A stretch of DNA of 64,000 nt from Squalus acanthias (Eukaryota), in NCBI GenBank assembly GCA_030390025.1, contig CM059432.1, positions 65,040,001 through 65,104,000 on the forward strand. Reading direction: 5' to 3'. The notes under the pieces are model-generated. The model did not search any database, was not told where the DNA came from, and saw nothing but the letters and a program-made list of their open reading frames with translations. Positions 1-64,000 of this stretch are shown piece after piece (positions within the stretch are counted from its first letter, which is position 1; each line of letters starts with the position of its first letter). The position numbers were made by a program, and so were the translations under genes.

Positions 1-389
1 AAAGTTATCACTGAATTTGCTCCCACCACCCTTTCAGACAGTGTATTCCAAATCACAACAACTCAGTGCGTAATTTTGTTCCCTTGTGTCGCCTCTGGTT
101 CTTTTGACAATTACCTTAAATCTGTGTCCTCTGGTTACCAAACCTGTGCCACTGGAGACAGTTTCTCCTTGTCTATCCTCTCAAAACGCTTCATGATTCT
201 GAACACCTCTACCAAATCTGTTTTCCTCATGCTTCAGTTCCTTTTAATACCCACATTTTGATGGTGTGGGGAGTGGGGGAGGGAATTAAAATCACTTTAT
301 TTGATTTTAATTTTGTTTTCGTTGAGTCCAGCATTTCAATGTATCACATAGCTAAATATTAAACAGACAAGATTAGAAAGATCTTAGAA

Positions 390-620
390 AGATCTTGCAT
401 TCATATAGTGTCTTTCACAACGTCAGGATGTCCCAAAGCACTTTACAGTCAATGAAATACTTTTGAAGTATAGTCATTGTTGTAATGTAGGAAATGTGGC
501 AGTCAATTTGCACACAGCAATGTTCCACAAACAGCAATGTGATAATGACCAGATAATCTGTTTTAGTAATATTGGTTGAGGGATAAATATTGGCCAGGAT
601 ACCAGGGAGAACTCCCCATC
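390..620 (-). mobile_element. Deu-domain SINE fragment (SacSINE1/AmnSINE1-like), 3' portion
   Basis: Its right end (GGTTGAGGGATAAATATTGGCCAGGA...GAACTCCCC) is the reverse complement of part of the SINE at 47780-47960. The family name is from recall; boundaries are approximate. Confidence 0.6.
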
Positions 621-3218
621 TCAGAAGTTTATGGTTTGCAAATTCCTGTGTTTACTAAACTGCATCCTGTTCAAATGCAAGAACTTTTGATTTGCAACTC
701 AAGAACAACAAAATCTCCCAACAAATCCCCTTTGAGTAAGTGCTCCCAATTTATTAGTAAAAGGTCAAATTCTGCAGGTTAAAATATACATACTTACAGC
801 TTTTATCTTCAGAAAAATTATATGTAATAAATGATTTTAGGAGCTCCCTCATATTGTTTCACTGAGAACCTAAGCGAAAGCAGTAAAATATATCAGCACT
901 TTAAACCAAAATCGCACAACTGAAGCTTTTCACTGGTGATAATGTTACCTTTTATAAGGGAGTGTTACTTGTATCACTAGGTACATGCCCACAAAAATCA
1001 AAGGTTTACACAGATGAAGATGCTCTGATGTGCTTCAATATATTTGTTTTCAAAAGCAAAGGAAGATTCCTATCACATTTAAGGAGTTAGAGCATGGGAT
1101 TGAAACTCCGAACCGATCATCATTATCCATGCAACATAATTCCATGAATATTCAGAAATCTGTCAAAAAATAGTGAAGTGATGCACATGAAGGCTATTTC
1201 ACTGGTGATTGTTTACTGTGATTCCTTTGATGAGTGTAAATTAGTGTTTGCATTCATTATTTACAATGCAGACAACTGAAAATGATCAGCTTAAAGAGTT
1301 ATTGCAACACATCACGATTGTAGAGTTCCATTGATCATGTTTGTGTCTTTAGAGAACAAATTAAAAGATAGAAAAAATTAGCTGTGAGACATAGATTAAA
1401 GGGAGTGAATCACAGCAGTGGAAAATGTGTTTATGATCAATTGATCTCCTGTGACATTGCTATTGTATTTAAGGGGCGACAGCTCCGAAAGCTTGTAATT
1501 TTAAATAAATCTGTTGGACTATAACCTGGTGTTGTGCGACTTCTCATTTTTGTATTTATAAGGATTGGGTTCTTGCTTCTCCCCACTGCTGCAGAAAGGT
1601 GGTGAACCTTACTCTCTGAGCTTATTCTTTCTGCCTCCAACCATTTCTTCCCCCTCTCTGAGCAAGCTCATTCCCTGCCCCTATCCTTGTCCCTGGTCTT
1701 TCTGATATTATGTTATCTCATAATTCCTCCTCTCCACTTAAGTTATATTATAACTCACTTCTTCTAGCCTGGTTGCTATAGTACTCTGCTTTCCAATCAT
1801 TTTCCTCATCCAATTCAGCTGGTCAGTTTGATCATGTGTGGAAGCTCCAACCAGGTCGTGATTCCTGGGAATTGTGGGCTAATTGTGAGTCAGCTGGCCG
1901 GAAGACACCAGAAGGCCTCTGAATGTCAGAACCCAGCTGGCTGGTTTGTACATCGGGAATAAATCAGTGACCAATTTCTGCATTCACTGGAGCTTTGGGT
2001 GGATGGTAGTTCCTGGGAATTAGTCGTATTGGCGGATGTGCATCAGGACATGTGAATGTAGGGAGTCAGTTGGGTGGGATAATGAAGTATAGGGAAGAGG
2101 GTGTACTCGGACAAAAGCAAAATACTGTGGATGCTGGAAACCTGAAATAAAAACAGCAAAAACAGCAAATACTGGAAATACTCAGCCGGCCAATGTGGAG
2201 CGAGAAATGGAGTTAACATTTCAGGTCAATGACCTTTCATCAGAACTGGAAAAGGTTAGAGATATAACAGGTTTTAGGCAAGAGCAGAGGCAGAGAAAGG
2301 GGGAGGGGAGGAAAGAACAAAAGGGAAGATCTGTGATAGGGTGGAAGGCTGGAGAGATTAAATGACAAAAGGTATGATTGTACAAGGCAAAAGGGTGTAA
2401 TCGGAGTTCTAAATACTCCAAAGCCTGTGCGATTTCGGGTTGTTTGTGGATGTGTGGGAAAGTTGCTGGCGCCAAATTTGTTGGTAATTGAAATTGGGAA
2501 GAAGGTTTGGCTAATATGATTGGTGAATAACAAAAGTAGAAATTTTCACAGAGGCTTGTGCATTTAATCAATTAAGAAAACTGACTGACACCTCAATGAT
2601 TACAATGTAGACTACAAAAGTGACACACAAGAAACATCATAAAGGTTTTATTTATGTCAAATTATGTATCTATAAATATGTGCTGGAATTATAATCATTA
2701 GAGTAAAAAGTTCTGCTTAATTAAAGTTAAGCCCTTTTACTTTGTGACTATAAAGGGTGTCTTAATACATTCTTAATTATTACAGTACTGGGTTAAGCAC
2801 TAAGTAAAATCATTTACTGTGTGTATGCATTGCTGAACACCTCACCAATAGCAGCGAGAGGAATTTGGTATGAGCATATTAAACATTCAGACAGTAACAA
2901 TGCCAACCGTAATTTCTACCCTGACCAGTTGAAGCGCTATAGATGTTCGTGATGGATTGGTTACCACGTTAGTAAAGCATCTAGAACTGTTAATCTCCAT
3001 TCTAGTGGTTCATTAAATGATAATATTTACTACAATCTTACTGAATTTCAAAATGGCTTGTGATTCTACAGCAAGCTAGATCTTAAATCTTTAACTTGCC
3101 TTCTTTTGGGTTACATATTAGTACTAATAAGCTGAATCATTTATTGTTGCATTCCACTATACTGGATTATCACAGTTTAAAATGTAGTGGCAGGCACCCT
3201 TGACATTTTAAAGAACTA

Positions 3219-5169
3219 GGGGTAGAATATCCGCTTAAAATGTGCTTGAAATTGTGCTGGTTAGGTTACAATTCAAGTTTCCGCTAAAATTAATTTGCAA
3301 CTTCACAAACATAAAATATTCCATGAACCAGCGCAATCGGGCAATGTAATAGAATGTAATTTTTCTTTCCATTAAATCTATTCTTTGATGTATTTAAGAG
3401 TGGTACCCTAGTGCAGTTTTATACATACAGCTGAAAATGGGTTTATCTAGACTTCTGCCTGTGAGTAACCTGATTTAAAATCATTGATTTTAGAAAGGGG
3501 AATTGCCTTCTAAAATGAAAAAAATAAAAAATCATTTAAAAATAGGCAGTTTTTAGCCCTTAGAACTCAACTGCCTTCTGAAAAAAAATAAACAGCAAAA
3601 AGAATTCCCAAATGGCTATTTTCAGCTCTTAAAGCTGAATTGCCTTCCGCACCTAAAAAAATGGGAAAAGTGCTTCAGCACTAAGACACATGGCTCAGCA
3701 AGCCAGGGAAGGGGCACCCAGGGTCTCGTATGCAGCACTCCAGCTTTGTGTAGGGGGTCAACACTGCAAGAGAGTTCCTCTACCCACAGGGGCCAGGAGA
3801 CCCTCCAGAAAGAATGATGTGCCACCACATCTCCGAGGCCGTCACTGCCAGCAGTATCACCCCCACCACCTGGTTCCAGTGTCCAAAGAAGCTTCATGAC
3901 CTCAGACCAATGGTCAAGGTCAGTGAATGCATCTTCTAAAGCCGTCTCCTACCAAATGCACCACTAGCCTCACACACTGCTTAATGCACGATCCCCAATC
4001 ACTCACCTACCAACAATCTGCACCAATCATGAGGCACACCTCACATTCTTAGCTTCACCTCACCGCCTTGGAGGAGATGGTGCTGGCCATTCTTGGCAGG
4101 GGCATGGCTCAGCAGCCTTCCACCAGCTATGCTGCAGCCACTGGGGTAGCACTCCGTGGCATCAGTAGGATAGTCAAAGGCACACACCAGACAGTCACTA
4201 AGGGAATGCATAAGGGTGATTCGTTGATTTCTTGATGTCATATTGGATGGATAGATGTATAAAGTTGGATTGGAAAGTTTGCTTTGTGGTCGTTTTTATT
4301 TCAGCATTGTGGCCAAGAGGGCGCTGTGATGGTCAGTAACAGAGGGAAGATAAGGTGTGGGACAAATGTTGAAACGGGAATTGGGGTTGTGGTCACTGGT
4401 ACTGCAGGTGGACGATTCCATCCCGGATATCTCGGCCAGAAAGGGGCTGCCTGGGTTGCATCCTTCCTTCTACTTCCTCCTCTTTTGCTTCCTACTCTTC
4501 TGCATCTTCTTCTTCTGCATCTTCTTCTTCTGCATCTTCCTCTTCTGCGTCTTCCTCTTCCCTCTGCGAGCAGATGCTGGTAAGCTGAAATAAAGGCAGA
4601 AAATGCTGGAAATACTCAGCTGGTCAGGCAGCATCTCTACCTGAGACATGAACTCTGTTTCTCTCTTCACAGATGTGGCCTGACCTACTGAGTATTTCCA
4701 GCATGTTCTGTCTTCTCATAGGCCTTCCTTTACCATCTGAGGCCTTGCATGCATCCAGCAGCACTCCCTGCACACTTTAAAAACTTTTAACATCTGTTGC
4801 ACCAAGCCACTACTTCAATAAAATATAAAAAATCCATTCCAAAAGCTTACATGCAAATTTACCTGAAAGATGTGTGTGTCGCTTTAAGAAATGCTGACAG
4901 TATCTCAGTCGATCTGCTGCATGCTCGCTTTCCAAGCAAGTTTAGGACCCAGCAGTAAACTCAGTGCAAAGGTCCAAGTTCGCAGAGCATGGTGTTAAGT
5001 CACGTTGACGTCACACTCTCCAGATTTGCATATCCAGGGCCACTATGGCCCTCCATCAAAATGGCAGCCACCGAGTCCCACACCAGAGGCGGGCATTAGA
5101 GCGGTGGCCGCCATTTTTTTCAGGAATCTGCCGCAAACGGGTGGCAGTAATTAGCCCAATTTCTAGGCC
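3219..5169 (+). mobile_element. Non-autonomous Harbinger-derived DNA transposon with a degenerate Myb/SANT ORF
   Basis: Ends read GGGGTAGAAT and AATTTCTAGGCC. Decayed ORF at 3690 (MAQQAREGAPRVSYAAL) resembles the Myb ORF at 14600. An inverted second copy lies at 55438-57277. Confidence 0.7.
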
Positions 5170-6043
5170 TATATGCGTATACTTAAATTACTATTGCAGA
5201 GAAAAGTACACAACACATACTTTATTGACTGCACTGAGAAACTTAAAGGAAAAAAATCTCCGATTTTATAAAAGCTTCACCCTTACCAAGGCTGTCTTTT
5301 GGTCAACCTTTCAACCATTCAGAACAGTTTTGTCAAGGTTGAGGCTTATCCTTTGGAGGAACTGAATCTTGACCAAATTGTTGGAAAGCCGAGAATTTCC
5401 TCGGGGCTCCTCTCACTCCACCGCAATAAGAGCCGCACTTTCGCCAAAGTTACGGTGGTAGTACCGGAGCAGCTCCAAGGAAATTGTCCAAGTAAATTAT
5501 TGGAAAGACTATAGTTGTGTATCTCTTTCTATGTAGAAAGTTAAACTGCAGTTATGTCTACTGTAAAATCATTCATCAGCTTCTAGGGACCAGGTAATGG
5601 AGCAATCCCATGCACCTTAACTGATATCTTGTTAGCAGCTGTGAACAGCATTGCCCAGTTTAGACGAATTTGAAACAAATGTGGCATCTGGAGGTTTGTG
5701 TTGATTGTAAAGTCTCTATATACATGATGTGAAATGTGTTTAATTGGGCCCCGCATGAAAAGGTGTTGGACAAATATTATTGAGTTTGTTTATAAACACA
5801 TGATACAATCATGTAGATCACGTGCAAACACGTTGCTCTGGTTTTCCTATAATGCCGATGAGGAAAATGTATTGTTACAAAATTAATTTAAGAACGGGTT
5901 TATGATTTCCTTACACAGCGCACGGTGTAAATGTTCCTCCATTGCGGCCAAAATGGTACATTTGATTTTTGATCTCCTCCCTCTTTAAATAAAAAGCCCA
6001 TTTTTTATTGAAGATAGTTGCCCTTCAATTAATCAGATATTAC

Positions 6044-7011
6044 CTAGATATTGGGAAAGATCTTCATCTGTAAAGGACAGCAGAAGAAAGCCATCAACCA
6101 TGTACTCCGCAAGTGTCAGTCTGTAGAACTCCCTGATGCCCAGATGGAGTAGCCATTCCTGGACATCACTGACTGTCCAACTGCATAATTTCTTAATCTT
6201 AAACTCCTTGCTGAATTCTGAAAGCGGCGTTGTGCTGGATCGGAAAGGTACTTTTATCAGAGAGTATTCTTCTATCTTTTCACTCAGATTACCAATCACT
6301 AGTGAACTCTTCTCGGCCAAGCTGTTGCTGGCTACCCTTGCTCCTGTCAGGTCTATGACTCCGTCCATTAGCTGCGCCAGGCCTTTGGGGACCGTCACAG
6401 TATTGTACAGGACGGGGAAGATCTTAACATTTCTCTCCGATGATCTCAGTCTCTCTAATAATATTTTACTCTCCATCAGAGAGACGGGGCATTTGAAGTA
6501 ACTTTCTGACAAGAAAATGATGGCCGCCTTACACTTCTCAATGGCTTCAAGCCGCTGTGACAACCACAGAGGGGAAGCTATGTCCACTTCATCTTTGTCG
6601 AACCAGGTATCGCCCTTAAATTGTTTTCCTTTAGTTGCTTCGCGGTTTCGCAGACAAACTTTCGCTCCAGAAAGCTCGCATCGGGTGAATAAGAAATGTA
6701 AATGGACTTTGGCGCCTTTCTGCTGCTCAGTTGTGCGGGAGTGCCCTCCCTGGGTGACAGCTGCTCACCACTTGCTCCTTCCTCACTCGGGCCGGGAGGA
6801 TCTTCTGGAGTTGGAGAAAGCGCCAGGAGACCAAGGTCATCCTTCGGCTGAACCTCATTCACAGGCACAGCGGGTTGTTGCCAGCAACGGCACGGCTTAT
6901 GTTTTCGTCCGTTTCTGTTGACTTTAAACACTTTTGGGTTGGTGTTTTGACTGGTGTTCTAATTTCGATGCGAATGGGACACGTTAGAAGATCAAGCGCG
7001 GGTTCCTCCAT
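6044..7011 (-). pseudogene. Large coding exon of a TIR + SAM domain gene, split over three frames (pseudogene or consensus indel errors)
   Basis: Joining ORFs 6578-6931 and 6033-6587 gives a TIR-like domain (KSIYISYSPDA...GDTWFDKDE...AAIIFLSESYFKCPVSLMES...KIFPVLY) followed by a SAM start (WTVSDVQEWLLHLGIREFYRLTLAEYMVDGFLLLSFTDEDL). A donor G|GTAATA follows 6044. The ATG at 7011 has good Kozak context, but the true start is uncertain. Confidence 0.75.
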
Positions 7012-7635
7012 GATGCTGCACTTCCAATATCTGAAGCTTCATCCTCCTCGGCCACCACCCCAGGCTCAGCTTTAGTTTCTTCACACAAATTAGACTCTTA
7101 GTCGGCTGTGAAACTGTACCACTGCAACCAAATATTGTAGTCAACACCGAACGGGCAAAACTGACGTTTCTACAAAAATATATCTTCCCTTTCTGCTCGA
7201 TCTTGTAGAAAGCTGTAATCTTTTATCATGCAGTTGTATACATCTCTTGATCCGTCACTGTTGTGCTGCGTAAATTTGTTCCTAGGCATTGAAGAGGTAA
7301 CATGATGCTTAGTAACTAAGTCAAGTGGCGAAGTAAATAAAGTGGCAGCTGAACAGCTTCCTCAAAGTCTATAGTGCACGTGATTATACCCTGTGCTAAT
7401 ATCATGCAAAGCCGGACCTCTGTGTTATGCTATCAGATTGGCGTTCATCCTTGATTGCCACATTAGATAGACTTGTTCTTAATGCTGTATGGCTTTTAGT
7501 GCTTTGTTGCGTTCATACACTGCCATTTATCATGTATGGTACCAAACCATATTCACTTGTTATAAACTCACAGTAGATTGATGGTAGTAGCATGTTTTGC
7601 GAACGATTGCTTGCATACTTTTAATTGCAATACAT

Positions 7636-7807
7636 TTTTATACTGGAAACATTTCACTTTGCCAGCTTTTGGTAGATTGAAGTAGTAATAGCAGAGACAC
7701 ACCGTGCGTATAGTTATATTCAAGTCAAGTTATATGCACGACGTGTCTCCGCTGTTACTGCTTCAATCTACCAAAAGCTGACAAAGTAAAATGTTACCAA
7801 TATAAAA
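7636..7807. repeat. Foldback palindrome with 77-bp arms and an 18-bp spacer
   Basis: 7636-7712 is the reverse complement of 7731-7807, with about 10 mismatches by manual count. Confidence 0.9.
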
Positions 7808-7819
7808 AAATATATTTTT

Positions 7820-8890
7820 TATTTGTTTATGGGATCAGGGCGTCACTGGCAATGCCAGCATTTATTGCCCATCCCTAGTTGCCCTTGAGAAGGTGGTGGT
7901 GAGCCGCCTTCTTGAACCGCTGCAGTCTGTGTGGTGATGGTACTCCCACAGTGCTGTTAGGTAGGGAGTTCCAGGATTTTGACCCAGCGACGATGAAGGA
8001 TCAGCGATATACTTCTAAGTCAGGATGGTGTGTGACTCGGAGGGGAACTTGGAGGTGGTGGTGGTCCCATGCGCCTGCTACCCTTGTCCTTCTAGGTGGA
8101 AGAGGTCGCGGGTTTGGGAGGTGCTGCCGAAGAAGCCTTGGTGAGTTGCTGCAGTGCATCTTGTAGATGGTACACACTGCAGCCATGGTACGCCGGTGAT
8201 GGAGGGAGTGAATGTTTAAGGTGGTAGATGGGGTGCCAATCAAGCGGGCTGCTTTGTCCTGGATGGTGTCGAGCTTCTTGAGTGTTGTTGGAGCTGCACT
8301 CATCCAGGCAAGATGGAGAGTATTCCATCACACTCCTTACTTGTGCCTTGTAGATGGTGGAAAGGCTTTGGGGAGTCAGGAGGTGAGACACTCACCGCAG
8401 AATACCTAGCCTCTGACCTGCTTTTGTTGCCACAGTATTTATATGGCTGGTCCAGTTCGGTTTCTGGTCAACGGCGACCCCCAGGATGTTGATAGTGGGG
8501 GATTCGGCGATGGTAATGCCATTGAATGTCAAGGGGAGGTGGTTAGACTCTCGCTTGTTGGAGATAGTCATTGCCTGGCACTTCTGTGGCGCGAATGTTA
8601 CCTGCCACTTATCAGCCCAAGCCTGAACGTTGTCCAGGTCTTGTTGCATGTGGGCATGGACTGCTTCATTATCTGTGGAGTTGTGAATGGCGCTGAACAC
8701 TGTGCAGTCATCAGCGAACATCCCCATTTCTGACCTTATGTTGGAGGGAAGGTCATTGATGAAGTAGCTGAAGATGGTTGGGCCTAGGACACTGCCCTGA
8801 GGAACTCCTGCAGCGATGCCCTGGGGCTGTGATGATTGGCCTTCAACCACCACAACCATCTTCCTTTGTGCTAGGTATGACTCCAGCCAG
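7820..8890 (-). mobile_element. 5'-truncated LINE (CR1/L2 group), RT C-terminus and 3' tail
   Basis: [15 protein letters not shown] and MFADD motifs; IYKAQVRSVMEYS; frameshifted. Confidence 0.9.
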
Positions 8891-8891
8891 T

Positions 8892-11740
8892 GTATTACAA
8901 CTAAAAGTATGTAGGAAATCGTCTGTGTCAGAGCAGTGGGAGGCGTTTAAGGAGGAGATAGTGAGGGTTCAGAGCAAATATGTTCCCACAAAGAAAAAGG
9001 GTGAGACTCCCAAATCTAGAGCCCCCTGGTTGTCAAGGAGCATACAGGGTAGGATAAGGCAAAAAAGGGCAAGCTTATGTCAGATACCGAGAGGTCAATA
9101 CTACCGAAAGTCTATTGAAGTACAGAAAGTGTAGGGTTGAAATTAAAATGGAAATTCGGAAAGCAAAGCGAGGGCATGAAAAAATATTGGCAAGTAAAAT
9201 CAAGGAAAACCCAAAGATGTTTTATAAATACATAAAGAGCAAGAGGATAACTAAGGAAAGAGTAGGGGCTATTAGAGACCAAAAGGTAACCTGTGTGTGG
9301 AGGCGGAAGACGTGGGTATGGTTCTTAATGAATACTTTGTGTCTGTTTTCACAAAAGAGAGGGACGATGCAGACATTGTAGTTAAGGAGGAGAGTGCGAA
9401 ATATTAGATGAGATAAACATAGTGAGAGAGGAAGTATTAAGGGGTTTAGCATCTATGAAAGTAGATAAATGCCAGGCATGGATGAAATGTATCCCAGGCT
9501 GTTAAGAGAAGCAAGAAAAGAAATAGCGGAGGCTCTGACCATCATTTTCCAATCCTCTCTGGCTACAGGCGTGCTGCCAGAGGACTGAAAAAATTGGTAA
9601 CATTGGGGGAAAAATTGGGTTGCTTTGCGCCTCCCGTTAGCACCTCGAGAGGGCACTAACGGGGCGCAAAGCTCCTAGTGCCCGGGCGCGGCGCTGCTAA
9701 TGCCATCCGCGAAATTCAGCGGGAGGTTACCGGCGGCGGTAGCCAGTAGCACCCCGCTGCGCTGCACCTCCGGCAATGATGTCATCGCCCTGCTCGCGCC
9801 CCAGCCGCAAACTTGGCTCGTGCCCCCTGACCTGTCACCGGACGCTATGTCTGACACGGTCAGGGTGGCATTTTTGCAGCCGGGGCGGCATAAATTAAAG
9901 GGCAAGTGCCGGGCGGCCATTTTTTCTGTACTGCCTGCCAGCACCTGCCCCCTTTCGCCTCCTCAGGTGGGGTGCCGGCCGCGATCGGTCAGCCTGGCAC
10001 TCCTCTTGAGTGCCGGGCTCTTTTACCGGCAACCCGCTCCCCGGTGGTCCAGCAGGGTCCCGGTGCGTGCTGCGCTAGGCCCCTCCCCTTTAATTAGGGA
10101 AGGGAGGCCTGCAATACCGCGGCACAATGTGCTGACGTGTGTGGCCCTGATGCACGTAGCACCGCGATATTCAATGGGAGCGCCCCAAGAGGGAGGGGAA
10201 CGCTTCCAGTAGTGCCCCGTCTCCTGCTTGGGGCGCTACCATTCAATTTTGGGCGCGAGGGCGCTAACTTTTTTGGGGCACTAAAAGTAGCACCCCGGCG
10301 AAGTTAGCTCCCCAATTTTACCCCCAATACCTTTGTTTAAAAAGGGAGAAAGGGATAGACCAAGTCATTACAGGCCCATCAGCCTAAATACTGTGGTGGG
10401 CAAATTATTGGAAAAAATTCTGAGAAACAGTATAAATTGTCATTTAGAAAAGCACGGATTAATCAAGGACAGTCAGCATGGATTTGTTAAGGGAAGGTCA
10501 TGTCTGACTAATTTAACTGAATTTTTTGAGGAGGTAATGAGGAGGGTCGATGAGGGTAATGCATTTGATGTAGCCTACATGGACTTTAGCAAGGCTTTTG
10601 TCAAGGTCCCACGTGGCAGGCTGGTCAGAAAAGTAAAAGCCCATGGGATCCAAAGTAAAGTGGCAAGTTGGATCCAAAATTGGCTCAGTGGCAGAAAGCA
10701 AAGGGTAATGGTCAACGGGTGTTTTTGTGACTGGAACACTGTTTCCAGTGGAGTTCTGCAGAGCTGAGTAAGGTCCCTTGCTTTTTGGTGGTACATATAT
10801 CAATGATTTAGACTTCAAAGTAGGGGGCATGATTAAGAAGTTTGAAGATGATACAAAAATTGGCCATGTTGTTGATGAAGAAGAAAGCTGTAGACTGCAA
10901 GAGGATATCAATGGACTGGTCTGGTGGGCAGAAAAGTGGCAAATGAAATTCAATCGGAGAAGTGTAAGGTAATGAAATTGGGAATTGCTAACAAGGCAAG
11001 GGAATACACAATAAACGGTAGGATACCGAGAAGTGTAGAAGAACAGAGGGACTTTGGAGTGCATGTCCACAGATCCCCGAAGGTAGCCAGACAGGTAGAT
11101 AAGGTGGTTAAGAAGGCATACGGGATACTTTCCTTTATTAGCCGAGGCATGGAATATAAGAGCAGGGAGATTATGCTGGAACTGCATAAAACACTAGTTA
11201 GGCCACAGCTAGAATACTGCACACAGTTCTGGTCACCACATTACAGTAAGGATGTGATTACTCTGGAGAGGGTACAGAGGAGATTTATGAGGATGTTGCA
11301 AGGACTGGAGAATTTTAGCTATGAGGAAAGATTGGATAGGCTGAGGTTGTTTTCTTTGGAACAGAGGAGGTTGAGGGGAGATTTAATTGAGGTGTATAAA
11401 ATTATGAGGGGCCTAGATAGAGTGGATAGGAAGGACCTATTTCCCTTAGCAGAGAGGTCAATAACCAGGGGCATAGATTTAAAGTAATTGGTAGAAGGAT
11501 TAGAGGGGAGTTGAGGAGAACTTTTTTCACCCAGAGGGTGGTGGGGGTCTGAAATGCACTGCCTGAAAAAATGGTGGAGGCAGAAAACCTCATCACATTT
11601 AAAAAGTACTTGGATATGCACTTGAAGTGCTGTAACCTGCAAGGCCAAGAACTGAAAAATGGGATTAGGCTGGATAGCTCTTTTTCGGCTGGCACAGACA
11701 CGATGGCCTCCTTCTGTGCCGTAAATTTCGATAATTCTAC
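8892..11740 (+). mobile_element. 5'-truncated, degenerate CR1 LINE ORF2, interrupted by a MITE
   Basis: NPKMFYKYIK, YRPISL, QHGFVKGRSCLTNL and LVRPQLEYC motifs plus a CR1-type 3' UTR; many stops and frameshifts. Confidence 0.92.
9605..10325. mobile_element. GC-rich Harbinger-type MITE nested in CR1
   Basis: TIRs GGGGGAAAAATTGGG / CCCAATTTTACCCCC; the CR1 sequence resumes on both sides. Confidence 0.75.
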
Positions 11741-11871
11741 GACTTCGAACATTGCATCCACCGTATCCGCACGCATACTGAATCTAAGAATGTCAGCTTT
11801 CAAAGGGATTCAGATCAATTACGTGGATGCATTAAGGAATGGCAAATGGACTTAACTGTAGATAAATATAA

Positions 11872-12610
11872 GGGGCAGGAATTTTCTGTGGGTAATAACA
11901 GCGCTCGCGGTTATTACCCCTTTGAAACTGACCACACATGTGCATCTAAAGGCGGAAATCCTGAAGTTGCTGTCAGTCATTCACTGCTCCGATACTGGTT
12001 GTGCTGTGCCCACCCACCCACCCCCCCCCCCCCCCGAAATAGCCGGCAATCTGTGTAATCAGTGACATTGACGAAAACCTGGGCTTTTCCGTGGTAATAA
12101 CGCTGTTAAATACCCCATTAAAAGTTAGGCCTTGTTGGATTAGATATAACTGGGGTTTTAACACCGTATTTACTACTGAACAAATGATATGGCCTTGAAA
12201 AATGAATTTTAATTTTGTGGAGTTTCAAATTTCTCCATTATGATAAAAATTACAATTTTTAAGAAACTTTTTTAAAAAGAAATTATATTTTTGAAACGTT
12301 TGTTCATTATTATTTCAGGTTCTACCTTATCACCCATGTGAGAGCCCCAATCCTTGTTTTGCTCTCTGTAACATTTTTAAAAAGTCGGGATAAATGTCAT
12401 TTCTCATATCCTGCTTCCGGGTCTGTGAGAATTCTGCATTGTGATTGGCTGCTTAGGCACCTTGTTGACATCACAGCAGATCGTGTTAGCGATTCTCCAC
12501 TATACAATGCAGCAATCTCTTACAGGTCAAAAAAGACATCTCTATGGGCAGCTTTCTTTGGGGCCAACAGCAAACGCCATTGCTTCACTGCTGACCACAA
12601 ATTCCGGGCC
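11872..12610. mobile_element. Harbinger-type MITE
   Basis: Imperfect TIRs GGGGCAGGAATTT / AAATTCCGGGCC, resembling the termini of the 14306 element. Confidence 0.5.
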
Positions 12611-12987
12611 AATATTTTGTTTATATATGGAAAGCCATAAAAATTATTGCAAATAAGCTTGCTACTAGAAATCATGAACAGAACACAGATTAATACAGCA
12701 ACTATTAAGGTACTTTAAAAACAAGACGGCTATCAAATGTGTTCAACCACAGAAACCAAGGACTAAATGGACTCAGTTACATGAAGCTTAATAGGCTCAG
12801 TCTGATTGATAATTTAGACATTTTTTCAACCAATTTTCATAGAATAACTGTTTTCTCAACTAGTTTTTGGCAATCCTAATTACAGGCTATCTGGCTTAGA
12901 TAGCTTCCAATAACTTCCGAGAAACAAAAATATCAATTTTTAGAAAACTTGCCAATAGTGTCAACACAAGTTGCTGTTTTTCACTGA
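12611..12987 (+). repeat. About 380-bp AT-rich direct repeat, copy 1 (copy 2 at 46054-46434)
   Basis: Colinear, high-identity match from AATATTTTGTTTATAT to TTTTTCACTGA. Confidence 0.9.
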
Positions 12988-15900
12988 TCGGCCGCGCATT
13001 ATACACAACGCCTGATAGTCAGTTCCATAATGGAACTGAGATCAATTCCAAGGCCCACATCTCTGTGGATAGGTCAGAGTTGCCTACAACATATTTTCTG
13101 AAGAATCGTCTCGTCTCAAATGTACAATCAGAGGTCCCTTTCGTGAGAAGCCTCATCAGTTGAATCAATATCAGGCTGAAGAAAATTAACATTTCCTTCA
13201 ACAGCTTGACATACAGCAAACATACTCAGATTCTCAAAATCCATGCAAAGGAACTATCTGGTATCCTGCAGCTCTTTCAACCGTGCTGTGAACCAGTGTT
13301 TCCCTATTTAATTGAAAAGCAACATATATTATGTCAAAAACCAAAATACTGCAAATGCTGGAAATATGAAATAAAAACAGAAAATGCTAGAGACACTCAG
13401 TGGGTCAGGCAGCAACCATTGAGAAAACATGGGTCAGTTGCCATTTCAGGAATGAACCCATCCTCAACTGAAAAGTATTATGGATGAACAGCACTTAAGA
13501 AGGAACAGAACAAGGGAACACACAAACATACAAAATTGACAGGCAGGAAAAGACCAGCTGGTCCAACAAACCTGCCCAACACTATGATGGCCAGAGCATC
13601 ATGACTAAACACTTCTTCCCTCCCCTCCACCTTTCTCCTCCCTGCCCCACCGCTCCCCCACCCCCACAGCCATGTAATCTCTTGGGAGAGGCAATGAACA
13701 AGAGAAAAAATCCAGGGCCAATAAGGGGAAAAATACTCTAGAAAATTCTTCTCCGACCCCACACTCAGGAAAAGACATAGAATGACCTGTAGAGTGCTAC
13801 GGTGGGGGTCAAGAAATGGTTAAAGGACAGAAGTGATATGGAGACAAAAAAAGGCCTAATGAGAGAAATTTTAAAAAGACATATGCGATACACTGATAGT
13901 GTGAGAAGAGCTAAAGGGGAATAAATAGATAAGTGGAACGGGAAGCATGAAAAATTGGTGAAATGGAACAGGCTCCAGAAGCCCAGGAGTGTGGTGGAAG
14001 AAAAAAGTGGGTCAACATCAAGGCGCAAATCAAACGGATCATACATAAACTGTACCATGGCTCATCAAAGCAGCTGGATATTAAATCAGCTCACATCCCT
14101 AATTGAATGAGATACTCTGCATCATTAGTCGAAAAGCAGAAATGTACAAGTACAATTTTCCAATGGACGGGGTCCCCACCCCTAGAAACAACTCGTTCGC
14201 CTTCCCTATCCCCAGAAATGCAGTAACACCCAACAAAAATGCCAGCACCTACTGCCAAAGAGAAAATAGGAGCTGTGGTTAAAGTCTGAAGCTGTTAAAG
14301 TCAATGGCCGGAATTTTCCTGACTTGGGCGAGTCCGGTGCCGGTGGCCGCCATGGCGGGTCACGACCCTGTTGCTGGCGCCATCCCGCTCCACACAACGA
14401 CTTTCCCATAATGGGGCCTATTAAGCCCATCCTGCGCGTTACCTGGCCCAATGAAACGGTGCGGGTCTGGTGACGTCATTAATGACGCGTTTTCAGCCGG
14501 GGTATTTAAAGGAGCCATGGCCACATTACATTTGAAGGTTCATCTAGGAGTGTGCAGGCATCACACTGGAGGATTTCATTTCTCCAAACAGTTGGAAAGA
14601 TGGCTGAACAGAACCAGAGGGCTGCATCCAGATTCTCCGATAACTCCCTCCATATACTTGTGGAGGGAGTCAGAGCATGCAGGGAGGTCCTCTTCCCTGC
14701 TGATGGGAGGAAGAGACCTCCCCAGCAGACCAAAGGCGCCTGGCTCCAAATAGCAGAGGAGGTGAATAGCAGGGATGTCATCAGGAGGACCTTGGTGCAG
14801 TGCCGCAAACACTTTAACGATCTCGATAGATCAGGAAAGGTGAGTACAAACCACACTCACCTTCATCCTGCTGTGCCTCTCATCACATTCTCATCACTCT
14901 GCCTTCCCAATGCTACTCCTGCACATCCTTACTCACACCAACATACCTTGCACCTCCACCCATCTCTCTCTCTCTATCTACATTATCACATCCCCATCTT
15001 ACTAACCACCCCTCACAATCAGCCTCATCCTCATGCAATCATACCAACTCACAACACAAAAGGGAGCCACTTGGAATTGCCACCCCACTCCATCATAGTC
15101 ACCTTCTAAAGATCTAACCCATCCATTCCTTATACTCATTCCATCACTCTCACTCAACCGTCTGACTTTCTCTCCTTGCAGGAAAAGAGAGCCCACGATA
15201 AGAGGGAGAGGGAGAGAACTGGTATGGAACCCCATCAATGGCCACCCTGACCACAGCAGAGGAGGCTGCGCTAGAGCTGGCGGGAGTCACCGAGCACCTG
15301 AAGGTGGGAGACAGAGAGAAGGGGATATCTCAGCAACCTGGTGACAGATTTACATATCATACAGCTACATGGCATACATCAATCACTCATATATGGGGGT
15401 TGATGTCAGCAGCCATTGAATGTTCATTATGTGCATAATGGTATTTGTACCCACTCTACAAATGACATATCTAACTCATCTCTTTACTCTCCCACAGGTC
15501 CATCAAGAGCCCCCACCACTTTCCAGGTGCAAGAAGAAGACGACTCCTCAGAGGAGCCTCCAGCCATTGAGGGCGTACCGTCACCAGACAGAAGAACACC
15601 CAGCACCAGCGCAAATACACCTTGGTACATCCCTCACGAGATAGAGTACTGTTGTCGCCTGGTATGTCACAAATCACAACCGAGCAACAGCAGATGGTGG
15701 AGACAGGGACAGCAGTGCAGACTCCTCGTCGGAGGGCGCAGGATGCACCCAGCTCTGCTCAGCTGCATGCAGACGCTGAGCCTCGGGGGCCATCCAGAAA
15801 AGAGGGCGTTCCTGGAGCTGCAGTAATAAGTGCAGGAGACTCTGACAGGTTTTGTGAGTGCAATGACTGCCAGTGTTCAGAGAATGGAGGATTTCATCTC

Positions 15901-16063
15901 CAACATGAGCACCACCATGTTGCAGGTGATGGTAACTGTAGGCTCTTCCATGGATAGGATGGCCACCTGCATGGAGCAGCTAATGCGCCACTCAGAGGAG
16001 CACATGCTATCTATGCAGAATAGATGGCTATCCATGGAGGATAGATGGCTATCTATGGACAAT

Positions 16064-17698
16064 TGTAAGGGGTGACCTGCGGCTCTGTGCTTAGCCTGGG
16101 TGCTAGTGCGGGGTTAGGCCTTGTTGCCTGTTCTGGTCTCCAGCCAGCCTGGTAACACTAGACACCTGTGAGTGGTTCGACCCACTCGCCCTTACGGTTC
16201 TGACACTGGACTTAGGTGCGAGAGCAATAATGCAGAGAAAACTCAGGTAGACCCGGTTGAATAGTGCGAAATGGAAAATCTTTATTGCATATTATTCAAG
16301 ATTACGAGATACATGTCATAAGCACAGATTAATGACAGTACAATCTTACACACAGTTATGAAACTAATTTTAGGGAAACGAGGAGCGCACGACACATCGT
16401 AAAAGGGGACACACATTATAATTATCCTTAAAACTTAAACCCTCCCCTATCAATACCTGTCCTAATCTAGATTTGTAGGATCGAGACTCATGCTCACCAC
16501 TCGTGATAACTCGGAGAATTCCGAAACTCTGCTCGGATGTTTTTACCGCAGCACCTGACTATCCACATGTTGATCAGGGGTCTCTGTACCCCACTTGTTT
16601 ACTCGTTTCTGCTCCGGCTAGCAGGCTGGACCGTCTGCTGTCATGAAGATCTGTGTTGCCCTCGGAGTTCTGATACTACTCAAAAAAGAGTCTTCCTGTG
16701 CCCTACACCGGTTCGATAGAACTCGAAGAAGGGTCTTCCTGGGCCAGTTGTGGAGTAGCCGATAGAATTCAAAGAAGTGTTTATTCGACTTACAGGCGCG
16801 GTCGGGGCTTACTGACCGTGGCGATGCATATTGTCGTCTTCTTCTCTTCTCATCTCATCTCATCTCATCTCATCTCCTCTCGGGCCTTCGGTTCCAACAC
16901 CGTTTACCAACCCCTCGGGATGGTGCGCCCGCTTCCAGGCCTCACAGCCCAGTTCTCCACAGATCTTCGCGGCAAGCCACGAGGTTGATCCTAGCGGATC
17001 AGAGTCCAGAGCCATCAGGCAAGAGAATAAAAGTTCAGCAGTCTTCCAGCGAGTCAAAGCAGCAAGAGAAAGATGGACGGCTGTACTTTACAGTTATAGT
17101 GCTGTAATTCCTCTTTTCCCGCCCAATCTTAATGTCTATCTTTTGTCAGGGTTTTGGCGCTCAAACTTCTTGTATGGGGTGATCTCAGTCTTTAATGGGT
17201 TTCGGTGACACTTGTAACTGTCTGAGTACCCGTTAATATTTCTCCCATTGTGGAACCGGCTAGTAGTCTCCCTGGAGGGGTTTTGGGGCTTCCAAATGCT
17301 TGCTGTGAGTACCCGCAAACGGCTCTCTCATCGTAGAGTCATGGGGATTTTGCATATTAATGTCTTTGGATGGGTCCTTGATCGCTCAGTACAATAGCCC
17401 TTGTTTGCACCTGGGAGACCGATTTCAGTATTCATGTTTAAAGTGTAAACCCATCGCGTTTTGTCATTATCTCATCATGTTGGATCTTTTCGATCTTGCA
17501 CAAATGTTTATTGGAACGCCATCTTGTCTGCCTACTGAAAGTCTAGAACTTTCTGCCACGAGGCGTGGCGGCCATTTTACAGGCTGTTTGTGTCCGTTTT
17601 GAAACCTGACAGCATTCTGCTGAAATAAAGCTGTTTATACGAAACTACATGTCTCCTTCTTATTTTTATAAAATCGCGATAATTTTGCGAATTCTACA
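16064..17698 (-). repeat. 3' LTR (1635 bp)
   Basis: Direct repeat of 27106-28734 with about 13 substitutions and one 6-bp indel by manual comparison. Confidence 0.97.
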
Positions 17699-17710
17699 GT
17701 CCCTCCTGTT
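17699..17710 (-). promoter_or_regulatory. Polypurine tract
   Basis: The minus strand reads AACAGGAGGGAC immediately before the TGTAG that starts the 3' LTR. Confidence 0.75.
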
Positions 17711-18141
17711 GATGCGAATAACTCCGCTTATCGTATCAAAAACATTGTGGTGAGCAATATTATCTCGATTCTCCATATCTAAAATTCCCATAACTTAAAA
17801 CTATCTAGGGTCTCCGTGTTGTCCTTATTTCCCAGGAAAACTACATTCTTATAACACCGTAGGCAGCATTTGCCTTTAACTTACACCGCGTGTATTTCCT
17901 TCCAGGTGTAACCAGGCCGATGCCTCTCGCACCACCTGCATATGCATATTTTTTATTCAAGGAAAAAGAAAACAAAAACAACCAAACAATCATATTCAAC
18001 AACACCAAATCAAAATAATCAAAACCAACTCTTAAATATGTAGAGTTCCAAACTTAATTACAGTTTCTGAGAAAAGTCACGATCGATTACAACAATTCCG
18101 AGGCGCACGTGGAAAAACTGGAGTGACGCCATTTTGTCCGT

Positions 18142-20652
18142 TTACGCGGTGCTTTCATCGTGCACGCGCACGTAACGTTCTCGCCACTCTCCCGTGTTTT
18201 CGTTCTTGGTGAGGCGTTTGCCTCTCTTACAATGCACGACCAATAAGTATATCACAATAAACACTTGGCATACAACTAAAATGTGGGAGGCTATTCTAAT
18301 CCAGGAAGGCACTTCAATATTGGTGAACAGGTCCCACCACGGTGGAATTACGATGTCCAGAATTTCTGTCCCTATCTCGACAGTCTTTTGTTCTAGGGTG
18401 TAAAAATGTTTTTGCGATACCGCGACGGCTTTCAAAAGCTTGGTGAGGTGTTCAGGGAGAGGGGGAATGAGGTATCCGAAATGCGCGACGAATCGCTGCA
18501 AGTCGGTGAAGTTCTCTTTTACTGTAAGATGAACAGTGGATGGTTCAGGGATCAGGACAATTCGCTGTTGTGCCACTTGAACTTCCGCCCTGGGTTTAAA
18601 ACAGAAACTGCTGTCACTCACCGGACACCGGCTACGGTTTCCATGCTGGTAGTGTTGCGCTGCAGTGGTAACACAATATGTTCCACCCCCGATGTATGCT
18701 ACCTGCGGAGGCACATGATCTTGCGCCATTGCCTCCATGGTGCAATTCATGGGCTTGGCGCCAGCCGTTCTGAACCCGCACTGTGGTGTTAAAAAGGCAT
18801 TCAAGTGCTGGGGACACAGTATTATGTGTGCTCCCCGGCCACGACAACCAGAGAGATCTGTACCTGTCATCGTTTGCTCCCAGCGGATGACGTAAAGTGG
18901 AACCGCTGCATAGCGAATGTGGGCTCCCCCCTGAATGACACCAATGTTCTCTACCCGATACACCGGGGCGGGCTTTGCTGTGTCGCCCAAAACCGGCATA
19001 CGTAAAACTACACCCATAATGGTGTGGTTTGATCGTCCGCAGTCCACGGGGACTGGGTATGCTTCTGAAGCTAGCCTGAGCTGGCACGGACTTAATGCGT
19101 TCTGAAAAGGGTGGAGTGCCTGCAGGTGTTTGTTACTTATCCAGGACGGGACCAAACCTTGTTTTAAATCCTCCAAATTACTGCGGCCCTCGCCCAGTAA
19201 CCACGCCCCGTAAAGCACGCATACCTCATTCTGCGCAGTCTGATCGGACGCATTCCGATCTTCCCTAATCAGGGCATTTACCGTACGCGCATGTTTCTCT
19301 AGTTCAGCTATTATTTCTTTTAAATGGAGAGTCATGGCCTGGTCCTCATGTAACCCAGACCCAACCACCTTATTTTCATCTGTGAGAATGTTCTTCAATT
19401 GTGTTTTTAAGCCATTAATCTGGGTCTGCAGCTCCACGCTGTCTAGAGCGTTGACCACAGATGTACCTGTATTGAAAGCAGTGAACATGTCGTTCACCAC
19501 ACCCCTTCTTTGTCTCCCTACCTGACCCAAAACTTCATGTGGTGCGGTGTACAAACTTGTTTTATCAATTTCCGCGAAATCGAACTCATAAAATTGCCTA
19601 AACATCTTGGTCAACAGGACCTGATATAACTGTTCCGTCTCTTTGGGGCACCACTCTGGCAACCGCACCTCGGTGAGGTTTAAAATCACTGAGGCCACCG
19701 CGTAATGTATCCCCTGAAATAGTATCTGGTCTGTAGGGACCAATACCAAACCATTCCCGGGTCCCTTACTGGTTTTTGGGCACCCGTTTTCCTGAGCCAG
19801 AACCACCGGAATCGTGGGCGGGGCCTTGTGTGGGCGCGTAACGAGTTCAGTGGCGTTTACCGGGATCGGAGAGTATGGGGCCCCGCACCCCCTGGTGCTT
19901 ACATCCCACCTCATCCCCTGCCCGTTATCCTGCCACTGATTCACGAAAAATATGGATATGCCTTTGGGGCAAACGTGCTTTGACCCCCACATACATACAT
20001 AAATTCCCTCATCCGGTTCCCACCATTTGTCCCAACAGACTCTCACTTGTCCGTTTGTCCCCGTAATTGTCCGATGGGTGTTATTACCCAGTCGCTCCCA
20101 CTCGACCGAAGAGTTCCTCATGTTTTTGCTCAGCTTTCGCAGCCACCACCATCGGCTCAATGGGACATTCCCATTACAAGTCAAACAAATCCGTTTGCCG
20201 ACGGTGACGCTGACTCTGGGTGCGATGATCCTCACTTTGGGGCACATTAAAGAAGTCTCTTTGTAGGCAAAACCCGATGTACTGGAATACTCAGTGGAAT
20301 TCGTTCCCAGCCATCCTGGCCACCTTCCCTTGTGGAAATAGGTGGCGGTCTCCTCAGCCTCTCGCCTTCCGGTCCCATCCACCGCGATGGGGGCCGTGTC
20401 CCCGGAGCATCCAAATACCACGACATCCTTGGTGCGGCCTCGATAGGCCAGTCCACATCCGATTGCCGCGAGCACTACCAGAATCCGTTCCATCCTTCCT
20501 TGGTTCCTGTGATCAGATAGAATGAGGTAGCCAGCCTCCCAAGAGTCTCTGGCTTTTGTGAAGGGTGAGCGGGTCCCCTGACCTCGCCTCACGTAAGAAG
20601 ACATGTGCGCTGGATAGACTTTAACTATTCCTATCTCTAAAACTCCCATCAT
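18142..20652 (-). CDS. env: Intact envelope glycoprotein: signal peptide, Ig-like domain, F-like class I fusion protein, TM (probable start ATG 20493, 783 aa)
   Basis: Signal-like MERILVVLAAIGCGLA; furin site RQRR at 19515-19504; fusion peptide GVVNDMFTAFNTGTSVV; heptad repeat; Cys-rich block; TM ILVVCQVFIVIYLLVV; short tail with YVRV; several N-glycosylation sequons. Confidence 0.9.
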   Translation of the reverse strand: MMGVLEIGIVKVYPAHMSSYVRRGQGTRSPFTKARDSWEAGYLILSDHRNQGRMERILVVLAAIGCGLAYRGRTKDVVVFGCSGDTAPIAVDGTGRREAEETATYFHKGRWPGWLGTNSTEYSSTSGFAYKETSLMCPKVRIIAPRVSVTVGKRICLTCNGNVPLSRWWWLRKLSKNMRNSSVEWERLGNNTHRTITGTNGQVRVCWDKWWEPDEGIYVCMWGSKHVCPKGISIFFVNQWQDNGQGMRWDVSTRGCGAPYSPIPVNATELVTRPHKAPPTIPVVLAQENGCPKTSKGPGNGLVLVPTDQILFQGIHYAVASVILNLTEVRLPEWCPKETEQLYQVLLTKMFRQFYEFDFAEIDKTSLYTAPHEVLGQVGRQRRGVVNDMFTAFNTGTSVVNALDSVELQTQINGLKTQLKNILTDENKVVGSGLHEDQAMTLHLKEIIAELEKHARTVNALIREDRNASDQTAQNEVCVLYGAWLLGEGRSNLEDLKQGLVPSWISNKHLQALHPFQNALSPCQLRLASEAYPVPVDCGRSNHTIMGVVLRMPVLGDTAKPAPVYRVENIGVIQGGAHIRYAAVPLYVIRWEQTMTGTDLSGCRGRGAHIILCPQHLNAFLTPQCGFRTAGAKPMNCTMEAMAQDHVPPQVAYIGGGTYCVTTAAQHYQHGNRSRCPVSDSSFCFKPRAEVQVAQQRIVLIPEPSTVHLTVKENFTDLQRFVAHFGYLIPPLPEHLTKLLKAVAVSQKHFYTLEQKTVEIGTEILDIVIPPWWDLFTNIEVPSWIRIASHILVVCQVFIVIYLLVVHCKRGKRLTKNENTGEWRERYVRVHDESTA

Positions 20653-20788
20653 TTTACCATTTTCTGTTAAAAACCTTAAACTACAAACTTAACCTGATTT
20701 AAGAAGTATAAACTTGAACTTACAAAACTTATCAACTTATCACTTATCTTATAACTGTACAGTGCCGCCCGTTCCCAGGGTGGCCTAC

Positions 20789-23700
20789 TCAAATTCTGCG
20801 GTTGCTGCCGCAGGCTTCTCCCAACGGTGGGAGGGCATTGACCCCTTCCTTTGATCTGCCGCAGCCTGTTGCTGCTGCGCTGTGACTGGGCTCTCCCTGG
20901 GCTGCCTTAGCCCTGGGCCTACGCTTAGGGACATACGGGGGACTTACCCACATCTTTCTGGGCTGGGGTTTCCGACTTGACCTACGGGGAACTACCGGGG
21001 GCAGGAACTCCAGGACTGACGGACCGGGTTCCGAGACTTCCACCGTGGCGACCTGTGGTCCCACCACAGTCGCTGGCTCCGCCTCCCCTGACTCCGCCTC
21101 CCTGAACTCAGGATCTGCAGCTTGTGGCACCGCCCTACTTGGCCCAGTAGGTGCCCCTTCACTCGCAGTCCCTACCTCCCTCGAGGGCAAGACGTTCAAG
21201 GCAGGCGGCTCGGGCTCTGAGGCTTCCATCGCCACGCCCTGTGGTCCCACCACAGCGGCTGGCTCCGCCTCCCCTAGCTCCGCCCCCCTGCGTTCGGGAC
21301 CTGCAGCTTCGGCCTCCACCCTGTGTGGATCTCTATCTGCAGCCCCTGTCTCCCCATACCTGAATCGGGGGCGACCCTTTCGTCCTCCGATTCCAGCTCC
21401 TCTTCGCTTGTGTCACTATCTTGGTCGAGCTCCTCGAACTCTTCCTCATCTGACTCCCAACCCAAATAAAGGATCCTACATTTTGCTAGGATGTCCTCTC
21501 CCCTGATGCAGGCTGCTTTGCCTGCCTGTGTGACCTGTGGCCCTACCCGGGGCTGCGAGTCCCCACTCGCAGGTTTGGCCCCTGTGGTTGGCCCTTGTGC
21601 ACCCGGCTTATACAGTTTGCACTGATTTACGTGGAACCACTTTGTGCGCCGAGGTACCTTTACGGCGTATACCATGGGACTCACCTTATCTACAATGCTG
21701 TAGGGTCCCATATACAGTGGTACCAGACTTCCTACTCTGGCATAGTTTCTGACCATGACCTGGTCTCCTACTTCCCACTCCCGCTTCTTGCGGGGTTCCA
21801 GCAACAGGAGATTGCCCTGATGCTGCCTTCCCATGTTCCCAGCCGCCTGCTCATAAACCTGCTTCAGGCGCTCCAAGAGGGTCTGGACGAACTTGTCCCT
21901 GCTTACCTCTTGGAGCTGACCCTCAGTGAGCACCGGCGCTAGCACATGGGTGGGGGTTCGCATGATCCTCCCAGTCATCACCTCGTGCGGGGAATACCCC
22001 GTACTTTTCGACTGACTGGCCCGGACCCCCATGAGGACTAAAGGCAGAACCTCCGCCCATTTTTGGGGCGAGTTCATAGTCTCTTTCCTCAATTTCTCCT
22101 TCAGGGTCCGGTTCATGCGTTCAACAATCCCGGATGACTGGGGATTGTGCGCTACGTGCCATTTCCCTTCAATGCCCAAAAGCATGAGGGTGTTCTGCAT
22201 CACCTGGCCGGTGAAATGACTCCCTTGGTCTGACTCCACAAAACGGGGGAGTCCCCACCGCGAGAACACTTCCCGGACCAAGATTTTTGCAGTACCCAGT
22301 GCCGTAGCTGTTCTACAGGGGAAGGCTTCCACCCATTTGGAAACACATCCACCAAGACGAGGCAGTATTTATAGCCTCCCTGGGTGGTGGGCAGGGGCCC
22401 TATATAGTCGATCTGTATCGACTGCCATGGTGCCTCCACCCTCCTGATGTGCCCCATGGACACTTTCCTTTTCTGGGGGTCTGGGTTGTTTGCAGCGCAC
22501 ACGAGACAGCTAGCACAGAACTCGCGGACCTGCTCCCTGAGTCCCGGCCACCATCCCGCCTGCTCTACCCGTTGCCAGGTAACCTCGGGCCCGGGGTGCC
22601 CTGCCCCCGGCCCCTCATGAGCCAACTGGAGGAATTCCCTCCTGTGCTGCTGCGGCACAACCCACTGCTCCTCGCGGAACAGCATGCCTTCCTTAACGGA
22701 GAGGGTGGCCGTACTGTACGGACCCTCTACCTGCTTGCCCTCAGCAATGGTTCTGAGAACTGCCTTTAGGGCGGGATCCTGGTTCTGGATGGTCTTAAGG
22801 TCTAGGGGCAATGCTACCCTGGTGTTCCCGGGATTCCCGTCCCTGCCCTGGATCGCTGCCACGGGTCCGGGCCCATAGGGGTCCCAGAAAATGCCGTTAC
22901 GGGCACCCTCCCTGGCTAGCGCATCCGCCTGCTGGTTGCCCTCCCCACGGGGCTCTGTGGAGGAGTGAGCCTTCACCTTATGGATGAAAATCTCCCCTTC
23001 CTCCCCTACTGCTGCTAGGATCTTTTCCAGCAAGGGCTTCACCGTTAAAGGTTGCCCGTCCGCGGAGGTGTATCCACAGCGGGACCAAATGGCCAGGTAT
23101 TCCGTACACGAATTGCATGTGAACATACTGTCCGAGCAAATCGTGTATGGGGTTGGGAAAGTTTCTGGGTGGGTAACGACGTACACCACCGCAGACAGCT
23201 CAGCCTGCTGCGCGCTCATGGTGCTGGGGAGCTTAATCGCCAGGGCAAGGTTTGCCGCAGGGTCATAAACTCCACACCCTGTGAGTCGTTCGCCAGCAGA
23301 CACTGTGCTGGAACCATCAACTTAAATCTCGCGACCTGTGGGATGTATCCCGGCCCGCAAACCTATGTTGACTTCCCACACCCCTTCCACCGAACACTGG
23401 TGGGCTGTACCGGGGTATACCAAATTGGCCACAAGCCTGGGCTCGCAAAGACATTTAATTCTAAGATCCATCTGGGAAAGGAGAAGGGTCCAGCGCGCAA
23501 TTCGAGCGCTGCTTACGGTCCCATCCTTAATCCTCCCATCTAGAAGCATCTTAGTTGGTGTGTGATGGGTGAGGAGAGTGATGGGAGAGAGCCCTGTGAA
23601 GATCGCTGATCTTTTCACAGCCCAATGTGTGGCTAAAAGATGCCTTTCGCAATTGGAGAAACTCCTCTCCACATCCGTTAACACTCTGGACGAATAGACA

Positions 23701-25277
23701 ACCGGCCTCAGCTTGCCGTGACGCTCTTGGAGCAGCACAGCGCCCAAGCTGTCTCCGCTGGCAGCTACCTCCAGGAAAAACTCCTACCCCCCATCTATGG
23801 CCCCTAAAGCTGGCGCGGTCTGCAAATCCCTTTTTAACTTCTCGAAGGCTGCCTGGCAGCCCTCGTCCCAAGACCACTCCACTCCCTTATGGAGGAGTCG
23901 GAGCAGCGGTGCCGCTGTGGCCGCATAGTCTTCAATAAAATCCCTGCAGTAACCGGTCAGTCCCAAAAAGGACCTCACACCCCTTATGGTGTTGGGAATC
24001 GGTAACTCTTGCACCGACTCCCTCCTAGCCTTATCTATGGCTCTTTCCCCAGCGCGAATGGTCAGCCCCAGGAATTTTACTTCCTGCTGACCGATACGTG
24101 CTTTCTTAGGGTTCACTTTAAAACCCTTTCTCGCTAGCAGCTCCAATAACTCGGCCACCAGTGGTCCATGCTCCTCCCTTGAGTCCGTAAATAGGAGCAA
24201 ATCATCCACGTACTGCACTATCTGATTGGGCTGACTAAACTCCTTTAAACTTCCTGTCATACACTGATGGAAAATACTGGGGATGTTGTGGAAACTCTGT
24301 GGCAAACAGTTCCATGTGTACTGTTGTCCTTTGAAAGTAAAGGCAAACTTGTACTGGTCCTCTCGCCGCAGCGGGATGGACCAAAAACCGTTCGAGATAT
24401 CCAGCACCGTGAACGTGGTCGCGGACGCTGGGATACTCCCTATTAGGTCAGCAACTGCTGCTACCGTGGGCGCGCAGGCGGGAATGTTACTGTTAAGGAC
24501 TCTGTAGTCCACCGTGGCCCTCCACGAATTATCCAGCTTCCTAACCGGCCATAATGGGGAGTTCACGTGTGTGGCTATCGGCCTCAACACGCCCTGCTGC
24601 ACCAAGGAGGACATTGCTGTCTCCATATCGGGTTCTGCTTCTTTGGGGAAGTTATACTGCTTTTGGGGCCGGGTCATGGGGTCCCCATCTACGCTGACCT
24701 CAAACCCGGTAACCCTCCCACAATCGTGCTTGTGGGTTGCAAACGCGTGCATATTATCTGACACGTACGTCTGCATGTCCGTTGGGACATCCGCAACCAT
24801 AAGCCCGAGGTCGTAGCCTTCGGATGGCTTCATGGTACACAGGGCCCCTTTACCTTCCTCCCCCGGGATTACCACTACCTTGCCTTTTCCACCCTTAGCT
24901 CCCCAGAGACAGTGATTCCTGAGGTCCACGAGGATCCCGTGCCCCGATAGGAGATCTGATCCGAGGATGCCTCTCCCACCCCCCTCTTGCCATTTCATCA
25001 GTATGCACTTCCACGTGGTGTGGAGTGCTCCTAAATGAATGGATAGCGGAATGGAGAACGCGCCAGCCTGCTCTTTTCCCGTAAACCCCGCTAATGTGTA
25101 TGGGACCTTGGTAGATAGCGGTGAGTCAAAGGGGCTATCCGTATGAATCACGGTGCATGAAGCTCCCGTGTCCAACAAATAACTACCCTTCTGCTTCTCT
25201 ACCTCCATCTCCACCAGGGGTCGCTTCCACGCATCATAGCTGAGCGGACACAGGTAGACGGGCTGTGCGGGCTCTAG
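20789..25277 (-). pseudogene. pol: pol: protease, RT, tether, RNase H, integrase and a low-complexity tail; 2 in-frame stops (23784, 23322) and frameshifts near 22342 and probably 21370
   Basis: LLDTGAS; NSPLWPVRK, DYRVLN, LDISNGF, LPQSF, YVDD; tether GAVLLQ...RIARW; RNase H DGS / SAQQAEL / SDS / KVKAH / GNQQADALA; integrase HHCC, QIDYIG, SDQGSHF, VERMNRTLK, GPY. Confidence 0.95.
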
Positions 25278-27101
25278 TCATTGGGTACTGTTGGACGGGG
25301 CTGCGGCATCTGCGGGGCCGGTAGCGACTGCCACCCTTCCCTGCGAAATCATGAGGGTGCGCATGGCTCCCAACATCGATTCGATCGCATCGGGATGGAT
25401 AGGCACACCAGCTCCCCTATCAGAGACAGGCACCTGGGCTCGGACTGCGGGATTTTTATCCCTGGACTCCTTCCAAGGGTTCCTGCAGTTCTTGCGCCAG
25501 TGCCCTGTCTTTCCGCATCCGAAACAAGCATTACTGGCCTGTGGGACGCGATTTCCCTCCTGATGCCACTCCTTTTGAGCCGGGGCTGTGGGCCGCGCCT
25601 CATGCACCTTTCCCTTAAGGGGACGTGCTGCCGTACTCCTGGTATTACGGTACCCTACCGTGAGTCGATTTAGGACCGACTCCTCTGTTGTGGCGGGGTT
25701 AGTGGGATCAAACCACGCTTTGGCCTGCTCCCTGACGGCTGGCAAACTGTTGGCAACTAAACACCTGAGCCAATGAGTTAAACCGACACCGTTCAAATAG
25801 GTGCGCTCTGGTGCACCTGGGCAGCTACGTTGATATACTGGCCACAGCCTGTCGGCGAAAACCTTCGGGGGTTCTCCCTCCATCTGCACTGTTTGTCCCA
25901 ATCTAACGAACGGACCTTCATCATCCGCTCCCAACACTTCCAGGACCTCATCTCTTAACTCCTCATAGGTATTATTTCCCCTCTTGCTCTCATCTGAGAG
26001 ACACTGAAGGATCGAGCTGTCTAATGAGAACAGCAGCATTTTTGCTTTTTCCCCATCGTCGCAGCCGTTAATGGCTGCGGTCTGCTCTACCTCCCTGAAA
26101 TGTACGGAAGGGTCATCTGACTCGGACAGCTTCCGTACGTGACTGATCATGGCCCTCAGCTGGTGTGCATTGTGCGGCAACACAAGCTGGCTGAGGAGAT
26201 CCTCCTCTGCCCCACCGTCTCTGTTCGGGCCCCTTTTGATACCCGTGACCGGACACAACGGTCCCGGCTTCACTTCTACCTCAGGGGGCTGTACTACCTC
26301 GGGGACCTCTTCCTCTACTTCTACCACTTCCTTCCTCACCCAGGTTGCCGAATAGCTGGGTGGCGCGGAGGGCACAGTGGCAAATATCTCCTCTGCCTTG
26401 TTCGGTGGGGATTTCTGAAATTCCCCACCCACCAGCGGCTGGTGTGCTGACGGGCTGATAAGGCACACCATGCCGTGTGCTTTATTCAGGGCCTCTTTAA
26501 GGTTCCCTATCTCTCTTTGGCAGACGCTGTGATCGGCCCCCTCATGTTTATCCTCGAGGGCCATCTTATATGCCGCCCTAACCCCCGTTAAGCTCTCTTC
26601 CTGGGCTTTTATTTGGGCAGCTAGGCGGGCACATCGTTCCCTTATTCTGCCCTCATTTAACTTTGCCTCAGTGACCTGGCACTCGAGGTAATCTATTTTC
26701 GCCTCATGCTGGTTGGCGACTCACTGGCGTTCTTGATGCAACGCATTTAAAGACGCGATGAGCTGCTGCCCCCCCGCGACCTTCTCGTCCATTTCCACCT
26801 CTAAACCCTTGATCTGAGCTGCCTGCGCTATGATGACCTGGTCCGAAAGCTGGACTTGTCTTTTATAGCACATCAGCCAGACCGCTTTCTCTACAGTTTT
26901 TTTATGTTCCTTGCTACCTGTCCACCACACGGCTGCCTCTAGTGGACGCTTATCCACCAGCAGGTCACTTATCCATCTCTTAGTCAAATTCACTTTTCCA
27001 AAAACATAATCAGCTATTCTCTCTTCCATAACATTTCGCCCATTCATACCAGGGTCTAACACATTATTTTCTCGCTGCCAGTGTCCCTTCGTGGTCGCCA
27101 T
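25278..27101 (-). pseudogene. gag: gag with one in-frame TGA at 26721-26723
   Basis: ORFs 26721-27101 and 25278-26564 are in the same frame. They encode a coiled-coil-like N-terminal half, a capsid-like region with MHR-like QMEGEPPKVFADRL, and the zinc knuckle CFGCGKTGHWRKNC. The start codon is uncertain. Confidence 0.88.
27083..27100 (-). promoter_or_regulatory. Primer binding site, tRNA-Arg
   Basis: TGGCGACCACGAAGGGAC lies 5 nt after the 5' LTR and is complementary to the 3' 18 nt of vertebrate tRNA-Arg(TCG) as I recall that sequence. Confidence 0.85.
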
Positions 27102-27105
27102 TATC

Positions 27106-28734
27106 TGTAAGGGGTGACCTGCGGCTCTGTGCTTAGCCTGGGTTCTAGTGCGGGGTTAGGCCTTGTTGCCTGTTCTGGTCTCCAGCCAGCCTGGTAACAG
27201 TAGACACCTGTGAGTGGTTCGACCCACTCGCCCTTACGGTTCTGACACTGGACTTAGGTGCGAGAGCAATAATGCAGAGAAAACTCAGGTAGACCCGGTT
27301 GAATAGTGCGAAATGGAAAATCTTTATTGCATATTATTCAAGATTACGAGATACATGTCATAAGCACAGATTAATGACAGTACAATCTTACTCACAGTTA
27401 TGAAACTAATTTTAGGGAAACGAGGAGCGCACGACACATCGTAAAAGGGGACACACATTATAATTATCCTTAAAACTTAAACCCTCCCCTATCAATACCA
27501 GTCCTAATCTAGATTTGTAGGATCGAGACTCATGCTCACCACTCGTGATAACTCGGAGAATTCCGAAACTCTGCTCGGATGTTTTTACCGCAGCACCTGA
27601 CTATCCACGTGTTGATCAGGGGTCTCTGTACCCCACTTGTTTACTCGTTTCTGCTCCGGCTAGCAGGCTGGACCGTCTGCTGTCATGAAGATCTGTGTTG
27701 CCCTCGGAGTTCTGATACTACTCAAAAAAGAGTCTTCCTGTGCCCTACACCGGTTCGATAGAACTCGAAGAAGGGTCTTCCTGGGCCAGTTGTGGAGTAG
27801 CCGATAGAATTCAAAGAAGTGTTTATTCGACTTACAGGCGCGGTCGGGGCTTACTGACCGTGGCGATGCGTATTGTCGTCTTCTTCTCTTCTCATCTCAT
27901 CTCATCTCATCTCATCTCCTCTCGGGCCTTCGGTTCCAACACCGTTTACCGACCCCTCGGGATGGTGCGCCCGCTTCCAGGCCTCACAGCCCAGTTCTCC
28001 ACAGATCTTCGCGGCAAGCCACGAGGTTGATCCTAGCGGATCAGAGTCCAGAGCCATCAGGCAAGAGAATAAAAGTTCAGCAGTCTTCCAGCGAGTCAAA
28101 GCAGCAAGAGAAAGATGGACGGCTGTACTTTACAGTTATAGTGCTGTAATTCCTCTTTTCCCGCCCAATCTTAATGTCTATCTTTTGTCAGGGTTTTGGC
28201 GCTCAAACTTCTTGTATGGGGTGATCTCAGTCTTTAATGGGTTTCGGTGACACTTGTAACTGTCTGAGTACCCGTTAATATTTCTCCCATTGTGGAACCG
28301 GCTAGTAGTCTCCCTGGAGGGGTTTTGGGGCTTCCAAATGCTTGCTGTGAGTACCCGCAAACGGCTCTCTCATTGTAGAGTCGTGGGGATTTTGCATATT
28401 AATGTCTTTGGATGGGTCCTTGATCGCTCAGTACAATAACCCTTGTTTGCACCTGGGAGACCGATTTCAGTATTCATGTTTAAAGTGTAAACCCATCGCG
28501 TTTTGTCATTATCACATCATGTTGGATCTTTTCGATCTTGCACAAATGTTTATTGGAACGCCATCTTGTCTGCCTACTGAAAGTCTAGAACTTTCTGCCA
28601 CAAGGCGTGGTGGCCATTTTACAGGCTGTTTGTGTCCGTTTTGAAACCTGACAGCATTCTGCTGAAATAAAGCTGTTTATACGAAACTATCCTTCTTATT
28701 TTTATAAAATCGCGATAATTTTGCGAATTCTACA
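27106..28734 (-). repeat. 5' LTR (1629 bp)
   Basis: Direct repeat of 16064-17698, adjacent to the PBS; contains a (TCTCA)n run. Confidence 0.97.
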
Positions 28735-29459
28735 CAATAGATGTCAGAGGCTCATATACGTCCTCTCTAGAAGGAATGTCATTGTAGACGTGGGTCATCA
28801 TGGCCCCGCTGATGTGCAGCAAGGTTCTCTCCAGCTCCTTGCTAGCAGGGAAGTGCAGTTGGCCCAGGAGAGGGATGATGGTGAGAGGGGAGAGGGAAGT
28901 GGAGGCTCCTCTCAAAACACTCACACTTCTCCCCCATTGCCAACCATTCAGTCAGAGCCGCAGATGCCTCCCCGGACAGTGATGGCCAAGTCTGCCCCTA
29001 CACAGTCGCAGGAGGAGCAGACTTTGGCGGGGACATCACAGGCTCCAAAACCCAGAGGACGACCGCCAAAAGTGTCTAAGCAGACGCAGCAGGGAAGTGA
29101 GGAGGCTGCCTCAACCTCTGCTGAAGCCACAGGGGTAGCACCACATAGAAGCACTCACAAGATAAAGGTGCCACACAAGTAGATTCACAAGGGTAGCCAC
29201 TTGGGTGTTCTATTCAATGTTGATGTGAAGTTTCAGTTTATTTAGTGTGAACCATAAGTTTATTTATTTTCAAAACTTTCTGGTCTTGGACAAATTTGTG
29301 TGCACCATTGGAAATGGCTTAGTTAGTTGGAGTGAAGGGTCAGACATAACTTTACCTCCAGCAATGGTGGTGACTGTGAAAGGAATGGATTGATCATTGT
29401 AGGGATGCTTAATAGTGTGGCTGTGGGGTGTTGCCAACCTGGCAAAGCATGTGGCAGCC

Positions 29460-30590
29460 ATATGGGTGGACTACATAAAGTTAAGTAAATCTGGCCATGC
29501 TAAGGCCATCCCTGGCCTCCCGGGCAGCAATGTGCTCGAGTGCTGGTGCCATCTGCACCGCAGGTTCCTCCAGCTCCTGCTCCTCCTCGTCTTCCAGCTG
29601 ATGCTCGTCCTCCTCCTCCTCCTCCTCTGAAGAGACTGTGCGCTGAGTGCCTTGCTCCTCATGCAGTGCTAATCCTCGCTGCTGCACTTTGTTGTGCAGG
29701 GCGCAGCAGACCACGACGATTCTGGAGACCCTGGCTGGTGCATACTGAAGGACTCCTCCAGATCTGTCAAGGCATCTGAATTGTAATTTCAGATTACACA
29801 TCTGGTGGAGATGTGGCTTTCATTATAACTCTCCTCGGCCTCAGTACTTGGCCTCCTCAAGGGTGTCATGAGCCACGTCTTCAGTGGATAGCCCTTGTCT
29901 CCAAGCAGCCAGCCAGAGGGTATGTCTGGAGGTGTGAAGAGCTGAGGGAGGGTGGAATGGCGCAAGATGAAAGAGTCATGACAGCTGCCAGCGAATTTGC
30001 ATGCACATGCATGATGATCTTCCTATGGTTGCAGACCAGCTGCACATTGAGGGACTGGAAGCCCTTGCGGTTGACCAAGACTCCTGTGTGATGATGGGGT
30101 GCCCTGATGGCCACATGTGTGCAGTCGATCATGCCCTGCACCCATGGGAAGCCAGCCAGAGTGGCAAAGCTGAGCACCCGCTCAGTAACACTGACTTCAT
30201 CAGTGGCAAAGTTGATATAATTGGCTGACTTGTCAAAGAGGGCGAATAAGTTGAGGGCTCTGGTGACTTTGACAGCAATGGGTAAGGCGTGTCCATCCAC
30301 TCCTCTGGGCTGCAGGTCTTCCTCCAGCAATGTGCAAATGTCAATGACGATCTGGGGCGATAGCCTGAGCTTCCTTTGGCACTGCTGCTCAGTCATGTTG
30401 AGGAAGCTCATCGTTTGATTGTATACCCTGTGTTGGGGATATCGCCTGTGGTGCCATACACACCGCGCTGATGCCCTCTGTCCTGTGGAGCATCAGGGCT
30501 TTGAGGAGAAGGTTGGTGGTGTTGTTGTTGGTGCTGCTAATGTTGGGGCTCATTGTGGTTAGATTCTGAGGACCAAGGTAAGACAATATG
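29460..30590 (-). pseudogene. Degenerate Harbinger (HARBI1-like) DDE transposase
   Basis: [28 protein letters not shown] and FRCLDRSGGVLQY...CCALHN motifs; frameshifts and deletions; ends approximate. Confidence 0.88.
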
Positions 30591-31719
30591 AAACAGCACA
30601 ATGCTGATGGAAGAGATGGCAGGTGAAGTAGAGTTGACAGAAGCAATCTGTCAATGGTGAGAGAGGTTCTTCAAATGAGGTGAGACTGGATGGAGACTTT
30701 GCTAGAAAGACTTGCAGCCTGCAGAAAGCTCAATCTGTGCTGGGAACGTAGTCAGCAAAAGCTACTGCCTCAGGAAAGTGATCAGCTGTCAGGTGGTTGT
30801 TTTTAAACTACATTTGATGCTGTCAAGTAATCAGCTGGAGCAATGGCCACTCAACTCCCGCCTCTGGTTGACAGACATGGTTCCTGAGCTGCATGAATCC
30901 TGTGACCATGCTGGGAAATTTGAAATGTAGGGGGAAAAAGACTCTTAATTGTTTGTAAACTACCCGATAATGATTTAAATTAGGTCGCCCGCCTCTGCCG
31001 GGCACGTCGCTGCCGCACCGGCAAACACGCCCATGGGAAATGCGCGTGGGGGCAGGATGACAGCGGGTTCCCGACCCGCTCCCACCATTTTCAAATTTCC
31101 CACCCGACCCGCCTCCATTCCCACCCGCTACCACCTCAGAAAATTCCGGCCAATAATTCAGGCCAGAGGGTTGCAAAGTGCCTGTCCTCTAGCTGGAACA
31201 GTGTAGACGGCCAAAGACAGAGGTCAAAGTGGGAGTGGGATGGACAATTGAAGCGGCAAGCGACAGGGAATTAGGAGTCGCACTGGTGGACAGAATGGAT
31301 ATTATGCAAAATTATGCCAAACTACAAGAGGAGTTCAAAATCAGATCCTGATCAGCACAGACAAGTGTTCCAATGAATTATATGAAAGTTCTTAGAAGTC
31401 ATAGCAATTGAGACTCTATTACAACATTCCAATCACAACTTGCAATCCCGATTCTGTGCTCACATGCGTTCATTCTAGTAGGGATTAAGGATGGGACCTT
31501 GGCTAATTTTTTTCCACTGAGGTGTTGAAAACAATTATATCACCACTACTGACAACCAAAGTGAAATGAATTAACTCAGCACAGACCAGAGATCAAACTT
31601 AAGTTAAGTGTGCATCAGGGGGTAACAAGAGAATGGGAATAAAACTAAAGCTTTTCCTTATCTTAGAATAAATTAATTTGTACCTTTGCCTAAAGTTTAG
31701 AAAGTACTTAGTAATTATT

Positions 31720-31975
31720 TTTTTGTTCAATCTGGGGATATGGGCGTTGTTAAAAAGGCCAGCATTTATTGCCCATCCCTTGTTTCCCTTGAGAAGATGT
31801 TGGTGAGCTGCCTTCTTGAACCACAGCAGTCCATTTGGTAAAGGTACTCCCACAGTGCTGTTAGGTAGGGAGTTCTAGAATGTTGACCCAGTGACCATTA
31901 AGAAACGGTGATATATGTCCAAATCGGGATGGTGTTTGATTTGGAGGGGAACTTGGAGGTGATGGTGTTCCGATT
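31720..31975 (-). mobile_element. 3' tail fragment of the same LINE family as 7820-8890
   Basis: Direct similarity to 7825-8070 (GCCAGCATTTATTGCCCATCCCT...). Confidence 0.8.
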
Positions 31976-33012
31976 CTGAGCATCCCAAATATAATTTAAG
32001 GAAAGTCAAATATGTAATTGAAAATAATGTCCCAAAAAATTCCTCAGAGATGCTTCTGCTGCAGTGCTGTTACCTTGCCAGAAGGGCAGCGGAAACCCCG
32101 TTTATGCGTCTAAACAGGGCATCTGACGCACTTCCGGTGAAGTAACGCTGGCAGAGCGGAAGCAACGTTGAGGAATTTCCCAGCTATTATGTACCACCAT
32201 TCTTAGATGGCGAGAGGCTGTTCTTGTAGCACCCTACACCAAAAAGTACAAAAAAAACTATTGTTGTGGACGTGTAGCATGCTTGGGAGGTAAAAGGTGA
32301 CATTGGACCAGGCCTTCTAGTTGTTATGTATATAATGTACCTGTAGTGATATGTGGATGGAACTTGCAGTCTTTAAACCTCCGTACGTGTGCATGTTTTC
32401 CCACTAATTATTTCTGCTACAGATTACACTTGTAGGCTTTGTATAAGCCACTTCAATATACAGCAGAAGTATCCAGTTCATGTTAGCAGGCTGCCAATTG
32501 AATTTCTACCAGCTGTGTAAACAGGGTAAGTGAGTCAGTTTTTGGATGCTTGGTTGTGGGAGAGTTTTCCCTGTAGTTGCAGAACTCCATGCTGTCTTGT
32601 TGGCAGGCAGTTAATCATGCTGTAAAAATGTCAGCATTTCTTTGGATGAAAAATAGATATTATAATTAGAGAAAATCAAGATTTGTATTCAGATTGTGGC
32701 TTTCCGAGCAAAGTGTGACGGGATTCTTTCAATCAAAATCTGAGCATCTGAGGTTAATGGATAAGATTTGTTTTACCTGAATAAATATGTGGTTTATCTT
32801 CAGCAAATTAAAGAATGAGCATGGGATATAATTTTGATGGCTTACTACAGCTATAATGCTGTCTTTTGAGTAACATTAATTAACAAATATTACAAATTTC
32901 ATTTAGGTAAAATAAGCGAAAATTATTTTTCAACTTTTTTTTATGAGAATGGTTACCTTATAACCAGTAAGTAATTAAAAAATATTCTGACTATAGTAGT
33001 GCACAACACTTT

Positions 33013-33846
33013 GGGCTGGATTTTCTCAGCCCCGAGGAGGGGGATATGGAGGCGGGACTGCCGGTAAAGTTGCAGAAAGTAGGGGCGGCTGGCAATTCCG
33101 CCCCCATCCCGCCTCCGTGCCCTTTTGCCAGGAGGCGGGAAGCCATCCTGACCCGGGTTCCGTCTCCTTGAGGCGGGAAAGGGATTAAATCCTTTTAACT
33201 GCCTGTTAACAGGTAGTTAACAGGCAGAAAAAATGATTAGTGCCATTTTACCTTTTCAAGTGCAGGCGTCCCGACCTCAGAGAACCCCGCCGGGATGTAG
33301 GGGGAGAGTAGGAGGTCTGCGGGGGTCGGAGGGGTCTGAAAGTGCAATGTAGAGGTGATGATGGGTGCAAGTGTGGAGTGGTAAGTATGTGAGGTGAGTG
33401 TAAAGTGTTAGAAAATGTTCACTTACCTTGGTTTCTGCCTACAGCCTTCAGCCGCTGTGGATCCGGAGTCCCGACATCTTCCTTGTCGATTTCACAGACT
33501 GGCTGTTGGATCCTCCGAACCAACAGTCATCTGATTTCTACAAAGTAGAAAGGTTTGATGAGTCCTGAACACAAGGGCTCATCAAACTACACAGAATGTC
33601 AGTGTTTGACAGCTTCACAGAGCTATCAAACGCTGACATTTCTTCTTTCAAGAAATCTTGACAGATGGCACATCAGACATTGACATGCTCTGTCAGTGAC
33701 ATCCCCCTAATTGGCCTGCTGGGCAGGCTTAACAAGGTCAATCAGGGGAAAATCCCGCTGGTTGGCCAGAAGATGATGGAGGCAGGACTGAGACCTGGCA
33801 AGCAGCAGTCCCGCCTCCAACACATCTCCATTCAGAAATTCAGCCC
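33013..33846. mobile_element. Harbinger-type MITE (related copy at 52982-55197)
   Basis: TIRs GGGCTGGATTTTCT / AGAAATTCAGCCC flanked by TTT; colinear with the 52982 copy. Confidence 0.75.
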
Positions 33847-35433
33847 TTTGTTTCTGCTATGCTGAACTCCTTGTAAGTTTCATGTGCTGTGTTATAATAA
33901 TAAATCTTAACAAAGCCAATGTAATCAGTTTAAGCGATTCTAATTTACTCCTATAATGGCGTAGTGTGTGATTTGCAATTCAATTTTTATGAGCTCACCT
34001 ACCTGTTTTATAATAATTCTCAAAGGATTAACTAAATTACATTGCAATACTATATACCACCATTGTGTCAGTTAATCATAAAAGAGTGGCATTGGCCCAA
34101 TGGCAAAGTGCATTTGTGTTTAACATACAGTGCCATGGAGTGGTAGAATGTAGATTATCACAGGGGAAATACAGAGGAGTTCGGAAAAGGAAGAAAATAA
34201 AGAAATTGCATTTACATCAAAATGAAAAGGTTCCAATCAACTGCTGTGCATCTGCTAGTAGCTAGCTCAAGAACAACGAAGCGTGGCATAAAGTTACCTG
34301 CTCTCAGTCAGGCAATATTGTGTGCTGCATGGGACCTGGAAAGCAGGAGAAAGATGAAAAACAACTTGAAGTACCATGAAAATGTGATTAAGAATCAGAA
34401 AGTAAAGGTTTTATCTGAAGAAAAAGAGGTTAGATCAATAGAATTCATCCATCAATGCCATTCAGTTTTCATAAGACAAATAACACATCATCACAACAGT
34501 ACATTGCAAGTCTGTGAATTATCAAGTGAGAGAGTATTGCATTGAATGGAGTATTGACACCTGGTGGTGACTGTAATTGTTATTATTACGACTGTTATAT
34601 AATTTAATGAACGTAGTATATTTTTACTGTAATATTAAATTTAAGCATTAAAGGTATGTGGAAGTGTAACAGTATGGAGGAGGCTGCCAGGTGAGATAAA
34701 GTGGCGGAAGGAGATCTCAATAACTTAAATAAAAGGATAGCATGATAGGTTTCTGCTAACATATTTTATGGCACTAGCACATCGACCTTTTTAAGATTAG
34801 GATAGCTAACGAACACTGCTGACATCACCCCTTTTACTCAGATTCATCTTTTATCAGGAATCGAGGCCATCATTTATATTTTTATAGCATGATTGATCCA
34901 GAGAGTAAATAACCATTAAAATTCTAAGTTTATTGATCTTAGTAAAAGTCATAGGGCTAGAAATTCGGCTCCATAGTGCCCGGTTTTTTGGCGCTATGGG
35001 TGTCGTCTTGTGTCCGAGCAGCACGCGCATACTTCTGGTGCGGGCCACGCCAGATGTCATTTGGTGAGGGCGTTAGAGTCGGCGCTGGAAGCGAGTGGTG
35101 TTAGTAATCAGAGTAGGCAGATCGTGATGTCAATCAGTGTGTAACGCTGACTTGATGCCAGCGCTGACATTTTTGACCTCAATGCCCTCTCTTAATCTCG
35201 CACAGCCGAACATGCGTTCAGCAGCAGAAAGGACCCCCCACCAGCGATATTTAAAGAGATCATCACCTACTTACAGATTAGTTGCTGATTGATTTCTACC
35301 AGCTGTTGCTGAGTTTGAACAAGTGTTTGGTGCTTTCTAGACTTCTTTAAAGTAGCCTAAAGTCTACAAGGAGTGGTGTGGCACGTGCTCAAATGACTTG
35401 CAAGGGGTCTGCTCAGACTAGTTGCTCCCAGAC

Positions 35434-36450
35434 ATGGGTGCAGTAGTTTGTATCCCCCTTGGCCTGCAGCATGACAGGAAGAATGAGCAGAGGCAACACA
35501 GAGCAGGACAAGCTGCTAGAAGAGACAGGAGGAGGAGGGGGAGAAGGGCTCTCAGCAGGAGGCCATATCCACCCAGGGTCTTCAGGGAGCGATTCTGCTA
35601 CCTCAACCTCAGTGAGGAACAGTGCATTAGATGTCTCAGTTTTACTAAGGAGGTGATCACTGAAATCTGCCACTTGCTGCAGGCAGACCTGCAGCCTCAG
35701 TCCAGGGTGAGAACGGCATTGCCAGTAGCTGTAAAGGTGACCGTGGCCTTGAACCTCTTCGCATTGGGCTCCTTCCAAGCTGGAGTTGGCAACATCTGTA
35801 ACATCTTCCAGTTCGCCACCACTGCTGTATAAGGGTGGTGAGTGAGGCTCTGTATGCAAGGAGAGCTGAATATATTTCATTCTCTCTTGCCAGAGAGAAG
35901 CAAGTGGAGCGAAAATGCCGCTTCGCCAGGATACATATTTCCCTATTGACTGTACACACGTTGATTTGCGGGCGCCGCATCTCAATTTGGAGATGTACCA
36001 CAACCGGAAGGGATTCGACTCCCTCAATGTCCAGCTAGTGTGCGACCATACTCAGCGCATCATGTAAGTCATAGCTCGGCATCCTGGCAGCAGTCATGAT
36101 GCCTTCATTCTGTGGTAGTCCACTGTACCATCAGCATGTGAGTCACCACGACAAACCAGAGGGTGGCTACTGGGCAACAAGGGCTATTCGCTGACCACCT
36201 GGTTCATGACTCTGCTGTGCTACCCAACCACATGTGGGCAGCATGTATATAACAAAAGCCATGCTGCCTCATGGAATCTGATAGAGCAGACCATTGGCAT
36301 CCTTAAACAATGCTGCCGCTGCCTGGACCACTCTGGAGGAGCCCTACAGTACTCACCAGAGTGCGTCTCAAGATTCATCATGGTCTGCTGCATACTCCAC
36401 AAACTCGCCATCATGAGGGTACAGCCCTTGTCACCAGGCATATGGTGACC
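35434..36450 (+). pseudogene. Degenerate Harbinger DDE transposase
   Basis: YLNLSEEQC, ALPVAVKVTVALNLFALGSFQ, IDCTHV and IEQTIGILK...CCILH motifs; multiple frameshifts. Confidence 0.85.
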
Positions 36451-37420
36451 AGCTGAGGAGGAGAAGGAAAAGAGGAGGAAGCGGAAGAGGAGGAGGAAGC
36501 GGAAAGGGCACTTCAATGGGGTGGCCTACAGAAGAACGCTGATAGGTATGCACAATGAAATGCTTGGTGCATTGGCAGGACAGCACCTTTCTGCCCGGGA
36601 TGTCCGTGATTGAATCATTTCCTACGGTATGAGTGAATGCAACCCCAATTCCCCATTTAACATTAGTCCCACACCTTCCCTTCCCTCTGTTACTGACCAT
36701 GACAACATCCCCTTAGCCACAATGCTACAATAAAAGCAATCACAAAACAAACATTCCAAACCAATTTTATGAATCATACCATTACAATATTTCAATCAAA
36801 GTCATCTAAACACCCTTGTGCATTCCCTTAATGCTTATCTTCTGTGTGCCTTTGCCTGTCCTAGTGCTCCTGCGCAGTGCTGGCCCAGTGGCTGCAGCAT
36901 GACTGGTGGAAGGCTGTTGACTTTCAGTGGGGGGGACTGCAGATGGCCATGCAGGATGACCCCAAGCAGCTCTGGATCGAGTAGGCCAGGCTTCAGATTG
37001 CACCACCTCGGCATGGGTGGCAGCAGTCTTGCTGGCTGACAGGCACTGGGCAAGGGCACTGGGGGAGTAGCAGTGGTTGGAGGATGAATGCTGTCATCAT
37101 GAGAGAGGACAGCAGGTTCATCCTCCATGGAGTCACTGCCACTCCGTTGGGGCGGCGCCTCAGCTATCCTAGTAATCTGCTGGAGGACAGATTGCTGGAG
37201 CTGTGACATCCTGCAAGCCCCTTTCAACCCTGGTAAACCCAGCCATGATGGCAGCAGTCTGTGCTTGCGTGGCAGCACTCAGACATTGGGTGGCTTCTGC
37301 TTGTGCTTCAATAGAAGCTGAGACATCGGCCATCAGATGCTGCATGATGGTTGGTAATGGATCTGTCCACCCCTTCCACACTGGAAAGGATGGGCTCCAA
37401 GCTCTACCACCGCACCAGCT

Positions 37421-38170
37421 TAGAAACATAGAAACATAGAAACATAGAAAATAGGTACAGGAGTAGACCATTCGGTCCTTCGAGCCTGCACCGCCATTCA
37501 ATGCGTTCATGGCTGAACATGCTACCTCAGTACCCCATTCCTGCTTTCTCGCCATACCCCTTGATCCCCCTAGTTGTGAGTGTTATATCTAACTCCCTTT
37601 TGAATATATTTAGCGAGCTGGCCTCAACAACCTTCTGTGGAAGAGAATTCCATAGATTCACCACTCTCTGGGTGAAGAAGTTCCTCCTCAGCTCAGTCTT
37701 AAATGGCTTCCCCTTAATCCTTAGACTGTGACCCCTGGTTCTAGTTTTCCCTAACATTGGGAACATTCTGCCCGCATCTAATTTGTCTAAACCAGTCAGG
37801 ATTTTAAATGTCTCTATAAGATCCCCCCTCATTCTTCTGAACTCCAGAGGATACAAGTTCAGTTGACCCAATCTTTCTTGATATGTCAGTCCGGCCATCC
37901 CAGGAATCAATCTAGTGAACCTTCGCTGCACTCCCTCAATAGCAAGAATGTCCTTCCTTAAGTTAGGAGACCAAAACTGCGCACAATACTCCAGGTGTGG
38001 CCTCACCAAGGCCCTGTACAACTGCAGCATCACCTCCCTACTCCTGTACTCAAATCCCCTTACTATGAAGGCCATCATTCCGTTTGCTTTCTTGACTGCC
38101 TGCTGCACTTGCATTCCCACCTTCAGTGACTGATGTACCATGACGCCCAGGTCTCGTTGCACCTCCCCGG
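37421..38170 (-). mobile_element. CR1 3' fragment with a (TAGAAACA)n tail
   Basis: ORF 37527-38162 is nearly identical to the C-terminus of ORF 59288-60982; 8-bp tandem tail. Confidence 0.92.
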
Positions 38171-38744
38171 TGGTCTCGGATTGGGTGGATTCCTGCAGTC
38201 TGCGGCAGTGGTCACTTCCGTTGGGTCGTCCCTCGAGCTGTTGGAGGTGTTAGGCCGTCAGCCACCTCAGAGGCTAAACTTGACCAAGGAGTTAGGCCGT
38301 AGCCACCTCGGGGAACCCTTCGCCCCTAACTGCCTGATTTCCTCTCTCGGTCGTCTATATTTATAGTTATTTCGGTGGGCTGGTGGATGCCTCGTGTCAA
38401 TCATTTGTTCCCCATCCTATTGTCCAATTACAAGGGAGAGGCTACCTATGACAGGCCCCTCCCAGCCTCATGAGGTAATTTTCCTCCTTATCTCTGTTTT
38501 AAAGGTCTTATTGCCCTCTTTGTAGATGGCTTGTTTATCCTACAGCTCCTTGCTGCATCCCATATCAGGCCTAGTTATGCCCACTCGAAGGCCTGTTTTT
38601 TGTGTTCCAGCCTTGTAATTCAACTCTCTGTACAGCTATTTTTCTGACGTGACTGGAATCTTTCTGTGTCATCAACTTAGGCAAACTGCTGATCTAGGGA
38701 ACCCGTAACAGACTATTATATCTTTCAATCCACGATTTCTTACA
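38171..38744. mobile_element. Possible truncated solo LTR
   Basis: Matches neither Harbinger nor CR1 and ends in TTACA. CAGC flanks the composite insert (37416-37419 and 38745-38748). Confidence 0.35.
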
Positions 38745-39514
38745 CAGCGCCGTCGCTGGCCACGGCCTCAGTCACAGCCACTCCAATTTTGCTGAGCATC
38801 GTCTCTTCGAGTGGGGTCAGGATATGGAGGCACCCCTGTCCCTCTCCAGTTAGCTGCAGCTGCCTACGATTGTGTGCCACCTTGTCCTGCAAGACAATGG
38901 TTGAATAGCTGGCAGTGTGTGCCAGCTGTGAGATGTGGGTGTGAGGCTTGCAGCAGTGGTAAGGGTGTGAGTGTGAGATGGAGCACGTGAATGTGAGCTA
39001 TGAGTTATGATTGATAGAGATTGTTGGTAGGTGAGGCTAGTTGTGTAGTTTGTGGGATATGGCATTTGAAGATGAATTCACTGACCTTGACCACTCACGG
39101 GAGGTCATTAAACTTCTTGTGGCACTGTATCCAGGTCCTCAGGGCTACACTGCTCTCATTGACCACGACGGCTGTCTGGTCCCAATGCCTTCTCAAAGTT
39201 TGTCTGCTGGGCCTCCTGGTCCCCTGTGGATAGAGGACCTCTCTTCTCCTGTGCATCTCCGCACCAAGGCCCCCAGTGCTGCGTCTGAAAATCTGGGAGT
39301 TCTCTCTCTGCCATGTTGCGCCATCACTCAGTTTTCTTGCTCCTCAGTTTGTTTTCCAGCCACTTCCACCACCTGCTGAAGCCAGAATGCACCTCCCCTT
39401 TAAGACATGGTGGCTAGCTTTAATTGGTGCTAGCCTCAAACTTGGGATCCCTGCTGAGGCGCTAAGCCAATGAACAGCGCAATTAGTGCTTCCTTACCGC
39501 TGCAATCATTTTAT

Positions 39515-42500
39515 TTAGCAGGCAGGAGACTGGAAGGAGTGGACCTGGAGGGAGCACAAAGAGAGCTGAGCAGTTAAAAGGAGCAGTCCCAAGCAGCAGG
39601 AGCCATGAGACTGGAAGGAGTGCACCTGGAGGGAGCTCAGCGAGTGCAGAGCAGTTAAAAGGAGCGGCAGCAACTCAACAGAGGCAGTTTTTGAAAAAGT
39701 GACGCCAGAGTAAAAACAGTGACATCGGCACATGTGAAGGAACTGATTGGTGAGTAGCTGGTGAGTGTATTTTTTTTTAAGTTTATTTTTGCTGGATTAG
39801 TTCTTAGTCTATTAAATAGAGGCATGGCAGGGCAGCTCAGTCCCGTGGAGTGCACATCCTGTGTCATGTGGGAAGTCCTGGATGCTTCGCGTAGCCTGGA
39901 CGACCACATGTGCGGGAAGTGTCGCCAGCTACAGCAACTCGAGTTCCGGGTTTCGGAGCTTGAGCGGCGGCTGGAGTCACTGCAGTGCATCCGCGAGACT
40001 GAAAGTTATGTGGATAGCACGTTTCTAGAGATGGTCACCCTGAAGCTTAAGAGTATGCAGGCAGAAACGGAATGGGTGACCGCCAGACAGAAGAGGAGGA
40101 CCAGGCAGGTAGTGCAGGAGTCCCCGGAGTGCATCGCGCTCTCCAACCAGTATTCCGTTCTGAGTACTGGTGAGGGCGATGGTTCCTCTGGGGAGTGCAG
40201 CCAAAGTCAAGTCCACGGCACCACGGATGGCTCAGCTGCACAGGGGAGGAGGAAAATGAGTGGAAAGCAATAGTGGTAGGGGATTCGATAGTTAGGGGGG
40301 CAGGTAGGCATTTCTGCAGCTGTAGACGTGACACCAAGCCTCCCTGGTGCCAGGGTCAAGGATGTCACTGAGCGGCTGCAGGACACTCTGAGGGGGAGGG
40401 TGAACAGCCAGAGGTCATTGTCCATATCTGTACCAATGACATAGGCAGAAAGAGAGATGAGGTCCTGAAGGCAGAGTTTAGGGAGCTAGGAGAGAGATTA
40501 AAAAGCAGGTCCTCAAAGGTAGTAATCTCCGGAATACTCCCAGTGCCACGTGCTAGTGAGTACAGGAATAGGAGGATAGAACAGATGAATGCATGGCTGG
40601 AGAGATGGTGCAGGCAGGAGGGATTTAGATTCCTGAGGCATTGGGACCATTTCTGGGGAAGGTGGGACCTGTACAAGCCGGACAGGTTACACCTCAACGG
40701 AGCTGGGACCAATATTCTCACGGGGAGGTTTGTTAGTGCTGTTGGGGAGGGTTTAAACTAGCTTGGCAGGGGGATGGGCACCAGCATATAGGAGTAGAAA
40801 AGAGGAATAAGGTGCATAAAAGAGTGAGTGTGTTGGATAGTACTAGAGAAGGTAGTACTAGAGGCGGAAGTAATAACATATTAGATAGGAGCAGACTAAG
40901 AAAGACTCCGAAAAATTCAAAAATGTGTTTAAAATGCATGTACGTAAACGCACAAAGTGTGGTGACTAAGGTTGGTGAGCTACAAGCACAATTAGCTGTG
41001 TGGCAATATGATGTTGTGGCAATAATGGAAACGTAGCTTAAAAACGGTGAGGACTGGGCACTTAATATTCAAGAGTACAAGGTGTTCAGAAAAGATAGGG
41101 AAGGAAAAAAGGGAGGTGGGGTGGCAGTGCTGATTAAGGAAGACATTGTAGTGTTAGAAAGGGAGGATGTTCTTGAGGGGACAAGGACAGAATCCATTTG
41201 GTTAGAGTTGTGGAGCAAAAAGGGTATGATCACTCTATTGGGGGTATTCTATAGGCCTCCAAATAGTGAGAGGGAGGTACAGGAGCAAATATGCAGGGAA
41301 GTCTCAGAGATATGCAAGAGCTATAGAGCGGTGATATTGGGGGACTTTAATAACCCAAATATTGATTGGGATAATGCTAGGGTAAAGGGAAAGGAGGGGG
41401 AGGAATTTCTGAAATGTGTTCAGGAGAATTTCCTTGACCAATATGTTCTTGGCCCAACTAGGAAGGAGGCATTGCTGGATCTGGTGCTGGGGAATGAGGT
41501 GGGCCAGGTCGCCCAAGTGTCTGTGGGAGAACACTTGGGTACGAGTGATCATCGTATCATAAGATTTAGATTAGCAATGGAGAGGAGCAAGGAACAATCT
41601 AGAGTGGAGCTTCTAAACTGGACTAGGGCTAACTTCAATGGGATGCGAAAGGCTCTAACCAGGGTAAAATGGAACCAAAGACTGACAGGAAAAACTGTAA
41701 TGGAACAATGGGTGATCTTTAAGGAGGAGATGTTCCAAGTACAGGCTAGGTACATTCCAACAAAGGGGAAGGGTAAGGGAACCAATGCAAGGGCTCCTTG
41801 GATGACGAGGGAGATAGAGACGATGATGAAACAAAAAGAGGGTGTATGATGCATGTCAGGTGAATTCTTCAAGGGAGAACCAGACCAAATACAATCAGTT
41901 GAGAGGAGATGTGAAGATGAAAGTAAGATTGGCAAAGAGAGTATATCAGAGTAGAATGGCGGTTAACATAAAAGGGAACCCAAAAATCTTCTACCAGCAT
42001 GTAAACAGTAAGCGGGTAGTAAGAGACAGGGTGGGACCTATAAGAGACAAAGAAGGTGATATATGCTTAGAGGCACAGGGCAAGGCTAGAATACTCAATG
42101 AGTACTTTGCATCGGTGTTTACCAAGGAGGTGGATGCTGACAAAATATCGGTAGAAGTGGAAAAGGTAGAAGCAATGGAAGGGGCGAAAATTGATAGAGA
42201 GGATGTACTAGAAAGGCTGGGTATGCTCAGAGTGGACAAGTCGCCTGGTCGAGATGGCTTGCATCCCAGATTGCTAAGGGAATTGGGGGAGGAGTAGCGG
42301 AAGGGCTTGCCATAATTTGCCAATCTTCCCTAGATGCGGGGGAGGTGCCTGAGGATTGGAAAGTGGCAAATGTGACACCATTGTTCAAGAACGGGTGTAA
42401 GGACAATCCTAGTAACTACAGGCTGGTCAGTTTAACATCAGTGGTGGGTAAAGTTTATGAAACAATAATGAAGGAAAAATTAACGGGCACTTGGAGAGGT

Positions 42501-43805
42501 TTAAGCTAATTAAGCAGAGCCAACACGGATTTGTAAAAGGCAAATCATGTTTGACTAATCTAATTGAATTTTTTGATGAAGTAGCAGAGAGGTTTGATGA
42601 AGGGAATGCAATGGATGTTGTCTACATGGATTTTTGGAAGGCGTTTGACAAAGTACCACATAGAAGGCTGGTTAACAAAATTGAGGCTCATGGAATAGGT
42701 GGGTCAGTGGCAGCTTGGATAAGGAATTGGCTTAAGGACAGAAAACAGTGAGTTGTGGTAAATGGCTGTTTTTCAGACTGGAGGATGGTAGACAGTGGTG
42801 TTCCCCAAGGGTCAGTGCTGGGGCCACTGCTTTTTTTGATATATATAAATGACCTGGATATTGGAATACAGAGTAGAATTTCTAAATTTGCCGATGACAC
42901 CAATCTTGGGAGTGCAGCAACAGTGATGATGATACCAATCGACTGCAACAGGACATAGAAAGGCTAGCAGAATGGGCAGACAAGTGGCAGGTGGAATTTA
43001 ATAGAGAAGTGTGAGGTGATGCATTTTGGCAGAAGGAACAGGGAGAGGCAATATACACTTAATGGCACAGCATTAAAGAGTGTGCAGGGACAGAGGGACC
43101 TGGGAGTTAATGTGCATAGGTCCCTGAAGGTGGCAGGAAATATTGAGAGAGTGGTTAACAAAGCATATGGGATCTTGGGCTTCATAAGTAGAGGTATTGA
43201 GTACAAAAGTAGAGAAGTTTTGCTGAACCTTTATAAAGCGCTGGTTAGGCCACAACTGGAGTATTGCATCCAGTTCTGGTCACCACACTTTAGGAAGGAT
43301 GTGAAGGCCCTTGAGAGGGTGCAGAGGAGATTTACCAGAATAGTTCCAGGGATGGGGAATCTTAGTTACTAGGACAGGTTGGAGAAGCTGGATTTGTTTT
43401 CATTAGAGCAAAGGAGGTTGAGGAGTGATTTGATAGAGGTGTACAAGATTATGATGGGTTTGGATAGGCTAGACGGGGAAAGGCTGTTCCCACTAGTTGA
43501 TGGTACAAGGACTAGGGGACACAGATTTAAGGTTTTGGGCAAAAGATACAGGGGGGATGTGAGGAAAAACTTTTTTATGCAGCTAGTGGTGATGACCTGG
43601 AACTCGCTGCCGACAGAAGTGGTGGAGGCGGAGACTCTCAATGTTTTCAAGGGGAGACTGGATAGGCACTTGAGGGAAATAAACTTGCAGAGCTACGGGG
43701 ATACAGCGGGGGAATGGGACTGACTGGATTGCTCTACAGAGAGCCGGCACGGACTCGATGGGCCGAATGGCCTCCTTCTGTGCTGTTATGACTCTCTGAC
43801 TCTAT
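39515..43805 (+). mobile_element. Full-length CR1 LINE (ORF1 zinc finger, coiled coil and SGNH esterase from ATG 39824; ORF2 APE endonuclease + RT), disrupted
   Basis: CTSC/CGKC, VGDS and DRLHLN in ORF1; GGGVAVLI, YRPP, GDFN, SDH and FADD in ORF2; tandem 5' UTR repeats; several stops. Confidence 0.95.
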
Positions 43806-46053
43806 GCAGCATGAAGTTTGCATGCAGCCTGCCTCAGACTCAATGGGAGCATGCTATTCGCGCATCATGATACCCGCTCCCATTTTCGGACCTTATCCAA
43901 TTTCTAGGCCATAGAATCTTGCTCTAATTATTTCCAATTACATATTTACTAGACTTGCTTTTTGTAAATCAGATCTATCTACATCAATTTATAGTAGTTT
44001 TGCATATAGCTCAAGTCCATCATAGTTCATATGTCACATTCAGCATCTGATAAAAGACAGATTAATATTTTGGATAGAGACACTTCCTCAGAGTATTAAA
44101 ATAGAAAGAATGGAATTTTGGACATTTAAGGATCAGTTCTCACTTTACTAATTGTTAACATTTTATTCTTGATTAATTAGCCTCATTAAGGATAATGCTC
44201 TAAACTTTAGGATTGGTTTTGTTTGTTGTGCTGAGATATGGTTCATTTTGGTTAAAGCAACTGATTAGCTGCCTCAGCAATTAATGAATAAAATGCATTA
44301 TCTCCTTTTAAATTAAGTGGAATTCTGGCCATTGATGTAAAATAATGACTGAATCATTTGAAATTACATGTGAAATACATATGGATGGCAATTTCTTTTG
44401 TGTTGCACATCAAGCAACAAAGCAAATAGTGGAGCTGAAAATCTGTGGCACACTGCTGCTGTCAGTCTTCCGGGAGTATAATGGTGGGGTCAGAAATTGG
44501 GCCAGGACCAGGACCCATCTTATCCGCGTCCTGGCTCTGCTCTAAGTTTCTGGGAGTGGTGGGGCGGAGGCGAGGTGGCGGTGCAGAGTCTCCATCTGTC
44601 CAAAATATCGCCCTTGACATTAAAGGGAGGGAATTCACAGGCTGAGAATTACCTCATCTTCAGTCTGGGTTATGCTGAGCAGCCGGTATGCTGGACCCAA
44701 CCAGGAATACTAACCCCTACACTGATGTAATTGGGGTTCAAATGGGAGTCCAGGCCTGAGTCTAGTGGCTATCTAGTGAAAAACTAATGGCTACCCAGCA
44801 CTGCTTTACTTGCTCCCACCCCTCTGCCGAATGGCTAAGTTGTGCCCATAACGGTGCAGGTGCCACTGGCAGTATGCAAAGATAGTGACTGCCCCCTGAA
44901 TCCAAATGCTTTTGCATCAAGAGTGGATGTTAGCAGCAGGTGTCCCCAGCAGTTATGCCAGCGGCATATTCCCACAGATTTTCAGGGCCAGAATGTTAAA
45001 TTATGCAGTGAAAACAATAGAATACAAGTCAGAGCTAAATTACCAGCTAAAAAATTATCCCGCTTTTCTTTCTAAGCTCCTCATTGTTGCCATCTATGAC
45101 TCCATTTTGTCTTTCCATCAGAACAGTAAAATGGCTTCATGGCAGATTTCTCTGTAGGTTTGACAAATGCTGCTTTGTATCTGCTGACATAAGATGTATT
45201 TCTGTTCCTGTCACTTTTTTTGAAGTGAACTACCTCTTGTGTAATGTTCCATCCAATAGATCCAACCCAACCAGAAAAAGCAAAATCTTACTTTGTGAAG
45301 GCACATCAACTAAAATATCAGTTGAGGCCACAAGTTTTCCGCCTTTTGAGTTTGGATTTATAACGCGCTGCTCAATTGCGAAACCCGCTGCTTAACTTAA
45401 CGTGTTGGGCTGACTCCTCCTCTTTAGGGTGGAGTTTTGGTAGAGTGACACTGCCGCTCACCCCTCCATGTTTGCCCAAGCAGGGACGCCACTGTAGCAC
45501 CAGTAGAGCCGATGAGCGGTTTAAAGGGGCATAAGCACCCTGAAGATTTGAATGAGGCCTCCCACTGAAGGGGCCGGCTGGAGGGAGAGAAGAACTCTAC
45601 AAAGCCCAATCCCTCCATTTGGATATTTACCCCAAATTCCTGGGGCTTACCACCACCTTCCGTCATGGCAGACCCGGGAAGTGGTGGTAAGTGTGGCGGA
45701 GAGCAGGAAAATCCATTCGGACCTCTGGCCCTGCCGCTATTTACATGTGATGGGTGGAAGGAGTGGGGAAACGGCGGTCCCTGCCGAGGGGGTGGGGGGG
45801 CACAGAACCTCGTTCAGGCAGTGAGGAAGCAGTAGGCCTTACAACCCAAATATTCCAACACTCTCCACCTGATTCACCTTTTTATGTTTAATGAGTGTAC
45901 TTTGCTGTTTGCAAAGGTGACATATTTATCTGTATAGTGCATCACATTCTCACTTCTATATTTTTGATTACCTATACATGACCTCCAAATCAGCAGGTGT
46001 CAATCTATGACAGCTGATTATCTCCATTCTCCCCCCTCAAAAATACCAAACAT

Positions 46054-46434
46054 AATATTTTGTTTATATCTAGAAAGCCATAAAAATTATTGCAAATAAG
46101 CTTGCTACTAGAAATCATGAACAGAACACAAATTAATACAGCAACTATTAAGGTACTTTAAAAACAAGGCGGCTATCAAATTTCCCAATCACAGAAACCA
46201 GGGACTAAATGGACTCAGTTACATGAAGCTTAATAGGCTCAGTCTGATTGATAATTTAGAAAGTTGTTTTATTTAACCAATTTTCATGGAATAACTGCTT
46301 TTACAACTAGTTTTTGGCAATCCTAATTAAAGACTATCTGGTTTAGAAAGCTTCCAATAACTTCCGAGAAACAAAAATATCAATTTTTAAAAAGCTTGTC
46401 AACAGTGTCAACACAAGTTGCTATTTTTCACTGA
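46054..46434 (+). repeat. About 380-bp AT-rich direct repeat, copy 2
   Basis: Matches 12611-12987. Confidence 0.9.
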
Positions 46435-46552
46435 CAAATCAAAATGGCATGCTTACACTTAATTTTGCTAACCGTATAAACAATTCTCCAATCTGAATGA
46501 TTAAATGGAAAGATATTTTTAACACCATTTGCATTATAGCATGTACTAGGTA

Positions 46553-46916
46553 CAGGAAACTCTTTATTAACCGGCACCGACGGGACCGGCGTGGTGCCGG
46601 TTAATCAAAAAGTCCGGATAATGGAGAGTTATATCTCCCAACGTACGAGAGCCCCATACACACTGACATGCGCCTGCATTCGGAGCTCTGTCTCCCCGGG
46701 GACCGCCAGCTGACCATCTGTCATGTCCGCTGCCTACCCGGGCTGCACATTCCCCTCCCAATCTACATGCTCCGATACAAGGCAAATGCCTCGGGGTTTT
46801 TTTTAAAGTTATTTTTAAAGGAGAGATGAAGTGAAACCCCGGTTACCTACTCAAGAATTTTGCCGGTTAAGAGAGATTTCCGGTTATTTGGGTGCCGGTT
46901 AAAAGAGAGTTTCCTG
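46553..46916. mobile_element. Tc1/mariner (Tigger/pogo-type) MITE
   Basis: TA TSD; 26-bp TIRs CAGGAAACTCTTTATTAACCGGCACC / GGTGCCGGTTAAAAGAGAGTTTCCTG; subterminal CCGGTTA repeats. Confidence 0.85.
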
Positions 46917-47779
46917 TATAAAAATAAAGAAAAGGTCACAAACATAGCACTACACATGTAGATATATGGAAACAGCTGGGGTGTGGGACTATTTTGGACA
47001 GCTCTTTCGAAGAGGCAGCACAAGCATGACGGGCCGAATGGCCTCCTTCTGTGCTATAAGATTATATGATTCTATTCTATGATTCCAAACAATCTCATAC
47101 AAATTCAAACATTGGGGGAAGTGTTTTTGTATCAGGACTGTTACTGTTTTGTGCAAATGCAACATAACTTATTGAGATAAAGATATTCACCTTTACTTAC
47201 AACAGTAATATACTACATTTGAACATGATGCTCCAAAAATAGTAGCTTGATCAAGAGGTTGCTCATATTTAAAACTTTCCAAAGAAAGCACTACAGTTGC
47301 CTTCACGTTAAAATTGTTTAATAGTCTGCATTTTGCTGACACTACAGACAAAATGCAATCACTGAAATATACTCAGACCAAGCATAATTTTCAGAGACAA
47401 CATCAGTGTCATAGTACCATTGTACCTTTATAAAAAGTCATATATAACCTACAGTACATTTTGTTGTACACTACAGCCATAGCTGGTATGCAGAGGGCCT
47501 TTACATTATATGAAAAGAAAAATGTACATGAATGTTATTACATAGAATTAACAGCACAGAAACAGGCATTCAGCCCAACAGGTCTATGCTGGTGTTTATG
47601 CTTCACACGTGCCTCCTCCCACCCTACTTCACCTAACCTTATCAGCATATCCTTCTATTCCTTACTCCCTCACATGTTTATCTAGCTTCCTCTTAAATGC
47701 ATCGATGAGGAGAGACTTGAGACACTGAGATTATTTCAATGGAGCAGAGAAGGCTAAGAAGAGAATTAATAAAAGGTGT

Positions 47780-47960
47780 CAGCTGTGGCTTAGTGATAGC
47801 ACTCTTGCTTCTGAGTCAGTAGGTTGTGGGTTCAAGTCCCACTCCAGAGACTTTAAAACAAAAAACAGGTAGACATAAAAGATCCCATGGCACTATTTCA
47901 ATAGAAGAGCAGGGGAGTTCTACCCAGTGTCCTGGCCAATATTTATCCCTCAACCAACAT
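47780..47960 (+). mobile_element. tRNA-derived SINE head with an internally deleted body
   Basis: A box TGGCTTAGTGATAG and B box GGTTCAAGTCC, followed by sequence shared with 390-620. Confidence 0.7.
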
Positions 47961-49370
47961 CAAATATTGGAGCAAAAAACTTTCTGTATTCAGTGCTGTT
48001 CATGTATATGAATAATATTGGCATTAATTTTAAAAAAGCAATACCGCATTTGCAAATATGAACACTATGTACTCTAAGGGGTGACATCAATGCCTGATAA
48101 GATTTTTTCAGATCTAGATTTTTATTTGGTTGTGTGCATTAAAAGTTAAAATTAAAATTACTATTTAAAATACAATCACTTATGAATATATGAAGATGAA
48201 TAACATATTGCATCTACAATGAATGCACAAAAAGAACCAAATCTGGTGTATAAATGGCTTTCACTGCTGATACCAAACATCAACGAATACTGACATTCTT
48301 AAAGCACCGAGGTCTCAGATACCAATCCGCCCATAAACTTGGAACTTTTCTTTAAAATAATATCAATTATTCTTCAAGAAGGAACAGTACTGTTTTGTAG
48401 CTGTAAATTTCCACTTGTGTGTAGCACCGTAGGTCAAAGTATATATTGTCACATAAAACATGTTCTTCATGCTTATGAAATATAGGTATATTAATGTATT
48501 TTAGTGACATTTAAAATATTCACTGTACAATGTTTAAAATTATATATAAAGATTGTTATTTAATTACTTTAATAACAGGCTTTATAACTGAGCATCTCAA
48601 ATGTTACATCAAATCAGTGTTATATTTGGTACTATGGTTGACTTGTTACAAAACTTTATATAAAATTAGAAAATAAAAATATAATCCGACAATAATTAAT
48701 TTGAGGCATAATGATCAGCACCATATTTGTGCACAATACATCCCTGGCTTTGTGCAGCTGTGAGGTACATTTGGTAGAATGAAGACAATGGGTCTTTACA
48801 CAATCACCATCATGGCCTTTGAAGCTTCCTCATAAACAATAATCGATCCACACAGTTGGAAAATGCCAAATGGTTAGTCTTTGGACAGTGTATGTGAAGA
48901 CAACATAATCACTTCTCAGTGAATGTTACCTTAATATTTATCACTGCTTCAAATAATAAATTAATAAAAAAATGTAAATCATAACTGTGGTATCTATGTA
49001 ATGAGTTTTTAAATGATAAGATATCTTGACACAATGATAAACAGTGATGCTTTTTAAACAAATGACTACATTCTTGTAGTGTGAGCAGTTTAATATTAGA
49101 ACTGCAAGTAGTTTTGTTCCGTAATTCATTGCTGAGGGCCACTTTAGTACTTTGATTAAACTGACTCGTTCTCTCAAATGAGACATTGCTTAATGTAAGA
49201 AAAGGGACTAGTGCAGAGTGCCAGCAGTGGCCAAAATGTGACCAGAAAGTTCTATTTTTTCCCTGTCTTTGTTTGTTATCCAGACATCAGTAGACCATGC
49301 AAGAGTTTGAGAAACATTTTGTTCTTTTTTTCCAAAGTAGTTTTCTTTTTTCCCAGAGCTGCACAGAAGA

Positions 49371-49484
49371 TCATTTTCTGCTTTCTGACTTTGTGCAGAC
49401 AGGACAACATCTCCCTTTCTTTTTGGTAGATTTGGTGCACTTGAGAAGGGGACATTTCTCCACATAGCAGGTCACCTGGCCATC
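49371..49484 (-). CDS. PXDNL: Last coding exon of a peroxidasin-family gene (C-terminal half of the VWC domain)
   Basis: Acceptor TTCTTTTTTCCAG, then DGQVTCYVEKCPLLKCTKSTKKKGRCCPVCTKSESRK*. An AU-rich 3' UTR follows, with a candidate AATAAA at 48126-48121. Confidence 0.85.
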   Translation of the reverse strand, partial: DGQVTCYVEKCPLLKCTKSTKKKGRCCPVCTKSESRK

Positions 49485-49964
49485 CTGGAAAAAAGAATCA
49501 GCAGAATAAGCATTAAGGGTTTCCTACAGTTGTATTGATTGTCAACACGTATTGCACATTCCTGTGGGAAAACTGCATTTCACTCAAACATCTTAGTCGT
49601 AGATTCTCATTCTTCAAAAAGGTTCACAGTGGGAATTTATTCATGGTTATTTTTCACCTTATATCTACCTCAAGTGTATATTGAACCTGAATTATTAATT
49701 AGCCAGATTAATTCTTCATTGACTTATTTTAAAGGGAATATGTTCCCCTGTCTCTGGAGATTATATGAATGTACTAGCTGTCTAGAACAAACTATATTGT
49801 TAACCATAATGAGAGCATAGGGAGGGGGGGGGGGGGAACGAGGGGGGGGGGGGGATTTTTAATTGCTGGCTGCCCGTTTCTTAACTGAAAAATTGGCAGC
49901 CAGCTGTTGAAAATTAGGGGTGGGGGAATGCAGTTCAGCTTGCCAGCCCCTTGCAGGCCCAAGG

Positions 49965-51270
49965 CACGGATTGGTCAGGGACAGTCAGCATGGATTTGTT
50001 GGGGGAAGGTCATGTCTGACTAACGAGATTGAATTTTTTGAGGAGGTAACAAGGAGGGTCGATGAGGGTAGTGCGGCTGATGTAGTCTATATGGATTTTA
50101 GCAAGGCTTTTGATAAGGTCACGCATAGCAGACTGGTCACGAAAGTAAAAGCCCATGGGATCCAAGGCAAAGTGGCAAGTTGGATCCAAAATTGGCTCAG
50201 AGGCAGGAAACAAAGGGTAATGGTCGAAGGGTGTTTTTGTGACTGGAAGGCTGTTTCCAGTGGGGTTCCGCAGAGCTCAGTACTGGGTCCTTTGCTTTTT
50301 GTGGTATATATCAATGATTTGGACTTGGATGTAGGAAGTATGATTATGAAGTTTGCAGATGATACAAAAATTGGCCGTGTGGTGTAATGAAGAATAAAGC
50401 TGCAGACTGCAGGAAGATATCAATGGACTGGTCAGGTGGGCAGAACAGTGGCAAATGGAATTCAATCTGGAAAACTGTGAGGTAATGCATTTGGGGAGGG
50501 TTAGCAAGGCATGGGAATACACTATAAATGGTAGGACACTAAGAAGTGTAGAAGATCAGAGGGACCTTGGAGTGCAAGTCCACAGATCCCTGACGGTAGC
50601 AGAACCGATAGATAAGGTGGTTAAGAAGGCATACGGGATACTTATCTTTATTAGCCGAGGCATAGAATATAAGAGCAGGGAGGTTATGTTTGAACTGTAT
50701 AAAACACTAGTGAGGACGCAGCAAGAATACTGCGTGCAGTTCTGGTCACCACATTACAGGAAGGATGTGATTGCACTAGAGAGGGTGCAGAGGAGATTTA
50801 CGAGGATGTTGCCTGGGCTGGGTAATTTTAGCTATGAGGAAAGATTGGATAGGCTGGGGTTGTTTTCTTTGGAACAGAGGAGGTTGAGGGGAGACCTAAT
50901 TGAGGTGTATAAAATTATGAGGGGCCTAGATAGAGTGGATAGGAAGGACCTATTTCCCTTAGCAGAAGGGTCACTAACCAGAGGGCATAGATTTAAAGTA
51001 ATTGGTCGGAGGTTTAGAGGGGATTTGAGGATAATCTTTTTCACCCAGAGGGTGGTGGGGGTCTGGAACTCACTGCCTGAAAGGGTGGTAGAGGCAGAGA
51101 CCCTCATCACTTTTAAAAAGTACTTGGATATGCACTTGAAGTGCCGTAACCTACAAGGGTATGGACCAAGAGCTGGAAAGTGGGATTAAGGTGGATAGCT
51201 CTTTGTCGGCCGGCACGGACAAGATGGGCCAAATAGCCCCCTTCTGTGCTGTATATTTCTACGATTCTAT
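49965..51270 (+). mobile_element. 5'-truncated CR1 (same family as 10326-11740), intronic
   Basis: QHGF, DFSKAFDKV, GVPQ and FADD motifs plus a 3' UTR. Confidence 0.93.
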
Positions 51271-51859
51271 GATTAATGCAATTTTCAGGCAGGCCTGTAA
51301 ATGGACGAACAGCTGTTCAAATATGCAAATTGGGATCTTATGCCGTTGTAAGACCCCGACTGCAATTTTGAAGTACAAACGGGCGGAGAATGAGGTGTCC
51401 ATTTGTAGCAGGTGGTAAGCAGACTAATCAGCGGTTTATAAAAGGATTGTTGGTGGCCATTCCACAAAAGGGCCCCAACCTGCCGGCCAGCTCAGTGTGG
51501 GAGCTGGATGATTTCCCACCCTTCCACGCTGGTGAACTGTAGTGGAGTGCCCGCAGCTCCACGAAGACATTCAAGTGAGGCCCATGCCTGAAAATGGATA
51601 CAAACGGCGTTTTATGTTGTTTTTTCGAGGGATTCTGTTGATCTTCCACCAATTTTACAGCAGTCAATCGGAAGAACCCTGTGGAATTTCAGGGTGACTA
51701 TGTTTGTATGTAGGTGAGATGATAGTCTTGCCCACTGTGCAGAGTCCAATTATCAATTATAGAAATGGAAAATGGAACTGAAAGCTGACCTGGAAAGAAC
51801 AATGAACTGAAGGTGGGTAGTAATGGTAAGTCTTTATGTTAAAATATGTTAAATTTGAC

Positions 51860-52310
51860 ACACCGTGGGTTGGAGTGCCCTCCCGCCTTTGGCAGACAAA
51901 GCTCCTGCATGCCCACATTGCCAAAAGCCCATCTCATTTTCCAAGCAGGATGGGTTTAGAGCAGCATTCCCAGTCCTGAATAGCTGCGCAGCTGCTGCTT
52001 AAAGGGGCAGACATGTTGGAAATTCTGGAGGACAGAGATAATTAAAAGTCTCAAGAATGCCAGAAGGAGCAGTAGGATTTCAACTATGGCAAAAATTCCC
52101 TGCTTCTCTGATGCCTCTGTCGAATTTCTATTGGCTGAGAGATGGGCAAGAAAAGACTTGTGAAACAGGACAGAAGCCACAGAAGAGGGCAGTCCAGGTG
52201 TTATGGAAGAAGCTGGCTCAGGCATTGAGTTCAACCTCTACCACTTCACGCATGACCACGCAATGCAGTAAAACGTTTAATGACCTCATGAAGCTAAGGT
52301 AAGGGAAGTT
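51860..52310 (+). mobile_element. Old Harbinger Myb-like relic
   Basis: WKKLAQALSS...RMTTQCSKTFNDL followed by GTAAG, as in exon 1 of the 14600 gene; boundaries uncertain. Confidence 0.45.
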
Positions 52311-52981
52311 ATGAGTACTCATGCCCATTCTAAAAACTATGTTAGAAGCATGACTCACGGCGACCTCCACGGGATGGCCAGGCAGTCAATCATGCCACAC
52401 CCGGTGTTGGCGAGCAGCTTCAGTGTTGGGCAAATTTCCGCCGCTTCCCGCCGACTTTCCTTCTGGAACAGGTGGGAAGTCGGCTGGTGGCATTTGTATG
52501 AGACCCGGGAGTTAAAATACCCCGGGCCTCTATTGTGCTGCAGTGGGTGAGTTTTGAACTCACACCAATTGTGGGGCGGTGGGTGGGGAGGTAAAGTTTA
52601 ACATAACCAATGTGCAACATGGCAGATTGATTGCCCATTTTACTTTCCATTGACATCAGTGCAAAATAAAATCGGGTGACTTGTAAAGTGGACGGCTGAT
52701 CTGATCGTGCCAGTTTCCCACTGGGCGAATTAGGTTAAAATAACCCGTCCAAAACTGACCTGATGACACCTGGCCCCCAATTAAAATCGCGGCTTTGGAG
52801 TCTCCAGATCTCTTTCATTGACGGCCATGTATAGAACAGACATTTCAATTAAAAGTTCCATAAATTACTGGTTGTGTAGTTAGTAGTGGGAAATTGCAAG
52901 GATTTATCCATGGAACAAAAAGCAAAATGCTCCAGCTGCTGGAAATCTGAAATGTAAACAGAACATTCAGAAAACACACAA

Positions 52982-55197
52982 GGGGCGCGATCGTGCCAGC
53001 CCTGGGGAGGCAGGTATGGAGGCGGGACTGCCGGGAAAATGGCAGAATTTGGGGGTGGGTGCCCAACCCGCCCCCATACCATCTTCCCAGGAGGCGATTA
53101 GCCATCCTGCGCCGGGTCCCGTCTCCTTGGAGACGGGAAGGGATTACAGCCAATTAACTGCCTGTTAACAGGTAGTTAACAGGCAGAAAATAGACTTATC
53201 ACCATTTTGCCCACACAAGTGCAGGCTTCCCGAAGGCGCCGAATCCCGCCAGGGTCACCGAGGTGAGTAGTGGATCTGCGGGAGTCGGGGGGGGGGAGGG
53301 GGGGTGCAAAAGTGTGCTGTGATGGGTGCAAGTGTGGAGAGGTGAATATCTAAGGTAAGTGGAAAGTGTTAGAAAAAGTGTACTTGTAACGGAATAAGCC
53401 ATATTCCAAGAAATACACCATCCTATAAATAGATTTCTGATATTATTAATACATGATAAACTGGGTTTAAAAATCCAAAAGCCTCAACGACAGAAGCTGC
53501 AAACAGAACACAGGCTTCTGAGATAAGATGAAGTGTTAACACAAAAGCTGTAAACACCTAAAGGTAGAGACAGAATTCTAAAATAAATCTATTAGTTGCA
53601 GGTGAACGTCTAGGGAATACGCCTGATCTGGGTAGCCCAAAAAGGGCTAGGACTTGTAATTATCCCTTCAGTTGTTTTTTTTTTAATGTATAGATTTACT
53701 AAAGAACCGACATTTAGTTAACAGCCGGTATGGCAATCGCAACTTTAACCATTCATAATACAAATAGCTTACATTTCTTATTCTCAGAGATCCTTATTCT
53801 CAAATCTTAACTTCGTTACATTTCCACACTTCTACTTATTTCTTAATCCAGAATATCCACCAAAATCAAATACCTTGATTACCCGAGACTCAGAGTTGTA
53901 GGCCTACAGAGTGGTTCTGAAGGCGAGAATCGCTCTGCCCCTTCCCAGCGACTTCTGACTCTCTATCTGAAAAGCTCCATTTTTATACCTTTTTTTAGTG
54001 GTTTATCCTTTGAAGTTTTCTGCTGATGTAAGCTAATTATCTTTAGCCATTCTCTATTGAATTCTTTTCTATTCTTACTGTCATTTCAGCTGCCAACTTT
54101 TAGAATTCTGTCTCTACCTTTAGGTGTTCATATCTTATCATAAAATATGGTATAACAGATTTATCTCTTTGATGCCATTCTTAGGAAGTCTTTCTATTGA
54201 ATTCTTAACTCCCTTTAGCTGCTTGCATTCCAGACCTCGCGTCTCCCAACTGTTCCAATTTCAATACAAACACAATGTGATTGCTTGGTGTCATCTATTG
54301 ATATTATATCTTCAAAGTGTTCTGTTTGTACCTTTTACAATTTGTAAATCAAAAACACTTCATCTAGGGTGTTCTTTGCATTTCTTAGCCATCTTAGTTG
54401 GTTATATAGATAATCGTGTTTCCTGTTTCATTTGATGTTACTTTTACAAAGGCACATGTTTTTTTTAATGATCTGTGCACCTGTTCGACGTGTTAGATTT
54501 TGACACTTTAAACTGGGTAATGGTATTGTTTTGGTCCAAACTACAGACATCTCGGAAGCAAGCCTTTGCTTTTCCAATAGGGCCTTTGTGTCAGTGTCAA
54601 TAACCATTTCCCATTTCCAAAGTTTGTGTGGTGTTTACAGTTTTTGTGTTAACACTTCATCTTATCTCAGAAGCCTGTGTTCTGTTTGCAGCTTCTGTCG
54701 TTGAGGCTTTTAGATTTTTAAACCCAGTTTATCATGTATTAATAATATCAGAAATCTGTTTATAGGATGGTGTATTTCTTGGAATATGGCTTATTCCGTT
54801 ACATACTTACCTTTGTTTCTTCCTGCAGGCTTCAGTCGGTGGGTATGCGGAGAGTCTCGCACCTCCGCGGTAGAGATGACAGATGGCCGTTGCATTCTCC
54901 AATGCAACAACCATCTCATTTCTGCAAAAGAAAGAGGTTTGATGAGGTCTTGAATTCAAGACCTCATCAAACTACAGAGAATGTCACTGTTTGACAGCTT
55001 CACAGATGAAACGTCATACGTTGACGTTCTCTGCAACCGGCTTTCCCTTAATTGGCCTGCTAAGCCCGATGGGCGGGCTTAACAAGGTTAATCAAGGGAA
55101 AATAGCGTGGGTTGGCCAGAAGTTGATGGAGGCGGGACTGAAACCCGACAAGTGGGAGTCCCGCCTCCAAAAGCTCCCCATTGGCAAAATCACCCCC
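52982..55197. mobile_element. MITE of the 33013 family, split by a long-TIR element
   Basis: Colinear with 33013-33846 on both sides of 53385-54803. Confidence 0.75.
53385..54803. mobile_element. Non-coding element with 174-bp TIRs, TGT...ACA ends and a 4-bp TSD (Ginger-like, or an unusual solo LTR)
   Basis: 53385-53558 is inverted at 54630-54803 with about 3 mismatches; TACT TSD. Confidence 0.85.
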
Positions 55198-55437
55198 AAG
55201 AAGTCAGTCGGCATCTGTGGACAGAACAAACAAGGTAATATTTCAGGTGTTTTGAAGAAGGGTCTCTTACTAAAATAACCCTGAAACAGTTGTTGGGTTC
55301 CTTGGTTTAAATAATGGACTAATCAATTCAAAACAAAGATGTCAATCATACCTATAACTGAACCACTCATACAGATTTGTTTACATTTGAATTATATTGA
55401 TTGCTTCCTCTCTTAAGCTTGTACCTTAGGAGACAAA

Positions 55438-57277
55438 GGCCTAGAAATCGGCCCACTTACTGCCACGAGTCACCACCGCAATCCGGTCTAGAAATGGCGG
55501 CTGCCACTCTAGCACCCATCTCTGGTGCGGGATTCAGTGACCGCCATTTTGGTGAGGGCCTTAGTGCTGACAATAGCAGCGCTGGCCCTGGAAATGTAAA
55601 TTAAGAGAGGGTGACGTCAGTCGATGTGCAATGCCAACTTAACGCCGAGTTCAGCGCTGACTCCTAAGCTTGCGATGAAAACCCAGCATTCAGCAGACTG
55701 ACAGAGGTGCTGTCAGTACCTCTTAAAGAGACACACACATCTTCAGGTAAGTTTGCATTTAAGCTTTTGGACTGTATTTTTTAAATTTTATTTCAGTAGT
55801 GACTTGGTGCAATACATGTTAAAAGTTTTTTAAGAGTGCAGGGAGTGCTGCTGGATGCTTGCAAGGCCTCAGATGGTAAAGGAAGCCTCAGAGAAAACAG
55901 AAAATGCTGGGAATACTCAGCAGATCTGTAGAGAGAGAGAAACAGAGTTCAAATCTCAGGTTGAGATGCTGCCTGACCAGCTGAGTAGTTCCAGAATTTT
56001 ATGCTGTCATTTCAGATTTACAGCGTCCACTCACAGAGGGAAGAGGAAGACACAGAAGAGGATGAAGCAGAAGGGGAGGAAGCAGAAGGAAGGAGGGAAC
56101 CCAGACAGCCCCTTTCTGGTCTGGATATCCATGAAGGAATCATCCACCTATGTATGGTACCAGTGACCACAACCCCAATTCCCCTTTCAACATTTGTCCC
56201 ACACCTTACCTTCCCTCTGTTACTGATCATCACAGCATCCTCTTGGCCACAATGCTGAAATAACAGCCACCACAAAGCACTCTTTCCAACCCAACTTTAT
56301 ACATCTATCCATCCAATATGACATCAAGAAATCAACTCATCACCCTTATACATTCCCTTAGTGACTGTCTTGTGTGTGCCTTTGCCTATCCTATGGATGT
56401 CACACAGTGCTACCCCAGTGGCTGCAGCATGGCTGATGGAAGTTCTTCTTCTTCCTCCCTCGTGATTGGTACAGATTGTTGGTAGGTGAATGATGCGGGG
56501 GAGGGGGGAGGGAGTCATGCATTGAGCAGTGTGTGAGGCTAGTGGTGCAGTTGGTAGGAGACGACTTTTGAAGATGCATTCACTGACTTTGACCACTGGT
56601 CTGAGGTCATGAAGCTTCTTTGGGCACCGGAGCCAGGTTATGGTGGCGAAACTGCTGGCAGTAACGGCCTTGGTGATGTGGTCCCACTTCCTTCTTTCTG
56701 GAGGGCCTCTTGGCCTCTGTGGGTAGAGGACCTCTCTTGCAGTGTTTACCCCCTGCACAAAGCTGGAGTGCTGTGTGCGAGACCCTGGGTGCCACTTCCC
56801 TGGTTTGTTGAGCCATTTGTGTTAGTGCTGAAGCACTTTTCCCATTTTTTTAGGTGCAGAAGGGCATTCAGCATAAGAGCTGAAGACTCCCATTTGGGAA
56901 TTCTTTTTAACGTTCATTTATTTTTCAGAAGGCAGTTGAGCTGTAAGGGCTGAAAACTGTACATTTTTACGTCATTTTTATTTTTATCATTTCAGAAGGC
57001 ATTGCCCTTTTAAGATCCCACAATGCTTTGCAAAATCACAGCCTCACTTTCAGAGGGTGTTCAAAGCTGCAACGCTGCTTGTGGACGCCACATTGGGGCC
57101 TGATGCCGGGACGATCACCAGCAGGAGGGCGCTACACGTTGAGTTTAGCATTGGGCTACTAATCATTTGTCACCTGCGCCAATTTTTCAGTCCTACCAGC
57201 ACCACCATTGTCGGCGGCCATTAATCCGCACCCATGGTAGCACTGGCGACTTTCATAGCGCACTCGAATTTTAGCCC
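55438..57277 (-). mobile_element. Non-autonomous Harbinger-derived element, inverted copy of the 3219-5169 family
   Basis: GGCCTAGAAAT / ATTTTAGCCC ends; ORF 56607-56816 parallels ORF 3690-3899. Confidence 0.75.
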
Positions 57278-57307
57278 AATATTTCTATTGATTTAGGCCA
57301 GGGACAT

Positions 57308-57640
57308 GGGGCCCGAAATTCTGGGGTCACTACTCTGCCGCTGTCTGCTGGAGAGAATCCCAAACCTACTGCTTCATTAGGGGAAAGGCAGAGGCCATTA
57401 GCAAGCTAAAGGTGTATCCGAGGCAGGAGCATTCCAAAGGTAGAAGAAAGGCCCACAATGGAAGGCTCTTAGGAAGCATGGCTTCCACTGGCCCAATGAG
57501 GGCACACTGGGCGGGACTCCCAGGTTAGCTTTGGAACATTATTGGGGCAGAAACCAGGTGGACAAGGGTTCCGCCCCAGTGTCCTTACCCCATTGTCCTG
57601 ACCTGGTTGTGCCTTCTGACACCCCAGGAATTTTGGCCCC
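57308..57640. mobile_element. Short MITE
   Basis: TIRs GGGGCCCGAAATTC / GAATTTTGGCCCC with AT on both flanks. Confidence 0.55.
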
Positions 57641-58085
57641 ATCAAATTGAACTGCAGTATTTTTTTAAATTCCTTATTTTGGTGACTGGATTTAAAAGGA
57701 CAGCCACCAAGCCAAAGACAAAAGTGCTTTCACAGAATAGTCGAAATAGAGATATTAGAAGGATATGTTGATAGGGTGAGATGAAGTAAGGTGAGAGGAG
57801 GCTCATGTGATGCATAAACGCCAGCATAGACCTGTTGGGCCGAATGACCTGTTTCTGTGCTGTAAATACCATGTAATATAAAAGACAGACATTGTGAAAA
57901 TATACAGCCTTGATTAACTCATCAGCATTATTTTAACTCTGGTGTTAAAGGTTTAAAATGAATAGGTTAATGCCAACGGTAAAGTAATGCTGGTTGAAAC
58001 ATCTAGGCTTACTAGTCTGTGAATTGATAATACTTTAAATGATCTGCATTCGGCAATTGAAAATTACCTGCAGCCTTACACGTAC

Positions 58086-58199
58086 CTTACAGTGACAGGT
58101 AGTGCAGTCTTCCTTTTTCCAACGAACATTTTCATTCATATAATTTCCCTTTTCATCTGTGCAGCCACTCTGTTTCAGGCGTGACTCTAGTTGGTTGAT
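58086..58199 (-). CDS. PXDNL: Penultimate coding exon of the peroxidasin-family gene
   Basis: AG|INQLESRLKQSGCTDEKGNYMNENVRWKKEDCTTCHCK|GT, 114 nt, phase 0; joins the 49484 exon to complete the VWC domain. By recall it is closer to PXDNL than to PXDN. Confidence 0.85.
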
Positions 58200-58727
58200 C
58201 TTTAAGGAAAGTTGTGATACATAAACATTATATAGGCAAACTGGACATCATTGAATTCTCACTGGGCATCATATACGTCAGAGCTGTTTTTCAGAAATGG
58301 TTAATGTTATAAGAACTCTTGAGACTTGTAATCCTCTCACAAATCAGCCTATGACTACATCAGTTTTTTAAAACAGCAGCATTGCTGCAAGGATATAATT
58401 TCTGAAACACTGTGGAGATTGAATAGTTCCATCAGTTCTTCAGTTTTTGTTTCAAATTAATAAAGCACTCTGTATTTTTTTTGTCTATTACTGCCTGTGG
58501 AATCTGCCCTGCAAAATAAATAGGAACATTTTTCAACACTGGGAGCCTCAGCACATTACAGAACAACTTTTTCTTGACACTGTTCTACAATATAGAGAGA
58601 GCAACATTTTCATTTGATTAATTTTCCAACAGTGCCAACTTCTCTCTCCACCTCTCACACCTGGCTATCAGATATTCATATCCTTTAGCAATGTTTATTG
58701 ACCCATCATCTGGAACTTGCAATCATG

Positions 58728-59250
58728 GCACTGATATTTATGGGGAGGGAGCGGGGGAGGCCGAAAGCCAGGGACTCGGCGGTCCTGCCGAATTTAATGG
58801 CAGGACCTCATTATCATTGTTTTATACCATTTCCCACCGGGCAGCCAGCCAAATTGACAGGCTGGCCAGCTGCCAGGTGGGAAAACCAGTGGCAGGAGGC
58901 TGCAACTGGCGGCCCTTGGGGAAGGTTGCTGGCAATCGGAGGGGGTGGGCTGCAGATCGGGGGTCGGCGATCGCGGCAGGGACTAGAGAGAGGCCGCGTT
59001 TGGCAGAAGTGAGGCCAAAGGCTTCCTTGATGGGCCAGGGGAGCACTCCTGCAGCAATTAATCAGGCTTCCAATTGCCTGATTCAAATATGTTAATGAAG
59101 TGTCCGCCTCTCCAAGATGGGACACTCGCACGCCTCGCTACCTGCCGCCGTAAAAATGCGTCGGGTTGGGGGGTCACGTTTCACATTTTTTAGGATTTAA
59201 CCCTACCCTGACTGCCACCTGCCCGCTGTTGGGGGTTAATATCGAGGCCC
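58728..59250. mobile_element. GC-rich MITE-like element
   Basis: Weak TIRs GGCACTGATATT / AATATCGAGGCC around a GC-rich interior. Confidence 0.4.
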
Positions 59251-59337
59251 ATAAGTTTGCTGAAAATAGCTCTGCGTCATTTCATATTTAATTAAATAAA
59301 TAAACATTGGGAGGGAATATTAAAAAAATGAACCAGT

Positions 59338-62300
59338 TTGCTTTCTCGCCATACCCCTTGATCCCCCTAGTTGTGAGTATTATATCTAACTCCCTTTTGA
59401 ATATATTTAGCGAACTGGCCTCAACAACCTTCTGTGGTAGAGAATTCCACAGATTCACCACTCTCTGGGTGAAGAAGTTCCTCGTCATCTCAGTCTTAAA
59501 TGGCTTCCCCTTTATCCTTAGACTGTGACCCCTGGTTTTAGTTTTCCCTAACATTGGAAACATTCTGCCCGCATCTAATTTGTCTAAACCAGTCAGGATT
59601 TTAAACGTCTCTATAAGATCCCCCCTCATTCTTCTGAACTCCAGAGGATACAAGTTCAGTTGATCCAGTCTTTCTTGATATGTCAGTCTGGCCATCCCAG
59701 GAATCAATCTAGTGAACCTTCGTTGCACTCCCTCAATAGCAAGAATGTCCTTCCTCAAGTTAGGAGACCAAAACTGCACACAATACTCCAGGTGTGGCCT
59801 CACCAAGGCCCTGTACAACTGTAGCATCACCTCCCTACTCCTGTACTCAAATCCCCTTGCTATGAAGGCCATCATGCCATTTGCTTTCTTGACTGCCTGC
59901 TGCACTTGCCTTCCCACCTTCAGTGACTGATGTACCATGACGCCCAGGTCTCGTTGCACCTCCCCTTTCCCTAATCTGCCACCATTCAGGTAATAGTCTG
60001 CCTCCCTATTTTTACCACCAAAGTGGATAACCTCACATTTATCCACATTGTACTTCATCTGCCATACATTTGCCCATTCACCCAACCTGTCCAAGTCACT
60101 CTGTAGCCTCCTAGCATCCTCCTCATTGTTCACACTGCCTCCCAATTTAGTGTCATCCGCAAATTTGGAGATATTACAATTAATCCCTTCGTCCAAATCA
60201 TTAATATATAATGTAAACAGCTGGGGCCCCAGCACCGAACCCTGCGGTACCCCGCTGGTCACTGCCTGCCATTCTGAAAAGTACCCATTTACTCCTACTC
60301 TTTGTTTCATGTGTGCCAACCAGTTCTCAATCCACGTCAATACATTACCCCCAATCCCATGTGCTTTAACTTTGCACACCAATCTCTTGTGTGGGACCTT
60401 GTCGAAGGCCTTCTGAAAGTCCAAATACACCACATCTACTGGTTCCCCCCCGTCCACCCTATTGGAAACATCCTCAAAAAATTCCAGAAGATTTGTCAAG
60501 CATGATTTCCCTATCACAAATCCATGCTGACTTGGACCTATCATGTCGCCACTTTCCAAATGGTCTGTTATGACATCTTTAATAATTGATTCCATCATTT
60601 TACCCACCACCAATGTCAGGCTGACCGGTCTATAATTCCCTGCTTTCTCCCTCCCTCCTTTTTTAAAAAGAGGGGTTACATTAGCCACCCTCCACTCCTT
60701 CGGAACTGATCCAGAGTCTAAGGAATGTTGGAAAATGATCGTCAATGCATCCACTATTTCCAAGGCCACCTCCTGAAGTACTCTGGGATGCAGACCATCA
60801 GGCCCTGGGGATTTATCAGCCTTCAGTCCCGTCAATTTCCCCAACACCTTTTCCCGACTGATAAGGATTTTCCTCAGCTCCTCCCTCTTACCAGATCCTT
60901 TGATCTCTTTTATTTCCGGAAGGTTGTTTGTGTCCTCCACAGTAAACACCGAACCAAAGTACTTGTTCAATTGATCTGCCATTTCTTTGTTCCCATTATG
61001 ACTTCCCCTGTTTCTGACTGCAGGGGACCTACGTTTGTTTTTACTAACCTCTTTCTTTTTACATATTTATAGAAGCTTTTGCAGTCCGTTTTAATGTTCT
61101 CCGCAAGCTTCCTTTCATATTTTATTTTCCCTGCCCTAATCAAACCCTTCGTCCTCCTCTGCTGAGTTTTAAAGTTCTCCCAGTCCCCGGGTTTGCTGCT
61201 ACTTCTGGCCAATTTGTATGCCACTTCCTTGCTTTTAATACTATCCCTGATTTCCCTTGTTAGCCATGGTTGAGCCACCTTCCCTTTTTTATTTTTACGC
61301 CAGACAGGGATGTACAATTGCTGTAGTTCATCCATGCGATCTCTAAATGTCTGCCATTGCCCTTCCACTGATAACCCCTTAAATATCGCTTGCCAATCTA
61401 ACCTCGCCAATTCACGCCTCATACCCTCAAAGTTGCCCTTATTTAAGTTCTGGACCATGGTCTCTGAATTAACTGTTTCCTTCTCCATCCTAATGTAGAA
61501 CTCCACCATACTATGGTCACTCTTCCCCAAGGGGCCTCGCACCACAAGATTGCTGATTAGTCCTTCCTCATTACACAACACCCAGTCCAGGATGGCCTCC
61601 CCTCTAGTTGGTTCCTCAACATATTGGTTTAGGAAACCATCCCTTAAACACTCCAGGAAATCCTCCTCCACCGTATTGCTTCCAGTTTGAGTAGCCAAAT
61701 CTATATGCATATTAAAGTCACCCATGATAACTGCTGCGCCTTTTTTGCATGCACCTCTGATTTCCTGTTTCATACCCTCCCCCACCTCACTACTACTGTT
61801 TGGAGGTCTGTACACAACCCCCACTAACGTTTTCTGCCCTTTGGTGTTCTGCAGCTCAACCCATATTGATTCCACATCCTCCAAGCTAATGTCCTTCCTA
61901 GCTATTGCATTAATCTCCTTTTTAACCAGCAATGCTACCCCACCACCTTTTCCTTTTGTTCTATCCTTCCTGAATGTTGAATACCCCTGGATATTCAGTT
62001 CCCAGCCTTGATTGTTCTGGAGCCACGTCTCTGTAATCCCAATCACATCATATCCGTTAACATCAATTTGCACATTCAATTCATCCACCTTATTACGGAT
62101 ACTCCTTGCATTAAGACACAGAGCCTTTAGGCTTGTTTTATTAACACCCTTTGTCCTTTTAGACTTATGATTTAGTATGGCCCTTTGTGTTTCTTGCCTT
62201 TGTTTACTCGGATTTCCCTTATTGTTTCTCACCCTTCTAACATTTGTTTCTGACTGCATATTACTTCCCCTTGTTTCGTTACATAGGTTCCCATTCCCCT

Positions 62301-63300
62301 GCCATATTAGTTTAAATCCTCCCGAACTGCCTTAGCAAATATTACCCCGAGGACATCGGTTCCAGTCCTGCCCAAGTGCAGACCGTCCCTTTTGTACAGG
62401 TCCCACTTCCCCCAGAACTGGTTCCAATGCCTCAGGTATTTGAATCCCTCCCTCCTGCACCACTGCTCAAGCCACGTATTTAATCTCGCTATCCTGTTCA
62501 TGCTACTCTGATTAGCACGTGGCACTGGTAGCAACCCAGAGATTACTACCTTTGAGGTCCTACTTTTCAATTTAGCTCCTAGCTCCCTAAATTCTGCTTG
62601 TAGGACCTCTTCCCGCTTTTTACCTATATCGTTGGTACCAACATGCACCACGACAGCTGGCTCTTCACCCTCCCTTTCCAGAATGTTCTGCAGCCGCTCC
62701 GAGACATCCTTGACCCTTGCACCAGGGAGGCAACATACCATCCTGGAATCTCGGTTGCGGCCACAGAAACTCCTGTCTATTCCCCTTACAATTGAGTCCC
62801 CTATCACTATAGCTCTACCACTCTTTTTCCCGCCCTGCTGTGCAGCAGAGCCAGCCATGGTGCCATGAACCTGGCTGCTGGTGCCTTCCCCTGGTAGGTC
62901 ATTTCCCCCAACAGTATCCAAAACGGTATATCTGTTTTGGAGGGAGATGACCGCAGGGGACTCCTGCACTACCTTCCTGATATTGCCCTGCCTCTTGGTC
63001 ACCCATTTACTGTCTGACCTAGCCTTTACCCGCGGTGTGTTCAACTCACTAAATGAGTAATCCACAAAGTTCTCGGCATCGTGGATGCTCCAGAGTGCCG
63101 CCATGCGGTCCGTCAGGAGCTGCAGCTGGATGCACTTCCTGCACACATAGTTGTCAGGGACACTGGAAGTCCCTGATTTCCCACATAGCACAGGAGGAGC
63201 ACGACACGGTTCCGAGATTTCCTGCCATGACTTAACCCTTATATTACTTTATTAAGTTAAGTCCCTGAAAACAAAATATAAATCGAACCTACCTTTTAAA
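59338..63300 (-). mobile_element. Near full-length young CR1 LINE (ORF1 esterase about 63228-62307; ORF2 62259-59340 with a single frameshift near 60993), 3' UTR missing
   Basis: VIGDSIVRG and DGLHL in ORF1; LNARS, ITETWL, GDFN, SDH and FADD in ORF2. Confidence 0.95.
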
Positions 63301-63351
63301 TTCCCTCTACCCCTAAAGGTTAGAGGAGGTGGGAGACACTACTAGTGTTTG

Positions 63352-64000
63352 TTATGGGATTGGGGGTAAGGTACTGACTTGGATAGAAAACTGGTTGGCA
63401 GACAGGAAGCAAAGAGTTGGAATAAACGGGTCTTTTTCCGACTGGCAGGCAGTGACTAGTGGGGTACCGCAGGGATCGGTGCTAGGACCCCAGTTATTCA
63501 CAATATATATTAATGATCTAGACGAGGGAACTAGATGTAATATCTCCAAGTTTGCAGACGACACAAAGCTGGGTGGGTGTGTGTGCTGTGAGGAGGATGC
63601 AGAGAAACTCCAGTATGATTTGGACAGGTTGGGTGATTGGGCAGATGCATGGCAGATGCAGTATAATGTGGATAAATGCGAGGTTATCCACTTTGGTGGC
63701 AAAAGCAAGAAGGCAGATTATTATCTGAACGGCAATAGATTGGGAAAAGGGGAAGTGCAACGAGACCTGGGTGTCCTTGTGCACCAGTTGCTGAAGGTAA
63801 GCATGCAGGTGCAGCAGGCGGTTAAGAAGGCAAATGGTATGTTGGCCTTCATAGCGAGAGGATTCGAGTACAGGAGCAAGGATGTCTTGCTGCAGTTGTA
63901 CAGGGCCTTAGTGAGACCACACCTTGAGTATTGTGTGCAGTTTTGGTCGCCTTATCTGAGGAAGGATGTTCTTGCCATGGAGGGAGTGCAGCGAAGATTC
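63352..64000 (+). mobile_element. CR1 RT fragment running off the window edge
   Basis: [24 protein letters not shown] and FADD in the + frame. Confidence 0.9.

Follow-up and report, generated by a model that had tools for sequence, protein, structure and literature searches.

The env gene of an endogenous retrovirus in the genome of Squalus acanthias encodes a protein in which a paramyxovirus-F-like class I fusogen core is preceded by an N-terminal head, and within this head aa 84-186 very probably form a real, divergent domain of the immunoglobulin superfamily (IgSF) that is V/I-set-like. Comparison of related Env sequences indicates that the slot occupied by this head is variable, being filled by other Ig-like heads, by a Cys-rich head, or by none. 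The reading that we favor, at a little better than even odds, is that the head is a swappable receptor-binding module of an F-type fusogen. The provirus lies on the (-) strand of a stretch of 64,000 nucleotides (contig CM059432.1, positions 65,040,001 to 65,104,000, in the 3.7 Gb assembly GCA_030390025.1), referred to here as the window, and its features are listed in Table 1.

Table 1. Features of the provirus and of its Env protein, in window coordinates; env residues are numbered from the Met at 20493.
Feature	Position	Strand	Remarks
5' LTR	27106..28734	(-)	TG...CA ends
Primer-binding site, tRNA-Arg(TCG)	27083..27100	(-)	18 nt complementary to host tRNA-Arg(tcg) 3' end + CCA
gag region	25278..27155	(-)	one internal stop; zinc knuckle, zf-CCHC E 0.0025
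pol: protease, RT, tether, RNase H, integrase	21274..25277	(-)	matches to RVP, RVT_1, RT_RNaseH, RNase_H, Integrase_H2C2 and rve
env	18142..20493	(-)	open, 783 aa from probable start
Signal-peptide-like segment, aa 1-16	20446..20493	(-)	short run of hydrophobic residues behind a Met with counterparts in relatives; by eye
Pre-Ig head part, aa 17-83	20245..20445	(-)	predicted partly beta; conserved C29; no family match
Ig-like domain, aa 84-186	19936..20244	(-)	B-strand C106, C-strand W115-117, D161-x-G-x-Y-x-C167
Pro-rich linker, aa 187-236	19786..19935	(-)	conserved C203
F2-like segment	19504..19785	(-)	ends in furin-type RQRR (19504-19515; aa 327-330)
F1-like ectodomain	18295..19503	(-)	long helices, Cys-rich beta domains, C-terminal helix
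Transmembrane anchor, ~aa 734-755	18229..18294	(-)	sole 19-aa windows >1.5 hydropathy
3' LTR	16064..17698	(-)	pairs with 5' LTR

The provirus is young and present in high copy number: its LTRs are 98.8% identical (13 mismatches and 1 gap over 1635 columns), it is flanked by a 4-bp target-site duplication, CAAT, and the genome holds at least 150 copies of the 100-aa domain, all 96-100% identical (150 of 5,461 candidates were scored), 146 of these 150 without a stop within the match. Two older subfamilies in the same genome carry the same head, at ~62% and 48-52% identity over the N-terminal 235 aa. The pol gene is disrupted by in-frame stops and a frame change and gag is also interrupted; env is open, and there are many env copies in the genome with open frames of 826-848 codons. 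In the window env is contained in an 848-codon open frame (18142-20688, (-)) that continues for 65 codons 5' of the probable start (20494-20688, (-)), where a leader or splice junction is possible; four contig runs, whose type was guessed, cover 30 of 30 bins and are uninformative on transcription or splicing. ORF listing and Pfam revealed no separate gene for attachment in the provirus. At ~1.63 kb the LTRs are long, five bases lie between the end of the 5' LTR and the primer site, and the N-terminal part of gag is a probable coiled-coil as judged by eye. Between pol and env an open frame of 207 codons, rich in Pro and Glu (20789-21412, (-)), has no notable Pfam match and includes a 141-nt direct repeat (20996-21136 / 21182-21322, 76%); it could be an accessory ORF or the tail of the integrase. 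The provirus is flanked, at 8001-11500 and 29881-30492, by what we take from the appearance of the ORFs to be fragments of LINE reverse transcriptase-like and Harbinger-type transposase-like genes.

Env residues are counted from the Met at 20493, which has counterparts in relatives and is followed by the hydrophobic signal segment, giving a protein of 783 aa (P0003); the preliminary description of this DNA used numbers larger by 53, such that its C159 and C220 correspond to C106 and C167. It had placed an Ig-like domain at 19942-20241, and the (-) strand translation of that interval is indeed a 100-aa segment containing VSVTVGKRICLTC, WWWLR and VRVCWDKWWEPDEGIYVC. The head is wider than the Ig-like domain, with ~67 aa before it, and spans aa 17 to ~205 (~190 aa). 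Besides the two cysteines of the canonical pattern the domain has conserved C84, C103, C153 and C175, and sequons at N127 and N137. The head cysteines at 29, 84, 103, 106, 153, 167, 175 and 203 are conserved: of the 11-13 homologues that span a given one of them, no more than one lacks it (alignment A2, 13 rows). These eight would form four disulfides. The domain is under purifying selection (pN 0.20-0.25 versus pS 0.69-0.79), with a dN/dS of 0.12, whereas three pairwise comparisons give 0.54-0.66 in the linker; the linker that had been described, as Pro/Thr-rich, ahead of the F2-like part is both present and relaxed.

Several lines of evidence point to an Ig fold, which had been proposed from motif spacing. 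The canonical B-strand Cys, C-strand Trp and D-x-G-x-Y-x-C elements are present and are conserved in homologues, and the pattern C-x(8-12)-W-x(35-55)-[DE]-x-G-x-Y-x-C, composed with the sequence in view, occurs once in env and in 7 of 20,000 env shuffles. Ig_3 is the only or top Pfam match for the window domain (E 0.0088) and for all three divergent in-genome copies scanned (E 0.006-0.01), at 17-17.6 bits, below the curated cut-off of 30, and also for P0012 (E 0.0085). All 18 PDB matches found by phmmer with the domain are IgSF proteins, among them JAM-A (E 0.24). Profile searches of the PDB with alignments A2 and A4 were dominated by unrelated flanks (zinc fingers, core), and a domain-only profile of seven sequences (A6) was used; its positions 16-107 align with the V domain of CRTAM (E 0.0086), and five of its seven matches are IgSF. 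The structure model of the head is all-beta with low confidence, and the top 50 VIA rows are nearly all Ig folds as judged by entry titles, with TREM, NKp44 and CD8 domains among the tied rows. The preliminary description proposed a comparison with host proteins to find a donor, and this yielded none: among 5,826 candidates, in a search that recovered only six relatives of the env family, no host donor gene for the Ig head was found, the best lead being CRTAM (E 0.009).

The remainder of Env is an F-like fusogen by its modeled fold, in agreement with the preliminary description. A model of the core (aa 229-730, 37 rows, pLDDT 72.5) matches the F protein of hPIV3 in Foldseek at E 3.8e-11, and there are 248 matches at E 0.001 or better. 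The model also matches the F proteins of RSV, Nipah and PIV5 and other viral class I proteins such as baculovirus F. Searching the PDB by phmmer with the core alone gives no match at E 10; the best PDB sequence match of a core profile is foamy virus gp130 (E 0.011). The expected parts are in place, with a signal peptide (by eye), a furin-type site, heptad helices and a C-terminal transmembrane segment; directly behind RQRR, where a hydrophobic fusion peptide would be expected, mean hydropathy stays below 1.5.

At E 0.001 or better, 50 matches were obtained among 1.84 billion representatives, and N-termini were compared among the listed relatives that reach the start of the core; named relatives include those from Rhinoraja, Pristiophorus, Rhincodon, Chiloscyllium and Mustelus. 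Envs of skate, sawshark and whale shark have the same head as the window env. Chiloscyllium P0015 has a different Ig-like head (Ig-like by its UniRef name; Ig_2 E 0.11; weak antibody matches in the PDB), and heads of this type are also found in the dogfish assembly itself at loci L067 and L069. A third occupant, the head of P0037, matches V-set at E 0.0017, the whole of P0037 having no PDB match at E 1. The heads of the frog Envs P0023 and P0051 have Ig-like spacing by eye; Pfam gives no match for these heads or for those of L067 and L069, so that the Ig reading of all four is by eye only. The head is Cys-rich in Mustelus P0014 and in Pristiophorus P0025, and in P0041 and P0053 the signal peptide runs straight into the core. 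The preliminary description had asked whether the module is variable or swapped among related proviruses, and at the level of these sequences the slot is variable. In a core tree of 13 rows P0037 (V-set) and P0041 (headless) are sisters (95/94), and the Cys-rich type comes out as the sister group of the window family (88/93, not starred). Comparisons of head A with the B, frog, P0037 and Cys profiles fall within the range of 40 column shuffles each, and the comparison with the SnRV1 profile, at 15.38, lies at the edge of its 40 column shuffles (maximum 15.32); all other pairs of head types, run without a shuffle control, have probabilities of <8%, except two overlapping SnRV pieces. With no convincing alignment of one head type to another, the heads may reflect either independent captures or one old capture with losses. 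The Chiloscyllium-type loci are part of another F-type env family of the dogfish genome, which comprises L067, L069 and L057-L066 (34-81% to Chiloscyllium P0015), and by eye a W-x-x-x-W-x-x-x-x-G word before the F-strand is common to that family and the window family.

We read the element as a member of an unnamed lineage allied to the lokiretroviruses and to snakehead retrovirus (SnRV), rather than a lokiretrovirus in the strict sense as had been assumed. It shares with lokiretroviruses the LTR-gag-pol-env layout, a tether with a second RNase H (window pol: RT_RNaseH E 1e-19, RNase_H E 5e-19) and an F-like Env with RxxR; for its tether, RNase H region and integrase the best scores are those against the lokiretrovirus-signature loci L094-L096, its env core matches the L095 Env at 98.4%, and each of these four regions scores higher against the lokiretrovirus loci than against SnRV. 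An integrase close to CGIN1/NYNRIN is among the marks of a lokiretrovirus; the nearest Pol relatives of the window are named NYNRIN-like, and the integrase is best against L094/L095. In contrast, the window RT has LPQ, like SnRV, where PFG is present in 24 of 24 published lokiretroviral RTs (Wang & Han 2020, PMC7947760); it lies outside their clade, and the window env has a head and linker of ~220 aa. At the RT level the window is 40% identical to SnRV; the figures are 33-37% for gamma, epsilon and foamy viruses and 32% for the lokiretrovirus loci. A 20-row RT tree built without a Ty3/Gypsy outgroup joins the window, its NYNRIN-like relatives and the lokiretrovirus loci (86/92, not starred), with SnRV next; in it the three lokiretrovirus-signature loci form a 100/100 clade that excludes the window, as do the four foamy virus RTs. 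Grouping of the window with the lokiretrovirus loci alone is rejected (p-AU 0.029), and grouping with SnRV is not (p-AU 0.116). An SnRV-like identity, considered from RT identity and from a tree without lokiretroviruses and foamy viruses, was dropped once the added groups gave a mixed position.

It had been recognised beforehand that the head could be a general feature of lokiretroviral Envs, and it is not one among those printed in the supplement of PMC7947760: in all 22 with a readable N-terminus (23 are printed, one of them a fragment) the signal peptide leads to the core motif. The Envs of L094 and L095 are headless in the same way, and immunoglobulin is not mentioned in the searched main text of that paper. 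Zero of six chondrichthyan genomes were positive in the published lokiretrovirus screen of the same paper, and the dogfish provirus extends lokiretrovirus-allied elements to cartilaginous fish; SnRV-like ERVs are known in elephant shark.

SnRV, as which we took L043 (10,688 nt) by RT match, has the highest RT identity to the window among the reference viruses, an LPQG-type RT motif and an Env core homologous to that of the window (94%, E 1e-7), as well as a primer-binding site that is presumably of the Arg type, as in the window provirus. It differs in an integrase and RNase H far more distant from those of the window and in an N-terminal Env extension of ~490 aa that does not align with the window head above shuffles. 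The SnRV Env N-terminus (L043:6191-6520 (+)) has weak Ig-like Cys/Trp/Tyr-x-Cys spacing (V-set E 0.16; ESM 0.93, unnamed); our literature search found no paper stating an Ig-like SnRV Env N-terminus or the homology of its core to F-like env.

The preliminary description suspected that this architecture had not been described, which holds in part. Our literature search, of mostly open-access papers and of bioRxiv main texts, found no paper on an Ig head of an F-type retroviral Env; the new elements are the combination of an Ig head with an F-type Env core and the variable head slot, with UniRef already labeling one relative Ig-like. Foamy virus Env and coronavirus spike (PMC11468914, PMC12583693) already provide examples of attachment and fusion in a single chain built on an F-like core, and capture of an Ig domain by a retroviral Env is also known. 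According to Hötzel (bioRxiv 2024.03.17.585361), the alpharetrovirus-like Env-Dbi has a SIRP-like IgV domain for receptor binding (an RBD), and N-terminal RBDs of gamma-type Envs are swappable, having been gained, lost or replaced. Env-Dbi resembles the window env in having a canonical IgV domain with a B-F disulfide at the N-terminus, read there as a captured RBD; it differs in its gamma-type core, mammalian hosts and clear donor, whereas the window env has an F-type core and a donor was not detected. Foamy virus Env (PDB 8RM1; PMC11468914) likewise adds an RBD to an F-like core and performs binding and fusion in one chain, and differs in that this RBD, an insertion lying upstream of the furin site, has a novel fold. 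Paramyxovirus and pneumovirus F proteins share the fusogen core and have no RBD, and the Ig-fold domain II of F belongs to the core and is not equivalent to the head.

As a rule, an F-type fusogen relies on a separate attachment protein as its partner or else has a virus-specific RBD. In the window env the Ig domain would be the core of a ~190-aa disulfide-bonded head, placed N-terminally on an F-type Env. If cleavage at RQRR follows the pattern of F and foamy Env, the surface part would comprise head, linker and F2-like segment, the flexible Pro-rich linker tethering the head to the F2-like segment. Since the slot is filled otherwise or left empty in related Envs, the head probably binds the host cell; its ligand would most likely be a host surface protein, probably another IgSF member, with nectin-like/CADM proteins as the foremost candidates in view of the CRTAM lead, and one trimeric protein would perform both attachment and fusion. 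An autonomous N-terminal domain, a flexible linker and a slot subject to gain, loss and replacement together recall the behavior of RBDs in gamma-type Envs, and the Ig head itself may be of host origin.

We regard as unlikely, among the alternatives the least so, that the head, although a genuine Ig domain, has a structural role, capping or shielding the prefusion trimer or acting as a folding aid, with attachment done by the core, as it necessarily would be in headless relatives. Headless Envs do exist (the 22 readable published lokiretroviral ones, L094, L095, P0041 and P0053), and the domain is conserved rather than diversified and has two sequons; however, an independent binding module is the better fit to a linker that is flexible and evolves fast, and to a head that has repeatedly been replaced by modules that do not align. 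Less probable again is an immune decoy or adhesion mimic that would engage a leukocyte or junctional IgSF receptor, dampening killing or aiding cell-to-cell spread, and would not determine entry. CRTAM and JAM-A as best sequence leads, and TREM, NKp44 and CD8 among the structural rows, are of the kind expected, but all are weak or tied, and the domain occupies the position of the RBD in other Envs and is fused to the fusogen rather than encoded by an accessory gene. Similarly improbable is a virus-evolved beta-sandwich that resembles Ig motifs without host IgSF descent, with which the sub-threshold scores, the low-confidence model, an unusual Trp-rich E-F segment, the extra cysteines and the missing donor are consistent, but against which stand the rarity of the full motif spacing in shuffles, the end-to-end alignment of the profile with a V domain and the other slot occupants that also score as Ig.

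A swappable receptor-binding head, seated in a slot with gains, losses and replacements, would show one route by which a bare F protein becomes a one-protein entry machine, and would parallel the capture of SIRP in an unrelated Env class. More tentatively, and at something short of even odds, we suggest that an unnamed vertebrate retrovirus lineage allied to lokiretroviruses and SnRV is widespread in cartilaginous fish and frogs, and that its F-type Env has an N-terminal plug-in slot that received host IgSF domains independently several times (the window family, the Chiloscyllium type, the V-set type and perhaps that of frogs), took up a Cys-rich module once, and is otherwise empty. If so, Ig capture would be a recurrent route to receptor specificity for F-type fusogens that have no separate attachment protein, and the living snakehead retrovirus may share the design. 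The head is a definable domain of 100-190 aa, and its structure and ligand can be determined without the virus.

Two further observations concern the relatives recovered in the search. The cluster of P0051 consists of 16 members, mostly of 677 aa, of a related F-type env from Mantella aurantiaca and suggests a recent expansion in this frog. The database proteins P0005, P0006, P0013 and P0038 combine segments of this env family with host domains (Niban, zinc fingers, cadherin and F-box) and are probably gene-model chimeras over proviral insertions.

Follow-up and report, generated by a model that had tools for sequence, protein, structure and literature searches.

Readthrough signals and retroviral gag-pol junctions

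Readthrough of the stop codon between gag and pol is textbook retrovirology, and the mode of Pol expression serves as a trait in retroviral classification. In gamma- and epsilonretroviruses (MoMLV, WDSV), an in-frame stop lies between the zinc knuckle and the D-T-G motif of the protease, as in the endogenous retrovirus described here, and for the same inferred purpose. That stop is UAG in both genera and in SnRV, according to the available sections of a review (PMC13517186); the junctions of the two genera read UAG-G, with a pseudoknot in gammaretroviruses, whereas ours reads TGA-C. No pseudoknot was found for SnRV or WDSV (PMC3835772, available text). According to the same review, readthrough in epsilonretroviruses lacks experimental verification, and what is said of Pol expression in fish retroviruses rests on assumption, not on measurement (PMC13517186, section 4.1.2). 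UGA junctions are also on record, namely, UGAAGA in SSSV, UGACGA in ZFERV, and UGAAGU in RMEV (PMC13517186) and a TGA in XtERV-S (PMC8278194). All four viruses place UGA between in-frame gag and pol, as in our element; unlike ours, none of the SSSV, ZFERV, and RMEV contexts is UGA-CUA. A preliminary description of the locus had contrasted its UGA with the UAG of gamma- and epsilonretroviruses. Since UGA was already known at gag-pol junctions, the new part is the CUA(G) context only, which was seen in two retroviral lineages, this one and the lokiretroviruses.

UGA followed by CUAG is an experimentally established, strong readthrough context (PMC5868278, PMC13517186), as the preliminary description had stated. 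Readthrough of UGA_CUAG ranged from 1.3 to 6.7% in 17 human contexts and from 6 to 17% in OPRL1, OPRK1, AQP4, and MAPK10, and the signal is used by several alphaviruses (PMC5868278, available text). The type II signals (UGA-CUA/CGG) of alphaviruses, coltiviruses, and triatoviruses and of OPRL1, OPRK1, AQP4, MAPK10, and VDR share their heptamer with our junction; the only animal-virus users of type II named in the available part of the review are Alphavirus, Coltivirus, and Triatovirus (PMC13517186). In alphaviruses the stop rations the downstream polymerase, and CGA sense variants exist (PMC13517186); the same role is proposed for the stop studied here. The type II 3' stem-loop is needed with UGA-CGG and conditional with UGA-CUA. 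Our site differs from the type II viruses in being a retroviral gag-pol site at which no conserved extended stem-loop was found. Judged by title and the start of the abstract, none of the literature matches listed described a UGA-CUA context in a retrovirus, the search covering sources other than subscription papers and Repbase. The available text of PMC9040795, PMC10435555, PMC3835772, and bioRxiv 10.1101/2023.10.26.564294 holds nothing on a TGA-CTAG junction.

Organization and placement of the element

The sequence analyzed was a 64,000-nt stretch of Squalus acanthias DNA (the window). It contains a 12.7-kb endogenous retrovirus on the minus strand (16064-28734), with TG...CA LTR ends and a 4-bp target duplication flanking it on both sides (Table 1). 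The two LTRs differ by 0.8% (13 substitutions in 1,629 aligned bases, plus one 6-nt indel). In pro-pol, two stops interrupt the reading frame, at 23786-23784 and 23324-23322, and a frameshift lies in the integrase near 22345. The copy is thus young yet broken, and owing to these breaks and that in gag it can no longer make full-length Gag or Pol. Four coding breaks beside LTRs only 0.8% apart are somewhat above the neutral-decay expectation; defects that predate insertion, LTR conversion, or an assembly error are possible sources of the surplus.

Table 1. Features of the endogenous retrovirus (window coordinates)
Feature	Position	Strand	Basis
5' LTR, 1629 bp, TG...CA	27106..28734	-	aligned to 3' LTR
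Primer-binding site, 5 nt inside of the LTR	27083..27100	-	
gag, ~607 codons from first ATG, one CCHC knuckle, internal stop 26723-26721	25278..27101	-	
gag-pol junction CAA-TGA-CTAG, likely readthrough signal	25274..25283	-	sequence
Short hairpin, +7 to +39, weak candidate	25242..25274	-	folding z and contigs
pro-pol: protease, RT, tether RNase H, RNase H, integrase	21274..25277	-	Pfam/frames
env-like frame, open for 848 aa between stops, with a basic cleavage-like site	18142..20688	-	
3' LTR, 1635 bp, preceded by purine-rich tract	16064..17698	-	

The primer-binding site may resemble the 3' end of a tRNA-Arg, and it overlaps with the ATG that comes first in the gag frame (27083-27101, minus strand). 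A skate gene model, P0121, begins with the same residues as this gag frame, and another relative, P0122, does not. The N-terminal part of gag appeared coiled-coil-like by eye, and its frame matched no Pfam family.

In a tree of 39 RT sequences, which held only sequences with an unbroken RT core and no lokiretrovirus, foamy virus, or ERV-L, the RT of the element fell outside the 21-member gamma/epsilon clade (support, 100/100) and into an unresolved fork with L001 and amphibian and coelacanth Pols. L001, a 10,688-nt record which we take to be SnRV from its UAGGGC junction and its length, was also the best of four reference genomes when compared with the protease-RT region (34.6% identity over 488 aa). 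In L001, too, a single CCHC knuckle precedes the stop by 68 aa, but its junction is TAG-GGC against our TGA-CTAG. Gag of the element matched SnRV Gag at the knuckle only (E value of 0.007); P0122 Gag additionally matched it in the N-terminal part (E value of 1.7e-5, pairwise). On these comparisons, the retrovirus may be called SnRV-like, with no claim of membership.

Among gamma-type loci, TAG-G was in frame at eight of those compared, the comparison being confined to loci with a visible in-frame knuckle-stop-protease junction and so leaving out L008 and L014-L022. L012 has a TGA-AGA junction and lies in the epsilon-like clade, away from our RT. The element thus lacks two features of the type III signals of gamma- and epsilonretroviruses, a UAG-G junction and an RT within their clade; a third feature of these signals is an H-type pseudoknot after an 8-nt spacer.

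The gag-pol junction

On the minus strand the junction reads ...CCC-CAA-TGA-CTA-GAG-CCC, with TGA at 25280-25278 and CTAG at 25277-25274. The upstream frame (25278..26720, 480 aa stop to stop) carries the CCHC zinc knuckle, and the downstream frame (23784..25277, 497 aa stop to stop) carries RVP and RVT_1 (Pfam); the two adjoin at the TGA in the same phase. This confirms the preliminary description, in which gag ended in CAA TGA CTA GAG with the frame open into the protease, and the peptide quoted there was exact. The junction therefore has two features of type II signals: a UGA followed in frame by an essential ORF and CUA(G) at positions +4 to +7. From the codon usage of the element, CTA and then G after a given stop is expected with a frequency of about 0.0085 x 0.35 = 0.003, although the true odds are less extreme, since several other known motifs would have been equally eye-catching. 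The heptamer TGACTAG occurs once on the sense strand of the element and twice in the 64-kb window when both strands are counted.

Since UGA_CUAG is an established signal, we consider programmed readthrough of this conserved, in-frame UGA-CUAG the probable route to Gag-Pol, with a probability of about 0.8. The programmed opal suppression put forward in the preliminary description is in this sense upheld as likely, on the grounds of frame, motif, and conservation. One competing reading is decay: CpG deamination, for instance, could have created the TGA in a family with a single open gag-pol frame. With three further in-frame stops and the integrase frameshift in this copy, which the preliminary description had not mentioned and which decay would predict, the claim that the TGA is no lesion needed evidence from outside the window, and relatives were therefore compared.

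Position of the stop in relatives

The named best matches of Gag and Env were skate and sawshark gene models, which points to a cartilaginous fish as the probable host. When aligned, P0121 (60% identity) and P0122 (47%) terminate at the very column where Gag of the window does, and both are open across its internal gag stop. All three full-length Gag relatives terminate at the junction site. The knuckle-to-stop distance is 68 aa in the window, 64 aa in P0127, and 58 and 68 aa in the other two relatives. None of the 18 Gag matches inspected (P0121, P0122, and 16 of 129) continues into a protease motif. On the other side of the junction, the Pol relative P0001 (83%) is a single open frame of 1,145 aa that runs across the pol breaks of the window.

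More distant relatives were also compared. Scaffold 2 of the elephant-shark CmiERV (lineage I; clade Huo in PMC6001957), which its author grouped with snakehead retrovirus (PMC4422223), was read by eye and showed an in-frame CAA-TGA-CATG after the knuckle and ahead of the protease motif. It therefore shares CAA-TGA-C with the window, a further point against decay, and differs in continuing TGA-CATG and in having an envelope that is of gamma type by eye. The main text of the CmiERV paper contains none of the terms "stop," "readthrough," and "gag" (PMC4422223). In the coelacanth model P0005 (43%), a Gln stands in the register of our stop, a sense codon of the kind that decay would call for. In the SnRV-like group as a whole, CUAG is not maintained (CmiERV, L001, P0005).

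DNA contigs over the junction

Contigs were compared over 25050-25500 in 4 of the 20 runs listed, from four studies and organisms A, B, C, and F. Letters private to the window show up as differences in nearly 100% of the material (e.g., at 25083 and 25377). A private stop would accordingly be the top difference, and none such was among those listed, so that the junction TGA is not private to the window. Positions 25267-25292 were free of differences among the 40 listed of 104 (four runs), a gap of 26 nt which, with 40 differences spread over 451 nt, carries no significance by itself (about 2.3 differences expected). Minority copies with another codon at the junction may exist, being compatible with these 40 of 104 differences. 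The heptamer was covered by 12 of the 32 contig pieces listed (736 in total), with 4 to 25 other letters each; none of these 32 extended 31 letters beyond it in both directions.

Loose ends of contigs were informative as well. Of the 23 loose ends listed (51 in total), five, from 8 contigs and all four runs, start directly past 25280, 25281, or 25285, so that on the gag side the likeness of divergent relatives breaks off at the stop. Three more among those listed start before 25246 (three runs). What divergent relatives have in common would thus be an island made up of the stop and some 35 nt more, both ends of which were seen, maybe in different contigs. Depth peaked in the bin 25242-25257 in each of the four runs and was lower over the protease active site, although contig depth is not to be equated with copy number. 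Two contig joints with skips of 341 and 81 nt were considered as splicing and rejected; coming from a DNA run, they were taken as deletions.

Judged by relatives and contigs together, the junction TGA is the true Gag terminator of the family and not a lesion of this copy, in line with the preliminary description, and the decay reading is largely refuted. The stop and its context are conserved among relatives, for the heptamer in the sense of the contig differences listed. The expectation that TGACTAG would be found across family copies and related elements was borne out in part, as no change was listed in the contigs of four organisms, whereas CmiERV and L001 lack CUAG.

Protease start and downstream RNA structure

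Residues 16-23 past the stop align with residues 5-12 of HIV-1 protease, and the Pfam RVP match begins at residue 17. The first Met past the stop is residue 24, inside the protease fold. This bears on the possibility that the TGA is a plain stop and Pol is made apart from Gag, as in foamy viruses, either from a spliced mRNA with CTAG as acceptor or by reinitiation. CTAG does end in YAG, and the 1.6-kb LTRs are, as we assume, foamy-like in length. However, since the protease begins before the first Met, reinitiation would cut off its start; the 30 nt before the AG of CTAG are C/A-rich and hold no U-rich pyrimidine tract; and separate translation would have no need of the gag/pol frame shared in both the window and CmiERV. 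Separate expression of Pol is therefore considered improbable.

Under programmed readthrough, translation would for the most part end with the release of Gag 68 residues past the zinc knuckle, and a few percent of ribosomes, helped by CUAG, would read through the TGA with an amino acid inserted by a near-cognate tRNA. The usual residues at UGA are Trp, Arg, or Cys. Ribosomes that read through would go on to make protease, RT, RNase H, and integrase, and the frequency of the event would set the Gag:Gag-Pol ratio, like UAG readthrough in gammaretroviruses. We infer readthrough and its level from the observed frame, motif, conserved stop position, and protease start.

The folding of the 150 nt downstream, suggested in the preliminary description and carried out with ViennaRNA, whose predictions leave out pseudoknots, yielded no conserved long stem. 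A long stem was predicted at +23..+83 (z = -1.82 for 156 nt), but over six window lengths z ranged from -2.5 to +1.15, and 4 of 19 control windows in pol fell below -2.5. As a conserved element the stem was rejected: in a divergent contig (X18 record 10), compared by hand with 18 of its 25 differences listed, six of the eight pairs touched were broken and none of the listed differences was two-sided. A short hairpin at +7 to +39 gave a z of -2.5 for a 40-nt window, one of six windows tried, and the deepest contig bin (25242-25257) falls within it. The two listed changes within it break no pair (one makes a G-U wobble and one lies in the loop), and the listed contig differences show no covariation. 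The hairpin might help readthrough and is regarded as a weak candidate for such an aid.

No Rfam family was found at E values up to 5 within 24900-25500. This speaks to selenocysteine as well, though the scan lay outside the 3' region where a SECIS would be located. Beyond a UGA codon in an open frame, nothing suggests decoding as selenocysteine; the site lies in a linker of the polyprotein, at which Cys was seen in none of the relatives, so that we give this reading almost no weight.

Comparison with lokiretroviruses

In the published lokiretrovirus sequences (PMC7947760), as far as their junctions could be read by eye, gag ends in an in-frame TGA-CTAG in Loki-Ofa, -Cne, -Pyo, and -Sau (Data set S1) and in an in-frame TGA-CTAA in Loki-Dcl and -Lro (supplement), making TGA-CTA-G/A at the end of gag a feature shared by the window and 6 of the 24 sequences. 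Loki-Bsp gag also ends in TGA (PMC7947760 supplement). The junction was seen in all but 7 of the 24, where line breaks can hide matches. The authors start pol at a downstream CTG, TTG, or ATG, with the in-frame TGA-CTA lying upstream (PMC7947760); the main text of that paper contains none of the terms "readthrough," "stop codon," and "suppression," and the review does not contain the term "lokiretrovirus" (PMC13517186). Ten of the 24 sequences are annotated as fused gag-pol, and one of these (probably Loki-Pfl, judging by file order) reads CGA-CTAA where the others stop. Both observations would suit a decayed stop, although the sequences are the authors' consensus and the fused ones may reflect reconstruction.

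In other respects, loki protease starts, compared by eye, look unlike ours, and their stop-to-protease-motif spacer is longer, with about 65-70 or more codons compared with 36 in the window. As a group, the lokiretroviruses are characterized by an RT that is sister to that of all other retroviruses, and some members carry an smc-like gene. A tether and a second RNase H occur in both, but these are common to all retroviruses and not diagnostic. Loki Env is similar to PF00523 fusion glycoprotein, and Env of the window is, as a lead, F-like by language-model features.

These junctions help to weigh the alternative that readthrough does take place but depends on UGA-C only, or on an RNA element downstream, CTA-G being kept since Leu and the next residue serve a Gag-protease cleavage site. 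CmiERV keeps only TGA-C, conservation extends about 35 nt past the stop (the loose ends at 25246 in three runs), and other retroviruses use UGA in other contexts. Against this, CTA makes up only 23 of the 240 Leu codons of the element and yet no third-base change was among the 40 listed of 104 contig differences, and the unrelated loki junctions have the same TGA-CTA with different residues following. This alternative is held to be unlikely, and readthrough helped by CUAG is preferred.

A broader reading can be offered only tentatively. Context-driven readthrough at UGA-CUA(G), linked until now to alphaviruses and a few vertebrate genes, might be the standard route to Pol in two distant aquatic lineages, many lokiretroviruses and the cartilaginous-fish family described here. 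It would involve a UGA/CGA switch like that of alphaviruses and no need of a pseudoknot, and it would then have arisen twice or be an old solution that predates UAG plus pseudoknot. The junction also offers a small, testable case of whether sequence context alone can set the Gag:Gag-Pol ratio in retroviruses. For annotation, the loki pol starts set downstream of an in-frame TGA-CTA are instructive, and screens for endogenous retroviruses could mistake such stops for decay.

The env-like frame and other features of the window

The env-like frame has remained open over 848 codons, whereas gag and pol together carry four breaks. It had no Pfam match at an E value of 0.1 and no PDB match. Its language-model neighbors were Gypsy, Baculo_F, and Fusion_gly (0.93-0.96), a recognition below the threshold of the tool, and its only homologs were three skate or sawshark gene models. 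An F-like Env combined with an SnRV-like Pol is therefore a possible arrangement and is offered as a lead only.

Between integrase and env lies a Pro/Glu/Ala-rich open frame (20789-21412, minus strand) that matched no Pfam family. It includes a direct duplication of 141 nt, at 20996-21136 and 21182-21322, the two copies being 76% identical. Elsewhere in the window, copies of interspersed repeats with long frames, presumably LINE-like, were found at 10449-11644, 42496-43692, 49961-51158, and 59288-64000 (families D1, D2, D4, and D5).
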